From IMG/VR virus record IMGVR_UViG_3300024259_000034: a DNA stretch of 59,774 bases; one strand, 5' to 3'. Within the stretch, counting starts at the first letter, position 1. Each line of letters opens with the position of its first letter. Positions 1-59,774 of this stretch are shown here, piece after piece. Under the pieces are notes generated by a model. That model was not told the DNA's origin. It ran no database searches and saw only the letters and a list, made by a program, of their open reading frames with translations. Source of the stretch: a virus. Both the position numbers and the translations under genes were made by a program.

Positions 1-127
1 TTCCTCGTTTACGACATGACGGATAAACTCTGATCGGGATTTGAAAAGACCAGCAGCAACCAAACCGTCAATCTTCGAAACCCGATCAGCGTACATCTTC
101 AGATATTTCCTTTCCATGACTCTCCTT
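1..127. repeat. Terminal direct repeat, left copy (identical to 59648..59774); circular-closure or assembly overlap
   Basis: Bases 1-127 are letter-for-letter identical to 59648-59774. Positions 1-117 duplicate the 5' part of the RHH gene that starts at 59764. Confidence 0.95.
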
Positions 128-596
128 AGAAATTCGGCATCGTATCACTATCCACCATTGAATGATAATCAGTCCCGCCGATGATTATATGATCCAGCAC
201 CTGAATACCGACCAGATCACCAACCTGCCTCAACCTTTTCGTTATCTGGATGTCCTGGCCAGATGGCGCCGGATCTCCAGAAGGATGGCAGTGCAGTAAA
301 ACAATCGCTGCTGCTCTCTGTTTGATCGCTTCTGAAAACACTTCTCTCGGATGCACAAGACTCTGATTCAGCGTTCCTTTCGTGACCATAAGCTCATCCA
401 TTACCTTATGCTTATTGTCCAACAGGATCACCCAGAACTCCTCCTGCTTCACGTTTGGCCACTTCTCAGTGAACCGTTTGACGATATCCATCGAGGAAGT
501 CAACGTGGGCTCCTCGACTTTATCAGCCAATAACATTCTCAGCGTTTTGACTTCTTCCTTCAATCGTCGGTTCTCAGCTCTCAATCGTTTGCTCAT
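126..596 (-). CDS. radC: RadC-like JAB/MPN-domain protein
   Basis: 156-aa ORF with the C-terminal motif LLHCHPSGDPAPSGQD...ITKRL, typical of the RadC/JAMM family. Confidence 0.85.
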   Translation of the reverse strand: MSKRLRAENRRLKEEVKTLRMLLADKVEEPTLTSSMDIVKRFTEKWPNVKQEEFWVILLDNKHKVMDELMVTKGTLNQSLVHPREVFSEAIKQRAAAIVLLHCHPSGDPAPSGQDIQITKRLRQVGDLVGIQVLDHIIIGGTDYHSMVDSDTMPNF

Positions 597-828
597 TTTT
601 CACTCCCAATTGTCGTGTGATGCTCTTCATGATCCCGCTCGTTTCCAGATACTCTTTTATCCGGCCAGGAATCTCATCGTAACTGATACCAGTGGAAACC
701 TGCACTCCATCAACAAACAACATCCAATTATCAAAACCGTGGCTGTTTGTCGGGGCGATCCTGACTGAGAAATCAACGCCTTCAATATTTCGGCCATTGG
801 AACCTAAAAACATTCTGTCCTTTTTCAT
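574..828 (-). CDS. hypothetical protein
   Basis: 84-aa ORF with an ATGA overlap to the upstream gene, in the same-strand gene array. Confidence 0.5.
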   Translation of the reverse strand: MKKDRMFLGSNGRNIEGVDFSVRIAPTNSHGFDNWMLFVDGVQVSTGISYDEIPGRIKEYLETSGIMKSITRQLGVKNEQTIES

Positions 829-941
829 CTCTCCTCCTCATCGTAATAACTGGTTTCTTCCAAATCTTCAGATCCGCATGAAGGGCATTCGTGGGCATCT
901 GGATCTTCGATTATCTCTCCGCAGTTCAAACAGGTTTTCAT
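825..941 (-). CDS. small zinc-ribbon protein
   Basis: Start trimmed to MKTCLNCG..., behind the RBS GAGAGGAG. Carries CxxC...CxxC (CLNCG / CPSCG). Confidence 0.45.
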   Translation of the reverse strand: MKTCLNCGEIIEDPDAHECPSCGSEDLEETSYYDEEER

Positions 942-942
942 C

Positions 943-1302
943 TCAACTCCTCTCTTTGGCTTGATAGTAAACGGCTTTCGTCGGCAATGATGGTAACATT
1001 TCGATAACGCCATCTCTCAACGCTTCTTCAAAAAGCTCGGTGAAACCTTGCTCTGATCGGCCTAAACCTTTTTTCTTCATCCGTTCTTTATACTGAACAA
1101 AAGTCACTGGATTTCGGCAGATGTGCTTGATATGCTCTGTGACTTCTCGCTTCTCCCAATTCGCTTCAACCTGCTTCTGATGATCGATCCTCTTCTGGAT
1201 ATGCAGTTCCAGCTTCTCAACAACGTCCGGATGGGTGTTTTTGTTCACACCAATCTGCTCCAGTGTCTCCAGGGCAACGATCAGATTTGTTTTGGCTACC
1301 AT
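943..1302 (-). CDS. hypothetical protein (alternative leaderless start at 1335)
   Basis: The ATG at 1302 is preceded by AAGGAGAAAGA. An in-frame ATG at 1335 lies at the predicted start site of the upstream promoter repeat. Confidence 0.6.
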   Translation of the reverse strand: MVAKTNLIVALETLEQIGVNKNTHPDVVEKLELHIQKRIDHQKQVEANWEKREVTEHIKHICRNPVTFVQYKERMKKKGLGRSEQGFTELFEEALRDGVIEMLPSLPTKAVYYQAKERS

Positions 1303-1345
1303 TCTTTCTCCTTGATTTTTGGGTTTTTGTGTCATACCACTTTCA

Positions 1346-1362
1346 ATGCAGACGGTGTGCCA
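1346..1362 (-). promoter_or_regulatory. sigma-54-type -24/-12 promoter element, repeat copy 1
   Basis: Minus strand reads cTGGCACaccgtCTGCATtg, matching TGGCAC-N5-TTGCA with correct GG/GC spacing. It is part of a ~55-nt repeat (1316..1368) also present at 4231..4286 and 49226..49280. Confidence 0.55.
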
Positions 1363-1459
1363 GAAAAGCATAGACTCTAAGCGCAGTTTTATAAACACCT
1401 GACAGGCAGATCATATCAACTTCAATTAGATTCCGGCAGAATTTGCCGAGCAAAAAGTG

Positions 1460-1891
1460 TCAGAAGGAACCTTGATTGCCATACTTCATTTCGTGCTGCT
1501 TCTCCTTCTCAGCCTTTCTCCAAACACTCAGCTCCATTGTCTTGAATCCGTTCGATTCCAAAAGCTCTGCAACATTTCTTCTGTGACAGGTCGTAAAATT
1601 CCAGCATCCGCACATCAGAATAATATTCCGATCTCCTATTTGCTGAATCCGTTTTACTCCCTCAAGCGGATCTGCCAGGATTATCTCATCCCCCTGATAG
1701 TTCTTATTCCCGAAATACTTTCCTCCGGCTTTATATCTGTTCCCAAATTCCTTGATCAGACCAGATTGACCCCACTGTTTGTCCTTGCTCCAGGGACTGA
1801 ACCGGACATCGACAATAATCGCGTCCAGTTTCTCAACATCTTCCTTCAACTTCTCGATCTTTTGACCAGCGTACCCAAATGTATAAATCAT
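1460..1891 (-). CDS. DUF488-family protein
   Basis: MIYTFGYAGQ...IIVDVRFSPWSK resembles the DUF488 N-terminal signature. Confidence 0.6.
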   Translation of the reverse strand: MIYTFGYAGQKIEKLKEDVEKLDAIIVDVRFSPWSKDKQWGQSGLIKEFGNRYKAGGKYFGNKNYQGDEIILADPLEGVKRIQQIGDRNIILMCGCWNFTTCHRRNVAELLESNGFKTMELSVWRKAEKEKQHEMKYGNQGSF

Positions 1892-2238
1892 CTTTTCCCT
1901 CTTTGATTGTTGGAGTTAAACCGGACAAACCGTAGCTCATCCGGTCCGAGAATTGTTTTCTCTATTTCATGGCGCCTCCTATATTTGCAGGTTAAGAAAA
2001 ATGATATACTCATACTATTGCATTCAGTGTGCCTGTTCAACCACTTCTCAAAAATTATAATCGTAATATTCATGGCGACCGGCAGAGCAGTATCCGTGAG
2101 CATCTCAACAATCGAACCTTCATCGTCAGATCCGACAAAATTCTGTGCGCCCCAAGCTCCTAATGCCCACTGATCTGCAAAACGGATCTGTTGGAGTATT
2201 GTATTGGGTACAAACATTTTCTCAGCTTGTTCGGTCAT
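1888..2238 (-). CDS. hypothetical protein
   Basis: 116-aa ORF with an ATGA overlap to the downstream gene. Confidence 0.5.
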   Translation of the reverse strand: MTEQAEKMFVPNTILQQIRFADQWALGAWGAQNFVGSDDEGSIVEMLTDTALPVAMNITIIIFEKWLNRHTECNSMSISFFLTCKYRRRHEIEKTILGPDELRFVRFNSNNQRGKR

Positions 2239-2239
2239 T

Positions 2240-2539
2240 TTACCCTCCTATCGTCCGTATTCGGACCGCTAAATGATTTACAGTTTGCAGATCCTCGATG
2301 TCCGTCATTTCATGCGGATAATCGCGATCTACCCTGGAATGAACAATCTCTCCTCTTTTCGACTCCCTGAATCCGTCATCCAAAACATCCTTATGGTTTA
2401 CCTCGATATGCGCCCAATACTCATTATCACTAGTTCTGCAGACCGCAATCGACCCACCCGGGAACTTGATAATATGCTCCGCGGATTCCGGATTCTTCGG
2501 ATCCCCTTTAAGCAGGATCACTTTTGCTGTCGCTGACAT
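2240..2539 (-). CDS. hypothetical protein
   Basis: 99-aa ORF behind the RBS GAGAGGAGAGAG. Confidence 0.55.
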   Translation of the reverse strand: MSATAKVILLKGDPKNPESAEHIIKFPGGSIAVCRTSDNEYWAHIEVNHKDVLDDGFRESKRGEIVHSRVDRDYPHEMTDIEDLQTVNHLAVRIRTIGG

Positions 2540-2753
2540 CTCTCTCCTCTCTGGTTTTGACCATCCGTTTATACAAATGCTCCAGCCGTTCGATGTCTCT
2601 CTTTACTGATTCCTTCCGGACACCATTGACTCTGAGCGGTGAAATCGAGCTGCCATGCTCAAGCAGATCCCGATACTCTCTGATTTTCGCGTGAAGCATA
2701 CCGGCAATCAACATCCGGTCGTACTCGCTCAATCTAACGTGTTCAAATTCCAT
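2508..2753 (-). CDS. hypothetical protein
   Basis: 81-aa ORF in the same-strand array. Confidence 0.5.
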   Translation of the reverse strand: MEFEHVRLSEYDRMLIAGMLHAKIREYRDLLEHGSSISPLRVNGVRKESVKRDIERLEHLYKRMVKTREERDVSDSKSDPA

Positions 2754-2761
2754 GCTTCCTC

Positions 2762-3034
2762 CTAAATCATGGTTCTGTGATGTTCAGTCAGGGCCAAATG
2801 GCCATCGACTATTCCGTTCTCAAGCGTTCTGCCAGATTCCGTGTAAATCGCGCCTCTAAAGAAGAACACTCCAGCATGATTACTTTTCCATCCGGCTTCC
2901 AGGCCATCTTCTGTTATATAAACCCCGACTTCGCTGTAATTGCCTCCGCCGTGGCTCTTTCTGGTTTCAAGCTCAACATCCCTGACCGTTTTCTCGCCTG
3001 AGATGATCGCCTTTGTCAGTTCTTCGATTGTCAT
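2762..3034 (-). CDS. hypothetical protein
   Basis: 90-aa ORF in the same-strand array. Confidence 0.5.
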   Translation of the reverse strand: MTIEELTKAIISGEKTVRDVELETRKSHGGGNYSEVGVYITEDGLEAGWKSNHAGVFFFRGAIYTESGRTLENGIVDGHLALTEHHRTMI

Positions 3035-3225
3035 ATCGTAACCTGTTCAACGTCTTTCGCTGCTACTCTGACCAGCTTTTTCAGCTCTTCCAGTTTTTCC
3101 TTCAGTTCCATAAAATCGTCGCCAATCAAATGCCAGCCAAGACCTTGCAGCGTGTTGACATGCTCATCCCACCGTTCGACGTATTTCTTTTTGGCTTCTT
3201 CGCCAATCAATGTTTTCTCGCTCAT
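3031..3225 (-). CDS. hypothetical protein
   Basis: 64-aa ORF overlapping its upstream neighbour by 4 nt. Confidence 0.5.
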   Translation of the reverse strand: MSEKTLIGEEAKKKYVERWDEHVNTLQGLGWHLIGDDFMELKEKLEELKKLVRVAAKDVEQVTI

Positions 3226-3453
3226 CTATATCTCCTTTTTTGTCAGATGACTTAAAATGGCACTATCAACTTCCTTCTTTTCTTTCTGCGCTCTCAATCC
3301 TGCTATCAAAATCTCAGACAACGTATGCAGGTAATACTCGGACACGTTTCCGGCTTCAAAAAACGCTTTCCATTCATTGACCAGATCAACCGTGGTAAAA
3401 TCTTTGAAGTGCAATTTTCCTAACTCCTTCAGCAGTTCTGTTATCATTTTCAT
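3226..3453 (-). CDS. hypothetical protein
   Basis: 75-aa ORF that abuts the next gene. Confidence 0.5.
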   Translation of the reverse strand: MKMITELLKELGKLHFKDFTTVDLVNEWKAFFEAGNVSEYYLHTLSEILIAGLRAQKEKKEVDSAILSHLTKKEI

Positions 3454-3456
3454 CTC

Positions 3457-3903
3457 CTATTTTTTCCACCATTTTTTCTTAGCTTCTTCATACGCTTCAA
3501 GTTTCGCTTCTTCAGGCTGTACTTCTCTGAATGGCGTTGTGTCCCAATAATCCAGCAGTTCTGACAACACTCCAGCGAAATGATAACCGTGATGATCGCC
3601 TCTTCTGAAAAGTCCTCTGTTCATGACTTCTAAGTGAGCATATTCGTGCAGGAAAACTGAGACTGAATGACGATATAAGGTGAACCTGTTCTCATGTGGC
3701 CATGCGGTTCCCCATCTCTGCTTCGTTTCCATATTTGACAATTCAACTCTACATGGTTTCAGTTCAGGGTTCATCTTAAAAAAATCTTCAAGCATCCTTC
3801 TCGTGATCGGTTCGTTGTTCATTCTGATCAGCCTCGCTTTATCGGCAGGAGGCATGCAGGAGTGACCAGTTCCGGAGCTGTTCGTTCTTTCGAGTGTTTT
3901 CAT
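3457..3903 (-). CDS. putative zinc metallopeptidase-like protein (HExxH; SprT/DUF45-like)
   Basis: 148-aa ORF containing VFLHEYAHLEV (an HExxH motif). Confidence 0.45.
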   Translation of the reverse strand: MKTLERTNSSGTGHSCMPPADKARLIRMNNEPITRRMLEDFFKMNPELKPCRVELSNMETKQRWGTAWPHENRFTLYRHSVSVFLHEYAHLEVMNRGLFRRGDHHGYHFAGVLSELLDYWDTTPFREVQPEEAKLEAYEEAKKKWWKK

Positions 3904-3913
3904 CTCAGTTCTC

Positions 3914-4096
3914 CTAATTCAGTTTGAATTTTTCGTTGATTTCATAAAAATTTTTGGTGATCTCAATCATTCTCGTTCGCGCAGTTCCGTTTTTCTCTGC
4001 ATGGTCTTTATGGAATTTCATCGCTTCCTCTTCTGTCTCGGCTTTTATATTGCCACTGAAAGCATGATGAAAACACTGAATCGAGTAATATTTCAT
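3914..4096 (-). CDS. hypothetical protein
   Basis: 60-aa ORF in the same-strand array. Confidence 0.45.
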   Translation of the reverse strand: MKYYSIQCFHHAFSGNIKAETEEEAMKFHKDHAEKNGTARTRMIEITKNFYEINEKFKLN

Positions 4097-4097
4097 A

Positions 4098-4253
4098 TCA
4101 ACTCCTATTGTGCAGGTTCAGTTCAGCGTAATACATGGAGCCGTCAACCGGATTCCAGAATTTCCCATCTTCATATCTGAGGGCTGTCAAAACGAATTTT
4201 ACTTTTCCGATTAAGTTTCTCATGTTCGCCTTTTTTTGGGGTTTTTGTTTCAT
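4098..4253 (-). CDS. small hypothetical protein (51 aa), first gene after promoter repeat copy 2
   Basis: My own translation gives MKQKPQKKANMRNLIGKVKFVLTALRYEDGKFWNPVDGSMYYAELNLHNRS. It falls below the ORF-track length cut-off. Its ATG at 4253 is the conserved ATG of the repeat. Confidence 0.4.
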   Translation of the reverse strand: MKQKPQKKANMRNLIGKVKFVLTALRYEDGKFWNPVDGSMYYAELNLHNRS

Positions 4254-4263
4254 ACCCAATACA

Positions 4264-4280
4264 ATGCAGTAGGTGTGCCA
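4264..4280 (-). promoter_or_regulatory. sigma-54-type -24/-12 promoter element, repeat copy 2
   Basis: Minus strand reads cTGGCACacctaCTGCATtg, followed by the conserved GGTATGAAACAAAAACCCC. Confidence 0.55.
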
Positions 4281-4409
4281 GAAAACCCCATTAAAAAGAC
4301 ATAAAAATACCGTTGATATTATTGACTATTTACTGGCCAAAGCCTTAATAGCCTATCAACGGCGATGCTGCCTGATCATTTTTGCCGTGCTTAAACGGCA
4401 TATTTTGCC

Positions 4410-5930
4410 TTAAAGCGATCTAATCTTTATATCATCCCCGACTAACACATGCGTTCCTTTGCTGGCAGCGTCCAATCTGTCATCGTGCCGGCCTTTATCA
4501 AATTCCTCTGCTTCATCGAAGAACGTATTCCCATCGCACTTCTTATGCAACCATGCTCCCTTCAGGCAGTACACATTCCCTGTCTCAGCTTTGTTCGCTA
4601 ACCGATCCACATAAAAATGCTTCGCTCTGCCTGTCCGATATTCCTTCCTTGTGTACTTTCCCAACAGCTTCAGATAATAACTCGAAACGTGCTTTCCGGA
4701 AGCTCCTCCCTCTTCTTCCCAAACCTGCATCACATCGCCATATTGATCCTCGTCCATCTGAGCGGTATGGACAACCATATCCTCAACCGTTTTTGGCGTT
4801 CCCCTGATGGCGACCATATCACACAAATAAACATTCCCATCCAGGTATCCAACCAAAGCTCCTGCTGTGAAATCCGGATCGTTGGCAGTCTTTTTCTCAG
4901 TTCCAGCGAAATCCCAGAACCTGACAAAAGCCATGTCGTCAACATTGGGCAAAACATCGATCAGTTTGAACCATGCCCTGTTGATGATATTCCCGCCTTT
5001 CGGCTGTGGCCTCTGCTGATAAAGCGAGTACCAATCATACTTATTCGCTTTGAACTGTTGCAGGAATGACATCGGAAATCTGGCTGGCCATAGAGCATCG
5101 CCGATCTTCCTGGGATCATCCTTATGTTTCCATCTCCAGGCTTCATCATCCATCTCTGCCGACAAACAAAGCACATCCCATAAACCATCAGACATTTCGT
5201 TCCATTCCGGACAACCCTCAGACGGAACGTGGCCATTGTACGATCGAATACCGTCCTGCTCTAATATCTGGCCAGCGAGATCCTTCCGGTTCCATCTGGT
5301 GTTGGTCAGCATAATTCGAGAATCCAATTCATCTTGCCTGTTCAGGAACGTGCCGCCGTACCATTCAAAAGTCTTGGTCTGGCTGTTCTCGCTTTCTGCA
5401 TCCTCCCTCGATTTCACTGGATCATCGATATATCCCAAAGTGAAACCTTCTCCCATGATGGCGCCACCTATTCCGGAAGCCAGAAAACCGCCTTTATAAT
5501 CTCCACCAATCTCCCATTTGGCTTGCATATCAATCGCATTGCGAGTATCAATCTCAGCAAACTTCGGGAACACCTGAATATGATTCTTATCCCTGATGTT
5601 GGATTTGACATTTCTGGACGTTTTGCTGGCTCTCGATTCACCGTAGGCGCACGAAATTATCCGTTCGTCTGGATCATTACCAAACGCATACGACATGGCT
5701 CTCTCTGCTCCCTCGGTTTTCATATGCCGGGGAGGAGCAAAAACCATCAACCTCAATATCTTCTTTTGAATTACCCGCTGATAATAATCGGCGATCAGCT
5801 TATGATGCCAATTCGGGTTCTTGTAGGTCCGGAAGGTGTATCTGATGTAATCGTACAGTTTTTTCTTAGCGAGGATCCTCTGTGCTTCTCTCTTCTTCAG
5901 TTGGGATAACGCCTCATTTTTTGTCACCAT
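4410..5930 (-). CDS. terL: terminase large subunit
   Basis: ~507 aa. The N-terminal ATPase region (MVFAPPRHMKTEG) and C-terminal nuclease region look like the Terminase_6 type. The first ATG is at 5930; the ORF-track start at 5936 is a TTG. Confidence 0.85.
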   Translation of the reverse strand: MVTKNEALSQLKKREAQRILAKKKLYDYIRYTFRTYKNPNWHHKLIADYYQRVIQKKILRLMVFAPPRHMKTEGAERAMSYAFGNDPDERIISCAYGESRASKTSRNVKSNIRDKNHIQVFPKFAEIDTRNAIDMQAKWEIGGDYKGGFLASGIGGAIMGEGFTLGYIDDPVKSREDAESENSQTKTFEWYGGTFLNRQDELDSRIMLTNTRWNRKDLAGQILEQDGIRSYNGHVPSEGCPEWNEMSDGLWDVLCLSAEMDDEAWRWKHKDDPRKIGDALWPARFPMSFLQQFKANKYDWYSLYQQRPQPKGGNIINRAWFKLIDVLPNVDDMAFVRFWDFAGTEKKTANDPDFTAGALVGYLDGNVYLCDMVAIRGTPKTVEDMVVHTAQMDEDQYGDVMQVWEEEGGASGKHVSSYYLKLLGKYTRKEYRTGRAKHFYVDRLANKAETGNVYCLKGAWLHKKCDGNTFFDEAEEFDKGRHDDRLDAASKGTHVLVGDDIKIRSL

Positions 5931-6498
5931 AAGCAATTTCCATTAGTTCCTCATCTGACAAATTTTCCAATCCCAACTTCTTTGCTAACTCATCTGAAAT
6001 ACCGTGATCTATTTCGATCCTTTCTCTCCAACGTCGTGGATCTCTGTTCATCAAAATCCATTTCGCAGCCGACACTTCTGCCGGGATGTGCCTCGTATGG
6101 GTTTCAACTCTGACAGTCCCATCGGCAGTCGCAGACGATCTTTTCTCTTCGACTTCATAACCATGAGCCCTCTGGTAAAGTTTGTTCTCGATGGCCATGC
6201 AGGATATTTTTTTGGCTTCAATGACAGCCGTACTCAGTTCCTCAAACTCATCCTTGTATCTCTGGAAGGTCCGGAGCCCTATTCCCAATTTCTTAACGAA
6301 CTCCTTCTCTGGAAAGCCGTCCCTCACCCATTGAGCGATTTGCTCAAGATTTGGGTGAATCAGTTTTCGATACCTTTTTAGTTTTGCCTTTGCCTGTCTT
6401 TCCTGCCTTGTCTCCTTTGGCTTTTTTGCTGGCTTTGGCTTTTTTATCGGCTGCTTCTTTTTCGCTGACTTTGGCTGCTTCTTCTTTTTCGATTCCAT
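5914..6498 (-). CDS. terS: terminase small subunit (HTH)
   Basis: LGIGLRTFQRYK forms an HTH, and the C-terminal ...AAKWILMNRDPRRWRE is typical of phage TerS. The gene sits directly upstream of TerL. The start is uncertain because it overlaps 6344..6799 by 155 nt. Confidence 0.6.
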   Translation of the reverse strand: MESKKKKQPKSAKKKQPIKKPKPAKKPKETRQERQAKAKLKRYRKLIHPNLEQIAQWVRDGFPEKEFVKKLGIGLRTFQRYKDEFEELSTAVIEAKKISCMAIENKLYQRAHGYEVEEKRSSATADGTVRVETHTRHIPAEVSAAKWILMNRDPRRWRERIEIDHGISDELAKKLGLENLSDEELMEIAYGDKK

Positions 6499-6799
6499 CT
6501 AAATACTCGCTAACGATTTCGACCATGCGATTAATAGCAATCGCGGAACTCTTGATATTTTCGACCTTCTTAATCTTCCGGAGCCTGTCGGCAAACTCAT
6601 CAAATATCGCCATATCAGCAATCCTGACTGATGACTTTGGCGATATGTGAGAATTATCCTCTAAATCCGTCATAATCTGGTCTAAATGATCAATTTCACC
6701 AGGAGCGAATAGTAAGATAAGCTCCTTGAAGTTTCCCATTTTAAAGTTCAAAGATACGTAAGATATTTTTTCGATCTCATCCTGAAGTCCAGTCGCCAT
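6344..6799 (-). CDS. hypothetical protein with Lys-rich C-terminal tail
   Basis: 151-aa ORF and the only ORF covering 6500-6740. The start is ambiguous (6799 or 6739). Confidence 0.45.
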   Translation of the reverse strand: MATGLQDEIEKISYVSLNFKMGNFKELILLFAPGEIDHLDQIMTDLEDNSHISPKSSVRIADMAIFDEFADRLRKIKKVENIKSSAIAINRMVEIVSEYLDGIEKEEAAKVSEKEAADKKAKASKKAKGDKAGKTGKGKTKKVSKTDSPKS

Positions 6800-7203
6800 C
6801 CTTTGCTGAATATCTCTGCCAATACTGCTTTGTCATCCATCCCGACCAGCGCATTATGACTCAACTGCTTGCTGATAATCTCATCCTGAGATGTCGGTCT
6901 GATAACAAACACCAGAACATATTCCAACTTCGCCTGTTTTGCTGCATCGATCCTGTGGTGTCCACTGATAATCAGATATTTCCCTTCAATATCCGGATGC
7001 GGATAAACCAAAGGAACGCTCTCCAATTGACCATCAGCCTTTACATTATCCACTAACTGCTGAAACACTTCCGGCGTGAAGTATCTCGCATTCTTATCCT
7101 GGCCCAGACAATCTTCCGGTTTGACCAATCCAAGCTCCGGCACATTGTACGATTTGAGCTGATTATTCAGCCTCGCCAGTAATTCCTTTGTCGTTTCATC
7201 CAT
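6748..7203 (-). CDS. ParB-like nuclease (ParBc) domain protein
   Basis: YLIISGHHRIDAAKQA is the GHHR motif of ParB/Srx N-terminal domains. Confidence 0.7.
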   Translation of the reverse strand: MDETTKELLARLNNQLKSYNVPELGLVKPEDCLGQDKNARYFTPEVFQQLVDNVKADGQLESVPLVYPHPDIEGKYLIISGHHRIDAAKQAKLEYVLVFVIRPTSQDEIISKQLSHNALVGMDDKAVLAEIFSKGWRLDFRMRSKKYLTYL

Positions 7204-8554
7204 CGGCTTTAACGTGTTTGGATTCTTTTTGCACCCATATCTTCAGACCATCCTCGGGGGTATCAAATATCTTATCCCGGTTCTGGTAGATTAGGCAGAA
7301 TTTGTAGTCGCTCGTTTTGTCCTCTTCTCGCTTTGCCAGTTTGAACAAACTCCGGTATTTCATCGACATCGGATTGTTGCTGAAGATCCGTGTCGTGAAT
7401 CCGGTATGCTCCCACATGATTTTGTCGTTGATGATCTTGATTACCTGCTTATTACAGATCAGGTACAACACCAATTTGCTCAACCTTTTGTACCTGCTCG
7501 TCGGAGCTGCGGGATCACTGTTGATGATCATTAGCTCACTTCCGAATTTCAGGCTATCGGCAAGCTGCACCATCCCGATCAGTTTCTCGTCCACCATGAT
7601 CAGGAAACAATATCCGCTGTCCGTCATCTGGGCCTTCTTTGTCCACATCATTCGATAATGATTACCGACTGCTGACGGCTGCTCAATAATCTCAACCTTT
7701 GACTTCTCGGTGATCACATCATCCTTCCCGATAATCCGGATGTTTTTCACGATCTCTTTCAATGGGCTCCATCGACCAACAAACTTCTGGAAATACTCGT
7801 TCGAGTACAGGCAATAATTGCCTCCCCATTTGTAGGTATACCGATAAACTTCTTCCAGTTCCTCAGGGGGAATCACAGGATTATTCGTTCGCCAGTAAAC
7901 CATGCAACCTTTGTACGATAAATCCTTCAGATGTGCTTCTTTGATTTCCTCTGTTATTTCAGTATATCCCACTGAATCAAAATCCAGACAGTCCTCCATC
8001 GCAGCATACATCTTTTCGTAATCTCCCAGGATCACCGGGGGATCGTAGAACACAAAATCACCTTTCTTACAATCCGGCAGAATATCACATGCGTCGACAC
8101 CGTAAAACTTGAATTTCGACTCGGCTTTAAACTGTTTCAGTTTCTCCAGAATCTTCCCGAAATACATCTCCTGCAGATCGATTGCCTCGTCATACATATT
8201 CTGGTAATACTGGATCTTCCCTTTCTTTAGCATTGCTGGAGCGACCTCTGTAAAAAAGATCACAATCGCTGCTTTCTCAAGTGGATCCTCTTTGCCGACG
8301 AGATGGGAGAAATCTTCCTGAAACTCCGATTTGATTTCCAGTTTGAAGTCCATATCATTCACTCCCAAACCAATGGCCCTGGAATAAATGCTGACATCTG
8401 TGCTGTGGATTTCTGCGGTAGGACAGGCCTTGTAAGCGATTTGCTCGACAACGAAATTACCGGCAAATGGAATATAGACCCTTTTGGGTGAGTGCTGTTT
8501 TAACTCTTTGAAAAGATACTGCGAGATAACCTGTGGCGTGGTTCCAAAAAACAT
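7196..8554 (-). CDS. DNA N6-adenine methyltransferase (Dam/D12-like) with an extra ~200-aa C-terminal domain
   Basis: Motif I-like YIPFAGNFVVE and motif IV FYDPPV. The C-terminal half has no motif I recognise. Confidence 0.6.
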   Translation of the reverse strand: MFFGTTPQVISQYLFKELKQHSPKRVYIPFAGNFVVEQIAYKACPTAEIHSTDVSIYSRAIGLGVNDMDFKLEIKSEFQEDFSHLVGKEDPLEKAAIVIFFTEVAPAMLKKGKIQYYQNMYDEAIDLQEMYFGKILEKLKQFKAESKFKFYGVDACDILPDCKKGDFVFYDPPVILGDYEKMYAAMEDCLDFDSVGYTEITEEIKEAHLKDLSYKGCMVYWRTNNPVIPPEELEEVYRYTYKWGGNYCLYSNEYFQKFVGRWSPLKEIVKNIRIIGKDDVITEKSKVEIIEQPSAVGNHYRMMWTKKAQMTDSGYCFLIMVDEKLIGMVQLADSLKFGSELMIINSDPAAPTSRYKRLSKLVLYLICNKQVIKIINDKIMWEHTGFTTRIFSNNPMSMKYRSLFKLAKREEDKTSDYKFCLIYQNRDKIFDTPEDGLKIWVQKESKHVKADG

Positions 8555-8566
8555 GATCCCCTAAGT

Positions 8567-8639
8567 TGGAGCGCCATTCCGGAGTTGAACCGTGTCTCCT
8601 TGCTGGAAGCAAGTCGCTCTGACGTTGAGCTATAGGCGC
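8567..8639 (-). tRNA. non-canonical tRNA-like element, possible tRNA-Gly(UCC)
   Basis: 73 nt within an 89-nt gap. D arm GCTC/GAGC. Anticodon stem CTTG/CAAG with loop CTTCCAG (U33, anticodon UCC, A37). T-loop TTCAACT. CCA is encoded. However, the acceptor stem has only 5 Watson-Crick pairs and the T stem only 3. Confidence 0.4.
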
Positions 8640-8643
8640 TTAT

Positions 8644-8940
8644 TCACTCGTTATCGGATCGGAGACCATCGAAGAGACCTTGCATCGCTGCAACAATTAT
8701 CATATCCAAGAATCCAATAAGCCAAGGCTCAAACGTGCTGTTCCAAAATGCCTTGGTATATTTCCATTTGATAAAAAATCCTGAGATCCCGGCTCCAATC
8801 GCAAAAAAGACTTTGTGGATCTTGTCTCTGATCGTTTCTGTCGGAACCTTTTTCAAGATCCAAGTCAGAATGACCACCCCAATGCTGCCTCCAATCGAAA
8901 CAGCTAGATGAGACATTATCCAGGCTGTAATAATTTCCAT
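8644..8940 (-). CDS. membrane protein (about 3 TM segments; holin candidate)
   Basis: 98-aa ORF with three hydrophobic segments. Confidence 0.5.
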   Translation of the reverse strand: MEIITAWIMSHLAVSIGGSIGVVILTWILKKVPTETIRDKIHKVFFAIGAGISGFFIKWKYTKAFWNSTFEPWLIGFLDMIIVAAMQGLFDGLRSDNE

Positions 8941-8971
8941 GCTAACCTCCTTTAAAAATTAAGTAAAGACT

Positions 8972-9199
8972 TCAGCATTTCCAAACAGCACTCCAAATGA
9001 ATTTGAATACTTCAAAAGAGAATAGCAAGAACATAAACACAGCACCCACTATGATGACATAAGTGACTGTGCCTCTGTTCACTCGCTTCTGTTTGACCAC
9101 AAGATGTGTGACCACCATGAAAAGCGCAATCATCACCAGCCATGTCTGGGGAACTCCCTCAAGCATGGTTGTGATCTGGCCTATCAGTTCAGTTGGCAT
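8972..9199 (-). CDS. membrane protein (2 TM segments; holin candidate)
   Basis: 75-aa ORF with two hydrophobic helices separated by KQKRVNRG. Confidence 0.5.
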   Translation of the reverse strand: MPTELIGQITTMLEGVPQTWLVMIALFMVVTHLVVKQKRVNRGTVTYVIIVGAVFMFLLFSFEVFKFIWSAVWKC

Positions 9200-9541
9200 C
9201 TATGCCTTTGGGAACTCATCTTTCACTGCTTTGATAGCCAGATACCAGCTGGATGACTTGGCTGCTGTGCTGACTTTTCCTTCATCAATATCATGCCAGA
9301 GCAAATCTAATTGCTCAACGATTGGTGGGTATTCCCCAGCTCTCAATCTTTGGTACTCAATGGAGGCCATGTGGCTTTCATACTCAACTATCCATTGAGC
9401 CTGCTCTGTTTTTGTCGGTTGCTTTCTGTCAAGATTCCAAACAGCAATGATTGGGCCTTCACCATCAGAATGATCTTCTATTTCAAAATCAGTTCCCGAC
9501 ACTACACCCAATTTAAAAGCAATTGCTAATGCTAAACTCAT
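9200..9541 (-). CDS. hypothetical protein (possible fibre-assembly or XkdW-like)
   Basis: 113-aa ORF directly downstream of the fibre genes. Confidence 0.45.
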   Translation of the reverse strand: MSLALAIAFKLGVVSGTDFEIEDHSDGEGPIIAVWNLDRKQPTKTEQAQWIVEYESHMASIEYQRLRAGEYPPIVEQLDLLWHDIDEGKVSTAAKSSSWYLAIKAVKDEFPKA

Positions 9542-9549
9542 AATCCTCC

Positions 9550-10209
9550 TTATTTAATTAAGTGTCCTTGGAAGTAAGTAGTAACTGGAGCATCATCCAC
9601 ATTTTTATTTCCACCCCCAGAATTTTCCCAGATCCAAACTTCAACATAGTCAGTTGTGCCATTCATATCAATCTCACATGAACCACCTATACCACTTACC
9701 TCTGCACCAGATGCAAACAAATAACTAAGGCCTTTCACATCAGCACCATTCTTTCTAATTCTAACATAAAGAGTGGCTTGGTCTGTCTGGGCACTGATAT
9801 GAATATGTCCAGTAAATAAGTACTTACCAGCGACTGATGGCGTGTATCTATTATTAGCATCATCAAAATCACCCTCAGTGTCCCACTCAGCATTAGCCCC
9901 ATCAAAAGTGATTTTAGTAGAAGTGCTGGCAGCAATTGATTGATCTCCAGAATTATTCTTATTTACACTGAACCCAACGTAATCCAAACCAGCATTTCTG
10001 GCATACATTGCATCTAAAGCAGCAAGCAACTGGACACCTGTCTCAGTGGATGCTGTTTTCAAAGTCAAACCAGCATCTTCAATCACAGTGACAAGTTCCT
10101 TTTGAACAGCATTCAACCAATCTTCCTCCACCGTAGTGCCTGGAGGACCATCGGTGAATTCCTTTTTTCCGCCGACTTCGGCATAATTTGCGCCTTCTGT
10201 TCTGTGCAT
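9550..10209 (-). CDS. tail fibre protein with C1q/TNF-like C-terminal domain
   Basis: The N-terminus (PPGTTVEEDWLNAVQKELVTVIEDAGL) is a common fibre motif. The C-terminus (GKYLFTGHIHIS...IRKNG...DYVEVWIWE...TYFQGHLIK) fits the C1q jelly-roll pattern. Confidence 0.6.
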   Translation of the reverse strand: MHRTEGANYAEVGGKKEFTDGPPGTTVEEDWLNAVQKELVTVIEDAGLTLKTASTETGVQLLAALDAMYARNAGLDYVGFSVNKNNSGDQSIAASTSTKITFDGANAEWDTEGDFDDANNRYTPSVAGKYLFTGHIHISAQTDQATLYVRIRKNGADVKGLSYLFASGAEVSGIGGSCEIDMNGTTDYVEVWIWENSGGGNKNVDDAPVTTYFQGHLIK

Positions 10210-10218
10210 TTATACCCC

Positions 10219-10803
10219 CTATGCGGTAATTGTCCATGCAGGATCAAACCGATAAACATCAGTCAATGAAGTGGTATGGGCGCTTCCTTCTGGTTCAGGA
10301 AAGCCAACATGCAATCTGGCAACCCCTGTCGGTGCTGCGGAAGCGATAGAACCGGCGTTGCCTGATATCAGCCACATCCCACCAATTTGCTGCCCGGAAA
10401 GGACATCGGACAAATCAGCATTCTTGACAAGTCCTCTTGCCAAAATCGTAATCTCTGTACTGGCTACAGTAACAGAATTCAATGCCAAAGCTGCCCTGAA
10501 TATGCTGGTTGTAGCGCCACTGAAGATCGCCTTGCTCCAAGTCCCGGATTGGGTCTGCATCAAAATATTCCCGAATGAACAGGTATCATCAACATTCTGA
10601 GAATAAAGTTTCCATCCCCTAGAATCCTTATCCCCGCTCAATTGTTGGGCATCCTCTCTCTTCCAAAAATCTCCGACATATGCAAATTCTGCCGGCATCA
10701 CACTAACCAGGAAATCACGCAAATCTTGGGCGCTGATTTGTCCGGTCACGTTGTCTGCAAATAGCGTTATTAACGCCGCTCTCGTTCTTTCTGTATCTGC
10801 CAT
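10219..10803 (-). CDS. tail fibre / baseplate-distal protein
   Basis: 194-aa ORF lying between the gp48-like gene and the fibre gene. Confidence 0.45.
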   Translation of the reverse strand: MADTERTRAALITLFADNVTGQISAQDLRDFLVSVMPAEFAYVGDFWKREDAQQLSGDKDSRGWKLYSQNVDDTCSFGNILMQTQSGTWSKAIFSGATTSIFRAALALNSVTVASTEITILARGLVKNADLSDVLSGQQIGGMWLISGNAGSIASAAPTGVARLHVGFPEPEGSAHTTSLTDVYRFDPAWTITA

Positions 10804-10813
10804 GATAAATCTC

Positions 10814-11605
10814 CTAAGTTAATGGATAAACCCCAAAATCTGTTTCTTCAAAAGCCTTCGTGTAAGCCACATTACGCGCTTTATTGAAAGCCTCACTCCA
10901 ATCATCCCAACCATAATCACCCTCAAGATGTTCTGGCGTATCAGATTGATATGAATTAAAACTGCTATCGAATCCGTAACCAAACTCAGGCCCGACAATC
11001 GAATGAATCACTATCGTATGCGCCGGTTTGTAAAGCTCGGCATAACAAAATACTGCCTCCAATAGATCAGTAATTTTCGCTAGTGGATCTCCGGAAGATC
11101 CCTCTCCGGATAAAAAATAAATTACATCTCCTGAATAGACGATATTAAAAGACCAATAAAACAAATTAATCTGATCACCGCACGGATCTCCCGCACCCAT
11201 AAGCCCACACCAAAAAGGCTCAAATTCTGTTATCGTTGCCGTGAAGCCCAACCTCTCTGCTATTTCAATAAAATAACCCTTGTCCTGCTGTCCAACGGCA
11301 AGCAATTTTGAATTCGCCCTCAATTGCCTTTCTGTCAAAGTTAAATTAGGAAAAAATGGTACTCCCCCAACCAGACATCCTTCTGGCAAACCCAAATCCT
11401 CTTCATGTTCTTCGATCAATTCGACAGTTGTCAGGGTATCACGCTCGGTGTGTAAGTCCTGTATTCTGTCATCGACCCTAGCCAATTCAAGCGATTGACC
11501 GTCAAAATATTCATACAATCTTGATCCGACTGCCTTGCTCCATGCCTTACCTCTCGGCAATAAAGACAGAAGTAAATTTCTATAATCAGCGGATTCTCTG
11601 GCCAT
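10814..11605 (-). CDS. baseplate protein, Mu gp48 / DUF2313-like
   Basis: YRNLLLSLLPRGKAWSK...LIEEHEEDLGLP matches the DUF2313 N-terminal pattern. Confidence 0.65.
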   Translation of the reverse strand: MARESADYRNLLLSLLPRGKAWSKAVGSRLYEYFDGQSLELARVDDRIQDLHTERDTLTTVELIEEHEEDLGLPEGCLVGGVPFFPNLTLTERQLRANSKLLAVGQQDKGYFIEIAERLGFTATITEFEPFWCGLMGAGDPCGDQINLFYWSFNIVYSGDVIYFLSGEGSSGDPLAKITDLLEAVFCYAELYKPAHTIVIHSIVGPEFGYGFDSSFNSYQSDTPEHLEGDYGWDDWSEAFNKARNVAYTKAFEETDFGVYPLT

Positions 11606-12720
11606 TAATAGCTGTCAAATGTGATTGTTCCCAAAACATGCACTTCGGTATTCGTCGCCACAATATCAGCTCCAGGTAAATCGATTCTCAATCTTTCGAG
11701 ATTCGCAGCGTCACCGATCATGAAATAAAGGTCAGACAAATAAACAGTTTCACCAGGACCGCCGTAAAGTTCTAAGGCATCCTGCACTTTTGTCGTTACC
11801 GCAGCCTGAATAGTTGTATTATTCGGATAAATCGCGAGAGTCAAATCGACTTCTTTTTCTACAAACGTCTGGCCGTCATTGTATCCGATAATAAAAAATC
11901 CAGGTTCAGCAGTTACCGGAATCCCGACAGTTTTTCCGGTAACTGGATCTTCGTGACTGATAACATAATCATAAACAGCTTTCATCTCTGTCGCGTCAGG
12001 AATAATCGAAGTATCCTCATCTCTTACAAAAGCTAATCCGACTGTCCCGACTCCAAAATACAATGGGAATGACCATGCTCTCGTTACTCCGGATACTTCT
12101 TTTGCCCAAGTTTCGTAATCGTGTTCAGCCCCTCCGTGTGGAGGACTCCTTTTTCTTGCGAGTAATCTATCCCGCCAATCTTCAATATCTTCTTCATCCA
12201 ATCCACCAGAAATTCCGTTTGCGCTAACCGTGGCAGTAGCATCAACCCCTGAAATTGGAGACACAAACGATAAACTTATTCCACCATCATCATTTGCATC
12301 GACTCCAGCATCCGAGGCAGTAAAAGCTAAAGTTCCTGCGCCTAAAGCATCTAAGGTCACAGCAGCGTCAGTAATATAAACTTGGCCTTCGTCAGATTCC
12401 AATTCTGTTTCTGCGGGGATAGTCGTAGCAGCAGTACCCGTCGCCGCGCATGTGCCGGTTGCTTTGACCGCGGCCTCTCTGTCCATTCCGTATTCAGTCC
12501 CATGTTTTATTAATCCATATTCATCGGCTGACAGGATAAAAAATTGCTTGGCTTCGTAATCCATGTATCCATAAATCAGATGAATGGCTCCAGCGTGAAC
12601 CTTTGCTAAAACACTCAAGACCGACCTTCTGAGCAGGGTATTTGCCCCCGTTATTCGGGTTTGAAGATCAGATTGTATCCGATTAAATATCGTGGTCAGT
12701 GTTGGTCTATCGAAAGGCAT
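11605..12720 (-). CDS. baseplate J-like protein (Mu gp47)
   Basis: 372 codons, in the expected position and with Baseplate_J-like sequence. Start set at MPFDRPTL. Confidence 0.7.
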   Translation of the reverse strand: MPFDRPTLTTIFNRIQSDLQTRITGANTLLRRSVLSVLAKVHAGAIHLIYGYMDYEAKQFFILSADEYGLIKHGTEYGMDREAAVKATGTCAATGTAATTIPAETELESDEGQVYITDAAVTLDALGAGTLAFTASDAGVDANDDGGISLSFVSPISGVDATATVSANGISGGLDEEDIEDWRDRLLARKRSPPHGGAEHDYETWAKEVSGVTRAWSFPLYFGVGTVGLAFVRDEDTSIIPDATEMKAVYDYVISHEDPVTGKTVGIPVTAEPGFFIIGYNDGQTFVEKEVDLTLAIYPNNTTIQAAVTTKVQDALELYGGPGETVYLSDLYFMIGDAANLERLRIDLPGADIVATNTEVHVLGTITFDSY

Positions 12721-12721
12721 A

Positions 12722-13180
12722 CTATGTCTCCATCCATTCAAGATCAAATCTCAGATTTTCTACAGTGTCATCGCTTTTATAAATGTCAGCTTGGAAATAA
12801 ACTCTTCCGTCATCTTTTCTTTCGACTGTTACCTGGATGTCCTTTGCTACATCGTCCTCTTTCATCCATTCCAGTGATTCTAAAACGTATTGTTCCACAA
12901 GGTTGAAATCTTTATCGATCATTATTGCCCTTTCTAACAGCCAGAGCTTCGACCCTAATTTATCACCGACGACATCCGGATCTAGTATATCTCCCCAAAA
13001 TCCTCTCCTGTCAGTCGATTCAGGGTCCGGTAATTGGTCGCCAATATCCGCCCTCATGTCAGAAAATAAGCTGATAATAACTGCGGATCCTAAGCCTTCG
13101 TCCATCTCCCAATCGTTATCGGCGAAAACCATATCACCGGTCATCAGATCAGAATCCCATCTTATTTTTAGATCGCTCAT
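12722..13180 (-). CDS. baseplate protein, Mu gp46-like
   Basis: MSDLKIRWDSDLMTGDMVF...DRRGFWGD is GP46-family-like. Confidence 0.6.
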   Translation of the reverse strand: MSDLKIRWDSDLMTGDMVFADNDWEMDEGLGSAVIISLFSDMRADIGDQLPDPESTDRRGFWGDILDPDVVGDKLGSKLWLLERAIMIDKDFNLVEQYVLESLEWMKEDDVAKDIQVTVERKDDGRVYFQADIYKSDDTVENLRFDLEWMET

Positions 13181-13392
13181 GATAAAATCAATGCATTATG
13201 GGTGTTACCAGCCGGAGCATCAACCCCACTGATTGCCGCATTAGTTGTATAAGTATTGATCGCATCTCCGATGGAATTCGCTAACGTCGTCATAGCAGCA
13301 TCAAAATTAGAGGGATCCGTTTCTGTTTTGGCCACCAAAAAAGCTGCCTTGATATCTGCTTTTAAGGTTGCAAGTTGCGCTGCGAGGCTCAT
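13177..13392 (-). CDS. hypothetical small baseplate-region protein
   Basis: 71-aa ORF with an ATGA overlap. Confidence 0.45.
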   Translation of the reverse strand: MSLAAQLATLKADIKAAFLVAKTETDPSNFDAAMTTLANSIGDAINTYTTNAAISGVDAPAGNTHNALILS

Positions 13393-13995
13393 CTAAATAC
13401 TCCCTTTTATTTCTGCAAGTTCAGATTTGATCGTTGCCGTTGCATTTATGATAGGCGTAATTAACGCACTATTACTCGGCGGTCCAGTAGGTCCACCACC
13501 ATTACTAAACGTAATTGTGTCTTTTGCGAAATCTAAAAGTTTATCAAATTCGTCTATTAATCTGTCAAACATATCAAGTAGTTCCCTGCCCGATGTCTTA
13601 TTCCCGATAGCCATTTTCCCGGATTGAAACCAGACTCTCGCGCCGTCACCGTCATATAAACAAACTTCACCTTCGCTCAAATCCGTGGGTCTCAAAGTTT
13701 TGTCCTGAATAACAACAACACACGCATTTTCGCGGTTCCCATTCAGAAAAGCGGCCAGAGCTTCAGCAGTCGTTTTCGGATAAGTCTCAAGGCCGTATTC
13801 CTGAAACCGCTCCATATCCGTCAGGATCTCTGACGACATAAATTCGGCCTGGATCCTTTGTGGATGTGAGCCTGATCTCGCTTTGAGTCCAACGGTTCCA
13901 GCGTTATTCACCCTTTTCAGCTCACCCCTGCCGACAAGCATCATAATCTTTCTTTGAACCGGAGCAATTAACCTGTAAAAATCAGATAATCTCAT
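13393..13995 (-). CDS. baseplate assembly/spike protein (Mu gp45 / gpV-like)
   Basis: Position and sequence (LVGRGELKRV...EVCLYDGDGARVWF) fit. The ATG at 13995 forms an ATGA overlap with the upstream gene. Confidence 0.6.
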   Translation of the reverse strand: MRLSDFYRLIAPVQRKIMMLVGRGELKRVNNAGTVGLKARSGSHPQRIQAEFMSSEILTDMERFQEYGLETYPKTTAEALAAFLNGNRENACVVVIQDKTLRPTDLSEGEVCLYDGDGARVWFQSGKMAIGNKTSGRELLDMFDRLIDEFDKLLDFAKDTITFSNGGGPTGPPSNSALITPIINATATIKSELAEIKGSI

Positions 13996-15200
13996 AATCG
14001 AGTAACCCACAAACCATATTTCGGCAATTCTCTTCTGTGTTTTGCGATATCTTTTTCCAGTTGAGTCGCGAAATATCCTTTTTTAAGCACTTTCCTTTGA
14101 GTGGATTTCAATTGATCAAAAGTTTCTGGCTTGACAAGTTCGAGGTTTGAGAAACTACCGGATCCGCTGTCTACAGTATTCTCGACTGAGACAATCAATC
14201 GATCCTCATCCAAGCCTAAATAGTCGTCCCTGATATGAACCAAAGCATTTATCGGCCAAGGCAGATCATTGCTTTGCGCCCATCCCTGGACTGTGATATC
14301 GACCTTCCTTGACTTCCCCGCTCTCACCCTAGCCTCCCAAGCGCATCTCGCCTGACAAGCATCTGGAGTATTCAGATTGTCATCCGTTATTACTATCGTT
14401 CGGTATCGATCGATCCCCTCATCTTCAATTTCGCCCTTTAATAACCTGGCAGGGAAAATTGATTCCCCCATTACATTTTTAGTCTTATAAACCTTGAATC
14501 GATTCCGATCTGACGCTCCTAAGGTAGCAGACAAGATATTCACGCCTCCCTCAAGGCCGTCAAACGCTAATCCAACTCCCGCTTTCCCGATAGTCAAATT
14601 ACCGTCTCCGATACTGTAAGGCAAAACGGCGTATCTTTTACATAATTTTGAGATCGAATCGAATACAGGACTACCAACATCGACAGTGAAATCCTCCATA
14701 GGATTCTTTGAATCATTCATTTCGACACTGGCATCAACGTCATGGTATTGGACATTTATTCCAAACGGATCACACAATTTTTCAAGTATTTTCCCCGCCG
14801 TTTGATTCTTAAAACTGTTTTTACCTTCAGCAAAATCGACTGAGCAATCAACCAGATCGGCAGTTTTATCGCGTCCGTCAAACGATATATTGTAACTCGA
14901 TGCAGAATAACCAAGGGGAATCTCGTCAATATATCCATCGATTATTTTTTTATCGTTCACTTTCACCTGACAAGGCGCACCCATATAAATCCCAAAATTC
15001 TCGACGACATTTTCTTTAAATTTCTGACTGACTTCAAACGAAAATTCACCAGCCATCTGAGTCATCGATCTAGTAATACTTATCGACGTAAAGTGCTGAA
15101 AACTTACACCATCGACAATAAGTTCAACTTTATCGTTGCCCAATGCTTCAGGTTTCTCAGATTGAGATGCTAAAAATCCGTCTATTAAATCAAGAGTCAT
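13992..15200 (-). CDS. baseplate hub protein (Mu gp44 P / gpD-like)
   Basis: 402 aa, in the Mu gene order downstream of the gp43-like gene. Confidence 0.6.
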   Translation of the reverse strand: MTLDLIDGFLASQSEKPEALGNDKVELIVDGVSFQHFTSISITRSMTQMAGEFSFEVSQKFKENVVENFGIYMGAPCQVKVNDKKIIDGYIDEIPLGYSASSYNISFDGRDKTADLVDCSVDFAEGKNSFKNQTAGKILEKLCDPFGINVQYHDVDASVEMNDSKNPMEDFTVDVGSPVFDSISKLCKRYAVLPYSIGDGNLTIGKAGVGLAFDGLEGGVNILSATLGASDRNRFKVYKTKNVMGESIFPARLLKGEIEDEGIDRYRTIVITDDNLNTPDACQARCAWEARVRAGKSRKVDITVQGWAQSNDLPWPINALVHIRDDYLGLDEDRLIVSVENTVDSGSGSFSNLELVKPETFDQLKSTQRKVLKKGYFATQLEKDIAKHRRELPKYGLWVTRL

Positions 15201-16606
15201 GCCGTCAGTATCCTAATGTCTTTACCTCCAGGCAAAAATCCTGGGTGCGGAATCAGTAGCGGGTTTTGTCTGATAATCTCGTTTGAACGCCCTAAATCTT
15301 CATATTGATTGTATGCGAGAGTTAAGGTGTTCTCCACATCGGGTTTTACACGATAATCCTTGCTCATTGCAAGGGTAGCCCCTAAATCTAGCATCGCTTT
15401 TACGAATACAGGCTTCAGCTCTTTTAACTTGGAATAAGTCTCATCATTTGAATATGTCACTCCCTGATTCGGGATTGTGGGATCCCCTGCTAAATCGCCA
15501 AGATATTCAACCAGATCATCTATGGCATTCGATATCAGATTCAACATTTGCTCCGCTTCGTCGTATGAATCGTATAATCCCCTAACCGCGATCATCGTAG
15601 CATTCGCTACAGCGTTGGCTCTAAACAAAGCCGTTAAATATAATTGATTCGCATAAGCCAAAGCAGAATTTTCAGATGTCACAGTAATATTCGAAACATT
15701 TCCGTCAGTGTCTCCAGTAGACGATCCAAAACTATTCATCGCGAGAGAAGCATTACAAAGCCCAAGGGCTTCATCCTTTGTCGGTTGATCTGCAGGTCTC
15801 GCTTCCGTTTCTTCGGTTACAACCTTCGACGACGTTCCGGTTGAACTCGACGATGCTCCCGCGTTAGTGTCAGAACATCTTTCAGTTATTCCCCTATCGA
15901 ATTCATCCTTCAATAATCCAGCAGCGTATTGGACTCCCTCGAATCCGCTAGTGATCGCCTGAGCTAACGCACAAGGACTATCCAAAACGGTACTCACTAA
16001 ACTGACGGCCTGACTTGTCAAAGCAGTTGACCTGGAAATGACTGCAGCCGGAAGTGATCGGATAAGCAAAATCGACGATTGTATTTGCTGCATTCCAGAA
16101 TTAATATCAGAAACAACGCCCTGAGCTTTATCCCATGCTTCGGTAAATTCATTGATTGCAGCATTTATTGTGGCCCAAGCACTCGTATCAACAACAACTT
16201 TCGATGTGGCAGCTTTTGGGTTTTTCTTGTTCCCCGCCTCTGTGAAGGACATCGAAAATCTAGCAACTCCCCCTTCCTGTATAGTCTCGTTCAATGAAAA
16301 ACTATTACAAACAACCTGCTTTTCTCCAAGGTAAGGATGATCGAGCTGGCCCTTTTTCCCCTCTTTTAAAGCCTTAATTAATTTGTCACGCTTCTTGAAA
16401 TAATTATAGAACGGCTTTTCCTGAATAATATAACCTTCGATACTGAACTGATCTGCAGATTTGCCCATGTCCTCTGCAAACGGCTCATCCTGAAAAGGAT
16501 ATTCATGAATAGCATTTCTGCGACCACCAGAATAACTGTGCGAAATTATGCTAAATTCCACATTCCTGAATTTCGCTGGTATCAAACTGTCACGCCATGA
16601 AAGCAT
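15197..16606 (-). CDS. Mu gp43-like DNA circulation protein
   Basis: The N-terminus WRDSLIPAKFRNVEFSIISHSYSGGRRNAIHEYPFQDEPFAEDMG matches the DNA_circ_N pattern. Confidence 0.75.
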   Translation of the reverse strand: MLSWRDSLIPAKFRNVEFSIISHSYSGGRRNAIHEYPFQDEPFAEDMGKSADQFSIEGYIIQEKPFYNYFKKRDKLIKALKEGKKGQLDHPYLGEKQVVCNSFSLNETIQEGGVARFSMSFTEAGNKKNPKAATSKVVVDTSAWATINAAINEFTEAWDKAQGVVSDINSGMQQIQSSILLIRSLPAAVISRSTALTSQAVSLVSTVLDSPCALAQAITSGFEGVQYAAGLLKDEFDRGITERCSDTNAGASSSSTGTSSKVVTEETEARPADQPTKDEALGLCNASLAMNSFGSSTGDTDGNVSNITVTSENSALAYANQLYLTALFRANAVANATMIAVRGLYDSYDEAEQMLNLISNAIDDLVEYLGDLAGDPTIPNQGVTYSNDETYSKLKELKPVFVKAMLDLGATLAMSKDYRVKPDVENTLTLAYNQYEDLGRSNEIIRQNPLLIPHPGFLPGGKDIRILTA

Positions 16607-18169
16607 TTATATTCCCGCCCATGCTTCGGCCAGACTCGGGCCGTTCTCTGATTTGGTCGTGGCATTAACTTTTGCCGGACCTTTTGAACTAAATCCTTTG
16701 ATATACGCTTCTGCTCCTCTTTGAGCAGATACCTGAACATTCACATCAGTCTTGCTATTCGCAGCCTTTGAATCATAATTTCCGCCAATTCCATCTCTGA
16801 TAAACGATGGCATGGCATTCCAAAGATTCTTAAATCCAGTGGCAATCTTACTGAAGAAATTGGCTACCTTCTCCCAATTTTTATAAACCAGAACGGCTCC
16901 AGCAACTAAAGCGCCGACAGCCAGGATAACTAGACCGATCGGACCAAGCATTAACGTGATTCCTGCTCCGATAATCGGCATCAAAGTTGCCAGTGATCCA
17001 AGCACAATCAGCAAGGGACCTAAAGCAGCTACTGCTCCCGCAACAATGACTCCTATCGACAACAGCTCAGGATTAACTTCTGACAATTTTTGCAGCCAAC
17101 TAGCAAATCCTCTAATGAGATCATTCACGAATTCACCAAGGCCACTTTCAACAATCGAAAGTTGCACTGACTCAAAAGCAGATGCCAGCAATTTGAATGC
17201 TCCTGGCAAACCTTCCATTTGTGCCTTCGCAACTCTCGCAGCAGTGCCTTCCTTGTTCAGATCATCGGTAAAATCGCTCAGTTTTTCAGATCCTGCACTC
17301 AATAGAGCCAGAAATTGCGGTCCACCACGATCACCAAATAACTGCAGAGCAGCTTCGGCAATCAGCGTTTGAGATGCGCCTTTTTTCTGCAGCTCTTCAA
17401 ACTGTTTCATAGCCTGAGACAGAGGCAACAAATCACCATTCGCGTCCTTAAAACTCAGACCAAGTTCCTTCATAATCTTCGTCTGTTTCGGAGTCTGATT
17501 CGCCATCTGTGTCATTATCCGGCGTAAACCAGTACCAGCCTCACTTCCCTGAATACCAGCAGATCCAAGCAGACCTAATGCAGCGGTCGTTTCCTCAAAG
17601 TTGAATCCCAAATTACTCGCAACTGGACCCACTTTTTTCATTGCCTCGCCCAACTGAACCAGATTCACATTTGATCCAGTGAAAGCATTTACCAGGACAT
17701 CATTCACATGACCAAGATCGCCAACCTTCTTTTTATAGCCAGCCATAATATTCGTGACAATATCAGCAGCCTGCCCCATCTCCAATTGAGCAGATGCAGC
17801 CAACTGTAAAACCTTTGGACTCGCGCCGATGATGTCATTCGTATTCATACCAGCCATACCCATAAACTTCATGGCCTCTGCAGCCTGTGAAGCACTAAAC
17901 TGAGTAGTGGCGCCAAGTTTTCTGGCAGTCTTTTGAAGTTCTCCAAACTGTCCTTTGGTCGCACTCGTGACAGCTCCGACCATATTCATCGAGGATTGAA
18001 AAGTCGTGGCCGTCTTAATCGATAATGCACCAAAAGCAGCGATGGGAGCAGTCAACCCAAGGGTCATCTTTTTCCCTGCTGCCTTTGTCGAATCACCGAT
18101 CTTCTTCATTTTACCTGAGAACTGATCTATCAACGTCAAGACCACACTCAGATCAAATTTCTTAGCCAT
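16607..18169 (-). CDS. tail tape measure protein
   Basis: 520 aa with a TP901-type core (GATTQFSASQAAEAMKFMGMAGM) and a hydrophobic C-terminal segment. Confidence 0.85.
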   Translation of the reverse strand: MAKKFDLSVVLTLIDQFSGKMKKIGDSTKAAGKKMTLGLTAPIAAFGALSIKTATTFQSSMNMVGAVTSATKGQFGELQKTARKLGATTQFSASQAAEAMKFMGMAGMNTNDIIGASPKVLQLAASAQLEMGQAADIVTNIMAGYKKKVGDLGHVNDVLVNAFTGSNVNLVQLGEAMKKVGPVASNLGFNFEETTAALGLLGSAGIQGSEAGTGLRRIMTQMANQTPKQTKIMKELGLSFKDANGDLLPLSQAMKQFEELQKKGASQTLIAEAALQLFGDRGGPQFLALLSAGSEKLSDFTDDLNKEGTAARVAKAQMEGLPGAFKLLASAFESVQLSIVESGLGEFVNDLIRGFASWLQKLSEVNPELLSIGVIVAGAVAALGPLLIVLGSLATLMPIIGAGITLMLGPIGLVILAVGALVAGAVLVYKNWEKVANFFSKIATGFKNLWNAMPSFIRDGIGGNYDSKAANSKTDVNVQVSAQRGAEAYIKGFSSKGPAKVNATTKSENGPSLAEAWAGI

Positions 18170-18589
18170 TTTGCTCTTTTGCTATCCATGATGCGCCGGA
18201 GATCCAAAACATCAGATCATTTACATCCATATTCCAAATCTCAGACGCTGGAAAGTGGAACCAGTATGCTATCCCCCAGACGATTTCTTTCCAGTCTGGA
18301 GGGAGTCTGATAAAAAAGATCCCAATGCCTCACCAACTTTCATCAGATCGGCAACGTCCATCTCTTCTACTGTTTCCAGTGGTATATTCGCTAAACCAGC
18401 GATCAATGGCATAACATCATGAGGTTTTACACTCTCACCGCCGTCATCAAACATCGATTCTGGCATCAACCTCAAATGCTTTGCTTTCAATCGCCCTAAT
18501 GTTAATTCTCTCACTTCTTTCATCCGCTCACCTTCTGGAGCATCAGGGTCCATGACCATGAGCGGATATTCGAGTTTGATCGTTTTCAT
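18162..18589 (-). CDS. tail assembly chaperone, -1 frameshift-extended form (gpE+E'-like)
   Basis: A slip at the in-phase T_TTT_TTA (18317..18311) opens a stop-free -1 frame. It encodes ...IRLPPDWKEIVWGIAYWFHFPASEIWNMDVNDLMFWISGASWIAKEQNG and ends at 18162, inside the tape-measure start. Confidence 0.65.
18269..18589 (-). CDS. tail assembly chaperone (Mu gp41 / P2 gpE-like), short form
   Basis: 106-aa ORF between the tube and tape-measure genes. Confidence 0.7.
   Translation of the reverse strand: MKTIKLEYPLMVMDPDAPEGERMKEVRELTLGRLKAKHLRLMPESMFDDGGESVKPHDVMPLIAGLANIPLETVEEMDVADLMKVGEALGSFLSDSLQTGKKSSGG
18311..18317 (-). promoter_or_regulatory. programmed -1 ribosomal frameshift slippery heptamer TTTTTTA
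   Basis: The X_XXY_YYZ heptamer is in the correct phase (codons 91-93, S-F-L) of the chaperone gene. Confidence 0.65.
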
Positions 18590-18975
18590 TAATAAGTGCC
18601 TTCAATCCAATTCGCACCGATGAAGGTCAGAGGAACCTCCCCTTCTCCACCAGTCAATTCAAAATTCCGCATACACGTTGCATTGTTCATCGTATATACT
18701 TTTCCCGACATAGCAGACCGGAAGATCACAGTACCATCTTCCCTGACAGCAGCTAAATCGTTCAAGCTGATGTCATCCCTGTCCGTCACAGTTACTTCAC
18801 ATTTGGCCACTATCGGCTCCTCAGTGAAACCGTGAATCCCGGTATCACCCATAACCTCTTTTAGCTCAAAGTTTGGTTGCCCCGAAAGGCCGATTCCACT
18901 GGCCTTTGCGCCAGCTTTATTGAGTAGAAGTTCTCCATTGACCAAGATTTCTACTCTCCCGGTGATTCTAGCCAT
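18589..18975 (-). CDS. tail tube protein
   Basis: 128 aa, directly after the sheath gene, with Mu-type tube-like sequence. Confidence 0.7.
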   Translation of the reverse strand: MARITGRVEILVNGELLLNKAGAKASGIGLSGQPNFELKEVMGDTGIHGFTEEPIVAKCEVTVTDRDDISLNDLAAVREDGTVIFRSAMSGKVYTMNNATCMRNFELTGGEGEVPLTFIGANWIEGTY

Positions 18976-18983
18976 CTAACCTC

Positions 18984-20498
18984 CTAAAGTAAGAATTGGA
19001 TCAGACCCGCAAGGATTCTGAACTGGTTAATCAAATCAGGTGGCATCAAGACGTTGACCCTGTTCACATCTGTCAAATCCCTTTCGACAATCAGGTTCTC
19101 TGCAAACTCATCAACTTCCTCGATTAAACCAACATCTCGCAACTGAGCAAACAGCGCGATAATCTCTTGAGCGATACTCGATGGAGTAGCAACATACGAT
19201 CCTGGTTGAACAGGAAAGCCATCGTCAGCCAGCTTGAATCGAGGCTGAATGAACCGATTGCTCATTCTGATTTTGAATTGATCCCTGATTTCGCCCAAAG
19301 TCGCGAGAGTCTGGATGTCCAGATAACTCGGATCGGCAATGCTCAAGGCATTCGTTTGGTAAGTTGTGATACACCTTTCGATCAGCACCTTGCCTGTATC
19401 AACTCTCCAGGTGGCGATGCCGTCATAAAGCAAGATGTCCCTCTCTGCTCTGGTGAATCTGCTCTCCGTAGGCGGAGGCATAATCCCTTTTAACTCAAGG
19501 AAATGCAGCGGTCTGGCCGGATCATTGTTCAAATTGAATGATGCAATCGCACCCAAAGCTGCTGCCCATTCTTCCGGAGAAGTCGGACTGTCATAAGCTC
19601 CGATGATCGTATTGTGAGGACTGTTTCGGCTATTGCCAAGAGTAGTACAGGAAGCCTGTGTTCCTCTCACTGCCGTAAAACCATGTCCCTGAAGATCGAC
19701 CAGTGGTTTGAACCGATCTGCCAGTTCATCTTCCACTTTTTCCAGTGCTGCAGCGACAATGTACGGCTGGATGATATAATTGAACCGTTCATCATCGATG
19801 ATCGTCCAAACATCGTCCAGATCGGGATCGACTGAACCGCCATCAAAAACTACTGTGGACAAAGCTACCGAAAATCCAGGTGGATACGAATTTCCAACAT
19901 CGTAATTGAACCGGATGTCCAGGTAATTCCCCAATGTGCCTGAGCAAACTGCACTGAAAATAATTAGACCGCCAGATGCAGGAACCCCAGAAACTGTGGC
20001 CGTAAATGGAAGGGTTGAATCACCGTTGATGGTCGAAACTATCGTCGAGGCAATGCTCGTTGTTGCTTGACCGGAAGTGATCGCAATGTCGAAATTTCCT
20101 CCCCGCTTTCCATTGACCATCATGAAAAGTGTTGCTGCTCCCGAATAACCGTCGTCACTATTCCTGACCAGCGACAAATCAAGTTCGGCAGATGCTGCTA
20201 CTCCCCCGATCCCTGAGCCGATACACATCCCCCAAAGCTCTGTGTTCGGGTTATTCTCTTTGAACTTGTTACACATCCTCGCCAGGACCGCTCCAGGCCC
20301 AAAGTAACCGTCTGCCAGACCGTCCTTTGTGATCTGTACCAGAGTGTCAAAATCGACTGTCCCTGCTGCGATCTTCTGTCCAATCATCAGAACCTTGTGA
20401 GGATTTTGGGCCAACCCCTGCAACGCACGACTGTTGTCAATCTCGGCAAATACACCGGGAGTCCTTTGCGTTTTTGGAATATTGTTAAACTGTATCAT
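18984..20498 (-). CDS. contractile tail sheath protein
   Basis: 504 aa. The N-terminus IPKTQRTPGVFAEIDNS is typical of sheath proteins. Confidence 0.8.
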   Translation of the reverse strand: MIQFNNIPKTQRTPGVFAEIDNSRALQGLAQNPHKVLMIGQKIAAGTVDFDTLVQITKDGLADGYFGPGAVLARMCNKFKENNPNTELWGMCIGSGIGGVAASAELDLSLVRNSDDGYSGAATLFMMVNGKRGGNFDIAITSGQATTSIASTIVSTINGDSTLPFTATVSGVPASGGLIIFSAVCSGTLGNYLDIRFNYDVGNSYPPGFSVALSTVVFDGGSVDPDLDDVWTIIDDERFNYIIQPYIVAAALEKVEDELADRFKPLVDLQGHGFTAVRGTQASCTTLGNSRNSPHNTIIGAYDSPTSPEEWAAALGAIASFNLNNDPARPLHFLELKGIMPPPTESRFTRAERDILLYDGIATWRVDTGKVLIERCITTYQTNALSIADPSYLDIQTLATLGEIRDQFKIRMSNRFIQPRFKLADDGFPVQPGSYVATPSSIAQEIIALFAQLRDVGLIEEVDEFAENLIVERDLTDVNRVNVLMPPDLINQFRILAGLIQFLL

Positions 20499-20752
20499 TT
20501 GTCAACCTCCTTCTTCTTTTTTTGGTTTGAGTGGTTCTGCGACAATGCAGCTTTTTGAGCCTTCACTGGCTTATCCAATGCCTCTGATTTTGCTCTATCA
20601 ATTCTGCAATCTCCGCTTCTAACTCGTCTCCTCCAAAATTTCCCCTCTGGTCCGTTCCAACTCACAGGTTCGCCCTGTGGGTCTATTTGGTTCATATTTG
20701 GACGGCGCACGATTAATCCTTTCCTTGGAATCAAAAATTTACGCATGATCAT
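20495..20752 (-). CDS. Mu gp38-like protein (DUF2635)
   Basis: LIPRKGLIVRRPN...PQGEPV...FWRRRVRSGDC resembles DUF2635. The alternative ATG at 20746 has better RBS spacing. Confidence 0.5.
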   Translation of the reverse strand: MIMRKFLIPRKGLIVRRPNMNQIDPQGEPVSWNGPEGKFWRRRVRSGDCRIDRAKSEALDKPVKAQKAALSQNHSNQKKKKEVDK

Positions 20753-21405
20753 CCTCCGAATAATTTGAATCCATAACCGAAACCTTTACCGTATGATCCG
20801 GCATCTGGATTCTCTGTAAAGTCAATATAGCTCTGCATATCCGTGATCGTAATATCAACTGGCAGTCCATCCGGACCAACCAACGGAATATCTTTACTTG
20901 GCACGAGTATCCAATCTGCATACAAGGAATTCAGGTCATTCAGATCACTGATATCGATGTCTCTGGTGATCCTGAATATCACGTTGAAATCGTATTGATA
21001 CCAAAGCCAAACTGGACTGATATCGAGCAATCTACCGCCTCCATACTCGACCAGTGAAACAACCTGTGTTCCAGGTTCTTCTGGCATCTGCCAACCTAAC
21101 AAAGTATCCAAAATCTCTTTCCGGACATCGTACAAACTATCGTATGAGATTATCCCGGTTTTATCGCTTTGCTCAGTGTCGTTTTTCAGTGCTACGATTA
21201 CCGCGAAAGTCTCTGTAACTTCCTGGGCAACTTCCCTGTCTAATTCGTTTGGCTGTGCATCTTCTGAAGTCTGGATAACAAAAGCAACTTCGGCGATCAA
21301 AGTATTGCCAAGAGCTAAACCAAGCTCTGCTGAACCGGCAATCCGTGTTTCAAACCGTGTCATATTTGCTTCACGCAATCTCAAAACAATCGGGGAAATT
21401 CTCAT
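20749..21405 (-). CDS. putative neck / tail-completion protein
   Basis: 218-aa ORF, called by position only. Confidence 0.4.
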   Translation of the reverse strand: MRISPIVLRLREANMTRFETRIAGSAELGLALGNTLIAEVAFVIQTSEDAQPNELDREVAQEVTETFAVIVALKNDTEQSDKTGIISYDSLYDVRKEILDTLLGWQMPEEPGTQVVSLVEYGGGRLLDISPVWLWYQYDFNVIFRITRDIDISDLNDLNSLYADWILVPSKDIPLVGPDGLPVDITITDMQSYIDFTENPDAGSYGKGFGYGFKLFGG

Positions 21406-21857
21406 ACTCTGATCCTGTTAATCGCTCTCATTATTCTCTGCTCCATGAACTTCGTTTTCTTCTTTACTGCTGGCTCCAGAAATGGCCTCGATGCCATGTC
21501 TTTTGTGCCTTCCTCAAGAAAAATAGGATACTTCGGTTTCTTGATATTCGATCCAACTTCCACTTCAAATCCGGACATCTTTCTCACGTTCATTTTGATG
21601 CTGCGTTTCAAGTCACCTGAATCAATTGCCGGTGGTCTGCCGGGAGATGACGCTATATGAATTTTCGGGCCTCTTTTGTAGTGCTTCCCGGTCTGTGGTG
21701 TCTGCTGAAAGGAAAGCAAAATCTCATTCCTTATCATATTCGCAGTATCGTGCATTTCGTCCTCGACTTCTTTCACTGCCTTCTTACTGAAGCCGGACAA
21801 TCTGATTTTACCCTTCTCAAAGTTTGATGTGATTTTTACCTTACTTCTGTCGCTCAT
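21402..21857 (-). CDS. HK97 gp10-family neck protein
   Basis: SSPGRPPAIDSGDLKRSI...FLEEGTKDMASRPFLEPA matches the HK97-gp10 pattern. Confidence 0.7.
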   Translation of the reverse strand: MSDRSKVKITSNFEKGKIRLSGFSKKAVKEVEDEMHDTANMIRNEILLSFQQTPQTGKHYKRGPKIHIASSPGRPPAIDSGDLKRSIKMNVRKMSGFEVEVGSNIKKPKYPIFLEEGTKDMASRPFLEPAVKKKTKFMEQRIMRAINRIRV

Positions 21858-22363
21858 GCCGGATACCCTGTGCCTTGTTCTTCTACTTCGCTCAATCGGA
21901 TCCTCAGATATTCCTGCTTTGAATCGACATCCTCATATCCCAGAATCTTATACAGATTTCCAACTACCCCTTCGGACTGATCACACTCAGTATTGAATCC
22001 TGCTCCAAATGCACCGACCGTTCCGCCTCTTTGCCGGAAGATAAAATAATTGTTTTTCAAAGCCTCCAAATCTGCAGAGGAGTTGAAACTTCTGGCCTGT
22101 CCATCACTGAAAGCTCCTCCCAAAGTCGAAACTGCAATCCTTCGGCATGTCATAATGTGGGTCGCAATATCTGATATTTGCGCTCCCCTGACATAAGCTG
22201 CCATTGCTGCAGATCCTTTGTTCTTTGATGCTATCGGTTTCACTTCCGCCCAGATCGTTCCAATCTTCGTGTAACCACGGATAAAACCAGCGTTTGTGCT
22301 GGATCCTTGGGTCGGTTGCTTTACCTGCACTCTCTCTTTCAGTTTATCGGCGATGAAAGTCAT
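21854..22363 (-). CDS. head-tail adaptor / head-closure protein
   Basis: 169 aa. LKERVQVKQP...IGTIWAEVKPI resembles head-tail joining proteins. Confidence 0.5.
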   Translation of the reverse strand: MTFIADKLKERVQVKQPTQGSSTNAGFIRGYTKIGTIWAEVKPIASKNKGSAAMAAYVRGAQISDIATHIMTCRRIAVSTLGGAFSDGQARSFNSSADLEALKNNYFIFRQRGGTVGAFGAGFNTECDQSEGVVGNLYKILGYEDVDSKQEYLRIRLSEVEEQGTGYPA

Positions 22364-22959
22364 ATTCTCAAAATCTTCTCTGAGTTCATGAGCGTTTTTG
22401 CCATGTCTGGCGGATCAGCGATCGGGACTCTGGTTTCGTACAGGACAGTCGCCCAAATCTTCATTGCTTCCTTGATATTCGATGGGACCACTGAAGCTGC
22501 TCCGTATCCTGCGACAAACTCAATCTCATAACCACCGTAATCTCGATCTTCATTTATCGGGAAACTGTATCCCTGTTTGATCACGACCTGCCCCGGTTCT
22601 GGAATCGTCTGGGCATAATAATTGTCACTGGAATAGGTAGTTTCAGTTCCTGATTCGTCTACTGTGCGGATTTCAGTTACTGAAATTAACTTCGGCCTCG
22701 GTAGCTTTATGACCATTCCAGGCCAGTAATCCATTGATAATATTAGCGATTGTGTCACCAATGCTCGTCCCAGATAATTCTCAGTCGCTATCCTGACTGA
22801 CTTGATAAAACTGTCCAGCAAATCATCTTCCGCCGATCCATCAATCCTGGCGTAAGTTTTCAGTTCATCTTTTGTGATCGGCTCCTCTGTCGGTTCGGTG
22901 GAAACATACCATTCCCTGTTCCCATCACCGCCGATGGCCAATCCTAAATCGATTGCCAT
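22360..22959 (-). CDS. gp6-like head-tail connector protein
   Basis: ITKDELKTYARIDGSAEDDLLDSFIKSVRIATENYLGRAL is the Phage_connect_1-type motif. Confidence 0.7.
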   Translation of the reverse strand: MAIDLGLAIGGDGNREWYVSTEPTEEPITKDELKTYARIDGSAEDDLLDSFIKSVRIATENYLGRALVTQSLILSMDYWPGMVIKLPRPKLISVTEIRTVDESGTETTYSSDNYYAQTIPEPGQVVIKQGYSFPINEDRDYGGYEIEFVAGYGAASVVPSNIKEAMKIWATVLYETRVPIADPPDMAKTLMNSEKILRI

Positions 22960-23336
22960 TATTGCCTTTTAACAACCAGTTTCGCCAGATCCTTCGCTGA
23001 CGTATTTGTTTTGGTGTCACTCAAGTCAATTTTTCTTTCCTTCGCCAATATGCGGATCTCTCCTGCTTTCAGCTTTTCCATGTCCTTAATGGTCAGCTTC
23101 TTTTCCGGAGCATCCTTGATAACCTGCTTATTGGGCGGTGTCAATTTGTCCTGGCCAACCACGACCGGGACTTCAGGAACGACTTCTTCTGCCTTGTGTT
23201 CAGCAACGAAAACATTCGCGACTTTGGTAGTCAAAACATCTTCATCGACTTCATACTCCTCACCGGCTTTGAAAAGGCTTACTTTCAAGCCTTCCCAATT
23301 TGCGCCGGGAGCAGATCGAATCATTTTAATTTTCAT
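22959..23336 (-). CDS. hypothetical head-region protein
   Basis: 125-aa ORF in the head region. Confidence 0.5.
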   Translation of the reverse strand: MKIKMIRSAPGANWEGLKVSLFKAGEEYEVDEDVLTTKVANVFVAEHKAEEVVPEVPVVVGQDKLTPPNKQVIKDAPEKKLTIKDMEKLKAGEIRILAKERKIDLSDTKTNTSAKDLAKLVVKRQ

Positions 23337-23350
23337 ACTGCTCCCCTGTT

Positions 23351-23878
23351 TTAAGCGTTAGCCTGTTGAGTGTAAGTGCTGTCATCGACAATCTGCCACG
23401 TTCCATCAACGGGACATACCAGATTAATCTTTCCTACTGCTGACAGTTCCATCGCGCTCAATCTAACACTTTGCGGATTGAGCAGAATTACACTCGCATC
23501 CGTGCTGATTGAAATGTTCGCATCACCGACCAAGGCATATCCGTCAAGATACAGCCTCGCCCCAAATGAAGCGACAGGAAGTAAGCAGGAAGCCAGCGAC
23601 ATATCCGTTGGAGCGGAAAAAATGTGCCTTCCGTATGCCGGACTCATCACTGCCGTAACTGAAAGCGATAACACCGAACCAACCATCGGATGATTCGTTA
23701 TGGTATGCTCACTGATCAAAAACAGTTGAAGTTCACGAGCCTCAAAATCAGACCCGTAAAAGGTGAAAATACCGGCTTTATCGGATTCTAACCGTCCACC
23801 GTCTTTCATGTAAAATCGATCTGCTTCTTGTGTCCTACCAACTAAAGCGTTGTAGGAATCTACATCTTTACGAGCCAT
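23351..23878 (-). CDS. hypothetical head-region protein
   Basis: 175-aa ORF behind the RBS GAGGGGAG. Confidence 0.5.
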   Translation of the reverse strand: MARKDVDSYNALVGRTQEADRFYMKDGGRLESDKAGIFTFYGSDFEARELQLFLISEHTITNHPMVGSVLSLSVTAVMSPAYGRHIFSAPTDMSLASCLLPVASFGARLYLDGYALVGDANISISTDASVILLNPQSVRLSAMELSAVGKINLVCPVDGTWQIVDDSTYTQQANA

Positions 23879-23901
23879 TGATCTCCCCTCGTTCGATGTT
23901 T

Positions 23902-23966
23902 AAAAAAGTGGCTAGGACGAGGCAGGAGACACCTGTGCCAAGGTGACTGACCCCCGCCCTAGCCAT
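23902..23966 (-). terminator. intrinsic terminator after the capsid genes
   Basis: The minus strand forms a 13-bp stem GGCTAGGGCGGGG/CCTCGTCCTAGCC (two G-U pairs) with an inner CACCT/AGGTG hairpin, followed by ACTTTTTT. Confidence 0.7.
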
Positions 23967-23970
23967 AGCC

Positions 23971-24444
23971 CTAATCGCCAGCCGGCGTATTGATTGGCCA
24001 ATTTGCAGGAAGTCCCAGAACCGCGACTGCACCGATACTCATTGTCGAGGCAGCGTTCACATCAGAAAATGCGACTCTGATCGTTCGATGTGGCCCTTTG
24101 TAACCAACCGCAATAACTGCGGATTGATCGGCAGAACCAAATGAGAACCACATTCCGCTATACAGAACAGAGAACGTCCCTGCCTCCCCGACCGAACATC
24201 CGATCATCTGAGATGGGTAACACTCCGACCATGCTCCAGCAGTGGAATTGTAATGCTCCAACAGTGCTTGCCACCATTGAGCTGTAAAGGCTCCACCGCC
24301 AGTATTGTCGCCAATATTGACGAGAATCGTGGCAGTTTCATAACCCTTGATGTCAATTGCGACACCAGTTCGTCTTGCACCCTCAATAAGATCCTGCGGT
24401 TCAAAACATTGGAAAAATTTAAAATTGCTATAACCGTCTCTCAT
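23971..24444 (-). CDS. hypothetical protein downstream of the capsid gene (possible decoration/cement protein)
   Basis: 157-aa ORF; the function is guessed from position only. Confidence 0.5.
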   Translation of the reverse strand: MRDGYSNFKFFQCFEPQDLIEGARRTGVAIDIKGYETATILVNIGDNTGGGAFTAQWWQALLEHYNSTAGAWSECYPSQMIGCSVGEAGTFSVLYSGMWFSFGSADQSAVIAVGYKGPHRTIRVAFSDVNAASTMSIGAVAVLGLPANWPINTPAGD

Positions 24445-24453
24445 TTTACTCTC

Positions 24454-25833
24454 CTATGCAGAAACAACTCCGATTTTGATTGCTTGGAAATCTGTGACAT
24501 CTCCACCGACGCGCTTTCTGGTGTAATACTCAACCATCGGCTTTGCAGTGTAAGGATCACGTTGGACAGAAATGCCTTGCCGGTCGACGATTGTGTACGC
24601 TCGCTTCCAATCTGCGAGATAGATCGCCAGTGCTGATGAGGCTGTAACTGCGACAGTCGTGGACATTCTGATCGGCAGTCCCAACAGGATACTCGGTTGG
24701 TTCAGCTCGATCCCCGGTCGCCAAATATACTGGCCATCACCATCTTTCAACTTCATGATGTCCCTGACATTCAGCCGGTTTGTCAGCCATGTTCCACGGT
24801 TCAGATACTGCTCGATCATCTGGTATTTGACATTCAACAGGCCATCGGTTGTGAACAAGGATGCGTGACCCATATTCACTCTTTCAACTGCTCCGTACTG
24901 ATAAGTCCCGGCAGTGTCCCAATCGCCGTAAGTGCCAAAACCAACTGGTTTGCCAACACCGTTTCCGGTTACAAAAGCTGCTCCCTCAGTCCGGCCCATT
25001 TTCTCGGCGACTTTATTGGACAGCCAGTTTTCCAGATTGATCCCTGAGTCATCCAAAACGGTCTGGGATGCTCTCGGTCGAGCTGCCAAAACATGAACAG
25101 GAATTCTTTTCATGTCCCAGTTTGGCGTATCGGAAGGATCATTGGCCTGAGTCTCGCCTTCCCAACTCGCATCGGCTTCATCAACATCTGCCAAAAACTC
25201 GATGGCTCCGGTGGTGATACTCAGAACTGTTGCCAGTTGCCTGATGGGATCGGATTCAAACATCCTTGACAGGATCGTTGCCGACATCTGAGGAGTCACG
25301 GTATAACCGCCACTCGTATCGATGCCAACCTGCAGGGCTTTGTATGCTTCCGGTGAAAGTGCCTTTTCGTCCTGATACAGAAACTCATCAAAGGCAGTTT
25401 TGTACGCCTTCAATGCTTCAGGATCGGCTTCCAGCAATCTCCTGGCTTGCCAATTGACAGTCTTTTCCTTCGCTGCCATGCACTGAACCTGGAAAGCCAT
25501 CGCTTCTTTGATCAACTGACGATCTTCCTCGATGGATGTGCCATGAGAAGGATGGGTCCTCTTCATCGCAACTTCAACCTGATCCATGCGCTCATTGGCG
25601 ACGGCAACCTGCTTGTCAATCTCAGCCTGTCTGGTGGACACATCAGCGGTCAATTTGTCCAGATGCTCTTTCGTTACAGGATCGATATCGCCTTGCCTTT
25701 CGACAACCGATTTCAACTCCTCGTAATTCCTGGACATCGTTTCAAAATTTTCCTTTGAAGTGGCTCCAATCGCGTCCAACTTCTTTTTGATTTCTTCCAC
25801 AATCGGTTCTGTGGTGGTGATATCTTCTGGCAT
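24454..25833 (-). CDS. major capsid protein, HK97 fold
   Basis: 459 aa with an N-terminal coiled-coil delta-like region followed by an HK97-family core. It lies directly after the prohead protease. Confidence 0.85.
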   Translation of the reverse strand: MPEDITTTEPIVEEIKKKLDAIGATSKENFETMSRNYEELKSVVERQGDIDPVTKEHLDKLTADVSTRQAEIDKQVAVANERMDQVEVAMKRTHPSHGTSIEEDRQLIKEAMAFQVQCMAAKEKTVNWQARRLLEADPEALKAYKTAFDEFLYQDEKALSPEAYKALQVGIDTSGGYTVTPQMSATILSRMFESDPIRQLATVLSITTGAIEFLADVDEADASWEGETQANDPSDTPNWDMKRIPVHVLAARPRASQTVLDDSGINLENWLSNKVAEKMGRTEGAAFVTGNGVGKPVGFGTYGDWDTAGTYQYGAVERVNMGHASLFTTDGLLNVKYQMIEQYLNRGTWLTNRLNVRDIMKLKDGDGQYIWRPGIELNQPSILLGLPIRMSTTVAVTASSALAIYLADWKRAYTIVDRQGISVQRDPYTAKPMVEYYTRKRVGGDVTDFQAIKIGVVSA

Positions 25834-25834
25834 T

Positions 25835-26608
25835 TTAAACTCCTTTAGTGAAATTTGATAAATCGTTTTTCGTGTTCTCTAACATTCTCAGAACACTTTT
25901 CAAATCTGCATCACCCTTAACCGACGCAATCTCTGCAACAGTCTGATCGATGCTTTCCAATATCTCTTGCTTACTGTCCTTATGCGTTTTGCCGACTTCT
26001 CTCAACCCGGGTTTGCACAAAGACACCAAAAATTCAGATTGTTTTTGGCTCAGTCCCATATCCCTTAACGCTCTTTCAAGCTCTCGCTCGTTTTCTGCGC
26101 CTTCCAGCGTTTTTACGCCAGTGATCCTAGCTCGGACCTGAGCTGGAAATGTTACGGGGCTAATCTCCCAAAGTTCAATCTGTTTCAAAGTCCTCGTTCG
26201 TTTCTTTTCATCGATTTCAAAACTCTCTTCAAGGGCTCTCCCATTCTTATCTCTGGGGAAATCCCAACCAATCGACAAACCTTTAATTGCGCCCATCTTC
26301 ATCAGAACATGAGCATCATGCCCAAGGGACGTTTCTACTGCGATTTGACCTTCAACCTTCAACCCTTTACCGTCCTCATGGATGTCTGGATATACACCAA
26401 TCGGCTGGTCTGAGTTGTGCTGCCATAGCATCGCGATTCCGGTTCCATTACGACCTCCATTGAGTACAGATTTGGAGAATGCTCCATGCGCGATAATATC
26501 TCCATGGCTGTCAGGCTTCCCGCCAAACACGCTCGCATATCCTTTGAAAATACCTGTTTCTGACACTTCCTTTGTCTCAAATGGGACCTCAAGATAACGC
26601 TCTTTCAT
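25835..26608 (-). CDS. prohead protease (HK97 / S78 family)
   Basis: GIFKGYASVFGGKPDSHGDIIAHGAFSKS...LWQHN is the protease signature. Confidence 0.85.
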   Translation of the reverse strand: MKERYLEVPFETKEVSETGIFKGYASVFGGKPDSHGDIIAHGAFSKSVLNGGRNGTGIAMLWQHNSDQPIGVYPDIHEDGKGLKVEGQIAVETSLGHDAHVLMKMGAIKGLSIGWDFPRDKNGRALEESFEIDEKKRTRTLKQIELWEISPVTFPAQVRARITGVKTLEGAENERELERALRDMGLSQKQSEFLVSLCKPGLREVGKTHKDSKQEILESIDQTVAEIASVKGDADLKSVLRMLENTKNDLSNFTKGV

Positions 26609-26621
26609 AAATCCTCCATGT

Positions 26622-27035
26622 TCATCTTTGCGAATCTAACATAGCAGAATCTAGCTCAAAATGTACCAGATCGTTGAACTTGTTATCGGAAACCTCCGTG
26701 TCCGAATCCCAATCTCCACCCCATCTGAGCTTAATTCCTAAATCACTGGCCTTCTGCATTACGCGACCGGCAAAATAATAAAACCTATGCAAATCATCCC
26801 AATCAACCGGCCACGGATGAGCATCAATCGCTTCACTCGGCAATTTGTTGTGCTTTCCGGACGGCCATTGGACTTTTGAATTTCCTTCACTAAACGCTTT
26901 ATTCTGATCAACTTCATTCCGATGACCGCAAGTAATTGAGCAGTCAAATTCTTCGATTACCTGATTAAATATCAATTTCAGAAGCGGATGTGCCGTTTCT
27001 AAATTCTTCCTGCTTTGTGGTCCGTATTTCGGCAT
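26622..27035 (-). CDS. peptidase M15 (VanY / L-Ala-D-Glu peptidase-like) cell-wall hydrolase
   Basis: SGKHNKLPSEAIDAHPWP...DLVHFEL gives an H..D...H zinc triad. The start MPKYGPQS forms a TAATG overlap. Confidence 0.7.
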   Translation of the reverse strand: MPKYGPQSRKNLETAHPLLKLIFNQVIEEFDCSITCGHRNEVDQNKAFSEGNSKVQWPSGKHNKLPSEAIDAHPWPVDWDDLHRFYYFAGRVMQKASDLGIKLRWGGDWDSDTEVSDNKFNDLVHFELDSAMLDSQR

Positions 27036-27310
27036 TACGACCTCGCTCCCTGAATCTGGATTCTGTGCTTCCTGGGAATATGAACGAAATCCAGAGCATA
27101 TCGTTTGCTCAGTTTCAGCAAGACCTCGAATAAGTCTGCTGGCGTAGTCTCTTCCTGAATGATATGCCCGAATAATCCACGTCCCCCAACAATCAGTTTT
27201 TTTACCGTTTCTTTGTCCTTCCCCTTCACTTTTATTTTTCCCGGCTGATTCCATTTGGCATCGATCCTGATGTCGCATTTATACGGTTGAGTAAATCTAG
27301 CGTGGATCAT
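27035..27310 (-). CDS. hypothetical protein
   Basis: 91-aa ORF with an ATGA overlap to the MuF gene. Confidence 0.5.
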   Translation of the reverse strand: MIHARFTQPYKCDIRIDAKWNQPGKIKVKGKDKETVKKLIVGGRGLFGHIIQEETTPADLFEVLLKLSKRYALDFVHIPRKHRIQIQGARS

Positions 27311-29010
27311 TTTTTCATAACTCCTATGGCGAAATCAAATAAGTCTGGCTCATCAAGAAGTAAATCAGCCATTCCTCGCTCAGAATGAAAAGCCTCTAAG
27401 GACATAGATACAACCTCTGTCGCAACATCCTCGCCTCTGGTCTGATAAACCCTGCCGATATATGGATCAAAGAAATCATCAGATACCGCAATCTCATCAA
27501 GACCGTAACTGCTATCTCCAGTTAAATCTCTCAACAGTTTCGGGTTTCCTTTAGCTCTATTATTCCGCCAGTGGAGGGCAGCCTGTCTTATGTCAATATC
27601 AACTTCCTCAACGACATGCGCCATTTCGTGAAATATTGCGTTCTTTTCTTGCAAATATCCGATATCGACTGTCGTGCCAGATGACTGCGCACGTTTTTCC
27701 ATCACATCGACGACCGTCGTTCTGGTTCCTTTGCCATTCGTCATCTTAATGAATTCTTCGATATTCCCCACGCTCTCATCAGTTACTACCGGAGAAATTC
27801 GACTTACTCTATGAAATTCGTCAAGCTGGTTTTCTGTCACACTCGTCCTTGTGACCATCTTATGTCTCAATTGTCCAATCGGCCTTTCAAGTTCAAACAG
27901 ATTAAAATCCCTTAATGATTCGTATTCCTGCAAATGAGATTCCCATAATCCTTCCAGTTTCGTTACTTCGTCTTTCAATGCTTGATATTGGACATTCCGT
28001 GGATTCATTCTAGCCAATCTGGCACTGGCCTGATCCATCTGAGATTTATATTTCTTGGCCAGTTTTAATTCCTTTTTCAAATCCTTTGCAGCTTTTCTTG
28101 CCTCATCCAACTGTTTCAGTAAATCAGGATCAATTTGCTGTTTTATAAACGCCTGTCCTCCAGCTTGGTAGCCTTCAAATCCCACTTGACCGGCAGTTAT
28201 TACCTCTGCGATTGGTTTAGGTTTAGTCGGCCTGGAAACAACCTTTTTACGTCGATATAAGACTGCACACCGACAATTGATGATATTCTTTGCCGATCCA
28301 TCAGGATCACCGGGGCGCATCAGAGCTTCATCCCAAACCAGAAATGCCTCTGCCTGTTCGCGCTTCTGCTTATTCGCTTTCAGATGTGGCTTCCGTGTCC
28401 GTTCGTTTATGGCAGAACTCCAAATCTTTAACATTGGGATCCCCGTTGCCTCAACCGATTTGTCGGTGGCGTAATTGTAAGCGCCATGCGTTTCAGTCCT
28501 GGCAATCATCTTCGCTCGATATGCAGTCGATATTCCACTGACCTCTCGAATCTTTTTGGCCATCTCTCTGGAGGAGAGCCCTTCATTAATTCCGCCTCTG
28601 ATGATCTTCTGGATATTCCGTTTCGTGGTTCCATTTATCTGCGTCACTTTGCCAGCGGTGTTGTCATTTATAAACCGAGCCATCGCACTCCAAAAGTCCT
28701 GTCCCATCGTCCGTTTTGATAACTCCGGAAGGATCTTTGCTTGCTCAATCAATTTTGCTGACTCATCTGCGCTGACTTGCATTACTCTCCGATAATGGAT
28801 CTCCAGCATTTTCTTCAAATCTGCTCCGTACTGATCGACAATATCATCTGTGTCAAATATGCCATTCTCAACTAATCTGGCCGATTCCCGAAACTGTCTC
28901 TTGATCAGGCGATCTGCCTTTTTCTGCAGCGATGCTCTCAACCTCAACCATAAGTTATCGAGGTATGCGTGGTATTGCTGCCGACCAGTTTCATTGGAAA
29001 TATCAATCAC
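27307..29010 (-). CDS. MuF / SPP1 gp7-like head morphogenesis protein with C-terminal HExxH metallopeptidase-like domain
   Basis: MuF core: ARTETHGAYNYA...RTRKPHL...NCRCAVLY. The ~300-aa C-terminal extension contains NAIFHEMAHVVEE. Confidence 0.75.
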   Translation of the reverse strand: MIDISNETGRQQYHAYLDNLWLRLRASLQKKADRLIKRQFRESARLVENGIFDTDDIVDQYGADLKKMLEIHYRRVMQVSADESAKLIEQAKILPELSKRTMGQDFWSAMARFINDNTAGKVTQINGTTKRNIQKIIRGGINEGLSSREMAKKIREVSGISTAYRAKMIARTETHGAYNYATDKSVEATGIPMLKIWSSAINERTRKPHLKANKQKREQAEAFLVWDEALMRPGDPDGSAKNIINCRCAVLYRRKKVVSRPTKPKPIAEVITAGQVGFEGYQAGGQAFIKQQIDPDLLKQLDEARKAAKDLKKELKLAKKYKSQMDQASARLARMNPRNVQYQALKDEVTKLEGLWESHLQEYESLRDFNLFELERPIGQLRHKMVTRTSVTENQLDEFHRVSRISPVVTDESVGNIEEFIKMTNGKGTRTTVVDVMEKRAQSSGTTVDIGYLQEKNAIFHEMAHVVEEVDIDIRQAALHWRNNRAKGNPKLLRDLTGDSSYGLDEIAVSDDFFDPYIGRVYQTRGEDVATEVVSMSLEAFHSERGMADLLLDEPDLFDFAIGVMKK

Positions 29011-29386
29011 TATTTGCCCAGATTAAAATTCCTTCAGTGCCTTTTTCATCAATTATAAACACCCAAGCCTCCATACTATCTGCTAATCTTTTCCTGTTAA
29101 CTCTCCAATACCAGCTACCATCTGACATTAAATGATTTATGAATTTGGAATCAGTCTTATTGATACCATCACAACACCAACCATTGTGAGGCCCATAATA
29201 AAACCAACCGTACAATGCTTTTTGGAGGAGCTTGTCAGCATCAGACAGATTATCTGCTTCATCAAAATACTGCACTCTGCCATTTGCTACAGGGTGTTTG
29301 CAAGCATATCCTCCTGACTGATTTGTGTACTCTTCACCATCATCAGACAATACGATAATGCCCATTCTTCCGTTCGTATCAATCAA
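29003..29386 (-). CDS. hypothetical protein inserted between the portal and MuF genes
   Basis: 127-aa Trp/Cys-rich ORF. Confidence 0.5.
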   Translation of the reverse strand: MIDTNGRMGIIVLSDDGEEYTNQSGGYACKHPVANGRVQYFDEADNLSDADKLLQKALYGWFYYGPHNGWCCDGINKTDSKFINHLMSDGSWYWRVNRKRLADSMEAWVFIIDEKGTEGILIWANSD

Positions 29387-30693
29387 TTTTTAAGCCCCAT
29401 AAGTTCTTCTGCATCTTCAGGTTTTACTCCGGCTTTATCAAGATCCTCGAATATCTCCTCCTCCTCATCGGCTTCATCTTCTTCCAGTTCAGTTCCCAAT
29501 GGAATCATACTAGCCTGTACCAAAACAACATCACCATCATCGATGGAATCAAGACCGACCATTTCCCTTTTTTCGTTGATCGTGAGGAATTCTGACTCCT
29601 GGGCTCTCTTCCATTTTTCAGTCTGCCTTGGCTCAAGTGCCGGAACACCGTCTAACACAAAATCGAGTGATATGGCATCCTCGTTCGTGAATAGCCAGTT
29701 ATTCAATTCATCCCTCATGTAACTGAGCATATAGAATACAATCTTCTCCCAAAATGACTGCTCCGCTGTTTCATAATTGGCAAAGGTAGAATCACCGATA
29801 ATCCCAATGATCTGCGATGGAGTAAAAAAGCCTCTCGCGATTTGCCTGGACTTCTCACGACCGCCTTGAATAAAATCTAACTCCTGCATATTGTAACCGT
29901 AAGGCTTTGCTTCACCATCACCTTCAATAATCAGACTCTTGCCAGCGTTTTCTGCTCCTGATTGGTTTTCCTTCAGATCCGCCTTGAATCGTTCGTACTG
30001 TTTGTCACCCAAAGCCTGTTTGAACATGAACAGCATTCCCGGTCTGGCTTCATTCTCCAGCAGCTTTTTGTTCCATTCCGTCGCTTCGTTTGCAGTGTCG
30101 ATATTTTTAGCAGATGCCTCAACCGGAGATGCCCCCATAATATCATTCGTCGGGTGAAACATTTTCAAATGCAGCAGATCACATTGGCCAGTGACAGGAT
30201 CGATTTTCCAAACCTTTTTCGCGACTCCTTCTTCGTTCAGCTCATATCCTAAAAGTTCCCCGGTGTCGTTATGGACAATCACCTTTATTCTGTCAGGACG
30301 AATAACTCCGATCTCTTTTGGAACTCCGGCATTATCTCCAGTGGTCGGCGATATCCTTTCAGGGAAAGTGTTCCCGGCAATCATAATATAAGATACTGTC
30401 TCCAATATCAGAGCTGACCAGCCTTGCTGCGGATTCGGTCTTTTCAAAAGTTTGTTGACCGGATGTTCTGTGTTGATCTCGCGAGTGCCATCCTCCTTCT
30501 CATTGTAAACTTTCCAAGGCACAGAAGCGCAAGCCATCGCGACCTCATTAACACACCGATACATATCAACGCTTTTCAGATAACCTTCATCGGCGAAATT
30601 CTGGTAATTCCTTTCCGGCCATCTGGCGGTCCCGGTATTCGGAATATTCACCGTTGTCGATTTTTTCCTGAACCAGTTTGTCCAAAATGCCAT
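29383..30693 (-). CDS. portal protein (HK97-type)
   Basis: ~436 aa with Phage_portal-like sequence and an acidic C-terminus. The ATG at 30693 lies behind GAGAGGGAAG. Confidence 0.85.
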   Translation of the reverse strand: MAFWTNWFRKKSTTVNIPNTGTARWPERNYQNFADEGYLKSVDMYRCVNEVAMACASVPWKVYNEKEDGTREINTEHPVNKLLKRPNPQQGWSALILETVSYIMIAGNTFPERISPTTGDNAGVPKEIGVIRPDRIKVIVHNDTGELLGYELNEEGVAKKVWKIDPVTGQCDLLHLKMFHPTNDIMGASPVEASAKNIDTANEATEWNKKLLENEARPGMLFMFKQALGDKQYERFKADLKENQSGAENAGKSLIIEGDGEAKPYGYNMQELDFIQGGREKSRQIARGFFTPSQIIGIIGDSTFANYETAEQSFWEKIVFYMLSYMRDELNNWLFTNEDAISLDFVLDGVPALEPRQTEKWKRAQESEFLTINEKREMVGLDSIDDGDVVLVQASMIPLGTELEEDEADEEEEIFEDLDKAGVKPEDAEELMGLKN

Positions 30694-30790
30694 CACTTCC
30701 CTCTCTTAATTGGCTTCATCCTGACTCTTTTTTTTCTTCTCAGAGCTTGCAAGACCGCAGCTCTCGTTCTCTTTCTTCACCAACCCATTT

Positions 30791-31042
30791 TCATCCTACA
30801 ATGAAATGCTTTACAAAATACCCAACTGCTCCACCAGCCAGACCTGTGACTCCAGAAAAAATAAGATATTGCTTGTTGACTTTATCCTTCAGTTTTTCGA
30901 TCCCGACACCCAATATACGAATATCTCCAGACATCTTCGTTTGGGTTTCCTTTATGGCTGAGACAGTTCCCTCAATAGTTCCCATCGATCTCATCAATTC
31001 TGGGTGTGCCGAACAAGGACCATCATGCATCGATTCCATCAC
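30791..31042 (-). CDS. hypothetical protein with C-terminal TM helix
   Basis: 83-aa ORF with the hydrophobic segment LIFSGVTGLAGGAVGYFV. Confidence 0.5.
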   Translation of the reverse strand: MMESMHDGPCSAHPELMRSMGTIEGTVSAIKETQTKMSGDIRILGVGIEKLKDKVNKQYLIFSGVTGLAGGAVGYFVKHFIVG

Positions 31043-31233
31043 TCCTCTCCATGCTTAAAGTGCTTAACAATCGGGCTTAACTGTAAGGCATCTGCCAACT
31101 GTGTTGCCCCTGAATCCCTGATAAACTGAATCGCGACATCATCAAAGGATTTATGAATTGCTTCGGTATCGCCTTTATGTCTTATCTGGGCATCCATCAA
31201 TCTTTTAAGCCCATCTTGCTCCAACGCATCCAT
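31039..31233 (-). CDS. hypothetical protein
   Basis: 64-aa ORF in the same-strand array. Confidence 0.45.
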   Translation of the reverse strand: MDALEQDGLKRLMDAQIRHKGDTEAIHKSFDDVAIQFIRDSGATQLADALQLSPIVKHFKHGEE

Positions 31234-31242
31234 CGTTTACTC

Positions 31243-31914
31243 CTAATAGATGTATTCGTGAATCCCATGATAAAAATCAAGCCAGGATGTGTTCTGGGTA
31301 TCTGCCCAACATCTAACCCATGCTTTCGTTCCTTTGTTTGATCTCCGATCCAGGAATTCAATTGGCGCTGCAGTAGCAAGACCGCCACCAGTTAGGAATC
31401 CAAACTCAGTCATTTCTTCTGCAGCAACCTTGTCGGGAAGATCGGCATACTCACCAGTAGCAACCTGCAGGAAATGATCTTGGGCATTGTTCTCATGATC
31501 AACCACCAAAAACTTATGGAAATCAAACTTATTATTCACCGCCTCAACTGGAGTGTCAGATGATCCAAGTATCTGAAGCCAATCGCCCCATTTATCATTC
31601 CCGGCATCAACTCGAAATGGATCTGGTAACAAAGTGATTCTGTCAGCCACATGGGTTTCACCAACAGCAACAGCAGCAGCTCCAAACCATTTTTCTCTGT
31701 TGTGTAAGTGCCTCTCAATTTCATAGATCGACTTGGCGGTTTTATCTCCATAAACTTCCATGTCGTCATTGAAACCAGTATCAAAAGCAGCCAGACCAGT
31801 TTTATTCAACAGGCGTTTTATCCAACCCATTGTCGTATCGTCTGGATGCCTATCAGTCGGCCCACCAAGTACAGGCTTTGCTCCGAAGATATTGCCGTCT
31901 TTTGTGTCTATCAT
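31243..31914 (-). CDS. hypothetical protein (possible virion protein)
   Basis: 223-aa ORF. Confidence 0.55.
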   Translation of the reverse strand: MIDTKDGNIFGAKPVLGGPTDRHPDDTTMGWIKRLLNKTGLAAFDTGFNDDMEVYGDKTAKSIYEIERHLHNREKWFGAAAVAVGETHVADRITLLPDPFRVDAGNDKWGDWLQILGSSDTPVEAVNNKFDFHKFLVVDHENNAQDHFLQVATGEYADLPDKVAAEEMTEFGFLTGGGLATAAPIEFLDRRSNKGTKAWVRCWADTQNTSWLDFYHGIHEYIY

Positions 31915-31920
31915 TTTACC

Positions 31921-32103
31921 TCAGATGACAGCTCTGAAATACTGTCCTTGAATTATGAATAGAGATTTGCCAATCAGTTTGCCTCCGGACCTCATCTCTT
32001 TCGATTTCGCCAATGTCCCGAATATATTGCCATGCACCCCCGTTTTTCTTCGTTTCGCGGTAAACGCATTGCTATATCCTAAACCGTATTCTCCGACTCT
32101 CAT
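31921..32103 (-). CDS. small hypothetical protein
   Basis: Start trimmed to MRVGEYG, which forms a TAATG overlap with the upstream stop. Confidence 0.35.
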   Translation of the reverse strand: MRVGEYGLGYSNAFTAKRRKTGVHGNIFGTLAKSKEMRSGGKLIGKSLFIIQGQYFRAVI

Positions 32104-32531
32104 TAGCTGGTCCCGAGCCTGACTGTGCAGCAACCTCCACTATAATCGCCAGACTTAACTCCAAGACGATATTCGGCGGTTTCCGGATCTGCTGTTGCAG
32201 TAATACTCTCAGATCCTCCCTCATCTGCTGAAGCGGAATCGATTGTCCATTCAGCGACAGTTCGCCAATGGAAATCCGTATCCTCCTCCGGCATTCTTCT
32301 TTGTAGTGTGATTGTTCCCGAAAATACTGATCCCAACGCTGAAACTGCTCCGTAGGAATAGTAATCGGCTAGACCCGACAGGATATCGGATATAGCATCG
32401 CCGACTCTGATGCCGACGTTTAGGTGTTGATGACCTTGGACGGCTATCACCGACGTATAGCTGATATGTGCTGTAACCAGCAACTGTGCAGCTTTACTGC
32501 CGTCACCAATGACAAAAATCTCAGTTCCCAT
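32103..32531 (-). CDS. hypothetical protein (first gene after the glycosylation operon terminator)
   Basis: 142-aa ORF behind the RBS AAGAGGGAG, with a Ser/Thr/Asp-rich C-terminal half. Confidence 0.55.
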   Translation of the reverse strand: MGTEIFVIGDGSKAAQLLVTAHISYTSVIAVQGHQHLNVGIRVGDAISDILSGLADYYSYGAVSALGSVFSGTITLQRRMPEEDTDFHWRTVAEWTIDSASADEGGSESITATADPETAEYRLGVKSGDYSGGCCTVRLGTS

Positions 32532-32573
32532 AGTGACTCCCTCTTATGATTTAAACATCATAATAGACAGCCC

Positions 32574-32611
32574 AAAAAAAAAGTCAAACCCGGTTTTTCA
32601 TGGATTTGACT
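32574..32611 (-). terminator. intrinsic terminator after the Maf gene
   Basis: The minus strand reads AGTCAAA-16 nt-TTTGACT followed by T9. Confidence 0.6.
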
Positions 32612-32727
32612 CGTATTCTATGGATTTTGCTCTGTTTTTAGTAAATAGCCCAACCTTTTGCTGAAGTGCTATTTACTTTTTGATATATTTAGCTGTTTTT
32701 CCCTCCTGCAACAAAAGTTGATCCAGA

Positions 32728-35430
32728 TCAAGTTTTCTTCACTCTCATAATTGATTTCAGCCGATTCGCCTTCGATAAAGCGTCTGCGCTCTTCTCTTTC
32801 TGGCCATCTTCCTCATAATATTCGGCCAGCCTTCTCCATGCTACTTCATCGACTTTGAATTCTTCGACATAAATCTCTAACGCAGTGATCGCTTCATTCA
32901 ACAAACCAGCCTTATGATACAACCTTCCCAACGGCTTCAGGAAGAAATTGAACTCATCTGTCTTTGTCATGACCTCCTTGAAGATCACGAACGCTTTGTC
33001 GGTATCTCCAGTGCTGAGAAGGACAGTAGCATATTCCATTTTGTATTTAACCTCATCCGGAAACTGCTCAAGCAATTTGTCGTACATTTTCAGCGATTCT
33101 TTATCTCTTTTCACATGCCAGTATGCAGTCGCTAATCCCCACAGTGCCTCCGGTTTATCCGGTTTCAATTCATGGGCTTCCTCAAGCAATTTGACAGACT
33201 CCTCAAAACTCTTATCCTCTCTGCCTATTTTCTGGGACTCTTCGATTAGGTTCAGATACTTTATCATATCATCGCCTGTCTCCTTATCCCTTATTTCATA
33301 TTCTTTCTCTGCGTCGAGTATTGCCCTACCCCGCATTGCCAATGCTTCACTTTTAACCTCGATTGCACGGTCAATATCGCTGATACTAAAGTCTGTCAAT
33401 GGACGAGTATTCAAAACTTTCTTAGCATCCAGCAGCGGTCTGGCAAAATTCCCGGCATCAAAATAGGTTTGAGAATCCCGGAAGTGCAGTTCCTCAACCT
33501 CATACTGATGAGGGATTCCATTCTGCATTTTCTCCAGCGTTTTCAGCGTCTCCTCGTAAGTCTTTTTTAGGGACTTTGACACCTTTATCGCTTCCTCAAG
33601 GATCATCTTCGACCGATTCTGCCTGATCTTCAGATTCTTCTTTCCCTTTTTGGATAACAGAAATTCAGTATCTGACCTCACATTATGCGCTCTCAGTTCA
33701 ATTTCTCTGGACTTCTTGAATAGCCCCAACCTGACAAGCGGATTCTTATTCGCAGCTTTGTGTGCAGCATCAGTCAAGTCAAATGCCTCCTTCATTCTGA
33801 CAGCCAGTTCTGGCATAACAGCTTTAACCACTTCCTCTGACTTTGCTACTGCCTCTGCTGATTTCTCGATAATAAAATCCAGGTTATCAATATCTTCCTT
33901 CACCATCGGGATCGCCTGATCAACCAGATCATCTCCATCCGGTCGTTCTGTTAACAGCGGTTCAATCACAGTCTTATCAATCGGATCTCCCATATGCTCC
34001 TTTATCGCTTTTTTCAGGGACATCTGATCAATATGCTTCATCTTGGCTCCACCTTCCGTGGCATTAATCAAAGTCCTCTCATCTTTGTAACGTGCAAATA
34101 GATGCTCGAAATTCGTAATGAAGGTGAGCAGCCCAATATTGGTCATCACCAGATCACCATAATAGCCAGGAACATTTTGCATCAATCCCATGCTGTGATC
34201 CTGCGAGATCAGGCTTTTACTTCGTGGATCTTTCACGTTCCACCTGATTTCACCTTCCTTGGTTACACTAACATCTCCTCCGGAGTCAGCTTGCGCGATA
34301 TGGGACTTCTCTCCGTCGTATGCTAAATCCTGACCGATGATAATAATCGGATCGCAACCCATAGCAATCGCAGTTCCGAATATCATGTGAGAAACCGAAC
34401 CACCCTGATCGAGCGAACCTCTATCCTGCGTCAATCCGAATACCGTTCCTTCAGTGCCAGGATTCCATGAAACTGTAACAAATTTTGGTCCCTGCCATTC
34501 CTTCAAAAGCGGGGCATAAGATCGGTTCAAAGCAATCAGCGGAACGTCGCTATCCATCAGGCCCAGATAATGAGAATGATTCACTATCCCGAAATCGACT
34601 GAGCAAATGAAATCCGGACGGATATCGTAAGACAGCAAAACTCTCAGTGCCTGTCCAACCGCGATAATGACGAATCTCTTCTGAACCTCTTTGTCCATCA
34701 GCAAATGGATATTCTTAAACAGGGACGGACCAGTGCTGACCAGGATTGCCGGCTTCTTCTCAAATAGGTTTTGCAGCTCTGCAACTCCTCTGTGCTTTAT
34801 AACGTATGGCAGTGTCGCCATGTCATTATCAGCGATCTGTCCTCCAGCACTTTCGACTGTTCCGGTATTGCATTTCAACTGCGATATGGTGTCCAAAGCC
34901 ATCTTCGTGATGTCATAATAAACATCCTGCATTCTCGTGTAATCCTCACGGAAAACAAACTGCTGCTCAAGCATTTTGCTTTGCTCCATCCTCGACAGGA
35001 TATAGATCACATCCTCAATCGTTGGAGTGAAGATCAACCGATGCTCTTTGATGTGCTTATCGAATTTGCTCAGACTGAGCCCTTCTTTAATAATCCCGGC
35101 AACTGGCTCAATCACTATCACCTTATGTTGTTTGTCGCACTTCTTCAGAATCTCATAGGTCAGATACCCACAACCGAATCCAATAACAATCGAGATTGAA
35201 TTCTTGTGGAAATCCGAAATCTTCGCGATCCCTCGTGGAATCTCCTTCGGGTTGCTCATATCGTAAACAGATATCGGAGCTTGAGAAGTCTGGACAATCA
35301 TATTGCTGATCCCTTTCTCGTTCCGATGGACTTTGTACCAATCAACTGGCTCCTGCTTTTCGATCCAGGCATGTTGTTCCGGAACAGTTTCCTTAATCGC
35401 CCTCATATTGATCAACAGCTTTTTCGTCAT
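32728..35430 (-). CDS. maf: Maf-type (motility-associated factor, DUF115/MAF_flag10) nonulosonic-acid protein glycosyltransferase with C-terminal TPR repeats
   Basis: 900 aa. Core motifs: KKPAILVSTGPSLFKN...IIAVGQALRVLLSYDIRPDFICSVDFG...GGSVSHMIFGTAIAMGCDPIIIIGQDLAY...NATEGGAKM. The C-terminal ~200 aa are TPR-like. ATGA overlap with the upstream GNAT gene. Confidence 0.75.
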   Translation of the reverse strand: MTKKLLINMRAIKETVPEQHAWIEKQEPVDWYKVHRNEKGISNMIVQTSQAPISVYDMSNPKEIPRGIAKISDFHKNSISIVIGFGCGYLTYEILKKCDKQHKVIVIEPVAGIIKEGLSLSKFDKHIKEHRLIFTPTIEDVIYILSRMEQSKMLEQQFVFREDYTRMQDVYYDITKMALDTISQLKCNTGTVESAGGQIADNDMATLPYVIKHRGVAELQNLFEKKPAILVSTGPSLFKNIHLLMDKEVQKRFVIIAVGQALRVLLSYDIRPDFICSVDFGIVNHSHYLGLMDSDVPLIALNRSYAPLLKEWQGPKFVTVSWNPGTEGTVFGLTQDRGSLDQGGSVSHMIFGTAIAMGCDPIIIIGQDLAYDGEKSHIAQADSGGDVSVTKEGEIRWNVKDPRSKSLISQDHSMGLMQNVPGYYGDLVMTNIGLLTFITNFEHLFARYKDERTLINATEGGAKMKHIDQMSLKKAIKEHMGDPIDKTVIEPLLTERPDGDDLVDQAIPMVKEDIDNLDFIIEKSAEAVAKSEEVVKAVMPELAVRMKEAFDLTDAAHKAANKNPLVRLGLFKKSREIELRAHNVRSDTEFLLSKKGKKNLKIRQNRSKMILEEAIKVSKSLKKTYEETLKTLEKMQNGIPHQYEVEELHFRDSQTYFDAGNFARPLLDAKKVLNTRPLTDFSISDIDRAIEVKSEALAMRGRAILDAEKEYEIRDKETGDDMIKYLNLIEESQKIGREDKSFEESVKLLEEAHELKPDKPEALWGLATAYWHVKRDKESLKMYDKLLEQFPDEVKYKMEYATVLLSTGDTDKAFVIFKEVMTKTDEFNFFLKPLGRLYHKAGLLNEAITALEIYVEEFKVDEVAWRRLAEYYEEDGQKEKSADALSKANRLKSIMRVKKT

Positions 35431-35984
35431 AACAACTCCTCCGGTATCATTCCATGCAGTTTGTACCATCTTCTCTCAAGGATGGCGTATCGGTAAACGT
35501 CCTCAAAATGACCGTCCAAAAATACTTCCTGTTTCAGGACTCCTTCTCTCAACATTCCGACCTTCTCAGCAACTTTGGCCATACCCTTATTGCCTTTGGC
35601 AGTCCCAAGCCAGATTTTGTTCAGGCCGAGCTTATAGAATCCATGGTAAAAAAGCAGTCTAATAGCAGCAGTAGCCAGTCCTTTTGCCCAATATTGTTTA
35701 TCGAATATACAGGTAAATTCAGCACTCCGATTTAACCATGAGATGTCCTGTAACATCACTGAACCAGCTAATGATGGCCTTGCTGGAGTTATTTTCCAGA
35801 CCGACCATAGAATATTCCCTTTTGGGTCCGCTTTCTCAAACCTGATTTTCGAGAACAGTCCATGAGAATTGTACTTGCAAATCTCCTGATCGAAAAACCA
35901 AATCTCGCTCATCTCTCTGGCGATATCATCCATTGGCCGGATTTGAACATCCTCGGTTTCGTAGATTACGATTTCTTCAGCCAT
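35427..35984 (-). CDS. GNAT N-acetyltransferase (PseH/RimL-like)
   Basis: 185 aa with YWAKGLATAAIRLLFYHGF, the acetyl-CoA binding motif A. Confidence 0.7.
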   Translation of the reverse strand: MAEEIVIYETEDVQIRPMDDIAREMSEIWFFDQEICKYNSHGLFSKIRFEKADPKGNILWSVWKITPARPSLAGSVMLQDISWLNRSAEFTCIFDKQYWAKGLATAAIRLLFYHGFYKLGLNKIWLGTAKGNKGMAKVAEKVGMLREGVLKQEVFLDGHFEDVYRYAILERRWYKLHGMIPEELL

Positions 35985-36204
35985 CTATCATCTCATGAAA
36001 TTTTAACTCGAATGGAATCTTTTGCCCATGTCGCTTCCGCATTTGCTGTCCAATTAATTCTTCAGCACCTTTATCGAGAATCAAATCTCTTTCAAACATC
36101 TCTACCAAGCAGTCAACCAAGACTTCGGGAGTTATTCTCTCATCTTCATCTCCACCACAATGCTTTTCCCAAATGTACCTTATGATCGGTTCAACCTCGC
36201 TCAT
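35977..36204 (-). CDS. hypothetical protein
   Basis: 75-aa ORF within the operon. Confidence 0.45.
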   Translation of the reverse strand: MSEVEPIIRYIWEKHCGGDEDERITPEVLVDCLVEMFERDLILDKGAEELIGQQMRKRHGQKIPFELKFHEMIDG

Positions 36205-36404
36205 AATTTCTCCGGTGTTTCATCCAAACAAATAACCTTAAACAAATCACGTTCCCAATTTCTCAACTGGATAGTGACCTCTTTCAGCTTATCCTTATCA
36301 ATTACACTTGAGCTATCAGCCACTATATCACGGAGCAAATTCAAAGCTGCAGACACCTTTACCCTATCAGAGACATCGGTATATTCCTGCTCCGTCATAC
36401 TCAT
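36201..36404 (-). CDS. hypothetical protein
   Basis: 67-aa ORF within the operon. Confidence 0.45.
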   Translation of the reverse strand: MSMTEQEYTDVSDRVKVSAALNLLRDIVADSSSVIDKDKLKEVTIQLRNWERDLFKVICLDETPEKL

Positions 36405-37345
36405 AATTCCTCCAGCATTTTTCCTAATTCGTCACGAGTCAATTGCCACGGATTGTTTCCTGATCCAAAAGTCCAACGATGCTCAGTTGGAGTGCTGGCT
36501 TTCCGTATCGTAAAATGTTTCATACGTTTATCCGTATAAATACTCTCCTCCTCTGTAATTAGGAACTCGTGCAACTTCTCTTGACCACGCAGACCTATGT
36601 ATTTTATCTCCGCCTCCGGAGCAATAAATTTCGCGATGTCCATCACTGACAAAGATGGCATATTGGGAACGTAAATCTCACCGCCTTTCATGTCCTCTAT
36701 CCTGTCACAAATAAATGCAGCGACTTCCTTCACCGTTATCCAGAATCGAGTCATCTTCGGGTCAGTCACTGTCAAAATGCCGAATTGCGCTTGTCTCCTG
36801 AATAGCTCAATCACAGATCCATTTGAACCAAACACATTTCCATATCGAATGCACGAGAATCTTGGGTCCCTCCCTCCCGAATAAGTGTTGGCCGTAATCA
36901 TCAGATCCTCGGCACACTTCTTCGTCGCCCCATATAGCGTAGTTGGATAAACGGCTTTATCGGTGCTGATCTGCACGACTTTTTCAACCACATTCCGGAC
37001 AGCAGCGTACACAATATTCTCAGCTCCACCAACATTCGTTTCGATACACTCCAGAGGATTCTCTTCGGCGGTATCAATTCTCTTGATCGCCGCGCAGTGG
37101 ATAATAATATCTGTGCCGATCGATGCCATGATAACTCGCTCTCGATCTCTGACATCTCCGATCAGGTAGGCAATATTTTCCGTGTATCCTTCCTCAGTCA
37201 ATTGCGCTCTCAACTCTGCCTGTTTATGCTCAGACCGACTGAAGATCCGTATTCCTCGTGGTTTGTACTTGTGCATGATCGTTCTTACCAGCATACTCCC
37301 TAAAGTGCCGGTTCCTCCAGTAATCAGAATCTCTTTACCGTTCAT
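36401..37345 (-). CDS. UDP-GlcNAc 4,6-dehydratase, PseB/FlaA1/SpsM-like (short CapD type)
   Basis: ILITGGTGTLGS Rossmann motif, SRSEHKQ, ISTDKAVYPTTLYGATK (YxxxK). Confidence 0.75.
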   Translation of the reverse strand: MNGKEILITGGTGTLGSMLVRTIMHKYKPRGIRIFSRSEHKQAELRAQLTEEGYTENIAYLIGDVRDRERVIMASIGTDIIIHCAAIKRIDTAEENPLECIETNVGGAENIVYAAVRNVVEKVVQISTDKAVYPTTLYGATKKCAEDLMITANTYSGGRDPRFSCIRYGNVFGSNGSVIELFRRQAQFGILTVTDPKMTRFWITVKEVAAFICDRIEDMKGGEIYVPNMPSLSVMDIAKFIAPEAEIKYIGLRGQEKLHEFLITEEESIYTDKRMKHFTIRKASTPTEHRWTFGSGNNPWQLTRDELGKMLEEL

Positions 37346-37557
37346 TCAATCCTCGCTGTAATTGTCCCAAATTTTGTCTTTTTTTGATCGATGTACTTCC
37401 GATAAAACGAACACTCAAACCAATCTGTCATCTTATCTCGATAGCAATACGGACCCATTTGTTTCCAGCATTTAGTGCAAAAAACCGCAGCTCTGTATCC
37501 TTTCTTGATTTCAGAGACAGTGACCGCAGCAAACCTATGCTCACAGTCATCCTTCAT
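37342..37557 (-). CDS. small Cys-rich hypothetical protein
   Basis: 71-aa ORF within the operon. Confidence 0.45.
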   Translation of the reverse strand: MKDDCEHRFAAVTVSEIKKGYRAAVFCTKCWKQMGPYCYRDKMTDWFECSFYRKYIDQKKTKFGTITARIE

Positions 37558-38386
37558 TGATTACCTTTCTACCTCTCAATCCGGTACCGGGATCGGCTTT
37601 CAAATACCGCTCAGTTTGCTGCTTCCTGATAATATCGAAATTGGGTGTTCCCCATGCCTCTTCTTGAACCCTGATACCAGTAATCGCACTCTCTAAAAAT
37701 GAAGCAGACCAGCAATGACCATGTACCGATTCCGCTCCTTTGTTGTCATCAAGATCAAAATGCGCCTCGATATATTCTGCTCCGGCTGCGACTGCTCCAT
37801 AAATCACATTCCTGTTTTTTGTATGATCAGACCAGCCCATTTTAAAACAATCTGGATATCGTTGACAAAAATCCTCAATCACCGCCAGATTGCATTCTTT
37901 TACTGCTGCAGGATACTTGGAAACACAGTGCATAATCGTCAGATCGATCTCATCTTCCTGAATCTCAGCCAACATTTCGAACAACTCTGTTTCATCCATC
38001 AGACCGATTGAAACAAACAGTGGTTTTTTGATCACCAATGCAGTTCTGTATAACTCAACCAGACCGGCTTCATGACTGGCTATCTTCAAGAAATCTGAAT
38101 ACTGATGATACATCGACATCCACGTTGGATCAAAAAACGAATATCCAATATTGATATGCTTCGCTATGGCATATTGTTTCATCACCGGGAGCCAGTGGGG
38201 TTTCAACTGTCTCTCCTCTGCCTGTCGATAATTCGGATGTGAGTATTCATAAAGCTGGTTGGCAGTGTAAAGCTGAAACTTCACTCCCCAACATCCAATA
38301 TCTTTCGCGACACTGATCAGATTCAGCGCACGGTCTAACTCTCCGTTGTGGTTGCTTCCCACTTCGGCAATAAATCTCGTTTCCAT
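37547..38386 (-). CDS. NeuB-family nonulosonic acid synthase (PseI/LegI/SpsE-like), no SAF domain
   Basis: FIAEVGSNHNGELDRALNLISVAKDIGCWGVKFQ. At 279 aa it is a TIM barrel only. Confidence 0.75.
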   Translation of the reverse strand: METRFIAEVGSNHNGELDRALNLISVAKDIGCWGVKFQLYTANQLYEYSHPNYRQAEERQLKPHWLPVMKQYAIAKHINIGYSFFDPTWMSMYHQYSDFLKIASHEAGLVELYRTALVIKKPLFVSIGLMDETELFEMLAEIQEDEIDLTIMHCVSKYPAAVKECNLAVIEDFCQRYPDCFKMGWSDHTKNRNVIYGAVAAGAEYIEAHFDLDDNKGAESVHGHCWSASFLESAITGIRVQEEAWGTPNFDIIRKQQTERYLKADPGTGLRGRKVINEG

Positions 38387-38883
38387 TCTTTCCTCGTTAT
38401 CGACGCTACATGGCTACTGTAGAACGTCTTGTTTTTCCAGAATCGATCAGTCAAGAAACCTTCATGGCGGAAACCCTGCTTTTTCCAGAATTTCCAGTTC
38501 TGTGTGGTGGCAATGACCTCGATAAAAATACAGTTCAGATTCGCGAGATTGAATCCGACCTCAAGCAATTTCCTGACAGCCTGTGTTCCATATCCCTGCT
38601 TCTGATAATCCGGTTTTACCAATAAACCCATCTCAGCAGTTCGATTCACAGCATCAATTTTATCAAGACCGCAGTAACCGATAAAATTAAACAACTTGAA
38701 TTCATTCCCATCATAAATGAAATAATACCGCTCCCGGTCTGACATATTCTTCACCCATTGCTCCTGACCCCAACCTTTTGCAGTCAGATCATCAGCTCTC
38801 AAGGAAAGCATCGATTCATTCCGCCATTGAGCGATCAGATCCAGTTCCGGCTGTTTGACTGTCATCTTCTCCAGCTTGATCAT
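38335..38883 (-). CDS. GNAT N-acetyltransferase
   Basis: 182 aa with YQKQGYGTQAVRKLLEVGF (motif A). Confidence 0.7.
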   Translation of the reverse strand: MIKLEKMTVKQPELDLIAQWRNESMLSLRADDLTAKGWGQEQWVKNMSDRERYYFIYDGNEFKLFNFIGYCGLDKIDAVNRTAEMGLLVKPDYQKQGYGTQAVRKLLEVGFNLANLNCIFIEVIATTQNWKFWKKQGFRHEGFLTDRFWKNKTFYSSHVASITRKEWKRDLLPKWEATTTES

Positions 38884-40202
38884 CTCAACTCCTCCACGTT
38901 CTCAGTGACCTTCTCAAACGCATTGATAATATCATCCAAATCTCCTCGGTTCGTTGGTGGCGCCAGATACAAGTGCAGGAATAGATCGTCTTTCCAGAGC
39001 TTTTCGACAACTGGAAGCGGTTTAATAAATCTATCAGCACCAATCGAATGATACCGCACTTCTTTATCTGGATTCTTGAACCGATCATCAAACAAAGGCA
39101 TCCTGTAAATCGGCTTGATATATCCACCACCAATCCTGACTCCCTCACTTTCTCGACCTCTCATCGGCTGTAATTCTGCCTTAACAGCTTCCAAAAATCG
39201 ATCTCGATGTAATTCAAGATAATCTTGATCGTAAAAAAACGCCTGGACATAGAACGTATGCGTACAGGATTCACGAATCGGCGCCGGGGTAATGAAAGGT
39301 ATGTTATTCAACCGAACTGCAAGATAATCGGCATTTTCGTTCCTTTTACCGATAAAGAAATCCAACTTCTTCAACTGCTCCTGCAGGATCGCTGCTTGAA
39401 TTTCGGTCATCCTCAGGTTCATTCCCCACAATTCTTTGTGCTTTTCCAGAACTGGTCGATGCTCCAAGTTCATCTCAGCGTCATTAATTACCGCCTCCGC
39501 ATGGTTTATGATCAACCGGCATCTCTCTGCCAACTCATCATCTATTGCAGTAATCATCCCGCCTTCTCCGGCTGTCATATGCTTGCCCTGAGTAAAACTG
39601 AAGCAACCGATATCTCCCAAATCCCCGGTATACAAATTCTCTGGATTTCCCATCAACCATGCTCCCGGTGCTTGCGCTGCATCTTCGATCAGATATATGC
39701 CTTTTTCCTGTGCAAATGCGATCAGCCTTTTATCAAATGGCTGGCCAAATAAATCGACGGCAATAATCGCTTTCGTATGTTCAGTGATCTTCGATTCCAC
39801 CGATTCCACATCGAGACAGAAATAATCTCTCTCAACATCTGCAAAAACTGGGGTAGCTCCACAAAGCATTGGAGCAGTAGCACTGCAAGCCATCGAATAT
39901 GGCGTGACAATCACTTCATTTCCCGGCTTTAATCCAATTGCCAGACAAGCGACATGCAAAGCGGAAGTGCAGCTATTCACAGCAATCGCGTGTTTGTGCT
40001 GAAACCTCTCCTTCCACATTTCCTCAAACTTCTGGACTTCAGTTCCGCCTCGATACTTCTGCCAGTTTCCTCGGTATCCAGACAGCATCTGAGATTCCAT
40101 AACTCTCTGGGCTGCTGATGCTTCCTCATACCCGATACAAGCCTGATTCGGGAACAGCTCTGTTCTGATCGGCTCACCGCCGTTGATTGCTAGTTTTGCC
40201 AC
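38880..40202 (-). CDS. DegT/DnrJ/EryC1/StrS-family sugar aminotransferase (PseC/LegC-like)
   Basis: 440 aa with the PLP-lysine motif CFSFTQGKHMTAGEGG. Confidence 0.8.
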   Translation of the reverse strand: MAKLAINGGEPIRTELFPNQACIGYEEASAAQRVMESQMLSGYRGNWQKYRGGTEVQKFEEMWKERFQHKHAIAVNSCTSALHVACLAIGLKPGNEVIVTPYSMACSATAPMLCGATPVFADVERDYFCLDVESVESKITEHTKAIIAVDLFGQPFDKRLIAFAQEKGIYLIEDAAQAPGAWLMGNPENLYTGDLGDIGCFSFTQGKHMTAGEGGMITAIDDELAERCRLIINHAEAVINDAEMNLEHRPVLEKHKELWGMNLRMTEIQAAILQEQLKKLDFFIGKRNENADYLAVRLNNIPFITPAPIRESCTHTFYVQAFFYDQDYLELHRDRFLEAVKAELQPMRGRESEGVRIGGGYIKPIYRMPLFDDRFKNPDKEVRYHSIGADRFIKPLPVVEKLWKDDLFLHLYLAPPTNRGDLDDIINAFEKVTENVEELR

Positions 40203-40212
40203 GCCATTCTCC

Positions 40213-41148
40213 TTATTTATTCGATGTCAACTTCTTCTGCAGATTCACTGCTGCATCGGCTCCCAACAAAGTCAGGAAATCCACGCCGTTAGTGCTTCCG
40301 CCTTTACCGTTTCCACCAATCACAATGGAAGGGACCAGTTGTGCTTTGCCAAGACTTCCGTACAGCGTCGTCATGATCTTCACCTGAGCCTCGATCTCTT
40401 TATCAAAAACATACTTAGGATCCAGTGCATTCTTCGCTGCTTTCTTCCTGGCTGCTGCCATAACCATCAAACCTTCAGCAATCTTACGCTGTTTGGCCAG
40501 GATCTCAATCTGCTTCAATTTCGCCTGTCGCTCAAGCTCAACCTCCTGACTCGCATTAATCACAGCAACTTCTTTGCGCTGTTCGGCACTGATTCTGGCT
40601 TTCTCTTTATCCTTCAGGGATTCAGCTCTCTGATCTTCCAAAGTTTTCAGACCTAACGCTTTGGCAGTTTCGGCTTCCTGTTGGGCTTTCTTCAGGTTCT
40701 GCCGTGCAAGTGCTTCATCTGCAGCCGATTTTTTCTGGCTTTCAAGACGTTCCAAAACCTTTTCTTCATAAACCACATCGATAATGGAAGCATCAACAAC
40801 CGTGATCCCATAATCAGTCAGAGGAGATTTCGTTCGCATATCCTTGCCGTCATCAGCTTTCCGCTTTCTTATGGTCACTCTCTGGCGGTCAGACAACTCA
40901 TCTTTGGTCTTTGCTCTTGATCCGGCTTTATCAATCTGCTGGTCAACAACAAAAATACCATTAATCATCTGGTCACGGAAATCCATACTCAACTGGCCAT
41001 TTCCACCAGAATAATGCTCTTCAACCGACATCAATCTGGCTGACGCTTTGGCAGTCTCTTCGGTCGCTCTCACCATCACATTTGAAACCAGAGTATCCTG
41101 ATCTCCAAATTCCCGGTGGATCTTCAGAAGCGGTTTTCCTGCCGGCAT
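40213..41148 (-). CDS. SPFH/band-7 (flotillin-like) protein, C-terminal part
   Basis: 311 aa with a coiled-coil EA-rich region. The upstream frame stays open to within the end of 41150..41500. Confidence 0.55.
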   Translation of the reverse strand: MPAGKPLLKIHREFGDQDTLVSNVMVRATEETAKASARLMSVEEHYSGGNGQLSMDFRDQMINGIFVVDQQIDKAGSRAKTKDELSDRQRVTIRKRKADDGKDMRTKSPLTDYGITVVDASIIDVVYEEKVLERLESQKKSAADEALARQNLKKAQQEAETAKALGLKTLEDQRAESLKDKEKARISAEQRKEVAVINASQEVELERQAKLKQIEILAKQRKIAEGLMVMAAARKKAAKNALDPKYVFDKEIEAQVKIMTTLYGSLGKAQLVPSIVIGGNGKGGSTNGVDFLTLLGADAAVNLQKKLTSNK

Positions 41149-41149
41149 T

Positions 41150-41500
41150 CTAAATCTGGCAACACCCTTCGCTCCGCCTGTCGTAGTGTCCAGAAATCAA
41201 TCTGGGGTTCGGCTCCAATTTTGAGGATGCCTTCGCGCTCGGTGTCCCTGTAAAGTTAACAGCAATCACCCTTTTGTAAATCGTGGGCGTTCCAAACAGT
41301 CTCATGTACGGTCCCGGCGTATCAATTACCGACATCGTTCCACCAACACTCTGCAGCACAATCCTCTCATCGGCATCGTTGAAATCGACGGTCTTGATTC
41401 CAAGTACCAAAAGCACAATAAACAAAATTACCGCTGGCACTCCGATTTTTACCATCTTTCGGAATGGCTTAGGAATCATACCTTCAATTGTTTCAGTCAT
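41150..41500 (-). CDS. TM anchor plus start of an SPFH domain (possibly the N-terminal part of a split gene)
   Basis: N-terminal TM helix (VPAVILFIVLLVLGI) followed by DERIVLQSVGGTMSVIDTPGPYMRLFG, an SPFH-like start. Confidence 0.5.
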   Translation of the reverse strand: MTETIEGMIPKPFRKMVKIGVPAVILFIVLLVLGIKTVDFNDADERIVLQSVGGTMSVIDTPGPYMRLFGTPTIYKRVIAVNFTGTPSAKASSKLEPNPRLISGHYDRRSEGCCQI

Positions 41501-41518
41501 CTTTAAACTCCTTCAATT

Positions 41519-41902
41519 TTAATTTAACAAAATCCTCAACTTCAGTCCCTGGCAGTGAAAGAACCTTGGGAAGAAACTCCCGCTTCTATGGAGATCAATC
41601 AGCGTTCCCTCAATCTCCGAAAGGCTGGAATCCGCCCCTTTCTGGCGGTCCAGTTCAATCAAGCCATCGATTAACCGATTCACAATGCTATCCGGATCCT
41701 CGATTAGCTTCCTCTGCTGGATCTTCTTTTCTTTCTCGCTTTTTGCCAGTTCGACAATCCAAAAGAAAACGCCAGCACCCATAACAACAAATATAACATT
41801 CACCACCATCGATAGTGCAATCATCACGATTTCCAAATTGCAAGTGTAAACGAACCTGCGATTATCAAAATCCACAGGATTACATAAAGCACCTTGTGCC
41901 AT
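41519..41902 (-). CDS. small membrane protein
   Basis: One TM helix (MIALSMVVNVIFVVMGAGVFFWIV). The start is ambiguous (41902 or 41824). Confidence 0.45.
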   Translation of the reverse strand: MAQGALCNPVDFDNRRFVYTCNLEIVMIALSMVVNVIFVVMGAGVFFWIVELAKSEKEKKIQQRKLIEDPDSIVNRLIDGLIELDRQKGADSSLSEIEGTLIDLHRSGSFFPRFFHCQGLKLRILLN

Positions 41903-41936
41903 CTTTTCGTCAAGACTCCTTCAACTACTTTCATCA

Positions 41937-42884
41937 TCATCCCTCCAAAACTTTATGGACAGCAATCGCATCTTCCGCATCACATTTCAGATCCTCTGAG
42001 CCGTCCAGGTATTTGACTGCGTTTTCCAACATAAAATGCAGATTCCATCCCATGTTCGTTGCCTGAGTTTTCGGCATTCCCAATTGCGGATAGCTGCCGT
42101 AAATACTTTCGTTCTCTATCGGATAAGTCGCCAATCTAGTTCCGTACTGGTAAAACTGGAACCTTCCGACTGAGCTGATTACATCTATCTCGAACGTGTA
42201 GGCTTTCCGGCCATCGACTCCGGTGAAAACCACATAAGGGCATCTCCCATACACAAAATCAGTTGTCAGGGTCGGGTCATCGCCATCTCTATCATAAATC
42301 GGCGTATGTTTTGGCGCTGCTCCCTCCAATGCACCAAACCACCAATTGCAGAGATCAATAGCGTGAGATCCATCATGCTTCAATCCTCGACCGTAAATCA
42401 CTCTCGCGTTGTAAATCTCAACTCCAGGCTTACTCAGTTTCTCATAAACTCCCTGATGGAATGCTTCAAATCTTCTGGAGTAATCGACCATTAGCGGGAC
42501 TCCAGCAGCCTCACAATAACCGTGCATCCACATCGCTTCATTAAGATCCATGCCAAACGGCTTCTCACAGATAATCAACTTCGGTTTCATATCAGCACAA
42601 TGCTTCACAACCTCCAGATGGAATTTCGTCGGCACTGCCACGATCATAATATCTGCCTCTGAAGTCACAATTGACGACCAGCCACAATCCCATTTCTCTC
42701 CGGCTTCCTTTGCTTTCCTATGATCCTCATCAAAAATGCTCACCAGATCGATTCTCTTGTGCGCCCAACATGCGTGTCCGTGGGTTAGAGGGACAGTCCG
42801 TTTATCCTTTTTGTCCTTTGACTCTGGCTTCAACGCTCCAATGGAACCGGCTCCGATAATCGTTGCTGTGTAATTTTTCATCAT
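41937..42884 (-). CDS. Gfo/Idh/MocA-family NAD(P) oxidoreductase
   Basis: TIIGAGSIGA Rossmann motif plus the ICEKPF motif. Confidence 0.75.
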   Translation of the reverse strand: MMKNYTATIIGAGSIGALKPESKDKKDKRTVPLTHGHACWAHKRIDLVSIFDEDHRKAKEAGEKWDCGWSSIVTSEADIMIVAVPTKFHLEVVKHCADMKPKLIICEKPFGMDLNEAMWMHGYCEAAGVPLMVDYSRRFEAFHQGVYEKLSKPGVEIYNARVIYGRGLKHDGSHAIDLCNWWFGALEGAAPKHTPIYDRDGDDPTLTTDFVYGRCPYVVFTGVDGRKAYTFEIDVISSVGRFQFYQYGTRLATYPIENESIYGSYPQLGMPKTQATNMGWNLHFMLENAVKYLDGSEDLKCDAEDAIAVHKVLEG

Positions 42885-43132
42885 CCTCTCTTTTTTTCAT
42901 TGGAAGTCAAACGCCGATCAAATAGTCCCACCTTCTTCTGGTAATACGCCTCGATCTTTTTCAATGCAGGGACTTCCTGATTCAACAGATTCGCATAATC
43001 GACACATGCCTGAACCATTGCATCCTGGGCTTCATAGGCATAAACAATAAACTCCTGATCATCAATAAACGTGACTCTGTATGGTCTGGCTGCAGTGTTG
43101 TTCACATCTTCTCCCAAAGATAATGAGCGCAA
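42881..43132 (-). CDS. hypothetical protein
   Basis: 83-aa ORF. Confidence 0.45.
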   Translation of the reverse strand: MRSLSLGEDVNNTAARPYRVTFIDDQEFIVYAYEAQDAMVQACVDYANLLNQEVPALKKIEAYYQKKVGLFDRRLTSNEKKRG

Positions 43133-43293
43133 TGCCTCGGGTAATCCTTACCTTGCCAAACATCGATTATCGTTTTGGCATCCGTCGCAATTCCAGCAGT
43201 ATCTCTTTGCCATAGCTCAAAAACTTCAACCAGCCTTTCAAGTGTCACTGTTTTAGTCGGCTGTGGTGGAGCTGTCGGTGATTCTTGTGTCAT
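43102..43293 (-). CDS. hypothetical protein
   Basis: 63-aa ORF with an ATGA overlap to the cytidylyltransferase gene. Confidence 0.4.
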   Translation of the reverse strand: MTQESPTAPPQPTKTVTLERLVEVFELWQRDTAGIATDAKTIIDVWQGKDYPRHCAHYLWEKM

Positions 43294-44024
43294 CCTTCCT
43301 CCGGTGCTTTGGTTTTCACACTGCGATTTAATTCCAACAGGTTCGGATGTGCCTTCAAAAACCTGACAACATCCAATGCAGTAAATCCAGGCGTGGATCT
43401 GAAGTGATGCCAGATGATATCAATCAACGCATAATCCTCTGGCGTATCTAACGTAATGCGGAGATCAGGCCATTTCAACTCTCCTTTTGCTTCGATATTA
43501 GCACATCGAAATGACGAGTCTTGCATGATATTCCAACCGACATGGATCGGATTCAGGATCTTATTCCTGATTTGATCTAATGCGGTAAAGGAGTAAACTT
43601 GCACATCTAACCCATCAGGAAACGACCTGATCCCAACATTGGAGGCATAATCAACCGCTTTATCACTGATGAATCGCTCGATCACATCATCCATAATATC
43701 CGGATCGATCAATGGACAGTCAGCGGTGATCTCAACAATGACATCAATTCCATATTCTTTCGCACACCGATAAATCCTTTCCAAAACATTATCCGGATCG
43801 CCATCGAACAAATAGATTCCGGCGCCAGCTTCATGGGCAACGGGAATCAGTTCGATATTTTTCTCAGACAAATAAGTTGCTACTATGGGGTTTAGACACC
43901 AGAACGAATTTCTGACTCTCTCGATCACACGCTGTAAGGCAGGTTTTCCGGCAAGCGATAGCATGGCTTTTCCCGGCAATCGGGTACTCTCCATGCGACA
44001 CTGAATGATTGGCACGATTCTCAT
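43290..44024 (-). CDS. CMP-sugar cytidylyltransferase (SpsF/PseF/NeuA-like, CTP_transf_3)
   Basis: IVPIIQCRMESTRLPGKAM matches the IQARxxSxRLPGK motif of the SpsF type. Confidence 0.7.
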   Translation of the reverse strand: MRIVPIIQCRMESTRLPGKAMLSLAGKPALQRVIERVRNSFWCLNPIVATYLSEKNIELIPVAHEAGAGIYLFDGDPDNVLERIYRCAKEYGIDVIVEITADCPLIDPDIMDDVIERFISDKAVDYASNVGIRSFPDGLDVQVYSFTALDQIRNKILNPIHVGWNIMQDSSFRCANIEAKGELKWPDLRITLDTPEDYALIDIIWHHFRSTPGFTALDVVRFLKAHPNLLELNRSVKTKAPEEG

Positions 44025-44067
44025 TTTATGTCTCCTGTACTATTTATAAACGATCTAAAAATTAAGT

Positions 44068-44301
44068 TCAAATTTTGTATTTCGCATACATCTTTTCGAC
44101 CGGCATACCTTCGCTCAATAGCTCCTTCGCCTTGGTCACTTTTATTCTCAGCAACTTGTAAAACTCACTCTTGAGAATCACTTTGCCGTTCAAATAAACC
44201 GTGGCTCCCTTTGGAGTTGTCGTGTTCTTGTAATTCCCAAAATACTTACTTTCCACGGTATCTCCACTCCTCGATCCACCGAAATACCAGAGCAATCTCA
44301 T
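44068..44301 (-). CDS. hypothetical protein
   Basis: 77-aa ORF that overlaps the upstream ORF by 56 nt. Confidence 0.4.
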   Translation of the reverse strand: MRLLWYFGGSRSGDTVESKYFGNYKNTTTPKGATVYLNGKVILKSEFYKLLRIKVTKAKELLSEGMPVEKMYAKYKI

Positions 44302-44452
44302 ACTTCAATCTCGCCCTGAAATACTGACAGCGACCGCAAATCCAGGCAGACCATTTCCACCGATGCTCGTGACGAACGAAATTACTGCATGTCCAGATAA
44401 ACCTGATCTTTTTTTTCTTCACCTTCTTATCCAGCTTAAATTGTTTTTCCAT
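44246..44452 (-). CDS. small Cys/His-rich basic protein
   Basis: Start trimmed to MEKQFKL. Confidence 0.4.
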   Translation of the reverse strand: MEKQFKLDKKVKKKKIRFIWTCSNFVRHEHRWKWSAWICGRCQYFRARLKYEIALVFRWIEEWRYRGK

Positions 44453-44453
44453 T

Positions 44454-44636
44454 TTACCTCGGGCAATAGCATGGTCTTGCACTGCATTTCTTCCTCCATT
44501 CCAGCCCACCATCCAGACAAGTGATCGATCCGTAATCTATTGCCGGCGCATTTGCCGTGGAGCAGGTTTCCAGAAAAATCACAGCGATTATCATAATTAT
44601 CAGCGTAATGATCGTTATCAGTTTCTCCCAAGTCAT
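44454..44636 (-). CDS. small membrane/secreted protein
   Basis: 60 aa with the N-terminal hydrophobic helix LITIITLIIMIIAVIFL. Confidence 0.45.
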   Translation of the reverse strand: MTWEKLITIITLIIMIIAVIFLETCSTANAPAIDYGSITCLDGGLEWRKKCSARPCYCPR

Positions 44637-44953
44637 TTCCCCTCCTTTATTTTTTCAAGTGCTGCATCAGCTTGTTTCATGAACATTTCTAGGAATTTGT
44701 GAGGATCATCTTTGTTCTTCAAGAATTCGTAAGCACCTAGAAATGATTTATAAACCTCATGGGTGGATTGCTCTGCTGCCTTGTATCCATTTCTGAATTC
44801 TTCAATTTCTTCTTCCGTCATTAGATCAGGATGAAAATTTTTCTTTTCCTCTCTTAAAGCATCTTCAAAAGTCATCTTTCCTCCTATTGGTATATCCCCA
44901 CAAGCTGCTGATGGATGGTGACGTTTACCGCATATATCGCAATATTCAAACAT
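44633..44953 (-). CDS. hypothetical protein (N-terminal CxxC)
   Basis: Start trimmed to MFEYCDICG behind AGGAGAGAAG. The upstream part of the track ORF is the structured RNA instead. Confidence 0.55.
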   Translation of the reverse strand: MFEYCDICGKRHHPSAACGDIPIGGKMTFEDALREEKKNFHPDLMTEEEIEEFRNGYKAAEQSTHEVYKSFLGAYEFLKNKDDPHKFLEMFMKQADAALEKIKEGK

Positions 44954-44970
44954 CTTCTCTCCTGTTGAAC

Positions 44971-45100
44971 TGCCCCGGCAGGATTCGATACCTGCAACCC
45001 TACTAACTCCGGAGATTTCGGGAGCTGCTACCGGATAACCATTGTTATCACTCACACGCTTTAATTCTCCCATCTTCAATGCGACTTCAGCCACGGGGCA
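44971..45100 (-). ncRNA. ~130-nt tRNA-like structured RNA, copy A
   Basis: 7-bp terminal helix TGCCCCG/CGGGGCA, an adjacent T-arm-like hairpin GCAGG-TATCGAAT-CCTGC, and a GCTG...CAGC helix. It fills the gap between two CDSs. Confidence 0.5.
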
Positions 45101-45108
45101 GCATCTGG

Positions 45109-45411
45109 TTATATCAATTTGTTGTGCTTATACGGACGCTTCAGATTTACTGCGTGTTTTTCACCAATTTCAGAATCCAAATCGATCCCAAAATGTTCAG
45201 CTAGATCAAACACCCTAATTGCTGTATCTGCCAATTCTTCAGCAAAATTTACATTGTCACCTTTCCGAAATGCCTCAAGTGCTTCTGAAACCTCAGAATG
45301 AATTAGGCATAATTTTTCTGGAACATCTGACCACCCCTTTCCTTCCCAAAAGCCGTGTTTAACTGAATTGTCGTGGACTTCCTTTTGCCATTCTCTGATC
45401 GTTTTAGGCAT
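45109..45411 (-). CDS. MazG-like nucleotide pyrophosphohydrolase
   Basis: LIHSEVSEALEAFRKG...EELADTAIRVFDLAEHFGIDL. Confidence 0.75.
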   Translation of the reverse strand: MPKTIREWQKEVHDNSVKHGFWEGKGWSDVPEKLCLIHSEVSEALEAFRKGDNVNFAEELADTAIRVFDLAEHFGIDLDSEIGEKHAVNLKRPYKHNKLI

Positions 45412-45442
45412 TGTTTCTCCTGTTAAATAAGTAGAATTATAA

Positions 45443-45661
45443 CTACACTTTGGCTTTGAATAATACGGCAGCTCGATTCGCTGCTAGTTGTATTTTTTCA
45501 ACTTCAGAAGATTCCCCTTCATCCTTATCATTCCAATCGGATGTGTGGTGGTACCCTTTACCAGCCGTTGCGACTGCCGAAAGTATTTCATCAATGCACC
45601 TTACTCCGGTTTCGGTAAAATCATAATAATAAGCATCCATCCTTAATTTTTCTTCACTCAT
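45443..45661 (-). CDS. hypothetical protein
   Basis: 72-aa ORF. Confidence 0.5.
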   Translation of the reverse strand: MSEEKLRMDAYYYDFTETGVRCIDEILSAVATAGKGYHHTSDWNDKDEGESSEVEKIQLAANRAAVLFKAKV

Positions 45662-45887
45662 CCTTCACTCCGTTTGGTTTCATTTCTCTTGCTGCTCTAA
45701 ATCCGCATATATAACCAGCAAACACTTTCGCTTCTTCTGACTCCCATGCTTTGTTAACATTTTCAAAGCGGTATGGGGGATTTTTCTGACCTGCCTTGTA
45801 CGCTTCTTCCATATCCTCAAAAGTATATAAATCTTCTGGGTGCAGATCCTCTCTAGTATATGTTAAAACCCATTCTTCAGGTGTCAT
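45654..45887 (-). CDS. hypothetical protein
   Basis: 77-aa ORF. Confidence 0.5.
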   Translation of the reverse strand: MTPEEWVLTYTREDLHPEDLYTFEDMEEAYKAGQKNPPYRFENVNKAWESEEAKVFAGYICGFRAAREMKPNGVKDE

Positions 45888-46236
45888 CCTTCGCTCCGTT
45901 TGGTTTCTCTATGATTGGAAAATTAAAGCGGTTCACAACATCAGGAAAGTGTTCCTGAAATTCTCTAACCATCTGGTCGAACTCAAGCAAATCCTCATAG
46001 AAAAAAACGCTATTGCTCCCTGGTCTTTTATCTATTGAGTAATCCCAGAATGCTAAAGCAGTCCAGCCGTCTTTTTGATGAAGCTCAGTTATACCTTGAT
46101 CTCTGGTTCCATCGGGGCACAATCCACCATCTATTTTCCCCCAAGGCAAAAACCGCCAATCTAAAGAGCGACCACCTTTTGGGTCATGTAGATAATGGCC
46201 AACTTCTCCCCTGCATCCAAAGTAATAAATTCTCAT
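45877..46236 (-). CDS. hypothetical protein
   Basis: 119-aa ORF. Confidence 0.55.
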   Translation of the reverse strand: MRIYYFGCRGEVGHYLHDPKGGRSLDWRFLPWGKIDGGLCPDGTRDQGITELHQKDGWTALAFWDYSIDKRPGSNSVFFYEDLLEFDQMVREFQEHFPDVVNRFNFPIIEKPNGAKDDT

Positions 46237-46268
46237 AATCCCCCGTTGTAGTTATAGTTTAGTTGTAG

Positions 46269-46466
46269 CTACACTTTAACTGTTCCTGTACCGTCACACT
46301 TTCCGCAAGTTGTCCCGGCTACTCTATGCAATTCGTCGTGCCCGCATACTGGACAACCAAGCCTTCCAGTTTCGCCGGCAACTGCACCAATGAAGCCATG
46401 ATCAGGGTTATCACATATTTCTTGCCCAGTCCCGTTACATTCATCGCATTCTATTTCTTCACTCAT
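46269..46466 (-). CDS. DnaJ-type CxxCxGxG zinc-finger miniprotein
   Basis: Carries CDECNGTG, CPVCGH and CGKCDGTG. Confidence 0.6.
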   Translation of the reverse strand: MSEEIECDECNGTGQEICDNPDHGFIGAVAGETGRLGCPVCGHDELHRVAGTTCGKCDGTGTVKV

Positions 46467-46488
46467 CCTTCACAATCTCCGTTTGGTT

Positions 46489-46632
46489 TTACGGATATTC
46501 ATCTGCGTAACTTTGACGAATTATCTCGTTATGGTACTCATCAACATTCATTTTTACAGACCAAAGAAAAATACTAAAACCTATTGATCCAATAAAGCCC
46601 CTTATCTTTTCAACTAATAATTGTTTCCCCAT
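46489..46632 (-). CDS. small hypothetical protein (47 aa)
   Basis: My own translation gives MGKQLLVEKIRGFIGSIGFSIFLWSVKMNVDEYHNEIIRQSYADEYP, behind the RBS GGGAGAAAA. Confidence 0.35.
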   Translation of the reverse strand: MGKQLLVEKIRGFIGSIGFSIFLWSVKMNVDEYHNEIIRQSYADEYP

Positions 46633-46657
46633 AATTTTCTCCCAATGTAGTTATTGA

Positions 46658-46789
46658 ACCGCTGACAGGATTTGAACCTGCGCCTAGTGTTACAGTCGCA
46701 CACCAGTTTTACCTTTTTTCGTCACAGTCAGCGTCCTGACCTTTACCTACTTGTTTCAAGGCACGATTACCAGACTCTCGCACAGCGGT
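46658..46789 (-). ncRNA. ~132-nt tRNA-like structured RNA, copy B
   Basis: Acceptor-like helix ACCGCTG/CAGCGGT, U8, D arm CGA-GAGTCTGGTAA-TCG, and a canonical T arm GCAGG-TTCAAAT-CCTGT. About 80 nt of extra hairpins replace a normal anticodon/variable region. Confidence 0.5.
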
Positions 46790-46826
46790 ATTTTCTCCAA
46801 TTGTGGTTATAATATCGGTTATAATT

Positions 46827-47084
46827 TTACCACCAAATTTTTGAATAAGAACACTCACTCCTGATCTCTCTTCTGATCAAATCGGGAGTCATCCTGAATT
46901 CTGCAGCCTTCTCTTCAATCGAATCAGGACCCCAAAGCGACCAACATGCCTTGTAGCTTCTTCCTCCCGTTTCAATCACCTTACAATTCGCATTAATTGG
47001 GAACCGATAAAATATCTTATATCTCTCTACTTCAGTAAAACTGGACAGGATAAACACAGCCAGCAGCAATAATATCTTTCTCAT
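46827..47084 (-). CDS. small secreted protein (signal peptide)
   Basis: MRKILLLLAVFILSS is signal-like. Confidence 0.5.
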   Translation of the reverse strand: MRKILLLLAVFILSSFTEVERYKIFYRFPINANCKVIETGGRSYKACWSLWGPDSIEEKAAEFRMTPDLIRREIRSECSYSKIWW

Positions 47085-47093
47085 CTTTACCCC

Positions 47094-47351
47094 CTACGGA
47101 GTGTCAGAAATGCCACAGTCGAATCCCAGGAATTCGTCAACTTCATTTAACCCATTGGTATCACTCAGAATCTGCTCCCTTGTTTTCGGCTTTAGCTCAA
47201 TCCTATTAATCACTCCACCAGCGCACAAAAACTCTTCAACCGCCATCTCTAAGAATGATCTGGATGGATTAAATGCAGCGAGTCCTCTTTTCCGGCCTCT
47301 TTTCATCATTTTCGATTCGATTATATCAACATTATCAGCTTTGCCCATCAC
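47094..47351 (-). CDS. hypothetical protein
   Basis: 85-aa ORF. Confidence 0.5.
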   Translation of the reverse strand: MMGKADNVDIIESKMMKRGRKRGLAAFNPSRSFLEMAVEEFLCAGGVINRIELKPKTREQILSDTNGLNEVDEFLGFDCGISDTP

Positions 47352-47863
47352 TCCTCCAAAATGAATAGGGTTTCGTTTTCGGGTATGTTCACCATCTTAA
47401 AGTCATACCATATTTTGATTTTGATCTTTTCCCACAAATACGGTTTGATCTTTAGATCCTGACGATATTCCGGATCGATGTTCAACCGATAGGATCTGTT
47501 AGGATGCAGCATTAATGTCGCCTGAATCGTCGCTAGATCCATTGGACTGCTTTCCTTATGGATTGTATAAGTCATTCCGTCGAGATGGTCAAGAACTCGA
47601 TTGTGTTGAACTGGAATCGAGGAGTACAAATAAATCTTCTGCGCCGGATTCCAGGCCTTCAATCTTTTTATTATAGTCAAAGTTCTTTCTGGATCGAGCA
47701 TCGGTTCGCCACCAGTTATCAAAACCATATCGTAATGGCCTATCGTCTTTAAATCTTCAGGCTTTATACAATATCCCTGATCCATAATCCTCGGCACTTT
47801 GTTGACGCAAAACTCGCAATCTCGAATGCAGTCAAACGTCGTGATCAGTCTCGCGATCTTCAT
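47348..47863 (-). CDS. small radical-SAM protein (QueE/NrdG-sized)
   Basis: CIRDCEFC is a CxxxCxxC cluster motif, and LITGGEPML is a SAM-binding motif. The ATG at 47863 forms an ATGA overlap. Confidence 0.7.
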   Translation of the reverse strand: MKIARLITTFDCIRDCEFCVNKVPRIMDQGYCIKPEDLKTIGHYDMVLITGGEPMLDPERTLTIIKRLKAWNPAQKIYLYSSIPVQHNRVLDHLDGMTYTIHKESSPMDLATIQATLMLHPNRSYRLNIDPEYRQDLKIKPYLWEKIKIKIWYDFKMVNIPENETLFILEE

Positions 47864-48045
47864 ACAACCCATCCGTGAAATTCCGTGTGCGCTGCAAAAC
47901 TGACGGCATCGATCTCTTTTTCAAACTCCTCCTGATCAATGGCCTCGGTTTGACAAAAATCGTCAATCGTTTCTTTTACACATCCGCAGAACTCCAGGCA
48001 GTTTTCAATCTCTCCCTGCAGGAGTGCTTTTTGTTCTTCGGTCAT
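47860..48045 (-). CDS. hypothetical protein
   Basis: 61-aa ORF. Confidence 0.45.
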   Translation of the reverse strand: MTEEQKALLQGEIENCLEFCGCVKETIDDFCQTEAIDQEEFEKEIDAVSFAAHTEFHGWVV

Positions 48046-48215
48046 TCTACCTCCAAAACGGTTATCGTACCGTCATCTGAATCAATTTCAACACTCAGAT
48101 ATTCGCCATATTCCACATACTTTTTGGCAATCTCTCTGATCTTGTCGGCATCTTCGTCATTATCCGGCAATTGATCGAGAACATCTGGCGTTTTAAAAGT
48201 CAATACCATTTTCAT
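48042..48215 (-). CDS. small acidic hypothetical protein (57 aa)
   Basis: My own translation gives MKMVLTFKTPDVLDQLPDNDEDADKIREIAKKYVEYGEYLSVEIDSDDGTITVLEVE. The RBS is GAGGAGGGGAA, and there are ATGA overlaps at both ends. Confidence 0.5.
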   Translation of the reverse strand: MKMVLTFKTPDVLDQLPDNDEDADKIREIAKKYVEYGEYLSVEIDSDDGTITVLEVE

Positions 48216-48427
48216 TTCCCCTCCTCTCTCGCCATATACTCCTCGGCGTTGATTATGTCTTTGATCCCTGAATGTGGGCTATTCGGGGAACCGTCCCACA
48301 AAATCACTGAATACAAAAACAGTTTGCTTTTGAATATCAAATTCAATCGCTTCACCAGCCCTCTGTTCGTTTTATAAAGGCCGATACATTTTTCATCTCG
48401 ACTGATTTCATAAAACTGTCTGGCCAT
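48212..48427 (-). CDS. hypothetical protein
   Basis: 71-aa ORF. Confidence 0.45.
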   Translation of the reverse strand: MARQFYEISRDEKCIGLYKTNRGLVKRLNLIFKSKLFLYSVILWDGSPNSPHSGIKDIINAEEYMAREEGK

Positions 48428-48825
48428 TATGCCCCCATCCTTCTTTCGGCTGCTCGTTCAGCCTCATATTCCCACATTTCAGAGTGGTACTCGTTTAACA
48501 TCTTAATATCTTCAGGATCTATCAACTCAGGAACAACTCGGTTTCCATTGCATTCGGCACAAACAACATCGTAGACACCTGAAAAATACGATTCTTTGAA
48601 TTCCTCATCTTCAAAATCGCTGGCTGTCAATCCGTCGCAGTCGATACTCGGATTAACGTGTGAACCCTTTCCGTCGCATGTCGGACAGACAGTCCAGCGA
48701 AATTTAACCTCGACCGGCTCTTCATATTCGAGACGCATCGTGCAGGTCATGTTCTGCTCGTCGATATCGGTAAAAACCTCTTCACGTTCTCCGGCTCTTA
48801 CTCTGTGATCGTCGTAGTAACTCAT
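48427..48825 (-). CDS. DnaJ-type zinc-finger protein
   Basis: Carries CPTCDGKG and CAECNGNR. Confidence 0.55.
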   Translation of the reverse strand: MSYYDDHRVRAGEREEVFTDIDEQNMTCTMRLEYEEPVEVKFRWTVCPTCDGKGSHVNPSIDCDGLTASDFEDEEFKESYFSGVYDVVCAECNGNRVVPELIDPEDIKMLNEYHSEMWEYEAERAAERRMGA

Positions 48826-48834
48826 TTTCTCCTC

Positions 48835-49017
48835 CTATGCTTGTTCAAACAGTTTTTCAGCAGATTCCTTGTGATCGCGGTATTTCTTCATGATCAACCG
48901 ACCGCCACCGTCAGGATGTAAAGTGACAACTTTCACCATGTACGCTTCGTGGATTTCCCAAAGTTCGATTCTGTGACAATTATTCCATTTCATGTTCAGC
49001 AGTTTCGTTCGACTCAT
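48835..49017 (-). CDS. hypothetical protein
   Basis: Start trimmed to MSRTKLL, which forms an ATGA overlap. Confidence 0.45.
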   Translation of the reverse strand: MSRTKLLNMKWNNCHRIELWEIHEAYMVKVVTLHPDGGGRLIMKKYRDHKESAEKLFEQA

Positions 49018-49208
49018 TTTCCCCTCCTGATTTTTCCGTCTTTTAAGTAAATCCACTTGGTTTCGTAGCAATCGTCATTTACACATTCCAGCAATTGTTT
49101 CAGACCTACTGGATAGACACCGGCTAATATCGGACAACCTTGGCTTAATGCGGGTTGCCAGCTATGCGCCTTTGATTCCTTTTTGCAAGCTGAATACGGT
49201 TTGTTCAT
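49014..49208 (-). CDS. hypothetical protein (alternative leaderless start at 49247)
   Basis: First ORF after promoter repeat copy 3. Confidence 0.5.
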   Translation of the reverse strand: MNKPYSACKKESKAHSWQPALSQGCPILAGVYPVGLKQLLECVNDDCYETKWIYLKDGKIRRGK

Positions 49209-49257
49209 TTTAAAGCCTTTTTTCGAGTTTTTGGTTTTTTTAGTCATACCTCTAACA

Positions 49258-49274
49258 ATGCAGACGGTATGCCA
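49258..49274 (-). promoter_or_regulatory. sigma-54-type -24/-12 promoter element, repeat copy 3
   Basis: Minus strand reads aTGGCATaccgtCTGCATtg, followed by GGTATGACTAAAAAAACC. Confidence 0.5.
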
Positions 49275-49343
49275 TAAAACCATAAGTCTCGAAACATAGG
49301 ATTGATAGTTCCTGGAGGAGTCCATCGCATTTGCAATCTGATA

Positions 49344-49811
49344 TTATTCAACTTTCCCCGGCAATTGATTCCGGGCTTTATCGGCATATTGTTCCCCTTT
49401 CTTCACCTTCTCGAAATAGAAAACACCGTCGAAGGGATGGAATTCAATGACTCCGTAATCTCTGGCAACCTTCACCAAATAGTCATTCATTACTCTCTGA
49501 TGTATGGTGGTAAGCAGCATTCGGAAGTATCCCAACTTCGTGGCCCTTTTGTATCCATTGCATCGGCGACAGGCCGGCATAAGATTATCATCAAAATTCG
49601 CATCATTAGGATCACTAAAATTTCTTACCGGAACCAAATGATCGACCTCCATCTCTCCATAATCTAAACCCTTGCCACAGTAAGCACAGCGACCGTCGTA
49701 TTTTTTGTAAATCTCCATTCTCTGATCTTTAGTCAATTGCTTTGGTCGTTTTCGCTTCTTATCCGCTTTTGATTTCTTTAATCCTGGCTTTGGGAATGCT
49801 GGTTTTTCCAT
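49344..49811 (-). CDS. HNH endonuclease
   Basis: CAYCGK...EVDHLVP...NLMPACRRCN. Confidence 0.8.
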   Translation of the reverse strand: MEKPAFPKPGLKKSKADKKRKRPKQLTKDQRMEIYKKYDGRCAYCGKGLDYGEMEVDHLVPVRNFSDPNDANFDDNLMPACRRCNGYKRATKLGYFRMLLTTIHQRVMNDYLVKVARDYGVIEFHPFDGVFYFEKVKKGEQYADKARNQLPGKVE

Positions 49812-50242
49812 GTTCTGTTTTTTATTATATTATTTATTGAGGAAGTACAGACTCCAAAAATAACCGAAAGCTCATGTTGGAAATATGAACCTGTTCCATA
49901 CATATCTCTAATTTCATTTGCTTTTTCCAAATTCAACGTGGTGTTCCGTCTTTTCTTTGCGTTTTCTGAGAATGGAATAAAACAACAATTAGATGGCTCA
50001 TAATTTCTTTCATTATCAATGCGGTCAATAGTGAGATCATCTCGGTATCCATTTGCCAAAGCCCAATCTCGAAAGGGGATGTATGCGCTCCATTCATCGC
50101 AATATCTTATCCCTCTTCCGCCGTAATTTTTATATTCAGGACTATTTTTATTTCTGCATCTGGTTTTCATCGCTCCCCAAATATTGTAAAGCCTCGTCCC
50201 AATTTCACCGTGGAATGTTGGTTTCTCAATCTCATTTTTCAT
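49778..50242 (-). CDS. AP2/HNH-like DNA-binding (homing-endonuclease-like) protein
   Basis: RLYNIWGAMKTRC...YGGRGIRYCDEW...TIDRIDNERNYEPSNC is a pattern common in phage HNH_3/AP2 proteins. Confidence 0.55.
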   Translation of the reverse strand: MKNEIEKPTFHGEIGTRLYNIWGAMKTRCRNKNSPEYKNYGGRGIRYCDEWSAYIPFRDWALANGYRDDLTIDRIDNERNYEPSNCCFIPFSENAKKRRNTTLNLEKANEIRDMYGTGSYFQHELSVIFGVCTSSINNIIKNRTWKNQHSQSQD

Positions 50243-50592
50243 ATCATCCCCTTCAGCCAATCTTCAAACAGCTTCTTTTCTGCAAATGTTTTCCTTGCCC
50301 AGAGAAGGCCGAACTCTTCTGGATCAAACGCTGCCAGCTTATTAATGATCCCGGCTGCACTCTCTCCTTTATCTCTCGGGACATAAAACGAACACTGCGT
50401 ATTGCTCAATCCGTCCTCACTTCGCTGGATCATCTTATGCAGAATCGATTCCTTATTATTGCATTCATCGTAATTCCAGAGCATATGGGCATCCCAACAG
50501 GGACAACCATTTTTCGGATGTTGATGAACACATTTATCACAGTATGCAGCCTCGTAGCTGCAACCTTCTGAACCATTGCTAAAATATCCCAT
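50239..50592 (-). CDS. hypothetical Cys-rich protein
   Basis: 117-aa ORF. Confidence 0.5.
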   Translation of the reverse strand: MGYFSNGSEGCSYEAAYCDKCVHQHPKNGCPCWDAHMLWNYDECNNKESILHKMIQRSEDGLSNTQCSFYVPRDKGESAAGIINKLAAFDPEEFGLLWARKTFAEKKLFEDWLKGMI

Positions 50593-50593
50593 G

Positions 50594-50926
50594 TCAGAAC
50601 TCCTTGCCTCCGTGTTTGTATTCTCGGCCAGAATTAAACTGAATCTTCGCGATCAACGCCTCGGCAATCTTATGACCTTTGGCATGTCCGAAATCCATTA
50701 TCCGAATAATGACATCAGCCAGCTCTTCTTCAACTGCAGAAAACTCAGGAATATGATCGCTCGGAGGATTACCATGTCTTAGACCTTCAAGGCATTCGCT
50801 CAATTCTGAGTGCATCAATGCTATCATCTCACCGTTATTCCGATCCCCCTTCCACCATCCTTTTTGAATCGCCATGTCGTTCACATATCCGGCAAGTTCA
50901 TTGTAACTTTTTATAAATCCAGTCAT
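50594..50926 (-). CDS. MazG-like nucleotide pyrophosphohydrolase (second copy)
   Basis: LMHSELSECLEGLR...EEELADVIIRIMDFG. Confidence 0.75.
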   Translation of the reverse strand: MTGFIKSYNELAGYVNDMAIQKGWWKGDRNNGEMIALMHSELSECLEGLRHGNPPSDHIPEFSAVEEELADVIIRIMDFGHAKGHKIAEALIAKIQFNSGREYKHGGKEF

Positions 50927-51135
50927 ATCCCTCTCACTTTAAGCTCATCGATCAAATCAACTCTCCCGGCTAACCATGCTTTCCTGGCGAAACTGACCAT
51001 CCCCATCGGGCCTAACATCACATAATCACGACGAGCTTCTGCATTGATCGTTTCCAGCCATGCTTTGAATTTTTCTTCTTCGTTTGCGACAATCTCTTCA
51101 TCGCCCTTCTTTTCATTGCACTTTGCACATTCCAT
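50923..51135 (-). CDS. hypothetical protein (N-terminal CxxC)
   Basis: 70-aa ORF behind the RBS AGGAGAGATT. Confidence 0.5.
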   Translation of the reverse strand: MECAKCNEKKGDEEIVANEEEKFKAWLETINAEARRDYVMLGPMGMVSFARKAWLAGRVDLIDELKVRGI

Positions 51136-51155
51136 AATCTCTCCTGATTTTGAAC

Positions 51156-51282
51156 TGCCCCGGCAGGATTTGATACCTGCACCCGCTTAGGAGTATCGCC
51201 TACTTTTATACAATTTGGATCACCTCGTTAATGTATCCATTCTCAAAAGTTTAACTTAGGGGTTTTCTTTCCCTACGGAGCA
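51156..51282 (-). ncRNA. ~127-nt tRNA-like structured RNA, copy C
   Basis: Terminal helix TGCTCCG/CGGGGCA (one G-U pair) and T-arm-like GCAGG-TATCAAAT-CCTGC. Its 3' 32 nt match copy A at 31 of 32 positions. Confidence 0.5.
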
Positions 51283-51290
51283 GCTTTCAA

Positions 51291-52205
51291 TTAAATAACT
51301 CCTCTCAAAACATCAACCAACGTCCCACCATATGTGCTTTCAGAATCGAATCCTTCGCTCATATTTCCGTCAGTCACTCTCTTGCAAATCTTTTCAAAGG
51401 CTCTCTCCTTCAGCTTTTCGATCTGGTCAATGAGATACCAGAATCTTGCAGTTCCGCCTTGGGTCCGGTGAAACAATTTGATAGTCACCTGGAACAGATC
51501 ACCTGATTTGTAGATCGGGATCGCCAAAACAAACTGAGGAGGAGGAGAAAAATTCTTCTGTCCGACTTCCTCATTCTCATAGTGCAGAATCTGCCGGCCT
51601 GATTGCGGATCGAATTTTGAGCTCAATTTCTCCTGGGCGGTAACTTTCAGATCAAGGATCATCCTCGCCAATTCCTGGGCTGAGATGTTCTCAATCTCTT
51701 TATTGTCATCGCCTTCGATCTTCCCGCACATGAAATCGGATCGGTTCTCTTCAAGGAACATCGCCAAATCTTCCTGATCGAAATGATCATTCCGGTTGCC
51801 CTTCTGGTTTCTAAACCAAGTATCGTACTGTTTCGAGAATCCCAAATTCAAAAAAGCGGTATGATCACCATAACCGGCTTTTTTATCAGCGTGGTCATTC
51901 AATATCGCCTTAATCTGGCCTCTTTCCTCATCGGCAATGATAATGGTTTCGTTGAAATCTTTGTGCTTCGAGACATACGAATTAAAGCTCTCAACCGCTG
52001 TAAATGTCCGGCTTCCGCGCTTTCTGGTTGGCCTCTCCAGTTCGTTCTGGATCGTTTGCAGATTGAATCCATTTGGCACAAGCACCGTCGTTTCCTCAAC
52101 TCCTTCCTCTCTCGGCACTTGTTTGATCTCCGCTGTTTTTCTACCAGCAGTCAGAATCGAATCTACAAAATTCGACAATACCTTCACTTCGGTAACTTCA
52201 TCCAT
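51291..52205 (-). CDS. DUF2303 (YfdQ)-like protein
   Basis: 304 aa with overall resemblance to phage YfdQ-family proteins, judged from memory. Confidence 0.4.
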   Translation of the reverse strand: MDEVTEVKVLSNFVDSILTAGRKTAEIKQVPREEGVEETTVLVPNGFNLQTIQNELERPTRKRGSRTFTAVESFNSYVSKHKDFNETIIIADEERGQIKAILNDHADKKAGYGDHTAFLNLGFSKQYDTWFRNQKGNRNDHFDQEDLAMFLEENRSDFMCGKIEGDDNKEIENISAQELARMILDLKVTAQEKLSSKFDPQSGRQILHYENEEVGQKNFSPPPQFVLAIPIYKSGDLFQVTIKLFHRTQGGTARFWYLIDQIEKLKERAFEKICKRVTDGNMSEGFDSESTYGGTLVDVLRGVI

Positions 52206-52214
52206 AATTTCTCC

Positions 52215-52559
52215 TTATGGTTTATTCACGGTTTGTTTTTCTTCTCCCTTATCAATCTTGTGGACGTTCTTAGGGTCGAACACCAATTGATCGGGATTCT
52301 CTTCATGCAAATCATTCGCATCATCGGCAAACATGATCACGCTCAACAGTCCTGTCCTCGGGATCTTTGACTTGATATCAGCCTTCACTTCGATATCATT
52401 GTTCCCTCGTCTGATAAAATCCAGGGTCAGGGTCAACTTTCCCTTCTTGGCAGTTTGCCGTACTGCCGACACAATCTTTTTTTGCTCATCTACCATCTGC
52501 TCCAATAAATCACCTAGACCGTAAGTCTCTAGGTTCTCAACAAACTTATGCTCACTCAT
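52215..52559 (-). CDS. hypothetical protein
   Basis: Start trimmed to MSEHKF behind the RBS TAGGAGGCAG. Confidence 0.5.
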   Translation of the reverse strand: MSEHKFVENLETYGLGDLLEQMVDEQKKIVSAVRQTAKKGKLTLTLDFIRRGNNDIEVKADIKSKIPRTGLLSVIMFADDANDLHEENPDQLVFDPKNVHKIDKGEEKQTVNKP

Positions 52560-52566
52560 CTGCCTC

Positions 52567-52992
52567 CTACATAAATCCAACAAATTTCTGTGCTTCGTTT
52601 TCGATCTGATCCTTAGTCGATCCAATGCAATACTTCTTGAAAGCCAAATCCAGCGTTGCTGAATAAAACTCTCCGAACTCAAGATCATCCATATCCTCAA
52701 ACGAGATCGAAAGGGGAGTCAAAACCAAACGTCCGGCGATCACAGTTTCGAGACAGTGACCAACCTCCAGTTTGACCTTGATTAAAAAATGCTTAAACAC
52801 ATCCAACTCATCCTGATTGTCAAACATCAACTGAATGAGCGCCATTCCCTTCTTGTGAAACTGCGGATTCCTCGGTTTCTTGATGTCGGCTTTTAGGATA
52901 CCGCCATTCTTAAACCGCTGCATGATCTCTTCATCTTTCTCACTATCAGGAATCAGAACACCGCCGCGCTCTTTCCGAAAAAATATTTTCAT
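52567..52992 (-). CDS. hypothetical protein (DUF1367-like)
   Basis: RNPQFHKKGMALIQLMFDNQ...PLSISFEDMDDLEF. The start MKIFF forms an ATGA overlap. Confidence 0.4.
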   Translation of the reverse strand: MKIFFRKERGGVLIPDSEKDEEIMQRFKNGGILKADIKKPRNPQFHKKGMALIQLMFDNQDELDVFKHFLIKVKLEVGHCLETVIAGRLVLTPLSISFEDMDDLEFGEFYSATLDLAFKKYCIGSTKDQIENEAQKFVGFM

Positions 52993-53312
52993 TTCTCGTC
53001 CTCTTTTTCCTGGCACTCAACACAAATACAAATCATTTCCATAAAAGGGCTGCACTCTTCTGAACCTGCATCCTTTGGGCCAAGATAGAATATCTCTTCA
53101 AGAGTTTTCTCTTCTCCGCATTTATCGCATGTAAAATCTATTTTTATCGTCTTTAATATGTTGTTTATTACTTCATTAATTTCATCGCTAATTGCCCAAA
53201 TTAAGATCATGGTGCCAACTGTCGGTCTAAAACAATCAATATCTAGCATGGTAGCGCGAGCGATTTCCATCATCCTGTTTTTAATGTTATTCCTATCAAT
53301 TTTTGTTTTCAC
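52989..53312 (-). CDS. Cys-rich hypothetical protein
   Basis: CDKCGEE...CICVECQ. The start is uncertain: either the GTG at 53312, which forms a GTGA overlap, or the ATG at 53273. Confidence 0.45.
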   Translation of the reverse strand: MKTKIDRNNIKNRMMEIARATMLDIDCFRPTVGTMILIWAISDEINEVINNILKTIKIDFTCDKCGEEKTLEEIFYLGPKDAGSEECSPFMEMICICVECQEKEDEK

Positions 53313-53695
53313 CAGACCCTCTCTTCGGGGAACCGGCCACCGAATATGATCTCTTTGAACCTCGTCCGTAGGTGTGATCTCAAAAACAGTTTCCGCTTCA
53401 GACGGTACTCGGCATTTTTTTCCGTCGCAATGGACTTGACATCGATCACCCACTCTTTTTCGTTTTGGATGATCTCAAAATCAGCAACATAATAAATCGG
53501 CAGAATCTTTTTATCGTACCTTGTGAATCCAGGGATCAATAGAAACTTCGGCTGCAGTCTCAAAATTTTGATGTCCGGATCCAGTTTAAATTCCGAATAA
53601 ATCTGAGCTTCATACTTCGACCCAAATTTATAACCGTCGATCTCAACTTTTTCGTTTGAGTATTTGTTCGATCTTCGATACATATTCTCCTCCAT
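53309..53695 (-). CDS. DUF1064-like protein (PD-(D/E)XK-like, putative resolvase/endonuclease)
   Basis: KVEIDGYKFGSKYEAQIYSEF...YYVADFEI...VIDVKS is the DUF1064 pattern. Confidence 0.55.
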   Translation of the reverse strand: MEENMYRRSNKYSNEKVEIDGYKFGSKYEAQIYSEFKLDPDIKILRLQPKFLLIPGFTRYDKKILPIYYVADFEIIQNEKEWVIDVKSIATEKNAEYRLKRKLFLRSHLRTRFKEIIFGGRFPEERVW

Positions 53696-53939
53696 ATAAT
53701 CGCTCCCATTTCAATAATTGTTTCAACTGGCCAATCTTCAAACCCTGGAAAGCCTCTCGATCTCTGGCAGTTCCGTTGTCTGCTTTGTTCTTCATTTTCT
53801 TCGGTTCTTTCGTCAAGGCATCCCTATCAGACCAGCCTTTCAACTTCCGATCATAAATAACCTGATATGGAAACCCTGTAATTCTCGCCCATTGCCCTAT
53901 CGGTAATACTTCGCCGTTCAATTCTAAAAACATCGTCAT
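53643..53939 (-). CDS. putative DNA-binding protein
   Basis: GQWARITGFPYQVIYDRKLKGWS is HTH-like. Confidence 0.45.
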   Translation of the reverse strand: MTMFLELNGEVLPIGQWARITGFPYQVIYDRKLKGWSDRDALTKEPKKMKNKADNGTARDREAFQGLKIGQLKQLLKWERLYGGEYVSKIEQILKRKS

Positions 53940-53942
53940 GGC

Positions 53943-54536
53943 TCATCCTCCGGTCAGTTTTTTGACAGCCTCCCTTTGAAATTCAACACCTTTTTTCAAT
54001 TCTTGTTCGATCTGCTTCGTGTCCTCATCATGCGAATAACCAATAAATTTAAACTCTGGATCATTTATACCGGACAGCTCCGGTAAATAATCACCGCCAC
54101 GCTTCCGATAAATCTTATACATCGCGACAAAATCTTTCTGCCTCCATTGTAATTCATCGGTTTTCCATCGACAAACAGCGACCCAACCTCCCAAACCTCT
54201 CAGCGTTTCAGCGATAGCAGCGTTTTTGAATACCGGGGAAACATAAGCGTTCAGATTTTGAACAACCAACCTCCAGGCTTCCAGGGCTTCATCCTCGATA
54301 TTTTCAACACCGGATCCGGTCATTGCCAGTTCTTTAAATTGACCAATGGTCGGCATAAACGGCTCTGATCTATCGAGAACCTTCTGGACTCCCCACATAA
54401 TTTGTTGATCTGTGAAATCCTTCAAACTGATATGCCATATTTGAATCGTTCTATCTAAATGCTTCAGCTCAATATTACTATTGGCTGAAATCATTTCAAT
54501 CGCATCAATTATCACTGGCCGTTTTGAATATTCCAT
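53943..54536 (-). CDS. hypothetical replication-region protein
   Basis: 197-aa ORF. Confidence 0.5.
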   Translation of the reverse strand: MEYSKRPVIIDAIEMISANSNIELKHLDRTIQIWHISLKDFTDQQIMWGVQKVLDRSEPFMPTIGQFKELAMTGSGVENIEDEALEAWRLVVQNLNAYVSPVFKNAAIAETLRGLGGWVAVCRWKTDELQWRQKDFVAMYKIYRKRGGDYLPELSGINDPEFKFIGYSHDEDTKQIEQELKKGVEFQREAVKKLTGG

Positions 54537-55440
54537 CCTGCCCCTTATCTAAATTGATTGTTTGCTGTGCAGCTTCTTCTCGATACTTATCAAACACGGA
54601 TTTTTGACTACCACTCTCTTTTTTCTTTTCGTTGTTCATTTTACTGAGTAATTTATCATATTTTTCTCTCAGAGATTTTGGGGATTCCACCCTAAAGCAA
54701 TATTGTTCTCCATTATTATGCCCTTTCAGTTCATTAGCTGCGAACACTATGACAACATTAATCTGCGGTATCGACCTTTTATCTTTTTCTACCATCAGTC
54801 GCATTGTCTTGTCCCAAGCTACAAATGAGGAAGGCACTTTAAAGGGTATGCCTTCGGGTGTCGTATTAGCGGTGATAAAATGTTCTCGTAATTCGATTGC
54901 GAATTTCGGAGTATCTTCTCTACTCTCCTCTACTTTACTTTCCTCTTTCTTTACTTTACTTTGCGGTTTTTTGTTAACATTAAACTCTTTTATGTCTACA
55001 TAATCCCCTTTTATGTTAACATAAATAATCTCTTTGGGTTTCTTTTCCATCGAATCAACATCGACTAAAAGATACTCCGCAATCAAAATAAGTTTCTTTC
55101 TTCGCTCACAAGCACTGATATAACGCTTCTGGATGCCTTTTGAAGTGAGGACATTAAAGGCTTTATGGTTATCATTATCAAAGATAGTTTCAGCAATCAT
55201 CGTATTAATGATCGCATCTAACTCATTTATGTTAACATTTACTTTTGATCGATAAATCTTCGCCTCTCGTTCCGTCCATTTCAAATAGTAACCATTTCTA
55301 TATATTTTTGTGAGGAGTTGAATAAAAATTGCAAACCCAAGCAAACCATGTTCCGCTATTAAAAACTCTGTTTTCGGATCCGCCAGAATATCGGTATCAA
55401 GCGAAAAATAATCCAAACCAACTTTATGATCCCTCCCCAT
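54505..55440 (-). CDS. replication organiser, DUF4373 (Lin1244/Lin1753-like) N-terminal domain
   Basis: LDYFSLDTDILADPKTEFLIAEHGLLGFAIFIQLLTKIYRNGYYLKW. Confidence 0.6.
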   Translation of the reverse strand: MGRDHKVGLDYFSLDTDILADPKTEFLIAEHGLLGFAIFIQLLTKIYRNGYYLKWTEREAKIYRSKVNVNINELDAIINTMIAETIFDNDNHKAFNVLTSKGIQKRYISACERRKKLILIAEYLLVDVDSMEKKPKEIIYVNIKGDYVDIKEFNVNKKPQSKVKKEESKVEESREDTPKFAIELREHFITANTTPEGIPFKVPSSFVAWDKTMRLMVEKDKRSIPQINVVIVFAANELKGHNNGEQYCFRVESPKSLREKYDKLLSKMNNEKKKESGSQKSVFDKYREEAAQQTINLDKGQDGIFKTASDN

Positions 55441-55633
55441 CTTCCAGCTCCCCGAAATATTGGTTTAGCTTGAAAAGCGTTTTTGCAAATGGAATAGACC
55501 TGCCTTTCTCTATTTCAATCAGAGCAGGTTTTGAGATGCCGGATCCTGAAGCTAAAACATCAAAAGTTAAGCCATATTTGATTCTGAGTTGGCCTAGCTT
55601 TTTCCCGGCAGTATTCGGATTTTTGAATATCAT
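55424..55633 (-). CDS. XRE/Cro-type HTH transcriptional regulator
   Basis: LGQLRIKYGLTFDVLASGSGISKPALIEIEKGR. Confidence 0.75.
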   Translation of the reverse strand: MIFKNPNTAGKKLGQLRIKYGLTFDVLASGSGISKPALIEIEKGRSIPFAKTLFKLNQYFGELEDGEGS

Positions 55634-55642
55634 ATTATGACC

Positions 55643-55662
55643 TATCTAAAATTGTTTAGATA
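55643..55662. promoter_or_regulatory. inverted repeat (candidate operator) upstream of the Cro-like gene
   Basis: TATCTAAA-attg-TTTAGATA has perfect 8-bp arms and lies 10 nt upstream of the start codon, in an AT-rich gap. Confidence 0.4.
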
Positions 55663-55733
55663 TAATATAGAACTTACTAAAAAAATATTAATTAGTCAAT
55701 ATAAAAGCACATTAAAATATTTCAGGTAGCAGA

Positions 55734-55763
55734 AACCCGTTTGATGTTAACAATAAACGGGTT
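55734..55763 (-). terminator. hairpin after the early-left operon (putative terminator)
   Basis: 9-bp stem AACCCGTTT/AAACGGGTT with a 12-nt loop, 12 nt after the stop at 55775. The T-tract is weak. Confidence 0.35.
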
Positions 55764-55774
55764 ATTGCTTACAT

Positions 55775-56113
55775 TTACTTACCATTTGCCAGCGCAAATA
55801 ATTTTGCCTTCCCGACTTTCTCCATTTCAATTAAGCCTTTTTCCAGCATTTTATACAAAGCAGCATTCCTGATAACTGGAGAGTAACCGCCAGTTTGTGC
55901 GCCAATCTCTGACAATGATTGAGTGCCGCATCTCTTCAGCAGTTCCATAATAGCTTTCTCAATTGGCATTTTGAACCGCTGTCTTTTCTTCGGCTTTTTG
56001 AATTGATCAAAATCAAGCTGAGAATCCTCAACAGCTTTCGGTTCAACTTCTGTTTTTCTTGAACACTCTTTCAAATTACATCCGCAGTTTGGGCAAAAGT
56101 TCATTATTGGCAT
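55775..56113 (-). CDS. zinc-ribbon plus winged-helix DNA-binding protein
   Basis: Start MPIMNFCPNCGC behind AAGGAGA. The C-terminus is MarR/wHTH-like. Confidence 0.5.
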   Translation of the reverse strand: MPIMNFCPNCGCNLKECSRKTEVEPKAVEDSQLDFDQFKKPKKRQRFKMPIEKAIMELLKRCGTQSLSEIGAQTGGYSPVIRNAALYKMLEKGLIEMEKVGKAKLFALANGK

Positions 56114-56123
56114 GGTGTCTCCT

Positions 56124-56531
56124 TTAAAATGGGATATCATCGTCCACAAAATCATCATTTGTAGCTTGATTTGGTGGTGTTTGTGGGTTGAATTGTTGAT
56201 CTTGCTGGCTCTGTGGCTTCGCATCAAGCAATCTGAAAGCCTCGACAACATGAACCACTTTGTACTTTTTTTGGCCCTCATGCTCCCAGGATTGCGTTTC
56301 CTGTCTAGCCCTTACCCAAATTTGAGATCCTTTTCGACAATACTGTTCAATGATCTCGGCTGGTTTATTCCAGAACACCAACGAAATCCACTCAGTGTTT
56401 TCTGTCTGACCAAATTTCGTCGTGACTGCAATTGAAACATTCGTCACGGCCTTGCCGGATGAAGTAAATCTCTTCTCCGGATCCTGGCCCATTCGACCGA
56501 TAAAACAACACTCATTCAATCCTCCTGCCAT
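56124..56531 (-). CDS. ssb: single-stranded DNA-binding protein
   Basis: OB-fold N-terminus (IGRMGQDPEKRFTSSGKAV), a Gln/Pro-rich linker and an acidic DDDIPF tail. Confidence 0.9.
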   Translation of the reverse strand: MAGGLNECCFIGRMGQDPEKRFTSSGKAVTNVSIAVTTKFGQTENTEWISLVFWNKPAEIIEQYCRKGSQIWVRARQETQSWEHEGQKKYKVVHVVEAFRLLDAKPQSQQDQQFNPQTPPNQATNDDFVDDDIPF

Positions 56532-56532
56532 C

Positions 56533-56670
56533 TTATCTCCTATTGATTAGCTTTGAATTCACAACCACAATGCTCACAGAAAGTTTCACACGGCGGATCA
56601 GGAATAAAATATCCTCCTTGCAATTCGGACACTCCGCCATCCAAACTTCAAAACCAGTGACTTCTTCCAT
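56533..56670 (-). CDS. small hypothetical protein (45 aa)
   Basis: Strong RBS TAGGAGGTAAG and a CPNC motif. An alternative frame encodes CETFCEHCGC, so the frame is uncertain. Confidence 0.3.
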   Translation of the reverse strand: MEEVTGFEVWMAECPNCKEDILFLIRRVKLSVSIVVVNSKLINRR

Positions 56671-56678
56671 CTTACCTC

Positions 56679-57659
56679 CTAATAATTGATCGTCAGATGT
56701 CTGACCATCTTTTTTGAAATCACAGCAACCACTTTCGAGGCAGTCGCTGAGTCTATGCCATGAAGTATCAATCCACTTATGGCCTGAGTCTCAATCGTCC
56801 GGCGATGCTCTTTGTCAGCAGCTTTCCGGTCGGCTTCCTTTTGGTTCTGTACCTCAACCTCATCGGCCAACCTTTTCTCTTCGGCTGCACGGCGTTTCTC
56901 GGCTTCAACCGCTTCCTTCTTTTCTTTCTCAGCATTGGCGATTGCCTCTTCCTTTTCACGTTCGGCACGGTCGGCTGCGATCCTGGCATTGGTTTCCTTA
57001 TCTCTCAATTCCTGTTTCTCCTTCTCAGCCTTCTCCTCGACTTCCTTCTTTGCCTGATCAGCAGCCTGTTTCTGCAGGAATACTTCACGTTCCTTTTTGG
57101 CCTGTTCATCACGTTCTTTCTGAATCTCGGCCTCCTGCTCTTTGACTTTCCGTTCACGCTCAAACAGATCATCCATACCGACAGCCTCATCCCAATCTTT
57201 CAGATATTCTGCAAGTGCTAAGGCTTTGGCCTGTATTTCCTTCATTTGAGTCTCATAGACGGTCAAAGGATCGCGAATCTCAGCTTTCAGATATACTAGG
57301 GAGTCTCTGATCATTTTCCGCGCTGAATCTACCTTACCGATCTCGGCTTTCTTATCAGCAACCAGATTCTTTCCAAGATCATCCAGCCACACTTTGGCAC
57401 TGGCAACTTGCGCTGCTCTACTCGCAATCTCTTTCCGTCCTTTGTCCGTTGAAAGGTCCGGAGTAAAATCCTTTGCCTTCGTTTTCATATCCTCCAACAA
57501 TGGCAATGAATTTGTGTCCATGAAAAAAACTGCTGGTGTAACGCTCTCCTTCTTAATTAATTCATCCATCTTTCCTCCTGTTGTTATATTAAGACCTTCA
57601 GCATCACCTGATTTCTGTAATTTTCCATGAACTATGGCTGCTCTATCGATTGCCATCAT
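56679..57659 (-). CDS. coiled-coil Glu/Lys-rich protein (DUF1351-like)
   Basis: 326 aa, positioned between the ERF and SSB genes. Confidence 0.5.
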   Translation of the reverse strand: MMAIDRAAIVHGKLQKSGDAEGLNITTGGKMDELIKKESVTPAVFFMDTNSLPLLEDMKTKAKDFTPDLSTDKGRKEIASRAAQVASAKVWLDDLGKNLVADKKAEIGKVDSARKMIRDSLVYLKAEIRDPLTVYETQMKEIQAKALALAEYLKDWDEAVGMDDLFERERKVKEQEAEIQKERDEQAKKEREVFLQKQAADQAKKEVEEKAEKEKQELRDKETNARIAADRAEREKEEAIANAEKEKKEAVEAEKRRAAEEKRLADEVEVQNQKEADRKAADKEHRRTIETQAISGLILHGIDSATASKVVAVISKKMVRHLTINY

Positions 57660-58489
57660 TCCTCCTTGCCGTCTTTATCGGCTTCTTCTGACATCTTCTG
57701 AATGAAATTGATCAGCGAATATTTGCCTTTATGCTCCTCACCGCCTTCCTTCATTTCAATCGGAAGCTCCTCAAAAATGACATGCGCTTCTTCATACAGA
57801 GGATTCAATCTGGCCGTGATTTTGTCATGCCATTCCGTCAGATTCTTTTTCGACCGTTTGGCATTGAGCCCTTCTCTTTCCTCTTCATTCAGCAGGTTCT
57901 CTTCGCTCAGGAAGTGAAGCATATTTTTGATCACTTCAAACTCTTCCTTCTCGGCTTTCTTTTTGGAATCGACCTCGGCTTCCTTCTGCTCACGTTCGGC
58001 TTTCTCATCGTCGCTCTCGGTCTGTATCTCTTTGTCCTTGCTATCCGGATCGGTTTCCTCTTTGCTCGATACCTTGAACAGTTTGAACATGAAATACTTC
58101 ACGCAGGACGTAACTGCTTGCTGGTAATCTTTTCCACCAGTATCCTGATCAACTCCGTACCAATCATAGAATTCAGAGTATCCGGTTTCGGTATCGACGA
58201 CTTCAAATGCGATCTTCACTCGCGTCCGAAACGTCATCTTATTCTCTTTGCCTCTGAACTCCTTTGTCTCATGCTCAATGATCTCCTGGGCAACATTGAC
58301 ATGGAATTCTGCCAACTTTCCACGCAATGCAGCCATCAACTGATCACTCGAGATGTAAGTGTAATTGCTGAACGTGTTTTTTCCGTCCTGGTCAACCTTT
58401 CCAATCGCCGCCGTGATCTGAGTAATCTTGGAATGCAGTTTGGCTTTCAACTGGCTCATGTACTGAGTCTCAAAGAAATTATCACTCAT
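57656..58489 (-). CDS. erf: ERF-family single-strand annealing protein
   Basis: GKNTFSNYTYISSDQLMAALRGKLAEF...DTETGY...GKDYQQAVTSCVKYFMFKLF. Start MSDNFF behind GGAGGATGAAG. Confidence 0.7.
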   Translation of the reverse strand: MSDNFFETQYMSQLKAKLHSKITQITAAIGKVDQDGKNTFSNYTYISSDQLMAALRGKLAEFHVNVAQEIIEHETKEFRGKENKMTFRTRVKIAFEVVDTETGYSEFYDWYGVDQDTGGKDYQQAVTSCVKYFMFKLFKVSSKEETDPDSKDKEIQTESDDEKAEREQKEAEVDSKKKAEKEEFEVIKNMLHFLSEENLLNEEEREGLNAKRSKKNLTEWHDKITARLNPLYEEAHVIFEELPIEMKEGGEEHKGKYSLINFIQKMSEEADKDGKEE

Positions 58490-59360
58490 CTTCATCCTCC
58501 TTCGTGAAACCGTAATATGGGATTCCAATGTTCTTCCATTGCGGATTCGGTTTACCTGCTTTGATCGTTGCAATCAATTGTGACATCACTTTCTCACCTT
58601 CATCCAGAGTCTCGTCAAACACTCTGAAGAAATCAGTTTCAAACGGTGGCGTATTCCGGACAGACGCGATATAAACATCATCCATGAATATCCCGGTTGT
58701 TCTCATTATCCCTTCCCGGTAAAAATGCAGGGAAAAATGATACAGATAATCGAACATATCTTTCGAGAACATAAAATCACTCTCTGTTTTCGTGGACTTC
58801 CAATCAAGAAAGAACCTGTGCCTGAAACTGAGCAAATCTGGCCGGCACTTGCAGAGGATCCCGCTCATATCACGCCAAAACATACTAATCTCACAGTGGA
58901 AGTCATCGAATAGCCCGACTTCCTTGGCATCGTTGTATAGCTTCTCTGACATAATATAAGAGTTGATTTTTTCATGCTCTGGCAGGACAAAACATTCCGA
59001 ACTATTGGCATCTCTAACTGCAAACCAATCTTTCGTCAGAATCGTTTTCGTGGAGCAAGTTTTGATCCAGGCATCCCATTGATCGATCCAGCCTTCTGCT
59101 CTGGCTTGCATCCCAAGATGGAATGCGTTTCCGCGCTCAAGAGCTATCGTCGTATCAAGGCCGACTCCTTTGCACATTTCGTAATTCTCGAACGATCGTT
59201 TGGCAGTTTTCATCTGTGTACTGCCGTTGAACTCTGTCAGGGAATGGTAAAGCTGGATCGGAAGATTGGCGTAACATTTACCAAGCTCCGGTTTGAAGTT
59301 CGTAAGATCCTTTCCTTTCAGATCGATGATCTCGGGATCTTGCGGTTTCGCATCTGTCAT
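58482..59360 (-). CDS. PD-(D/E)XK exonuclease (RecE/DUF3799/Cas4-like)
   Basis: GNAFHLGMQ...CRPDLL...FLDWKSTK gives a D...D/ExK motif. Confidence 0.65.
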   Translation of the reverse strand: MTDAKPQDPEIIDLKGKDLTNFKPELGKCYANLPIQLYHSLTEFNGSTQMKTAKRSFENYEMCKGVGLDTTIALERGNAFHLGMQARAEGWIDQWDAWIKTCSTKTILTKDWFAVRDANSSECFVLPEHEKINSYIMSEKLYNDAKEVGLFDDFHCEISMFWRDMSGILCKCRPDLLSFRHRFFLDWKSTKTESDFMFSKDMFDYLYHFSLHFYREGIMRTTGIFMDDVYIASVRNTPPFETDFFRVFDETLDEGEKVMSQLIATIKAGKPNPQWKNIGIPYYGFTKEDEDE

Positions 59361-59479
59361 GATAACCTCTAGGTGTCGTGGTTCAATAGGAAAGCTCGAC
59401 GGTTTCGCCGCTGTCGGGCTTTTATTTTGTCAATAATAGACAAGTATATACTAATATAGAAAAGTGCAAATAACAACAA

Positions 59480-59764
59480 TTAATCGCCTTTTGTCGCTAT
59501 TTTTGCCAGATATTTTCCGATTCCGAACTCAATTGCTCCAGAAATCTTCCCTCCGAACTGTTTTTTAGCAATTTTATCCAGTTTCCGTATATCTTTTTCT
59601 TCCATCGTAACGCTCACTCTTCGGATATTCCCAAGACCATCCTCCAGTTCCTCGTTTACGACATGACGGATAAACTCTGATCGGGATTTGAAAAGACCAG
59701 CAGCAACCAAACCGTCAATCTTCGAAACCCGATCAGCGTACATCTTCAGATATTTCCTTTCCAT
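59480..59764 (-). CDS. ribbon-helix-helix (CopG/Arc-type) regulator
   Basis: YLKMYADRVSKIDGLVAAGLFKSRSEFIRHVV is an RHH signature. The start codon and its AAGGAGAG RBS lie in the terminal repeat, 8 nt after the radC stop once the contig is circularised. Confidence 0.7.
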   Translation of the reverse strand: MERKYLKMYADRVSKIDGLVAAGLFKSRSEFIRHVVNEELEDGLGNIRRVSVTMEEKDIRKLDKIAKKQFGGKISGAIEFGIGKYLAKIATKGD

Positions 59765-59774
59765 GACTCTCCTT
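59648..59774. repeat. Terminal direct repeat, right copy (identical to 1..127)
   Basis: Exact 127-nt identity with the left end. Confidence 0.95.

What the first reader, a model, noticed from the sequence alone, without database searches (positions are those of the whole stretch)
1316..1368. Three copies of a ~55-nt repeat carrying a sigma-54-type -24/-12 promoter and a conserved start-site-proximal AUG
The minus-strand copies at 1316..1368, 4231..4286 and 49226..49280 align as TTTTCTGGCACACC(GT/TA)CTGCATTG-N5-GGTATGA(C/A)(A/T)AAAAACC(C)AAAAA. TGGCAC-N5-CTGCA fits the RpoN consensus TGGCAC-N5-TTGCA, with GG and GC at the correct spacing.

The conserved ATG lies 12-13 nt downstream of the -12 GC, which is at the expected transcription start. 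In all three copies that ATG is in frame and stop-free with the next annotated start, 33, 30 and 39 nt further on. It would add basic N-termini (MTQKPKNQGER-, MKQKPQKKAN-, MTKKTKNSKKGFK-). This suggests leaderless mRNAs.

I recognise no AAA+ enhancer-binding protein in the genome, so activation would need a host or novel factor. Alternatively, the motif serves a different polymerase-recognition system.
Basis: partly seen in the sequence, partly recalled or inferred. Interest (0 to 1): 0.65.

Follow-up and report, generated by a model that had tools for sequence, protein, structure and literature searches.

The report
Phage promoters wired to host sigma-54
An uncultured tailed phage carries three near-canonical sigma-54 promoter cassettes, each with an upstream palindrome matching the binding site of the flagellar activator FlbD, so blocks of its accessory genes may be switched on by the host's flagellum-assembly regulator.

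Summary
The repeat is real. There are three 57-nt minus-strand copies (1316-1372, 4234-4290, 49228-49284), 81-84% alike. All are intergenic, and each heads a block of genes that are mostly ORFans.

Their cores (CTGGCACACCGTCTGCA and variants) are the three best matches in the whole genome to a matrix built from 42 E. coli sigma-54 sites. They score 19.2, 17.1 and 14.2 bits; about 0.1 hits of 17.1 bits or more are expected by chance.

Each promoter has a CGGCA-N5-TGCCG palindrome 105-149 nt upstream of the predicted start. Only four such sites exist in the genome. The motif equals the published FlbD "ftr" enhancer consensus (CCCGGCA-N5-TGCCGGG).

Two unrelated viral contigs show the same layout of tandem palindromes followed by a sigma-54 promoter.

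No activator, sigma factor or RNA polymerase was detected in the phage by Pfam.

The predicted start is the T just 5' of the conserved ATG, so leaderless mRNA is possible. It is unproven, because a Shine-Dalgarno-led ATG lies 30-39 nt downstream.

Copies 2 and 3 also form a hairpin of unknown role. No close relatives or strain variants were available, and the host is unknown (probably an alphaproteobacterium).

The parts
1316..1372 (-). Repeat copy P1 (promoter plus start of leader)
   Evidence: family D2 reference copy; sequence
1347..1363 (-). P1 sigma-54 core CTGGCACACCGTCTGCA (GG 1361-1360, GC 1349-1348); predicted start T1336
   Evidence: Scores 17.1 bits, above 28 of 42 E. coli sites. 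It is 15/17 identical to the E. coli glnK site CTGGCACACCGCTTGCA. The start is predicted as motif centre + 19, the rule used in PMC4591121.
1434..1448 (.). P1 upstream palindrome CGGCA-N5-TGCCG (perfect), centre at -105
1300..1335 (-). P1 leader or N-terminal extension: conserved ATG 1335-1333, AAGGAG 1313-1308, downstream ATG 1302-1300
   Evidence: Sequence. Shine-Dalgarno duplex energy is -8.5 kcal/mol for the downstream ATG and -0.4 for the upstream ATG. Most gene callers start at 1302.
4234..4290 (-). Repeat copy P2
   Evidence: sequence
4265..4281 (-). P2 sigma-54 core CTGGCACACCTACTGCA; predicted start T4254; conserved ATG 4253-4251; downstream ATG 4223-4221
   Evidence: Scores 19.2 bits, the best hit in the genome and above 38 of 42 E. 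coli sites. The downstream Shine-Dalgarno sequence is weak at -3.2 kcal/mol.
4396..4410 (.). P2 upstream palindrome (AGGCAAAATATGCCG on the minus strand, 1 mismatch), centre at -149, directly after the terminase stop codon
49228..49284 (-). Repeat copy P3
   Evidence: sequence
49259..49275 (-). P3 sigma-54 core ATGGCATACCGTCTGCA; predicted start T49248; conserved ATG 49247-49245; downstream ATG 49208-49206
   Evidence: Scores 14.2 bits, the third-best hit in the genome. The downstream Shine-Dalgarno sequence is weak at -3.2 kcal/mol.
49359..49373 (.). P3 upstream palindrome; with flanks it reads CCCGGAATCAATTGCCGGGG on the minus strand (13/14 to the quoted FlbD ftr consensus), centre at -118
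49382..49396 (.). Second, weaker palindrome upstream of P3 (GGGAACAATATGCCG, 2 mismatches), centre at -141, 23 bp from the first
32728..49247 (-). Inferred P3 transcription unit: small ORFan genes, then pseudaminic-acid-type sugar genes and a Maf/MptE-TPR glycosyltransferase. It ends before a sigma-70-like promoter at 32587-32560.
   Evidence: Gene content; sigma-70-like site. The extent of the unit is inferred, not shown.
1460..4253 (-). Inferred P2 transcription unit: ten small genes, nine with no family match in Pfam or PHROGs, plus a DUF488 protein
126..1335 (-). Inferred P1 transcription unit: an ORFan with no homologues, a small gene and RadC. It continues across the circular junction into a CopG-like repressor gene (59764-59480).
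   Evidence: junction

Best explanation
The three repeats are enhancer-dependent sigma-54 (RpoN) promoters on a phage genome. Each unit has three parts. First, an upstream palindrome CGGCA-N5-TGCCG lies 105-149 bp before the start. Second comes a -24/-12 core, TGGCA(C/T)-N5-CTGCA. Third, the start region has T/A just before a conserved ATG, followed by an A-rich, unstructured leader.

Host RNA polymerase with sigma-54 would sit on the core as a closed complex. Firing would require a host AAA+ enhancer-binding protein bound at the palindrome and looped to the promoter. The palindrome equals the published binding consensus of FlbD, the sigma-54 activator of late flagellar genes. The most likely activator is therefore a FlbD-type flagellar regulator.

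This would tie three blocks of phage accessory genes to the host's flagellum-assembly state. One of these blocks leads to a flagellin-type sugar-modification cluster.

What is shown: the motifs, their scores, positions and statistics. What is inferred: sigma-54 use, the start site, FlbD as the activator, the extent of each operon, and which ATG is translated.
For: 1. **Core scores.** The cores score 19.2, 17.1 and 14.2 bits on a matrix from 42 E. coli intergenic sigma-54 sites (range 8.8-21.1, median 16.5). They are the top three hits in the genome on both strands. About 0.07-0.1 hits of 17.1 bits or more are expected per genome. No hit of 17.1 bits or more occurs in 433 kb of other phage and prophage loci.
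2. **Pattern of variation.** The four variable columns of the 17-mer (positions 1, 7, 11, 12) all fall in low-information positions. By my calculation from the matrix, the chance of this is about 0.03.
3. **Position.** All three sites are intergenic and co-oriented with the genes. The predicted start is 31-40 nt from a Shine-Dalgarno-led ATG, within the 18-90 nt range seen for E. coli sites.
4. **Upstream palindrome.** Only four sites in the genome match CGGCA-N5-TGCCG with at most 1 mismatch. One lies 80-124 nt upstream of the GG of each promoter. Random placement gives this with probability of about 2e-7. An unbiased search for any shared palindrome succeeded in 1 of 3000 random window triples.
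5. **Match to a known activator site.** The palindrome equals the C. crescentus FlbD consensus CCCGGCAxxxxxTGCCGGG as quoted in PMC3333781. FlbD is a sigma-54 activator of flagellar genes.
6. **Independent viral contigs.** L055 and L056 (GC 55%) share no protein with the window except a 24%-identical terminase. They carry 2-3 tandem perfect palindromes 40-92 nt upstream of CTGGCACGGCGATTGCA, scored at 17.2 or 17.8 bits depending on the background composition used, in an intergenic region.
7. **No phage alternative.** No phage sigma factor, RNA polymerase or AAA+ activator was found.
8. **Host clues.** The capsid's relatives in reference genomes are mostly Alphaproteobacteria, the group in which FlbD/FliX is described.
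9. **Precedent.** Promoter-trap fragments with a '-24/-12 consensus' are annotated in Pseudomonas phage YuA.
Against: - There is no experimental data, and the host is unknown, so the presence of rpoN and flbD cannot be checked.
- No related genome could be used to test conservation. All metagenomic copies of the phage are 100% identical. The one structural relative obtained (L050, capsid 64% identical) shows no sigma-54-like site in its 21-kb structural region. Its accessory regions could not be reached.
- The FlbD consensus is quoted second-hand, and the primary papers were not held.
- P2's palindrome matches only 9 of 14 positions of the extended consensus.
- Palindrome-to-promoter distances differ (80, 93 and 124 bp from palindrome centre to GG) and are not strictly in helical phase.
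- In L055 and L056 the same palindrome also occurs in clusters away from any sigma-54 site. That would fit a phage-encoded binding protein as well.
- The replication initiator resembles those of Firmicutes phages, so an alphaproteobacterial host is not secure.
- The conserved blocks downstream of -12 are not explained by sigma-54 recognition.
- The finding was picked from many windows, so a look-elsewhere effect applies to the core match. It does not apply to the palindrome, which was found afterwards.
Confidence: 0.7

Rival explanations
1. The repeat and the palindrome are sites for a phage-specific regulatory system, and the likeness to sigma-54 promoters is coincidental. One version is an operator for a dimeric phage repressor or activator, such as the CopG-like or Cro-like protein. 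Another is a middle or late promoter read by sigma-70 RNA polymerase modified by an unrecognised phage factor.
For: - Copies 2 and 3 are inverted repeats: the arms GGGGTTTT/AAAACCCC and CAYACC/GGTATG bracket the core. This is typical of operators.
- In L055 and L056 the CGGCA-N5-TGCCG palindrome also occurs in clusters with no sigma-54 site, and once over the start region.
- Phage YuA has nine conserved promoters thought to need a phage factor.
- The P1 unit ends in a CopG-like repressor gene.
Against: - The chance that a 57-nt repeat contains a sigma-54 site of 17.1 bits or more is about 5e-5.
- The invariant TGGCA and CTGCATTG blocks lie in loops of the predicted hairpin rather than in its stems, so pairing does not explain them.
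- Copy 1 has no inverted repeat.
- The palindrome equals a known sigma-54 activator site and sits at enhancer distance.
- No phage sigma-like protein was found.
Confidence: 0.13
2. The element works mainly as RNA. In transcripts reading through from upstream genes it forms a roughly 50-nt hairpin. This could be an RNase III-type processing or stabilising site, or a structure that hides the first AUG. It would be comparable to the repeated intercistronic hairpins of T7.
For: - Copy 2 folds at -19.3 kcal/mol (z = -2.7) and copy 3 at -18.2 kcal/mol (z = -4.75), each with about 19-20 base pairs interrupted by internal loops.
- Some spacer and N5 positions change together.
- No convincing sigma-70 promoter lies just upstream, so read-through is the likely source of any RNA containing the hairpin.
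Against: - Copy 1 does not fold better than shuffled sequence (-6.9 kcal/mol, z = +0.6).
- There is no U-run after the hairpin on either strand.
- The consensus structure is weak (-5.5 kcal/mol).
- There is no Rfam match.
- This reading does not explain the upstream palindromes or the sigma-54 scores. It could coexist with promoter function.
Confidence: 0.07
3. The repeat is chiefly a translation-start element. It would be a start-associated sequence that gives the first gene of each block a conserved Lys-rich N-terminus (M-T/K-Q/K-K-P/T-K/Q..), with transcription coming from elsewhere.
For: - The ATG is invariant and in frame in all three copies, and the spacing differs by multiples of three (33, 30, 39 nt).
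- Gene callers chose the upstream ATG for the P2 and P3 genes.
- The downstream Shine-Dalgarno sequences of P2 and P3 are weak.
Against: - The upstream ATG has no Shine-Dalgarno sequence (duplex energy -0.4 to +0.9 kcal/mol). In a genome with heavy Shine-Dalgarno use it could start translation only on a leaderless RNA, which again requires a start site exactly there.
- The nucleotide alignment needs 1-2-nt indels (CCC, CCCC, CC), so codons are not conserved.
- The P1 protein has no homologues against which to test N-terminal conservation.
- Most of the conserved length lies upstream of the ATG.
Confidence: 0.05
4. The copies are neutral remnants of recent duplication or recombination (cassette-shuffling scars) and have no present function.
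For: - There are only three copies at about 82% identity.
- They flank ORFan blocks, as in the hyperplastic regions of T4-type phages (my own knowledge of that literature; not checked here).
Against: - Variation avoids every high-information sigma-54 position.
- Each copy keeps the same position relative to a gene start and an upstream palindrome that lies outside the repeat.
- Similarity stops sharply at the repeat borders.
Confidence: 0.05

Closest known systems
Caulobacter crescentus class III/IV flagellar promoters (sigma-54 promoter plus ftr enhancer bound by FlbD, often with an IHF site between them)
   Same: - The palindrome matches the consensus CCCGGCA-N5-TGCCGGG (13/14 at P3, 12/14 at P1).
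- It lies roughly 100-150 bp from a -24/-12 promoter.
- No cognate kinase is needed on the element itself.
- A weak IHF-like TATCAA lies between the palindrome and the core in P2 and P3.
   Different: - The element sits on a phage genome.
- It drives ORFan blocks and a sugar-modification cluster, not flagellar structural genes.
- The -24 element is TGGCAC. Caulobacter's own is TGGCCC, from my memory and not checked here.
- The host is unknown and FlbD binding is untested.
- The IHF match is imperfect.
Enterobacterial sigma-54 promoters (for example E. coli glnK, norV, glmY)
   Same: - The core sequence and GG/GC spacing match.
- P1 is 15/17 identical to the glnK site.
- CTGCA at -12 occurs in 6 of 42 E. 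coli sites, including the strongest, glmY.
- Leader length to the Shine-Dalgarno-led start is typical.
   Different: - The enhancer motif is different.
- There is an ATG at +2.
- The core is bracketed by an inverted repeat in two of the three copies.
Pseudomonas phage YuA '-24/-12 consensus' promoters (Ceyssens et al. 2008, as annotated in NC_010116 and cited in PMC10914365)
   Same: Three sigma-54-type promoters are annotated on a phage that encodes no activator of its own. Activity was shown by promoter trap, and one sigma-54-like start site was seen by ONT-cappable-seq.
   Different: - The YuA fragments score only 5.2, -5.5 and 3.5 bits on the same matrix, against 14-19 bits here.
- They lie in the structural (late) region.
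- They are not copies of one repeat.
- No enhancer has been described for them.
T4-type PeSL cassettes (promoter-early stem-loop repeats between ORFan genes)
   Same: A short repeated cassette combines a promoter with a stem-loop, sits in front of blocks of small ORFan genes, and could act as a substrate for modular shuffling.
   Different: PeSLs carry sigma-70 early promoters and a terminator-like stem-loop downstream. Here the core is sigma-54-like and the inverted repeat brackets it. This comparison rests on my own knowledge and was not tested here.
Leaderless mRNAs such as lambda cI from PRM
   Same: A 5'-terminal AUG with no Shine-Dalgarno sequence, predicted at or 1 nt from the start site. 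AUG is the required codon.
   Different: No start site has been mapped. A Shine-Dalgarno-led in-frame AUG follows 30-39 nt later. None of the 42 intergenic E. coli sites lies closer than 18 nt to a protein-coding start.

Membership tests
Sigma-54 (RpoN) -24/-12 promoter | GG and GC doublets exactly 10 bp apart within TGGCAC-N5-TTGCW | tested here: met
   All three copies: TGGCAC/TGGCAT-N5-CTGCA
Sigma-54 (RpoN) -24/-12 promoter | Matrix score within the range of experimentally bound sites and above genome background | tested here: met
   Scores are 19.2, 17.1 and 14.2 bits against an E. coli range of 8.8-21.1. These are the top three hits in the genome, and 0.07-0.1 hits of 17.1 bits or more are expected by chance.
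Sigma-54 (RpoN) -24/-12 promoter | Intergenic, oriented towards a downstream gene at a plausible leader distance | tested here: met
   leaders are 31-40 nt to the Shine-Dalgarno-led ATG
Sigma-54 (RpoN) -24/-12 promoter | Upstream enhancer (inverted repeat about 80-150 bp upstream) for an AAA+ activator | tested here: met
   CGGCA-N5-TGCCG lies at -105, -149 and -118 (also -141). Three of the only four such sites in the genome are these. That an activator binds them is inferred.
Sigma-54 (RpoN) -24/-12 promoter | Transcription depends on rpoN and on ATP hydrolysis by an enhancer-binding protein; the start maps 11-13 nt after the GC doublet | not testable with these tools
   The host is unknown and no transcript data are available.
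Sigma-54 (RpoN) -24/-12 promoter | The host encodes sigma-54 | not testable with these tools
   The host was not identified. Structural genes point to Pseudomonadota, mainly Alphaproteobacteria. The replication gene points to Firmicutes phages.
Sigma-54 (RpoN) -24/-12 promoter | Conservation of the element in related genomes | tested here: inconclusive
   No syntenic relative covering these regions could be fetched. Strain copies are identical. Two unrelated viral contigs share the architecture.
FlbD/ftr-type flagellar enhancer | Palindrome CCCGGCA-N5-TGCCGGG | tested here: met
   P3 matches 13/14, P1 12/14 and P2 9/14 positions of the consensus quoted in PMC3333781.
FlbD/ftr-type flagellar enhancer | Bound by FlbD; activity gated by FliX and flagellar assembly | not testable with these tools
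   Requires the host or purified protein.
FlbD/ftr-type flagellar enhancer | IHF site between the enhancer and the promoter | tested here: inconclusive
   TATCAA-N4-AT lies at about -64 (P2) and -59 (P3), with one and two mismatches to WATCAANNNNTTR. P1 has no clear site (and my reading).
Leaderless mRNA | Transcript 5' end at, or within about 1 nt of, an AUG that has no Shine-Dalgarno sequence | tested here: inconclusive
   The predicted start is 1 nt 5' of the ATG. The upstream ATG has no Shine-Dalgarno sequence. No start site has been mapped.
Leaderless mRNA | The AUG opens the functional reading frame (N-terminus conserved in homologues or detected) | tested here: inconclusive
   The ATG is in frame in all three copies. 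However, downstream Shine-Dalgarno-led ATGs exist. The P1 gene product was searched and has no homologues. The P2 and P3 products returned only their own 90%-identity clusters in an exact look-up.
Intrinsic terminator | GC-rich hairpin followed by a U-run | tested here: not met
   There is no U-run after the hairpin on either strand.
Known RNA family (Rfam) | Covariance-model match | tested here: not met
   No match at the gathering threshold in the whole window. No match with E up to 1 in 44900-51350, which contains only copy P3. P1 and P2 were not searched at the permissive threshold.

The most novel reading that the evidence does not exclude
A phage plugs three of its operons directly into the host's flagellum-assembly checkpoint. 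It carries FlbD-type ftr enhancers in front of sigma-54 promoters, so blocks of accessory genes fire only when the host's flagellar activator is active. One block leads to a complete flagellin-type pseudaminic-acid and Maf glycosylation module.

The transcripts would begin at the AUG and be leaderless. In read-through transcripts the bracketing hairpin would hide that AUG, so the promoter used would decide which protein isoform is made.

The same enhancer-promoter module in unrelated viral contigs would make this a recurrent phage strategy.
Probability: 0.25. Interest if true: 0.8.

Novelty: new variant of a known kind. Interest (0 to 1): 0.62.

Why it matters
Sigma-54 promoters are silent until a specific ATP-driven activator fires them. 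A phage that carries them without its own activator hands the timing of those genes to a host signalling pathway.

If the activator is FlbD, phage accessory genes and a flagellin-type glycosylation cluster would be expressed only in cells that are building a flagellum. That would be a direct link between phage gene expression and host motility or cell-cycle state. To my knowledge no such link has been described; the literature searches here did not look for it specifically.

The cassettes are compact, near-consensus and testable in vitro with standard sigma-54 reagents. They also offer a way to predict the host, because the host must have rpoN and an activator that recognises CGGCA-N5-TGCCG. 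A sigma-54 start at an AUG would in addition be an unusual case of leaderless translation.

Tried and rejected
**Relatives and host**
- Close relatives were sought by DNA and by proteins. There was no blastn match in cultured phages or plasmids.
- The extended motif was absent from IMG/VR.
- In JGI metagenomes it hit only the same phage plus three unrelated GC-richer contigs.
- Terminase relatives (up to 58% identity) and DUF2303 relatives sit in non-syntenic mosaics with no such motif.
- The best structural relative (L050) could be read only around its capsid.
- Capsid-based loci from reference genomes gave host hints but no motif.
- Strain microdiversity was checked and all copies are 100% identical.
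- Sample accessions were not found in the literature.

**N-terminus of the first genes**
- Homologues of the P1 gene product were sought to test its N-terminus. None exist.
- Gene-caller starts were looked up and disagree with each other.

**Alternative mechanisms**
- A phage sigma factor, RNA polymerase or AAA+ activator was sought. None was found by Pfam over the whole proteome. PHROGs was run on 30 of the roughly 110 proteins and gave nothing relevant.
- Sigma-70 promoters were sought just upstream of the repeats. None was convincing.
- There was no intrinsic terminator and no Rfam family.
- ECF-type, sigma-28, sigma-32 and sigma-E consensus sequences were considered by eye and do not fit.
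- A 13-bp internal palindrome within the core is not kept in copy 2.

**Comparisons and literature**
- The YuA precedent was scored with the same matrix and matches poorly.
- The primary FlbD/ftr papers and the Barrios 1999 compilation were not held.
Full report
**Context**

The window is a roughly 59.65-kb genome of an uncultured tailed phage. Its ends overlap by 127 nt. All genes lie on the minus strand. It has an HK97-type capsid, a Mu-like contractile tail and baseplate, a portal and a large terminase. The same phage, 100% identical, occurs in many metagenome assemblies. Sibling assemblies carry an extra 185 nt at the junction.

**The observation**

The repeat finder returns one family of three 57-nt copies at 1316-1372, 4234-4290 and 49228-49284, with 81% and 84% identity to the first. 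All three are on the coding strand in intergenic gaps of 135-183 nt. Similarity stops at the repeat borders. No further copy exists.

**Is the core a sigma-54 promoter?**

I built a matrix from the 42 intergenic, gene-oriented E. coli sigma-54 ChIP-seq sites of Bonocora et al. (PMC4591121).

- The three cores score 19.2 (P2), 17.1 (P1) and 14.2 (P3) bits.
- These are the three best hits in the genome on either strand. They fall inside the range of the E. coli sites (8.8-21.1, median 16.5).
- The exact score distribution gives 0.07-0.1 expected hits of 17.1 bits or more per genome. The chance that a 57-nt repeat holds one is about 5e-5.
- P1 differs at only 2 of 17 positions from the E. coli glnK site. 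CTGCA at -12 occurs in six of the 42 E. coli sites, including glmY and norV.
- The four columns that vary among the copies are positions 1, 7, 11 and 12, all of low information. None of the nine high-information positions varies. By my calculation this has a chance of about 0.03.

With the rule used in that paper (start = motif centre + 19), the predicted starts are T1336, T4254 and T49248. Each is the base just before the conserved ATG.

A search for shared words in the 190 nt upstream of the repeats found a 14-mer shared beyond all 60 shuffles. This resolved into the palindrome CGGCA-N5-TGCCG.

- The whole genome has four matches with at most one mismatch: 1434-1448, 4396-4410, 49359-49373 and 53410-53424.
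- Three of them lie 80, 124 and 93 nt (palindrome centre) upstream of the GG of P1, P2 and P3. That places them at -105, -149 and -118 from the predicted starts.
- P3 has a second, weaker site at -141.
- Random placement of four sites gives one per promoter with probability of about 2e-7.
- The motif was derived from these regions, so I also ran an unbiased test. It looked for any 5-N(3-8)-5 palindrome that is perfect in one window and has at most 1 mismatch in the other two. It finds only CGGCA-N5 in the real windows, and succeeds in 1 of 3000 random triples of windows from the same genome.

**Which activator?**

The phage has no Sigma54_activat domain, no sigma factor and no RNA polymerase by Pfam. 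The activator should therefore come from the host.

The palindrome equals the Caulobacter crescentus FlbD binding consensus as quoted by Rajeev et al. (PMC3333781): "CCCGGCAxxxxxTGCCGGG". The Desulfovibrio FlbD homologue DVU1063 binds GGCAxxxxTGCC. With flanks, P3 reads CCCGGAATCAATTGCCGGGG (13/14), P1 reads CTCGGCAAATTCTGCCGGA (12/14), and P2 matches 9/14.

FlbD is the sigma-54 activator of late flagellar genes. It is controlled by FliX and flagellar assembly rather than by a kinase, and it is described in polarly flagellated alphaproteobacteria.

Two further observations fit this reading:
- The capsid's relatives in reference genomes are mostly alphaproteobacterial. Its best cultured relatives are Azospirillum and Bradyrhizobium phages.
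- The block of genes after P3 runs into a pseudaminic-acid-type pathway: PseB-like, DegT aminotransferase, GNAT, NeuB and a cytidylyltransferase. It ends with a 913-aa Maf/MptE-like protein with TPR repeats. From my own knowledge, this gene set is the one bacteria use to glycosylate flagellin.

I regard FlbD as the best candidate (about 45%), not as shown.

**Independent occurrence**

A scan of IMG/VR for a perfect palindrome followed 65-126 nt later by TGGCAC-N5-YTGCA gave eight contigs, about the number expected by chance (my estimate: roughly 3 per scan, two scans).

- Five of the hits lie inside long open frames, and a sixth (L062) is ambiguous.
- Two hits (L055, L056) are intergenic. They carry three and two tandem perfect palindromes with A/T-rich spacers 40-92 nt upstream of CTGGCACGGCGATTGCA, scored at 17.2 or 17.8 bits depending on the background composition used. 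They also have a one-mismatch site over the start region.
- These contigs have 55% GC and share no protein with the window except a 24%-identical terminase.
- They also have palindrome clusters elsewhere with no sigma-54 site. This keeps open the possibility that a phage protein binds the motif.

**The start codon question**

- The ATG at +2 has no Shine-Dalgarno sequence (duplex energy -0.4 to +0.9 kcal/mol). The genome median is -6.8.
- The downstream ATG has a strong Shine-Dalgarno sequence in P1 (-8.5) and weak ones in P2 and P3 (-3.2, in the bottom 18%).
- The RNA from the predicted start is unstructured.
- Gene callers disagree. They chose the short form for P1 and the long forms for P2 and P3.
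- The P1 protein has no homologues.

Leaders of 31-40 nt are ordinary for sigma-54 promoters. An in-frame ATG is also the only harmless arrangement if the ATG is kept for another reason. I put leaderless use at roughly one in three.

**A hairpin**

Copies 2 and 3 fold into a hairpin of about 50 nt, with energies of -19.3 kcal/mol (z = -2.7) and -18.2 kcal/mol (z = -4.75). The arms GGGGTTTT/AAAACCCC and CAYACC/GGTATG bracket the core. Copy 1 does not fold this way.

This accounts for the conserved GGTATG and AAAAACC blocks as partners of upstream bases. The invariant TGGCA and CTGCATTG sit in loops, which fits protein recognition. No U-run follows the hairpin, so it is not a terminator. Its role is unexplained. 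It may hide the first AUG in read-through transcripts, or it may be an operator.

**Genome logic**

Sigma-70-like promoters precede three modules:
- the recombination module (59470-59443);
- the regulator and replication module (an AT-rich gap at 55774-55634);
- the structural module (32587-32560, 10 of 12 consensus positions).

The sigma-54-like cassettes instead head blocks of small genes that mostly have no family match.

**What is known**

Sigma-54 promoters with upstream enhancers are textbook knowledge. Phage use is rare but has precedent. The Pseudomonas phage YuA record annotates three promoter-trap fragments as "-24/-12 consensus", and a sigma-54-like start site was seen by ONT-cappable-seq. 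Those fragments score at most 5.2 bits on my matrix.

Three features appear new here: near-consensus cores, repeated as a cassette, with an identifiable FlbD-type enhancer.

**Limits**

There is no host, no transcripts and no diverged relatives. The FlbD consensus is second-hand. The first-stage selection adds a look-elsewhere effect to the core match.

**Verdict**

The sigma-54 reading is supported and extended. The leaderless reading remains open.

Noticed in passing
32728-44024 (minus strand): A phage-encoded nonulosonic-acid (pseudaminic-acid-type) pathway. It comprises a cytidylyltransferase (43290-44024), an oxidoreductase (41937-42884), a DegT aminotransferase (38880-40202), a GNAT (38335-38883), NeuB (37547-38386), a PseB-like dehydratase (36401-37345), a second GNAT (35427-35984), and a 913-aa Maf/MptE-like protein with C-terminal TPR repeats (32728-35469). 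The Maf-like protein has no match in 50,697 cultured-phage records.
   Followed up: partly
8570-8639 (minus strand): A tRNA-like element in the gap before the Dam-like/GNAT gene. It scores 27.8 bits on the Rfam tRNA model, just under the 29-bit threshold. The acceptor stem has mismatches and the anticodon arm is odd. ARAGORN does not call it.
   Followed up: partly
44945-45010, 51128-51195, 46625-46695 (minus strand): A second three-copy repeat, GCAGGT(A)TC(A/G)AATCCTG(C/T)C..GC(A/G)GTTCAA. It resembles a tRNA T-arm plus 3' end and lies 8-20 nt before the Shine-Dalgarno sequence and ATG of three genes. There is no Rfam match and folding is not significant ([D6], 50, 68, 93, 94).
   Followed up: partly
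1-127 = 59648-59774; junction near 112/59774: The 127-nt terminal overlap indicates a circular assembly. Sibling assemblies of the same phage carry 185 extra nt here, encoding a 63-aa gene between RadC and the CopG-like gene. The window therefore lacks that segment.
   Followed up: yes
7196-8554 and 6748-7203 (minus strand): A 452-aa protein with phage 'DNA adenine methylase-like domain 1' and 'GNAT-phage-like' domains sits next to a ParB_N-domain protein, just upstream of the terminase genes. This may be a DNA-modification module.
   Followed up: no
53410-53424 and 53067-53083 (minus strand): The fourth CGGCA-N5-TGCCG site in the genome lies about 330 nt upstream of the fourth-best sigma-54 matrix hit (TTGGCCCAAAGGATGCA, 12.6 bits). 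Both are inside a probable coding region, and their significance is unclear.
   Followed up: partly
L055 2269-2376 and 4361-4498; L056 4356-4644 and 6640-6713: Two IMG/VR contigs hold clusters of perfect CCGGCAAnnnTTGCCGG palindromes. One cluster in each lies before a high-scoring sigma-54 site (17.2-17.8 bits). Another lies in a region with 25-nt iteron-like repeats, which might be an origin or a partition site.
   Followed up: partly
L016 (Ga0302298_10016577), ATG at 835 on the reverse strand: An unrelated GC-rich metagenome contig has TGGCACGCGACCTGCATTG-N5-GGTATG. The ATG opens a 324-aa reading frame that looks to me like an IS5-family transposase; no family search was run on it. The E. 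coli table also lists a sigma-54 site upstream of IS5 insH.
   Followed up: no
L054 (Pseudomonas phage YuA, NC_010116) 38392-38570, 40888-41035, 47152-47312: The three fragments annotated 'high activity, -24/-12 consensus sequence' contain no good match to the E. coli sigma-54 matrix (best scores 5.2, -5.5 and 3.5 bits).
   Followed up: yes
54505-55440 (minus strand): The replication initiator (Lin1244_N/DnaD-like) is most similar to those of Firmicutes phages (Paenibacillus, Listeria, Bacillus). The capsid and tail resemble those of Proteobacteria phages. The genome is a cross-phylum mosaic, which clouds host assignment.
   Followed up: partly

Follow-up and report, generated by a model that had tools for sequence, protein, structure and literature searches.

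What does a tailed phage do with genes for nonulosonic-acid synthesis and a Maf-type protein glycosyltransferase, and which protein would receive the sugar? To our knowledge, flagellin is the only known target of such sugar-attaching enzymes. The window, that is, the whole stretch of DNA analysed, is the 59,774-nt sequence IMGVR_UViG_3300024259_000034, a complete genome (~60 kb) of an uncultured tailed phage. Its completeness is indicated by a terminal repeat of 127 bp which, together with head, tail and terminase genes, confirms the phage origin of the DNA assumed in the earlier note. The genome encodes a portal, a Mu-F-like protein, protease, capsid, sheath, tape measure, baseplate and TerS/TerL, and its head and tail genes are Mu-like. 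No integrase, repressor or lysogeny genes, and no flagellin, FliS or flagellin-like protein, were found in the complete genome.

All eight enzyme ORFs that the earlier note had read from the DNA are present on the minus strand with strong profile matches at the coordinates below, and the checks of NeuB, CTP_transf_3, DegT and Polysacc_synt_2 against Pfam all gave matches. They form a single tightly packed operon with the following features:

43290..44024, minus strand: SpsF/KdsB-like cytidylyltransferase, 244 aa (CTP_transf_3, PF02348, E = 3.4e-20)
42881..43293, minus strand: two small overlapping ORFs, 63 and 83 aa (no Pfam match; not detected in relatives)
41937..42884, minus strand: Gfo/Idh/MocA NAD(P)-dependent sugar oxidoreductase, 315 aa (PF01408, E = 1e-10)
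41150..41902, minus strand: two small ORFs, 127 and 116 aa (no Pfam or PHROG match; no tblastn match in related loci)
40213..41148, minus strand: SPFH/Band-7-like protein, 311 aa (Pfam Band_7, E = 4.6e-5; phrog_11908, E = 7e-32)
38880..40202, minus strand: DegT PLP aminotransferase, PseC-like, 440 aa (PF01041, E = 2.1e-79)
38335..38883, minus strand: GNAT 1, 182 aa (PF00583, E = 8e-15)
37547..38386, minus strand: NeuB-family nonulosonate synthase, 279 aa (PF03102, E = 1.5e-36)
37342..37557, minus strand: small ORF, 71 aa (no Pfam match)
36401..37345, minus strand: PseB/FlaA1-type UDP-GlcNAc 4,6-dehydratase, 314 aa (Polysacc_synt_2, PF02719, E = 4.1e-84)
35977..36404, minus strand: two small ORFs, 67 and 75 aa (no Pfam match; ATGA overlaps, translationally coupled)
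35427..35984, minus strand: GNAT 2 (Acetyltransf_3), 185 aa (PF13302, E = 5e-15)
32728..35430, minus strand: Maf-type glycosyltransferase with C-terminal TPR, 900 aa (PF01973, E = 5.6e-42, and TPR families)
32574..32611, minus strand: intrinsic terminator, 11-bp stem, 10-nt loop, then U9 (sequence read directly)

Seven of the operon junctions are ATGA overlaps, four more overlap by 8-52 nt, and the other gaps measure 1-34 nt. The Maf start at 35430, which overlaps the GNAT gene before it in an ATGA, agrees with the public gene call. The terminator hairpin, which closes the operon, folds at -17.7 kcal/mol (z = -2.8 vs. shuffles); the consensus terminator scanner, which accepts loops of up to 8 nt, did not report it, and the 10-nt loop is the probable reason. 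From the operon end to the portal gene there are ~2 kb, in agreement with the described location just upstream of the head genes.

Sequence and fold agree in placing the 900-aa protein in the Maf/DUF115 family, as had been proposed. In addition to PF01973, it matched the PseD domain model (E = 2.4e-29) and carries five TPR repeats at its C-terminus. A Foldseek search of the PDB with its AF2 model (pLDDT 89.8, pTM 0.82) gave as top match the Maf structure 5MU5 of Magnetospirillum magneticum AMB-1 (E = 6.8e-16; 727 aligned columns). Both proteins have the GPS, PDF and GQDL (G-x-D-L) motifs. These motifs and His377 can be aligned with 5MU5 and do not vary among 32 homologues; yet the identity is only 13%, and 5MU5 lacks a TPR array. 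By architecture, the phage Maf resembles Shewanella oneidensis Maf-1, a 'bipartite' flagellin pseudaminyltransferase whose TPR selects and binds the acceptor (bioRxiv 10.1101/2023.12.03.569772): both have an N-terminal domain, a MAF_flag10/DUF115 GT-A-like core and a C-terminal TPR, and in both cases the gene adjoins a Pse pathway and no GlfM adaptor is needed. Maf-1, however, is encoded within a flagellar island and has FlaA/FlaB as its targets, whereas the phage Maf is found in a virus without flagellin, FliS or GlfM. The family PF01973 now bears the name MptE-like.

The pathway enzymes are all divergent, each scoring below its NCBIfam equivalog cut-off. The dehydratase, with TGGTGTLG and STDK motifs, reached 340 bits with the PseB model (E = 8e-102; cut-off 408) vs. 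56 bits with LegB. For the aminotransferase, in which the previously noted SFxxxK PLP motif is present as SFTQGK (lysine = Lys207), PseC was the best NCBIfam model (204 bits, cut-off 423), followed by LegC with 159. GNAT 1 scored 41 bits against the PseH model (cut-off 93) and is a candidate PseH. The synthase gave 123 bits with PseI and 120 with NeuB, each under the model cut-off; no SAF domain was found by Pfam in its 279 aa, and its homologues in the clade are mostly ~270-300 aa long. The cytidylyltransferase, a candidate CMP-nonulosonate synthetase, matched PDB entry 6oew ('Cytidylyltransferase') over its full length (E = 1.6e-27). It did not match the PseF model, and neither did its 38% identical counterpart in the Pse locus of Deferribacter abyssi. 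The Gfo/Idh/MocA protein, whose gene adjoins that of the cytidylyltransferase across the clade, has an EKP motif and His174 invariant in a 30-sequence alignment, and its profile search of the PDB returned generic sugar dehydrogenases only. In nearly all related loci GNAT 2 is found upstream of Maf, in most of them as its direct neighbour. PseG, the UDP-sugar hydrolase, is absent from this genome and from 158 related viral loci. Judged by these profile scores, the pathway is likely of the Pse type rather than the Leg type, so that the 'Pse/Leg' designation of the earlier note can be narrowed to its first half. Its donor-synthesis set holds as regards the enzyme families named, but the set is incomplete and, given the sub-cut-off scores, the missing PseG and the synthase without SAF, both pathway activity and product are predictions.

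The order cytidylyltransferase, Gfo, DegT, GNAT, NeuB, PseB, GNAT, Maf-TPR is kept in ~60 viral contigs at 30-65% identity. Intact, syntenic ORFs at such divergence indicate purifying selection, and the repetition of the gene order in independent contigs, together with E-values far beyond chance, rules out a chance assembly of matches. No member of the module is as constant as Maf-TPR, and full-length phage-type proteins of this kind fall into more than 100 clusters at 50% identity. Among tail-gene relatives with baseplate-J identity of at least 42%, Maf was present wherever downstream DNA was available; more distant Mu-like phages of 37-42 kb had none. Maf-like domains also occur in other uncultured Caudovirales. 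The gene set characterises a large uncultured clade (well over 100 related phages), not one odd phage, and the clade consists of apparently virulent myophages with Mu-like tails. GenBank phages gave no Maf match and, for NeuB, only three weak matches, including one to a bacterial record (Moritella viscosa). The earlier note was aware of no characterised Maf-dependent nonulosonic-acid system in a tailed phage, and full-text literature searches likewise found no description of one.

Cellular relatives of the island adjoin flagellin, FliS and PseG genes, none of which occurs in any viral locus, and every cellular relative found lies beside flagellin genes. In a Desulfarculia MAG (OY759352; L020) the order is flagellin, GT2, PseB, Maf-TPR, and in MAG299 (L022) it is flagellin, FliS, Maf-TPR, Gfo. 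Deferribacter abyssi (L043) has the canonical set of PseB, PseC, cytidylyltransferase, PseG, PseH, PseI and Maf flanked by flagellin genes, with PseB, PseC, PseG, PseH and PseI all above the equivalog cut-offs. The phage Maf is 32% identical to that of L020 over the N-terminal two-thirds and ~30% over the TPR domain, and the PseB proteins share 52% identity. Common to the phage and these islands are PseB, DegT, the SpsF/KdsB-like cytidylyltransferase, a NeuB-type synthase and Maf, as well as Gfo/Idh/MocA in L022; the phage loci differ by the lack of flagellin, FliS and PseG, an extra GNAT, a SAF-less synthase and the divergence of all enzymes. The best reading is that the operon is a bacterial flagellin-glycosylation island, captured and fixed in a phage clade.

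Very probably the operon serves donor synthesis plus Maf-type protein glycosylation. From the family assignments we infer the following steps. The PseB-like dehydratase, the PseC-like aminotransferase and one GNAT would convert UDP-GlcNAc to a 2,4-diacetamido-2,4,6-trideoxy-hexose nucleotide. As the phage has no PseG, release of the sugar from UDP would fall to the host or to a phage protein not recognised as such. The short NeuB-like synthase would join the free sugar to PEP, and the cytidylyltransferase would yield the CMP-sugar. Tailoring of the sugar is probably the work of the Gfo/Idh/MocA oxidoreductase and the second GNAT, by analogy with ElaA, a Gfo/Idh/MocA enzyme that oxidises C8 of CMP-legionaminic acid (PMC13656337). 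Finally, Maf would transfer the sugar to Ser/Thr residues of whichever protein its TPR domain of five repeats holds.

Which protein this is can be answered only tentatively, and we lean towards virion proteins over host flagellin. A non-flagellin acceptor is favoured since neither flagellin, FliS nor flagellin-like proteins were found in the 158 viral loci (2.3 Mb in total), no integrase or repressor was found, and Maf stands directly before TerL/portal, or abuts tail-fibre genes, in several lineages. The Maf-like domains of other uncultured Caudovirales point the same way. The acceptor may thus have shifted from flagellin to at least one phage structural protein, and progeny virions would then wear an acidic nine-carbon sugar coat. 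A captured Pse/Maf island with the acceptor moved to virion proteins is, with due reserve, our best explanation of the whole. Counting against a virion acceptor, the Ser/Thr content of tail proteins did not differ between Maf-bearing phages and Maf-less relatives. The two ORFs beside Maf suggested earlier as acceptors (32103..32531 and 31243..31914) are not conserved in relatives with the same Maf-to-portal arrangement and so cannot be the clade-wide acceptor, an observation that also speaks against this reading.

Host flagellin is a possible though less probable acceptor, with the same enzymology re-glycosylating flagellin that is newly made in the infected cell. A flagellar receptor could thereby be masked against superinfecting phages or progeny loss on debris, or flagellar assembly and motility be sustained after host shut-off. 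Flagellin would be the simplest acceptor, since the phage protein keeps the full Maf-1 architecture and its TPR shares ~30% identity with that of a Maf encoded in a bacterial flagellin locus; all cellular relatives found are encoded beside flagellin genes, and capture without retargeting is the simplest evolutionary step. The TPR of Maf-1 binds flagellin directly, with no adaptor needed (bioRxiv 10.1101/2023.12.03.569772), and phage proteins recognise flagellar Pse-type glycans, FlaGrab being an example (PMC7099621). However, no lysogeny genes were found, and with the filament mostly built before infection a virulent phage would gain little. That a deeply diverged clade, and a sister lineage too, have retained the 11-kb module points to a phage-intrinsic benefit. 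The systematic loss of PseG, moreover, fits hosts that have their own Pse synthesis and would glycosylate their flagellin without the phage, leaving a second flagellin transferase redundant.

It is unlikely that the operon mainly supplies or alters the CMP-nonulosonate pool for a non-protein glycan (LPS, capsule, S-layer) or another host or phage acceptor class, with Maf secondary. The extra oxidoreductase and GNAT and the missing PseG would suit a modifying or boosting rather than self-sufficient pathway, with ElaA tailoring CMP-legionaminic acid (PMC13656337) and EpaA/EpaB of Acinetobacter baumannii prophages turning Pse into 8-epi-Pse in the capsule (PMC12053666) as precedents. The latter are likewise phage-borne and act on pseudaminic acid, and EpaA, which contains a CTP_transf_3 domain, is partnered by an oxidoreductase, as in the phage operon (PMC12053666). 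They are, in contrast, two tailoring genes of temperate prophages, dependent on host psaA-F, targeting capsule polysaccharide, and without synthase, dehydratase, aminotransferase or Maf. Against such a role, Maf-TPR is the module's most constant member, and its translation is here coupled to that of the GNAT before it; neither the operon nor the rest of the genome yielded a polysaccharide glycosyltransferase, flippase or polymerase; and Mafs characterised so far are cytoplasmic protein O-glycosyltransferases.

That the product is legionaminic acid or another non-Pse nonulosonate is quite improbable. The near tie of the synthase between PseI and NeuB, the lack of any enzyme at an equivalog cut-off and the absence of PseG would allow it, and some Mafs accept other donors (bioRxiv 10.1101/2020.06.03.131540 and PMC11339370). 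Yet the dehydratase is clearly PseB/FlaA1-type, with its STDK motif, the aminotransferase fits PseC better than LegC, and profile searches detected no LegG/NeuC-type 2-epimerase or PtmE-type nucleotidyltransferase among the phage proteins. Least credible by far is a mis-assembled bacterial island on phage DNA or decaying, functionless cargo: MAG-binned copies do bear inconsistent bacterial and archaeal labels, but the ~60-kb genome with the same junctions was assembled independently from several samples and has a terminal repeat, GC across the operon is uniform (0.44-0.46), and the ORFs are intact and syntenic in the ~60 viral contigs.

For the favoured virion acceptor there is a functional analogy in viruses that decorate their own particles through their own sugar-nucleotide synthesis and/or transferases. 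The capsids and tail tubes of mycobacteriophages are decorated by phage-encoded glycosyltransferases. These known systems differ from the phage operon in using other sugars and other transferase families, and we know of no nonulosonic acid or Maf-type enzyme in any virus-encoded virion glycosylation. For giant DNA viruses, such glycosylation has been reviewed (PMC4691112).

Beyond the enzymes listed in the earlier note, the operon holds the Band-7-like gene and seven small ORFs. The former is probably an insert without relation to the sugar chemistry; among related loci, the L004 operon likewise holds a Band_7 gene and the L008 operon a PspA gene.

The biosynthetic operon outlined in the earlier note was recovered in full. 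All of its open reading frames were found on the minus strand where they had been placed, and every family was borne out by Pfam. The genes are as follows:

43290-44024, minus strand, CTP_transf_3 cytidylyltransferase (Pfam E = 3.4e-20)
41937-42884, minus strand, GFO_IDH_MocA oxidoreductase (Pfam E = 1e-10)
38880-40202, minus strand, DegT aminotransferase (Pfam E = 2.1e-79)
38335-38883, minus strand, GNAT 1 (Pfam E = 8e-15)
37547-38386, minus strand, NeuB-like synthase (Pfam E = 1.5e-36)
36401-37345, minus strand, Polysacc_synt_2 dehydratase (Pfam E = 4.1e-84)
35427-35984, minus strand, GNAT 2 (Pfam E = 5e-15)
32728-35430, minus strand, PF01973 (Maf/DUF115) protein with C-terminal TPR (Pfam E = 5.6e-42)

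The SFxxxK PLP motif noticed before in the DegT protein reads SFTQGK, with the lysine at residue 207, and the dehydratase contains the motifs TGGTGTLG and STDK. Coupling by ATGA overlaps was seen at seven junctions; the other operon junctions comprise four overlaps of 8-52 nt, the rest being gaps of 1-34 nt. The terminator hairpin proposed downstream of the Maf gene has an 11-bp stem followed by U9 and is supported by RNA folding (-17.7 kcal/mol, z = -2.8); it was absent from the output of a consensus terminator scan. The module measures 11 kb (approximately 18% of the window genome) and is even in GC content. For the Maf, synthase, cytidylyltransferase and oxidoreductase no PHROGs family was found. 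The operon also holds genes that had not been listed, namely an SPFH/Band-7-like gene (40213-41148) and seven small ORFs. Two of these small ORFs precede the SPFH gene, in a block at 40213-41902 (minus strand). Membrane-scaffold genes occur inside the sugar operon of different relatives: SPFH/Band-7 in the window and in the viral locus L004 (6331-7239), and PspA/IM30 in the viral locus L008 (448-1116).

Assignment of the 900-AA protein to the Maf/DUF115 family was upheld at the level of both sequence and predicted structure. PF01973 matched residues 217-385 with 143.8 bits against a gathering cut-off of 34.6 (E = 5.6e-42). The AF2 model (pLDDT 89.8, pTM 0.82) suggests a multi-domain fold as in the crystal structure of the Magnetospirillum Maf 5MU5, which was the top PDB match in Foldseek (E = 6.8e-16, probability 1.0, 727 aligned columns) with a TM-score of 0.54 when normalised by target length; TPR proteins rank next. 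The same 5mu5 entry was recovered by a profile search with the phage Maf (E = 6e-12). Invariant in 32 homologues are GPS, PDF (Asp273), Asp279, GQDL (Asp368) and His377, and the GPS, PDF and G-x-D-L motifs together with His377 align with 5mu5. An essential aspartate is present in the characterised Mafs (D247 in Maf-1, D261 in Maf-2) and also in the AMB-1 Maf. With the NCBIfam PseD flagellin-modification model the phage Maf scored 102 bits (E = 2.4e-29), below the cut-off of 670; the Maf of the flagellin locus of the cultured Deferribacter abyssi also missed it, with 211 bits, and the cut-off is therefore narrow.

TPR families of Pfam match residues 750-900 of the phage Maf, and residues 720-891 of the model form ten helices, corresponding to five TPR repeats. 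No FliS-like gene was detected beside the phage Maf, and the TPR lies in the same polypeptide. Judged by sequence and model, the phage enzyme is a Maf whose TPR domain is Maf-1-like. Shewanella Maf-1 cannot do without its C-terminal TPR, which binds flagellin (bioRxiv 10.1101/2023.12.03.569772), and this makes Maf-1 a self-sufficient 'bipartite' system that has no GlfM adaptor gene alongside; the phage Maf likewise has its C-terminal TPR in one polypeptide. Its predicted activity is the transfer of CMP-nonulosonate to Ser/Thr of proteins.

The sugar had been described as of pseudaminic/legionaminic (Pse/Leg) type. Ranking of the NCBIfam models favoured the Pse part of this description and not the Leg part. 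For the dehydratase PseB was the best model (340 bits, E = 8e-102, equivalog cut-off 408) vs. 56 bits for LegB. PseC was the best model for the aminotransferase (204 bits, cut-off 423; LegC 159 bits), while the synthase gave 123 bits with PseI (cut-off 340) and 120 bits with NeuB. The PseH model gave 41 bits for GNAT 1 and 23 bits for GNAT 2 (cut-off 93), and 176 bits for the Deferribacter PseH. The dehydratase, the aminotransferase, the synthase and both GNATs thus all lie under the equivalog cut-offs. As a control, the same models were applied to L043, the flagellin-flanked locus of cultured D. abyssi, where PseB, PseC, PseG, PseH and PseI were all above cut-offs. The phage cytidylyltransferase did not match the PseF model and gave KdsB-type NCBIfam models only; PDB 6oew was a full-length match. 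In L043 a KdsB/SpsF-like cytidylyltransferase, 38% identical to the phage enzyme, is located between PseC and PseG; a genuine Pse locus therefore relies on this type for its CMP-Pse synthetase.

The missing step is that of PseG. No Pfam or NCBIfam match to PseG was obtained among the operon proteins tested, and a jackhmmer search seeded with the Deferribacter PseG, which recovered six cellular PseG genes, detected no PseG in either the window or 158 viral loci (2.3 Mb). A 311-AA protein considered as a hidden PseG was ruled out, as it matches SPFH/Band 7 and shows no conservation across the clade. Throughout the clade (the window and homologues in approximately 30 viral loci) most NeuB-family synthases measure about 270-300 AA and therefore lack the C-terminal SAF (antifreeze-like) domain of canonical NeuB and PseI. 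For the Leg pathway, neither a LegG/NeuC-type hydrolysing 2-epimerase nor a PtmE-like nucleotidyltransferase was detected with Pfam and NCBIfam. These comparisons point to a Pse-type sugar pathway with divergent enzymes and one step missing. With PseG systematically absent, the question arises of host dependence vs. an unrecognised hydrolase, and the SAF-less synthase poses that of whether the short form works unaided. The Gfo/Idh/MocA protein retains the EKP motif and His174, and searches against PDB with the single sequence and a profile returned generic sugar dehydrogenases only, with no specific function. ElaA oxidises C8 of CMP-legionaminic acid (PMC13656337), and by likeness to this literature case the phage enzyme may tailor the CMP-sugar.

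A protein search with the Maf yielded, besides a single exact copy, at least 120 clusters of Maf-TPR proteins (850-1010 AA, 36-43% identity), and many of these are on 48-65-kb contigs. At E ≤ 1e-30 an exhaustive HMMER search with the N-terminal 500 residues gave 378 representatives, of which over 100 were full-length and phage-type. Contexts of the related loci were drawn from ENA, NCBI, JGI and IMG/VR. Approximately 60 viral contigs share the order cytidylyltransferase, Gfo, DegT, (GNAT), NeuB, PseB, GNAT, Maf, with 30-65% identity. The operon is convergent with Mu-type baseplate and fibre genes in most contigs; in others TerL and portal follow. A baseplate-J scan showed that relatives of at least 42% identity have fibre genes, plus the Maf wherever enough DNA was available; the more distant 37-42-kb Mu-like phages are without fibre genes and without Maf. 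The operon is a clade hallmark under clade-wide purifying conservation and not a one-off.

A sister viral lineage from IMG/VR (L095, L097, L098 and L101) carries the cytidylyltransferase, Gfo, DegT, PseB and a TPR-less Maf (617 AA in L097, 589 AA in L098). This Maf directly precedes TerL, which in turn is followed by an ORF of 669-749 AA with matches to portal and/or Mu-F; in L097 the Maf is followed by a 73-AA ORF. In BFVD, DUF115/MptE-like proteins of uncultured Caudovirales, a marine virus and the giant virus ChoanoV1 (matches including A0A0F7L3H2, A0A6J5PG89, A0A6J7XC21 and A0A5B8IGA8) are structurally like the Maf core at 12-16% identity. The literature may understate how widely viruses encode Maf-like enzymes.

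The closest cellular proteins are also Maf-TPR, of 1009-1070 AA. The Desulfarculia chromosome OY759352 (L020) has the order flagellin, GT2, PseB, Maf-TPR, its Maf being 32% identical to the phage Maf over the N-terminal two-thirds and approximately 30% over the TPR domain. The PseB and Maf-TPR of this lineage are the closest clearly chromosomal matches to the phage proteins. At 2342-12964 the locus encodes a 556-AA Maf, the 1009-AA Maf-TPR, a GT1-like protein with TPR repeats, a GT2, PseB and a 563-AA flagellin, and is a multi-transferase flagellin glycosylation island. In MAG299 (L022) the order is flagellin, FliS, Maf-TPR, Gfo/Idh/MocA. A flagellin HMM found flagellins in 16 of the cellular-labelled loci holding a Maf relative. 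With the flagellin HMM, FliS jackhmmer and hhalign, neither the window nor any of 158 viral loci showed a linkage of the phage Maf to flagellin; FliS is split in the same manner, occurring in cellular loci only. The operon descends from bacterial flagellin islands.

Among 50,697 GenBank phage records there was no match to the operon (megablast) or to the Maf (tblastn), and NeuB gave three weak matches only, one a bacterial record. By sheath and capsid, the closest cultured relatives are Mu-like phages of Proteobacteria and Azospirillum phage Cd, at no more than 40% identity, and as a host clue these yielded no host. Near-identical members of the family carry MAG labels as far apart as Alphaproteobacteria, WWE3 and Woesearchaeota, a scatter that we read as mis-binning. 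The nearest cellular gene donors are Thermodesulfobacteriota-like, which is only a hint of the host.

The window carries an exact 127-bp direct terminal repeat (1-127 and 59648-59774), with approximately 59,647 bp unique, and is a complete genome, circularly closed or terminally redundant; contigs of approximately 60 kb of the same genome recur in several independent samples. Nearly all genes lie on one strand. They include head genes (portal, Mu-F-like protein, protease, HK97-type capsid), TerS/TerL for packaging, tail genes (sheath, tube, tape measure, Mu-type baseplate, tail fibre), and an ERF recombinase and exonuclease. Of the roughly 90 phage proteins, the structural ones include the capsid (24454-25833), a 157-AA ORF product (23971-24444), the sheath (18984-20498), the tube (18589-18975) and fibre proteins (10219-10803 and 9550-10209). 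No integrase, transposase or repressor was detected in the window, nor any tRNA genes. The phages of the clade appear virulent.

According to this scheme, the operon would make a CMP-Pse-like sugar, with the UDP-release step coming from the host or from another protein, and the Maf would then transfer it to Ser/Thr of a TPR-held protein. We give virion proteins close to an even chance of being the acceptor. They were weighed higher because the phages appear virulent, because the module is large, deeply conserved and repeatedly adjoins packaging or fibre genes, and because the loss of PseG hints that the hosts already produce Pse. Mycobacteriophages glycosylate their own particles with phage-encoded machinery, and this was counted for a virion acceptor, as was the glycosylation of giant virus particles by virus-encoded machinery (PMC4691112). 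Host flagellin is a less probable acceptor, distinctly below an even chance. It is favoured by the linkage of every cellular relative to flagellin, by the Maf architecture having been retained whole, and by flagellar Pse glycans acting as phage recognition determinants (PMC7099621). Other targets are unlikely. Glycosylation of virion proteins, put in full as a widespread clade of uncultured phages that makes a Pse-like sugar and a retargeted Maf-TPR that O-glycosylates the phage's own particle, is proposed tentatively and falls somewhat short of an even chance.

Individual acceptors were also considered. The ORFs 32103-32531 and 31243-31914, suggested in the earlier note, have no Pfam or PHROG match, and relatives that share the Maf-to-portal layout contain no homologue; on account of this lack of conservation both ORFs were rejected as clade-wide acceptors. 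Sheath, baseplate and other tail proteins did not differ between the Maf-bearing clade and Maf-less relatives in their Ser/Thr fraction or in their densest 30-residue window, and local Ser/Thr-rich patches (e.g., sheath residues 141-170) are uninformative as a glycosylation signal. A phage-encoded flagellin-like acceptor was found neither by flagellin HMM nor by tblastn nor by hhalign against every window ORF (highest probability 1.2%).

To our knowledge, the only Mafs described are bacterial cytoplasmic O-glycosyltransferases specific for flagellin, and we know of nonulosonic acids on prokaryotic viruses only where these are host-supplied. Full-text literature, covered incompletely, returned no account of a phage-encoded Maf or of a complete nonulosonate pathway in a phage. 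The nearest precedent is that of prophage EpaA/EpaB, which epimerise host-made Pse in the Acinetobacter capsule (PMC12053666); these act on capsule Pse, whereas the window holds a Maf/Pse protein-glycosylation set in a viral, flagellin-less setting. New here is a near-complete Pse-type pathway together with an acceptor-selecting Maf-TPR in one phage module, which we take as conserved in more than 100 diverged phage lineages without flagellin; the clade sequences were public in IMG/VR and MAGs, uninterpreted. Should the target be virion proteins, the system would be without precedent among viruses as self-encoded protein glycosylation with a nonulosonic acid, and for the first time a Maf enzyme would have an acceptor other than flagellin. 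It would mean a new virion modification, an acidic sialic-acid-like coat with possible effects on particle stability, adsorption, immune/lectin recognition and phage engineering, and a Maf with new, portable acceptor specificity for glyco-engineers. If the target is host flagellin, it would be the first phage-directed rewriting of flagellar glycans, a novel way of masking a receptor or taking over the host. [quoted passage not shown]

Several other features of the genome were observed. TerS/TerL (4410-6498, minus strand) lie approximately 23 kb from the portal (29383-30696, minus strand), at the far end of the structural module; the viral loci L074 and L090 have the order Maf, TerL, portal, and the window genome is therefore rearranged. 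An endolysin-like gene (26622-27278, minus strand; phrog_465, E = 3e-31) is flanked by the Mu-F-like head-morphogenesis gene on one side and the prohead protease on the other, an unusual position for a lysis gene. Between the tail-fibre genes and TerS, 7196-8554 (minus strand) encodes a 452-AA fusion of phage DAM-like (PF22555) and phage GNAT-like (PF22559) domains, which by these matches may be a Mom-like DNA-modification enzyme. The early/accessory regions contain a RadC-like JAB protein (126-596, minus strand), an HNH endonuclease (49344-49811, minus strand) and a small Fer4_12 (radical-SAM-activase-like) ORF (47348-47872, minus strand). This iron-sulfur ORF is consistent with the anoxic source habitats suggested by some MAG labels (e.g., Desulforudis and Thermodesulfobacteriota).

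Follow-up and report, generated by a model that had tools for sequence, protein, structure and literature searches.

Organization of the Maf-TPR locus

The window analysed here, IMG/VR record IMGVR_UViG_3300024259_000034 (59,774 nucleotides), represents nearly the whole genome of its phage. On its minus strand, as for all features of the region described below, it carries a gene encoding a 900-residue protein that we call Maf-TPR (32728..35430, stop codon included). The open reading frame extends over 32728..35469 but the start at 35430 is favoured. At this position, the ATG overlaps the stop codon of a GNAT gene (TTATGACG, ATGA overlap) and a GGAGG sequence is located 9 nt 5' of the ATG, in agreement with the translational coupling proposed in a first-pass annotation of the DNA. 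The gene is real, as indicated by its ORF and start context, by its Pfam families (see below) and by a public gene call, P0001, that gives the identical 900-residue protein.

Maf-TPR is the last gene before an intrinsic terminator, as previously noted from the sequence. The terminator (32574..32612) has an 11-bp stem, a 10-nt loop and a U9 tract (RNA fold dG -16.2 kcal/mol, z -3.4). A sigma-70-like promoter match (TTGACT-16-TATTAT, 32560..32587) is found where the next unit starts. It is a consensus match only, it overlaps the terminator, and such sites are not above the shuffled-sequence count in the region. The next unit (ORFs at 29383..32531) indeed opens with two proteins without assigned function, of 142 and 223 residues, followed by ORFs of 64 and 83 residues and by the portal (30696..29383; phrog_12, E = 2e-62). 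The 142- and 223-residue proteins have no Pfam or PHROG match, and tblastn found no counterpart of either one in 116 related loci. Both were considered as acceptors and rejected for this lack of conservation alongside the enzyme. A Ser/Thr-rich patch of the tail sheath (residues 141-170) was also considered as a glycosylation target. It is ordinary when compared with 9 related sheaths, which are variably Ser/Thr-rich, and is uninformative. Finally, a small helical protein is coupled to Maf in 28 relatives. This candidate for a GlfM-like adaptor has no Pfam match and is missing from the window.

Domains and predicted structure of Maf-TPR

The AlphaFold2 model of Maf-TPR has a pLDDT of 94.8 and a pTM of 0.91. 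Its best match in the PDB is the Maf protein of Magnetospirillum magneticum AMB-1 (PDB 5mu5), with a Foldseek E-value of 1.9e-15 over 727 aligned columns and a TM-score of 0.56 (target-normalised). By sequence, 5mu5 matches at E = 9e-4. The two proteins have in common an N-domain, a core with GPS, PDF and GxDL motifs that align, and a helical C-domain. 5mu5 is the product of a cellular flagellar gene, has no TPR array and shares only 13% sequence identity with the phage protein.

The N-terminal domain (residues 1-205, 34816..35430) has a predicted Rossmann-like alpha/beta structure. It was delineated from the secondary structure of the model, from invariant columns and from alignments with PseD and 5mu5. 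Its invariant positions are G84xG86xG88 and E108-P109. This region had been described as an extended N-terminus. It rather corresponds to the canonical N-domain, since PseD aligns from residue 83 and the core begins at residue 226, versus 273 in 5mu5.

The MAF_flag10/DUF115 catalytic core follows (residues 206-485, 33976..34815). PF01973 (MptE-like/DUF115) matches residues 204-372 with an E-value of 5.5e-42 (143.9 bits, Pfam cut-off 34.6). The STGPSL, PDFICSVDFG, GGSV, IGQDLAY and TEGGA motifs, from which the first-pass annotation had correctly recognized the core, contain many invariant residues. T233-G234-P235, D273, D279, G344-S345-V346, G366 and G460-G461 are conserved in all of 120 homologues. 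D273 and D279 both belong to PDFICSVDFG, of which the PDF motif aligns with that of 5mu5. An aspartate is needed for activity in Maf-1 (D247) and in Maf-2 (D261) (bioRxiv 10.1101/2023.12.03.569772).

Residues 486-717 (33280..33975) contain long helices in the model (499-536, 541-561, 594-636 and 683-717). They had been taken for a linker of about 200 residues. The Foldseek alignment to 5mu5 identifies them as the canonical Maf C-terminal helical domain.

The model ends in ten helices that form five TPR repeats (residues 720-890, 32761..33273), presumed to be an acceptor-docking module. Pfam families TPR_19, TPR_16 and TPR_14 match residues 738-852, each beyond its cut-off, with E-values from 1e-12 (TPR_19) to 5e-9. 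The region also matches consensus TPR proteins (E = 5.8e-10), and its model superposes on MamA with a TM-score of 0.85 and an rmsd of 2.3 Å. Thus, the C-terminal TPR array first seen in the sequence is retained. Conserved residues of the array are mostly at scaffold positions.

By its domains and predicted fold, Maf-TPR is a bona fide member of the Maf family. NCBIfam model NF050051 (flagellin modification protein PseD) aligns with residues 83-486 at E = 2.4e-29 and scores 102.5 bits against a curated cut-off of 670. On this comparison, Maf-TPR is a relative and no PseD orthologue. It is very probably a protein O-glycosyltransferase of the Maf-1 class, whose members bear a TPR (“bipartite”) and are independent of GlfM. 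Membership of the FlmG class was discarded, as the TPR and the catalytic domain come in the opposite order and the latter is of the MAF_flag10 type.

A predicted donor-sugar cassette upstream of Maf-TPR

Maf-TPR closes a Pse-like cassette that occupies about 15% of the genome, with PseB-, PseC-, PseH-, PseI- and PseF-like genes directly upstream. The gene coupled to Maf-TPR encodes a 185-residue GNAT (35427..35984; Acetyltransf_3, E = 5e-15) with a weak match to PseH (E = 8e-5). Of 53 related loci, 51 have a GNAT next to Maf, upstream on the same strand, and several of them contain no other GNAT. Because of this conservation, the protein is most simply explained as the N-acetyltransferase of the pathway, which it probably is.

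The rest of the nonulosonic-acid cassette (35977..44024) was assigned from the best Pfam and NCBIfam matches. It begins with a PseF-like cytidylyltransferase (44024..43290; CTP_transf_3 on an identical contig) and a GFO/IDH/MocA oxidoreductase (42884..41937; Pfam), followed by three proteins without assigned function (41902..41519, 41500..41150 and 41148..40213). Next are a PseC-like protein (40202..38880; 204 bits, NCBIfam equivalog cut-off 423.5), a PseH-like GNAT (38883..38335; PseH is the best NCBIfam match), a PseI/NeuB protein (38386..37547; 123 bits, cut-off 340) and a PseB-like protein (37345..36401; 340 bits, cut-off 407.75). Small ORFs are also present, one of 71 residues between PseI/NeuB and the PseB-like gene and two, of 67 and 75 residues, after the latter. 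All best NCBIfam matches of the pathway enzymes are Pse-type and every one is under its equivalog cut-off. The NCBIfam comparison found no PseG-like hydrolase. For these two reasons, we infer a “Pse-like” donor, the exact sugar being uncertain. Judged from these gene assignments, an uncultured tailed phage (myovirus) of about 60 kb encodes a near-complete donor pathway for a sialic-acid-like sugar.

Distribution in phages and cellular counterparts

IMG/VR contains 115 stretches with the same cassette, and clustering at 50% identity splits the phage group into over 100 full-length clusters. Among 52 related phage loci, 49 contain at least two CMP-Pse/Leg biosynthesis genes and, in 34, the cassette abuts tail-fibre and baseplate genes. 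In several phages, a TPR-less Maf adjoins portal/MuF genes. In a neighbour-joining tree, the top 120 homologues form a clade apart from cellular Maf-TPR proteins. As far as sequence comparison tells, the cassette is a long-inherited module of a monophyletic phage clade.

Isolated phage genomes gave a different picture. In INPHARED, megablast found no match to 13 kb of the window, and tblastn found no match to full-length Maf or, at E ≤ 1, to its residues 1-500. A NeuB-like gene was present in 3 records, with weak matches. A literature search for phage-encoded Maf or Pse returned nothing, though with thin coverage of subscription journals, so that this absence is not proof. No description seems to exist of a Maf conserved across more than 100 phage lineages. 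The architecture joining Maf to a C-terminal TPR is already published; its setting in a phage looks new.

No integrase, transposase or repressor was found among the ORFs scanned, and the phage is apparently lytic. The endolysin and the accessory genes are uninformative on the host.

Neither flagellin, nor FliS, nor any other flagellar gene was found in the window. Flagellin queries from E. coli, C. jejuni and the Desulfobacterota locus L017 gave nothing under E = 0.5 in the window with tblastn and phmmer. Flagellin is encoded within 10 kb of Maf in none of 76 phage loci and in 16 of 26 cellular loci. On the closed Desulfarculia chromosome OY759352.1 (L016), the gene order is flagellin-GT2-PseB-Maf-TPR. 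In L017, it is flagellin-FliS-Maf-TPR-GFO/IDH/MocA, amid housekeeping genes.

The Maf-TPR proteins of these Desulfobacterota islands (L016, L014 and L017/L018) align with the phage protein over the full length, TPR included, with 32-36% identity. As in the phage, PseB and GFO/IDH/MocA genes are neighbours. In contrast to the phage protein, the cellular proteins have 984-1070 residues, are encoded beside flagellin and FliS and fall outside the clade of 120 homologues. Identity in the core decreases from 0.56 between phages to 0.42-0.47 between the phage and L016/L014. In the TPR region, it is 0.37 between phages and 0.35 and 0.33 between the phage and L016 and L014, respectively. These values suggest that the TPR array has not undergone extra divergence across the cell/phage split. 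The evidence is weak because scaffold residues dominate TPR identity.

Possible acceptors of Maf-TPR

By homology with cellular Mafs, we tentatively favour host flagellin as the acceptor, with a chance that we place a little short of even. The phage would supply its own donor, a nonulosonic acid of the Pse type, activated with CMP, that would be made by the PseB-, PseC-, PseH-, PseI- and PseF-like enzymes and the GFO/IDH/MocA oxidoreductase. The MAF_flag10 core would move this sugar onto Ser/Thr hydroxyls of an acceptor protein held at the active site by the five TPR repeats, probably with the helical C-domain. We infer that the enzyme is active in transfer and, from experiments on Maf-1 of Shewanella oneidensis, that the array docks the acceptor. 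In this 822-residue protein, glycosylation requires the C-terminal TPR, which interacts with flagellin in two-hybrid experiments (bioRxiv 10.1101/2023.12.03.569772). In the field, TPR repeats count as a distinguishing mark of enzymes that glycosylate flagellin (PMC13317340).

As the same architecture is published in Maf-1, flagellin is the default acceptor and the architecture itself is not new. The first-pass annotation had proposed that the array recognizes a specific folded protein. Acceptor recognition agrees with the Maf-1 experiments. The acceptor need not be folded, however, because the modification of flagellin takes place in the cytoplasm, ahead of its export.

The PseD model, the 5mu5 fold, the TPR precedent of Maf-1 and the adjoining, coupled donor pathway all argue for a Maf that acts on flagellin. 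So do the position of the nearest full-length cellular relatives, in flagellar loci, and a TPR array that is not extra-diverged. Because flagellar genes were not found in the window or in the 76 phage loci, the acceptor would have to be supplied by the host. The phage may have captured a cellular flagellin-glycosylation island minus its flagellin and FliS genes. With the captured island, the phage would dictate, or keep in place, the glycan borne by the flagellar filaments of the cell that it infects, in parallel with the O-antigen conversion known from phages. The gain might be an altered recognition of filaments by other phages, or infected cells that stay motile. Against flagellin, in addition to this lack of flagellar genes, the phage looks lytic and filaments grow only at their tip, so that the benefit is not obvious. 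The share of the genome devoted to the cassette, its long inheritance in a phage clade, its frequent position next to tail-fibre and baseplate genes and the uncertain sugar also speak against it.

Alternatively, after capture from a flagellar island, the enzyme may have been retargeted to a conserved structural protein of the phage itself (capsid, sheath or tail fibre). An acidic sugar of the sialic-acid kind would then cover the particles and could serve their stability, their masking or a lower non-specific adsorption. We regard this as rather unlikely, though a serious candidate. The cassette is conserved throughout a monophyletic clade and is not a sporadic add-on, and with the entire donor pathway borne by the phage, no sugar-making host is needed. 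In the window, no gene separates Maf from the structural operon, and the relatives with Maf beside tail-fibre/baseplate genes or, for TPR-less forms, portal/MuF genes point the same way, as does the lack of lysogeny genes among the scanned ORFs. A precedent exists in mycobacteriophages, whose own enzymes reportedly glycosylate capsid and tail-tube proteins (Freeman et al. 2023). To our knowledge, however, all characterised Mafs act on flagellin, and a TPR of the same architecture binds flagellin. The phage TPR is no more diverged than the other domains from its relatives in flagellar loci. The tail-fibre junction is a common site for accessory genes, which makes adjacency weak evidence. Moreover, no acceptor stands out, the sheath segment being ordinary and the two downstream proteins not conserved. 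Pse is found on non-flagellin proteins in C. jejuni, namely FliH, Maf3, Hup and FtsA (bioRxiv 10.1101/2025.07.13.664564).

The C. jejuni sites would likewise fit an enzyme of loose TPR specificity that modifies another host protein or a broad set of proteins (for example pilins, S-layer or cytoplasmic proteins) and remodels the surface of the infected cell. The predominance of scaffold positions among conserved TPR residues would also fit, but we consider this improbable. We know of no Maf for which a physiological non-flagellar target has been shown, and the genomic context does not indicate pilin or S-layer genes. In a heterologous host, Maf-1 is described as more promiscuous in its acceptor residue (bioRxiv 10.1101/2023.12.03.569772).

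It is very improbable that Maf-TPR is not a protein glycosyltransferase at all, being either a pterin diphosphokinase of the MptE type, in line with the name that Pfam gives to PF01973, or an enzyme acting on phage DNA or polysaccharide, as could be imagined from a DAM-like/GNAT-like fusion encoded in the window (8554..7196): the protein has the three-domain Maf architecture and a protein-binding TPR. Phage DNA can reportedly be hypermodified with glycans (Pyle et al. 2024). The MptE 6-hydroxymethylpterin diphosphokinase identity is disfavoured by the weak match of the solved MptE-type kinase (PDB 8sd5; E = 0.24 over 62 residues, versus 9e-4 by sequence and 1.9e-15 by fold for the Maf 5mu5) and by a gene context of nonulosonic-acid and not folate/pterin genes.

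Implications

Work on Maf proteins and nonulosonic-acid glycosylation has so far treated them as traits of bacterial motility and virulence. In the present case, the predicted transferase and a nearly complete pathway for its donor form a module that has been conserved over a long time in a widespread group of phages. If host flagellin is the acceptor, the module would drive a conversion of flagellar glycans, comparable to that of O-antigen but at the level of a protein, which would bear on flagellotropic phages and on immune recognition. If a virion protein is modified instead, O-linked sugars resembling pseudaminic acid would decorate the particles. The phage would then be the first with nonulosonic-acid glycosylation, and virion proteins, read by the TPR, would be the first physiological class of non-flagellin Maf substrates. 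With its compact, self-contained module and a confident model of the enzyme, the clade may be a convenient place to find portable systems for protein pseudaminylation. For the same reasons, it may offer a clean system to study the choice of acceptors by TPR arrays.

Comparison with known glycosylation systems

The mycobacteriophage case is a precedent for a phage-encoded glycosyltransferase system located beside, or serving, structural proteins. There, the glycosyltransferase families are unrelated, the glycans are of hexose type and neither a nonulosonic-acid pathway nor a Maf is known to be involved.

EpaA/EpaB of an Acinetobacter baumannii prophage are also phage-borne, act on pseudaminic acid and alter a surface glycan of the host (PMC12053666). 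They reportedly modify a capsular polysaccharide sugar and are neither a full pathway nor a protein glycosyltransferase.

FlmG of Caulobacter crescentus reportedly operates in a similar manner, with a TPR that binds flagellin and a glycosyltransferase domain that transfers Pse (eLife 2020, PMC7591256). Its TPR is N-terminal and the other domain has a GT-B fold, not homologous to the MAF_flag10 core.

Maf-1 of Shewanella oneidensis MR-1 (Unay, Kint & Viollier) is likened to the phage protein by its architecture. Phage Maf-TPR differs in being phage-encoded, in having 900 instead of 822 residues and in having no flagellin or flagellar genes nearby. Both proteins have the same order of N-domain, MAF_flag10 core and C-terminal TPR, and both are encoded beside Pse biosynthesis genes. 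In Maf-1, the TPR is the determinant of acceptor binding.

Domain organization and family assignment of Maf-TPR

The Maf-TPR gene (32728..35430, minus strand) encodes a 900 aa protein. Search of Pfam revealed the MptE-like family PF01973 (formerly DUF115/MAF_flag10) at residues 204-372 (E 5.5e-42) and several TPR families above their gathering scores at residues 738-852 (TPR_19, E 1e-12). An AlphaFold2 model was built from 120 aligned full-length homologues (mean pLDDT 94.8, pTM 0.91). The modeled chain is composed of an alpha/beta N-domain (1-205), a catalytic core (206-485), a long-helix bundle (486-717) and a TPR array (720-890) in which ten short helices form five repeats. Among solved structures, the whole chain best matches 5mu5, the Maf glycosyltransferase of Magnetospirillum magneticum, over 727 aligned columns (E 1.9e-15). 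MamA, a protein with five TPRs, superposes on the last 170 residues (TM 0.85, rmsd 2.3 Å). The DUF115 core and the C-terminal TPR array proposed by the first-pass annotation are thus both present.

Two other features of that annotation need revision. The N-terminus, described as extended, is an ordinary Maf N-domain, as judged from the 5mu5 match, from the NCBIfam flagellin-modification PseD model, which aligns from residue 83 (83-486, E 2.4e-29), and from the onset of the core at residue 226 versus 273 in 5mu5. The “helical linker” of about 200 aa lies within the 727-column alignment and represents the normal C-terminal helical domain of Maf proteins. Compared with 5mu5, the TPR array is the only addition.

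Residues T233-G234-P235, P272-D273, D279, G344-S345-V346, G366 and G460-G461 are invariant in the 120 homologues, and at least 90% of them keep Q367-D368 and E459. Sequence, fold, motifs and pathway neighbours place Maf-TPR in the Maf family, and its architecture is that of the Maf-1 class. It is not located in a flagellar locus and scores well below the cut-off of the PseD equivalog. An MptE kinase identity was ruled out, and a FlmG-like enzyme was rejected because the folds differ.

In the N-domain, G84xG86xG88 is also invariant and E108-P109 nearly so (residues 84-109; 35104-35181, minus strand). This pattern is that of a Rossmann or methyltransferase-type nucleotide pocket, and the top structural match in BFVD bears the annotation of a phage protein with a methyltransferase domain. 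Cofactor binding by the N-domain is possible. No BFVD entry matches the whole architecture; the MptE-like proteins in this database come from uncultured phages and are all uncharacterised.

Gene start and transcription unit

The first-ATG ORF spans 32728..35469 on the minus strand. The start at 35430 is better, since its ATG shares bases with the TGA that ends the upstream GNAT gene, and a GGAGG is found 9 nt upstream. The junction, GGAGGAGTTGTTATGACG, contains a four-base ATGA overlap, and a public gene call on 12 contigs is identical to the 900 aa product. These observations agree with the ORF and the translational coupling to the GNAT previously annotated. Maf-TPR was also said to be the last gene ahead of a terminator. 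In the 196-nt gap on its 3' side, an 11-bp hairpin followed by nine U is indeed found (32612..32574; dG -16.2 kcal/mol; z -3.4 versus shuffles); its AT-rich stem caused a simple terminator scan to overlook it. A TTGACT-16-TATTAT match overlaps the hairpin. As anticipated, the next unit starts with two unknown proteins (142 and 223 aa, without Pfam or PHROG match), with two small ORFs between them and the portal (phrog_12, E 2e-62).

The nonulosonic-acid cassette

Maf-TPR closes a nonulosonic-acid operon that, like all genes of the window, is on the minus strand. Upstream of Maf-TPR are a CTP_transf_3 cytidylyltransferase and a GFO/IDH/MocA oxidoreductase. The cassette also contains a DegT aminotransferase best matching PseC, a GNAT best matching PseH (38335-38883), a NeuB enzyme with a PseI score about equal to that for NeuB, a PseB-like 4,6-dehydratase (340 bits versus 56 bits for LegB), the Maf-coupled GNAT (35427-35984) and three unknown proteins of 311, 116 and 127 aa (40213-41902). 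Every enzyme scores below its equivalog cut-off and no PseG-like UDP-sugar hydrolase was detected anywhere; the sugar is therefore named Pse-like, after pseudaminic acid. One of the three unknown proteins may fill the PseG step. The 311 aa protein shows a weak SPFH/Band 7 match and also matches phrog_11908.

Related viral loci such as L007 and L013 have a single GNAT, homologous to the Maf-coupled one, where the window has two. The PseH-like GNAT may equip the sugar with a different N-acyl group. In eight relatives the cassette includes a BNR_2 protein, a sialidase-like beta-propeller with Asp-box repeats (366 aa; 6256-7356 in locus L041), which has no counterpart in the window.

The phage genome

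Identical contigs of 59,977-59,989 bp indicate that the window is close to a whole phage genome. The annotated terminase, head, sheath, tape measure and baseplate genes identify a myovirus. On the minus strand are found the terminase small and large subunits (6498..4410), the portal, a MuF-like head protein, a protease and the major capsid protein (25833..24454), then the tail sheath (phrog_165, E 1e-145), tape measure, Mu-like baseplate and short tail fibre, as well as an early region with ERF recombinase, PDDEXK nuclease, replication protein and HNH endonucleases. A scan of the ORFs found no integrase, transposase or repressor.

A candidate DNA-modification enzyme (452 aa; 7196-8554, minus strand), encoded between the terminase and the tail-fibre genes, fuses PF22555 (phage DAM-like domain 1) to PF22559 (phage GNAT-like domain). 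At 9200-10209 (minus strand), the short tail fibre (219 aa) is followed by an XkdW-like protein (PF09636, E 4e-9), of a family that takes its name from the Bacillus PBSX prophage. The N-terminal ~65 aa of the fibre are 52-68% identical in three inspected phage loci (L007, L008 and L013), and tblastn matched the fibre in 35 of 76 IMG/VR loci.

Distribution in viruses

A word-indexed search yielded 1,598 relatives. The best 120 are all 843-970 aa long (query coverage 89-99%, identity 35-43%); almost all combine Maf and TPR, and many are on 48-65 kb contigs. When 1.84 billion cluster representatives were searched exhaustively with HMMER, 395 clusters reached E<=1e-30, and over 100 are full-length types (850-960 aa). 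Scanning IMG/VR identified 115 relative-encoding stretches, from which 76 loci were retained, 52 with a full-length Maf-TPR. Loci were scanned with peptide patterns and 10 kb flanks on either side. Tblastn with all window proteins found phage structural genes within 10 kb in 40 of these 52 loci and at least two cassette genes in 49; no flagellin was found in the flanks of any of them. ORF clustering shows a fixed order: PseF, GFO, PseC, PseI, PseB, GNAT, an optional helical protein of ~66 aa, and Maf-TPR. The cassette converges on a tail-fibre/baseplate module in 34 of the 52 loci. The Maf-TPR cassette is thus kept in many phages.

In 28 of 53 related phage loci (for example L007 9814-10008, L043 9799-9990 and L041 9523-9726), the helical protein (60-90 aa) directly precedes Maf-TPR, and the two genes often overlap. 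Its motif is I.EI..IR..NN.WM.LLR.A....PEE.K.I...I...D..I..L.KEL. It has no Pfam match, is absent from the window, and might serve the enzyme as adaptor or chaperone. Four Maf-bearing viral contigs (L008, L062, L081 and L089), read 10 kb either side of the match, are 107-123 kb long, roughly double the common size of 50-65 kb, and may represent either concatemer assemblies or larger relatives.

The other 24 IMG/VR loci (L093-L116) encode more distant, TPR-less Mafs, mostly of 590-650 aa, accompanied by PseB-, PseC-, PseF- and GNAT-like genes and by no flagellin. In six of them (L103, L106, L108, L110, L113 and L115) the set lies a few kb upstream of portal/MuF. The TPR clade thus accounts for only part of the phage-borne Maf systems. 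Among isolated phages (INPHARED, 50,697 records), no Maf homologue was found even at E<=1.

Cellular relatives

Full-length matches in GTDB species representatives are on short or phage-sized MAG contigs from scattered phyla (Alphaproteobacteria, Melioribacteraceae, WWE3, Woesearchaeota, Desulforudis), and we read them as binned phage DNA. The Desulforudis contig carries baseplate genes and is identical to the record of an IMG/VR virus. The exceptions are truly cellular loci, among them L016 and L017. L016 comes from a closed 2.6 Mb Desulfarculia chromosome (OY759352.1) and has a Maf (556 aa) divergent from flagellin-GT2-PseB-Maf-TPR (1009 aa). L017 has flagellin-FliS-Maf-TPR (984 aa)-GFO/IDH/MocA amid PanC, HrcA and transketolase genes. 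Within 10 kb, flagellin is present in 16 of 26 cellular loci and phage structural genes in none. Around its single flagellin gene, L016 (1-9800) also carries a GT1-like enzyme with its own TPR and a GT9 besides the TPR-less Maf and GT2. The closest chromosomal Maf-TPR adjoins this flagellin-glycosylation island of several enzymes.

A distance-based tree (neighbour-joining, first 520 residues) shows the top 120 homologues, whose genomic contexts were checked in part, as monophyletic. The closest outside sequences are the Desulfobacterota proteins of L014 and L016. Core identity drops from 0.56 between phages to 0.42-0.47 between phages and L016/L014, and helical-domain identity from 0.35 to 0.25-0.29. 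TPR identity is 0.37 between phages and 0.35/0.33 with L016/L014. The TPR is thus the least-changed domain across the cell/phage split.

Possible acceptors

From family resemblance, including the sub-threshold matches, the cassette would make a CMP-activated Pse-type sugar. The Maf-TPR core would attach this sugar at Ser/Thr hydroxyls of an acceptor that the TPR, probably jointly with the helical domain, would dock. To our knowledge, flagellin is the substrate of every characterised Maf. As the same architecture binds flagellin and the nearest cellular relatives adjoin flagellin genes, we tentatively consider host flagellin the single most likely acceptor, at a little under an even chance. The conservation of the TPR points the same way but is weak evidence, because its identity is largely scaffold.

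A virion protein comes next, as a less likely acceptor, and has several points in its favor. The cassette is core-like and old within the phage clade, frees the phage from host sugar metabolism and borders the structural genes, in a genome where lysogeny genes were not found. As a precedent, mycobacteriophage virions are reportedly glycosylated. Pse is also found on non-flagellin proteins in C. jejuni (bioRxiv 10.1101/2025.07.13.664564). Modification of other host proteins appears improbable, and a non-protein or non-glycosyltransferase role highly so.

Comparison with known systems

In the literature searched, whose coverage is incomplete, we found no description of a phage-encoded Maf or of a phage Pse pathway coupled to a protein glycosyltransferase. 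A Maf with a C-terminal TPR is already published: Maf-1 of S. oneidensis (822 aa) carries its TPR at 550-820 and suffices for flagellin glycosylation that depends on Pse. A two-hybrid assay shows this TPR binding flagellin, and modification is lost when the TPR is truncated. The TPR-less Maf-2 requires the adaptor GlfM (bioRxiv 10.1101/2023.12.03.569772). A conserved Asp of the core is essential in S. oneidensis Maf (bioRxiv 10.1101/2023.12.03.569772). TPR repeats are regarded as a hallmark of flagellin glycosylation enzymes (PMC13317340). The Maf-TPR enzyme adds a new member to an established class. The system, absent from cultured phages (INPHARED), is a self-contained phage-borne nonulosonic-acid protein-glycosylation cassette kept in a phage-specific clade.
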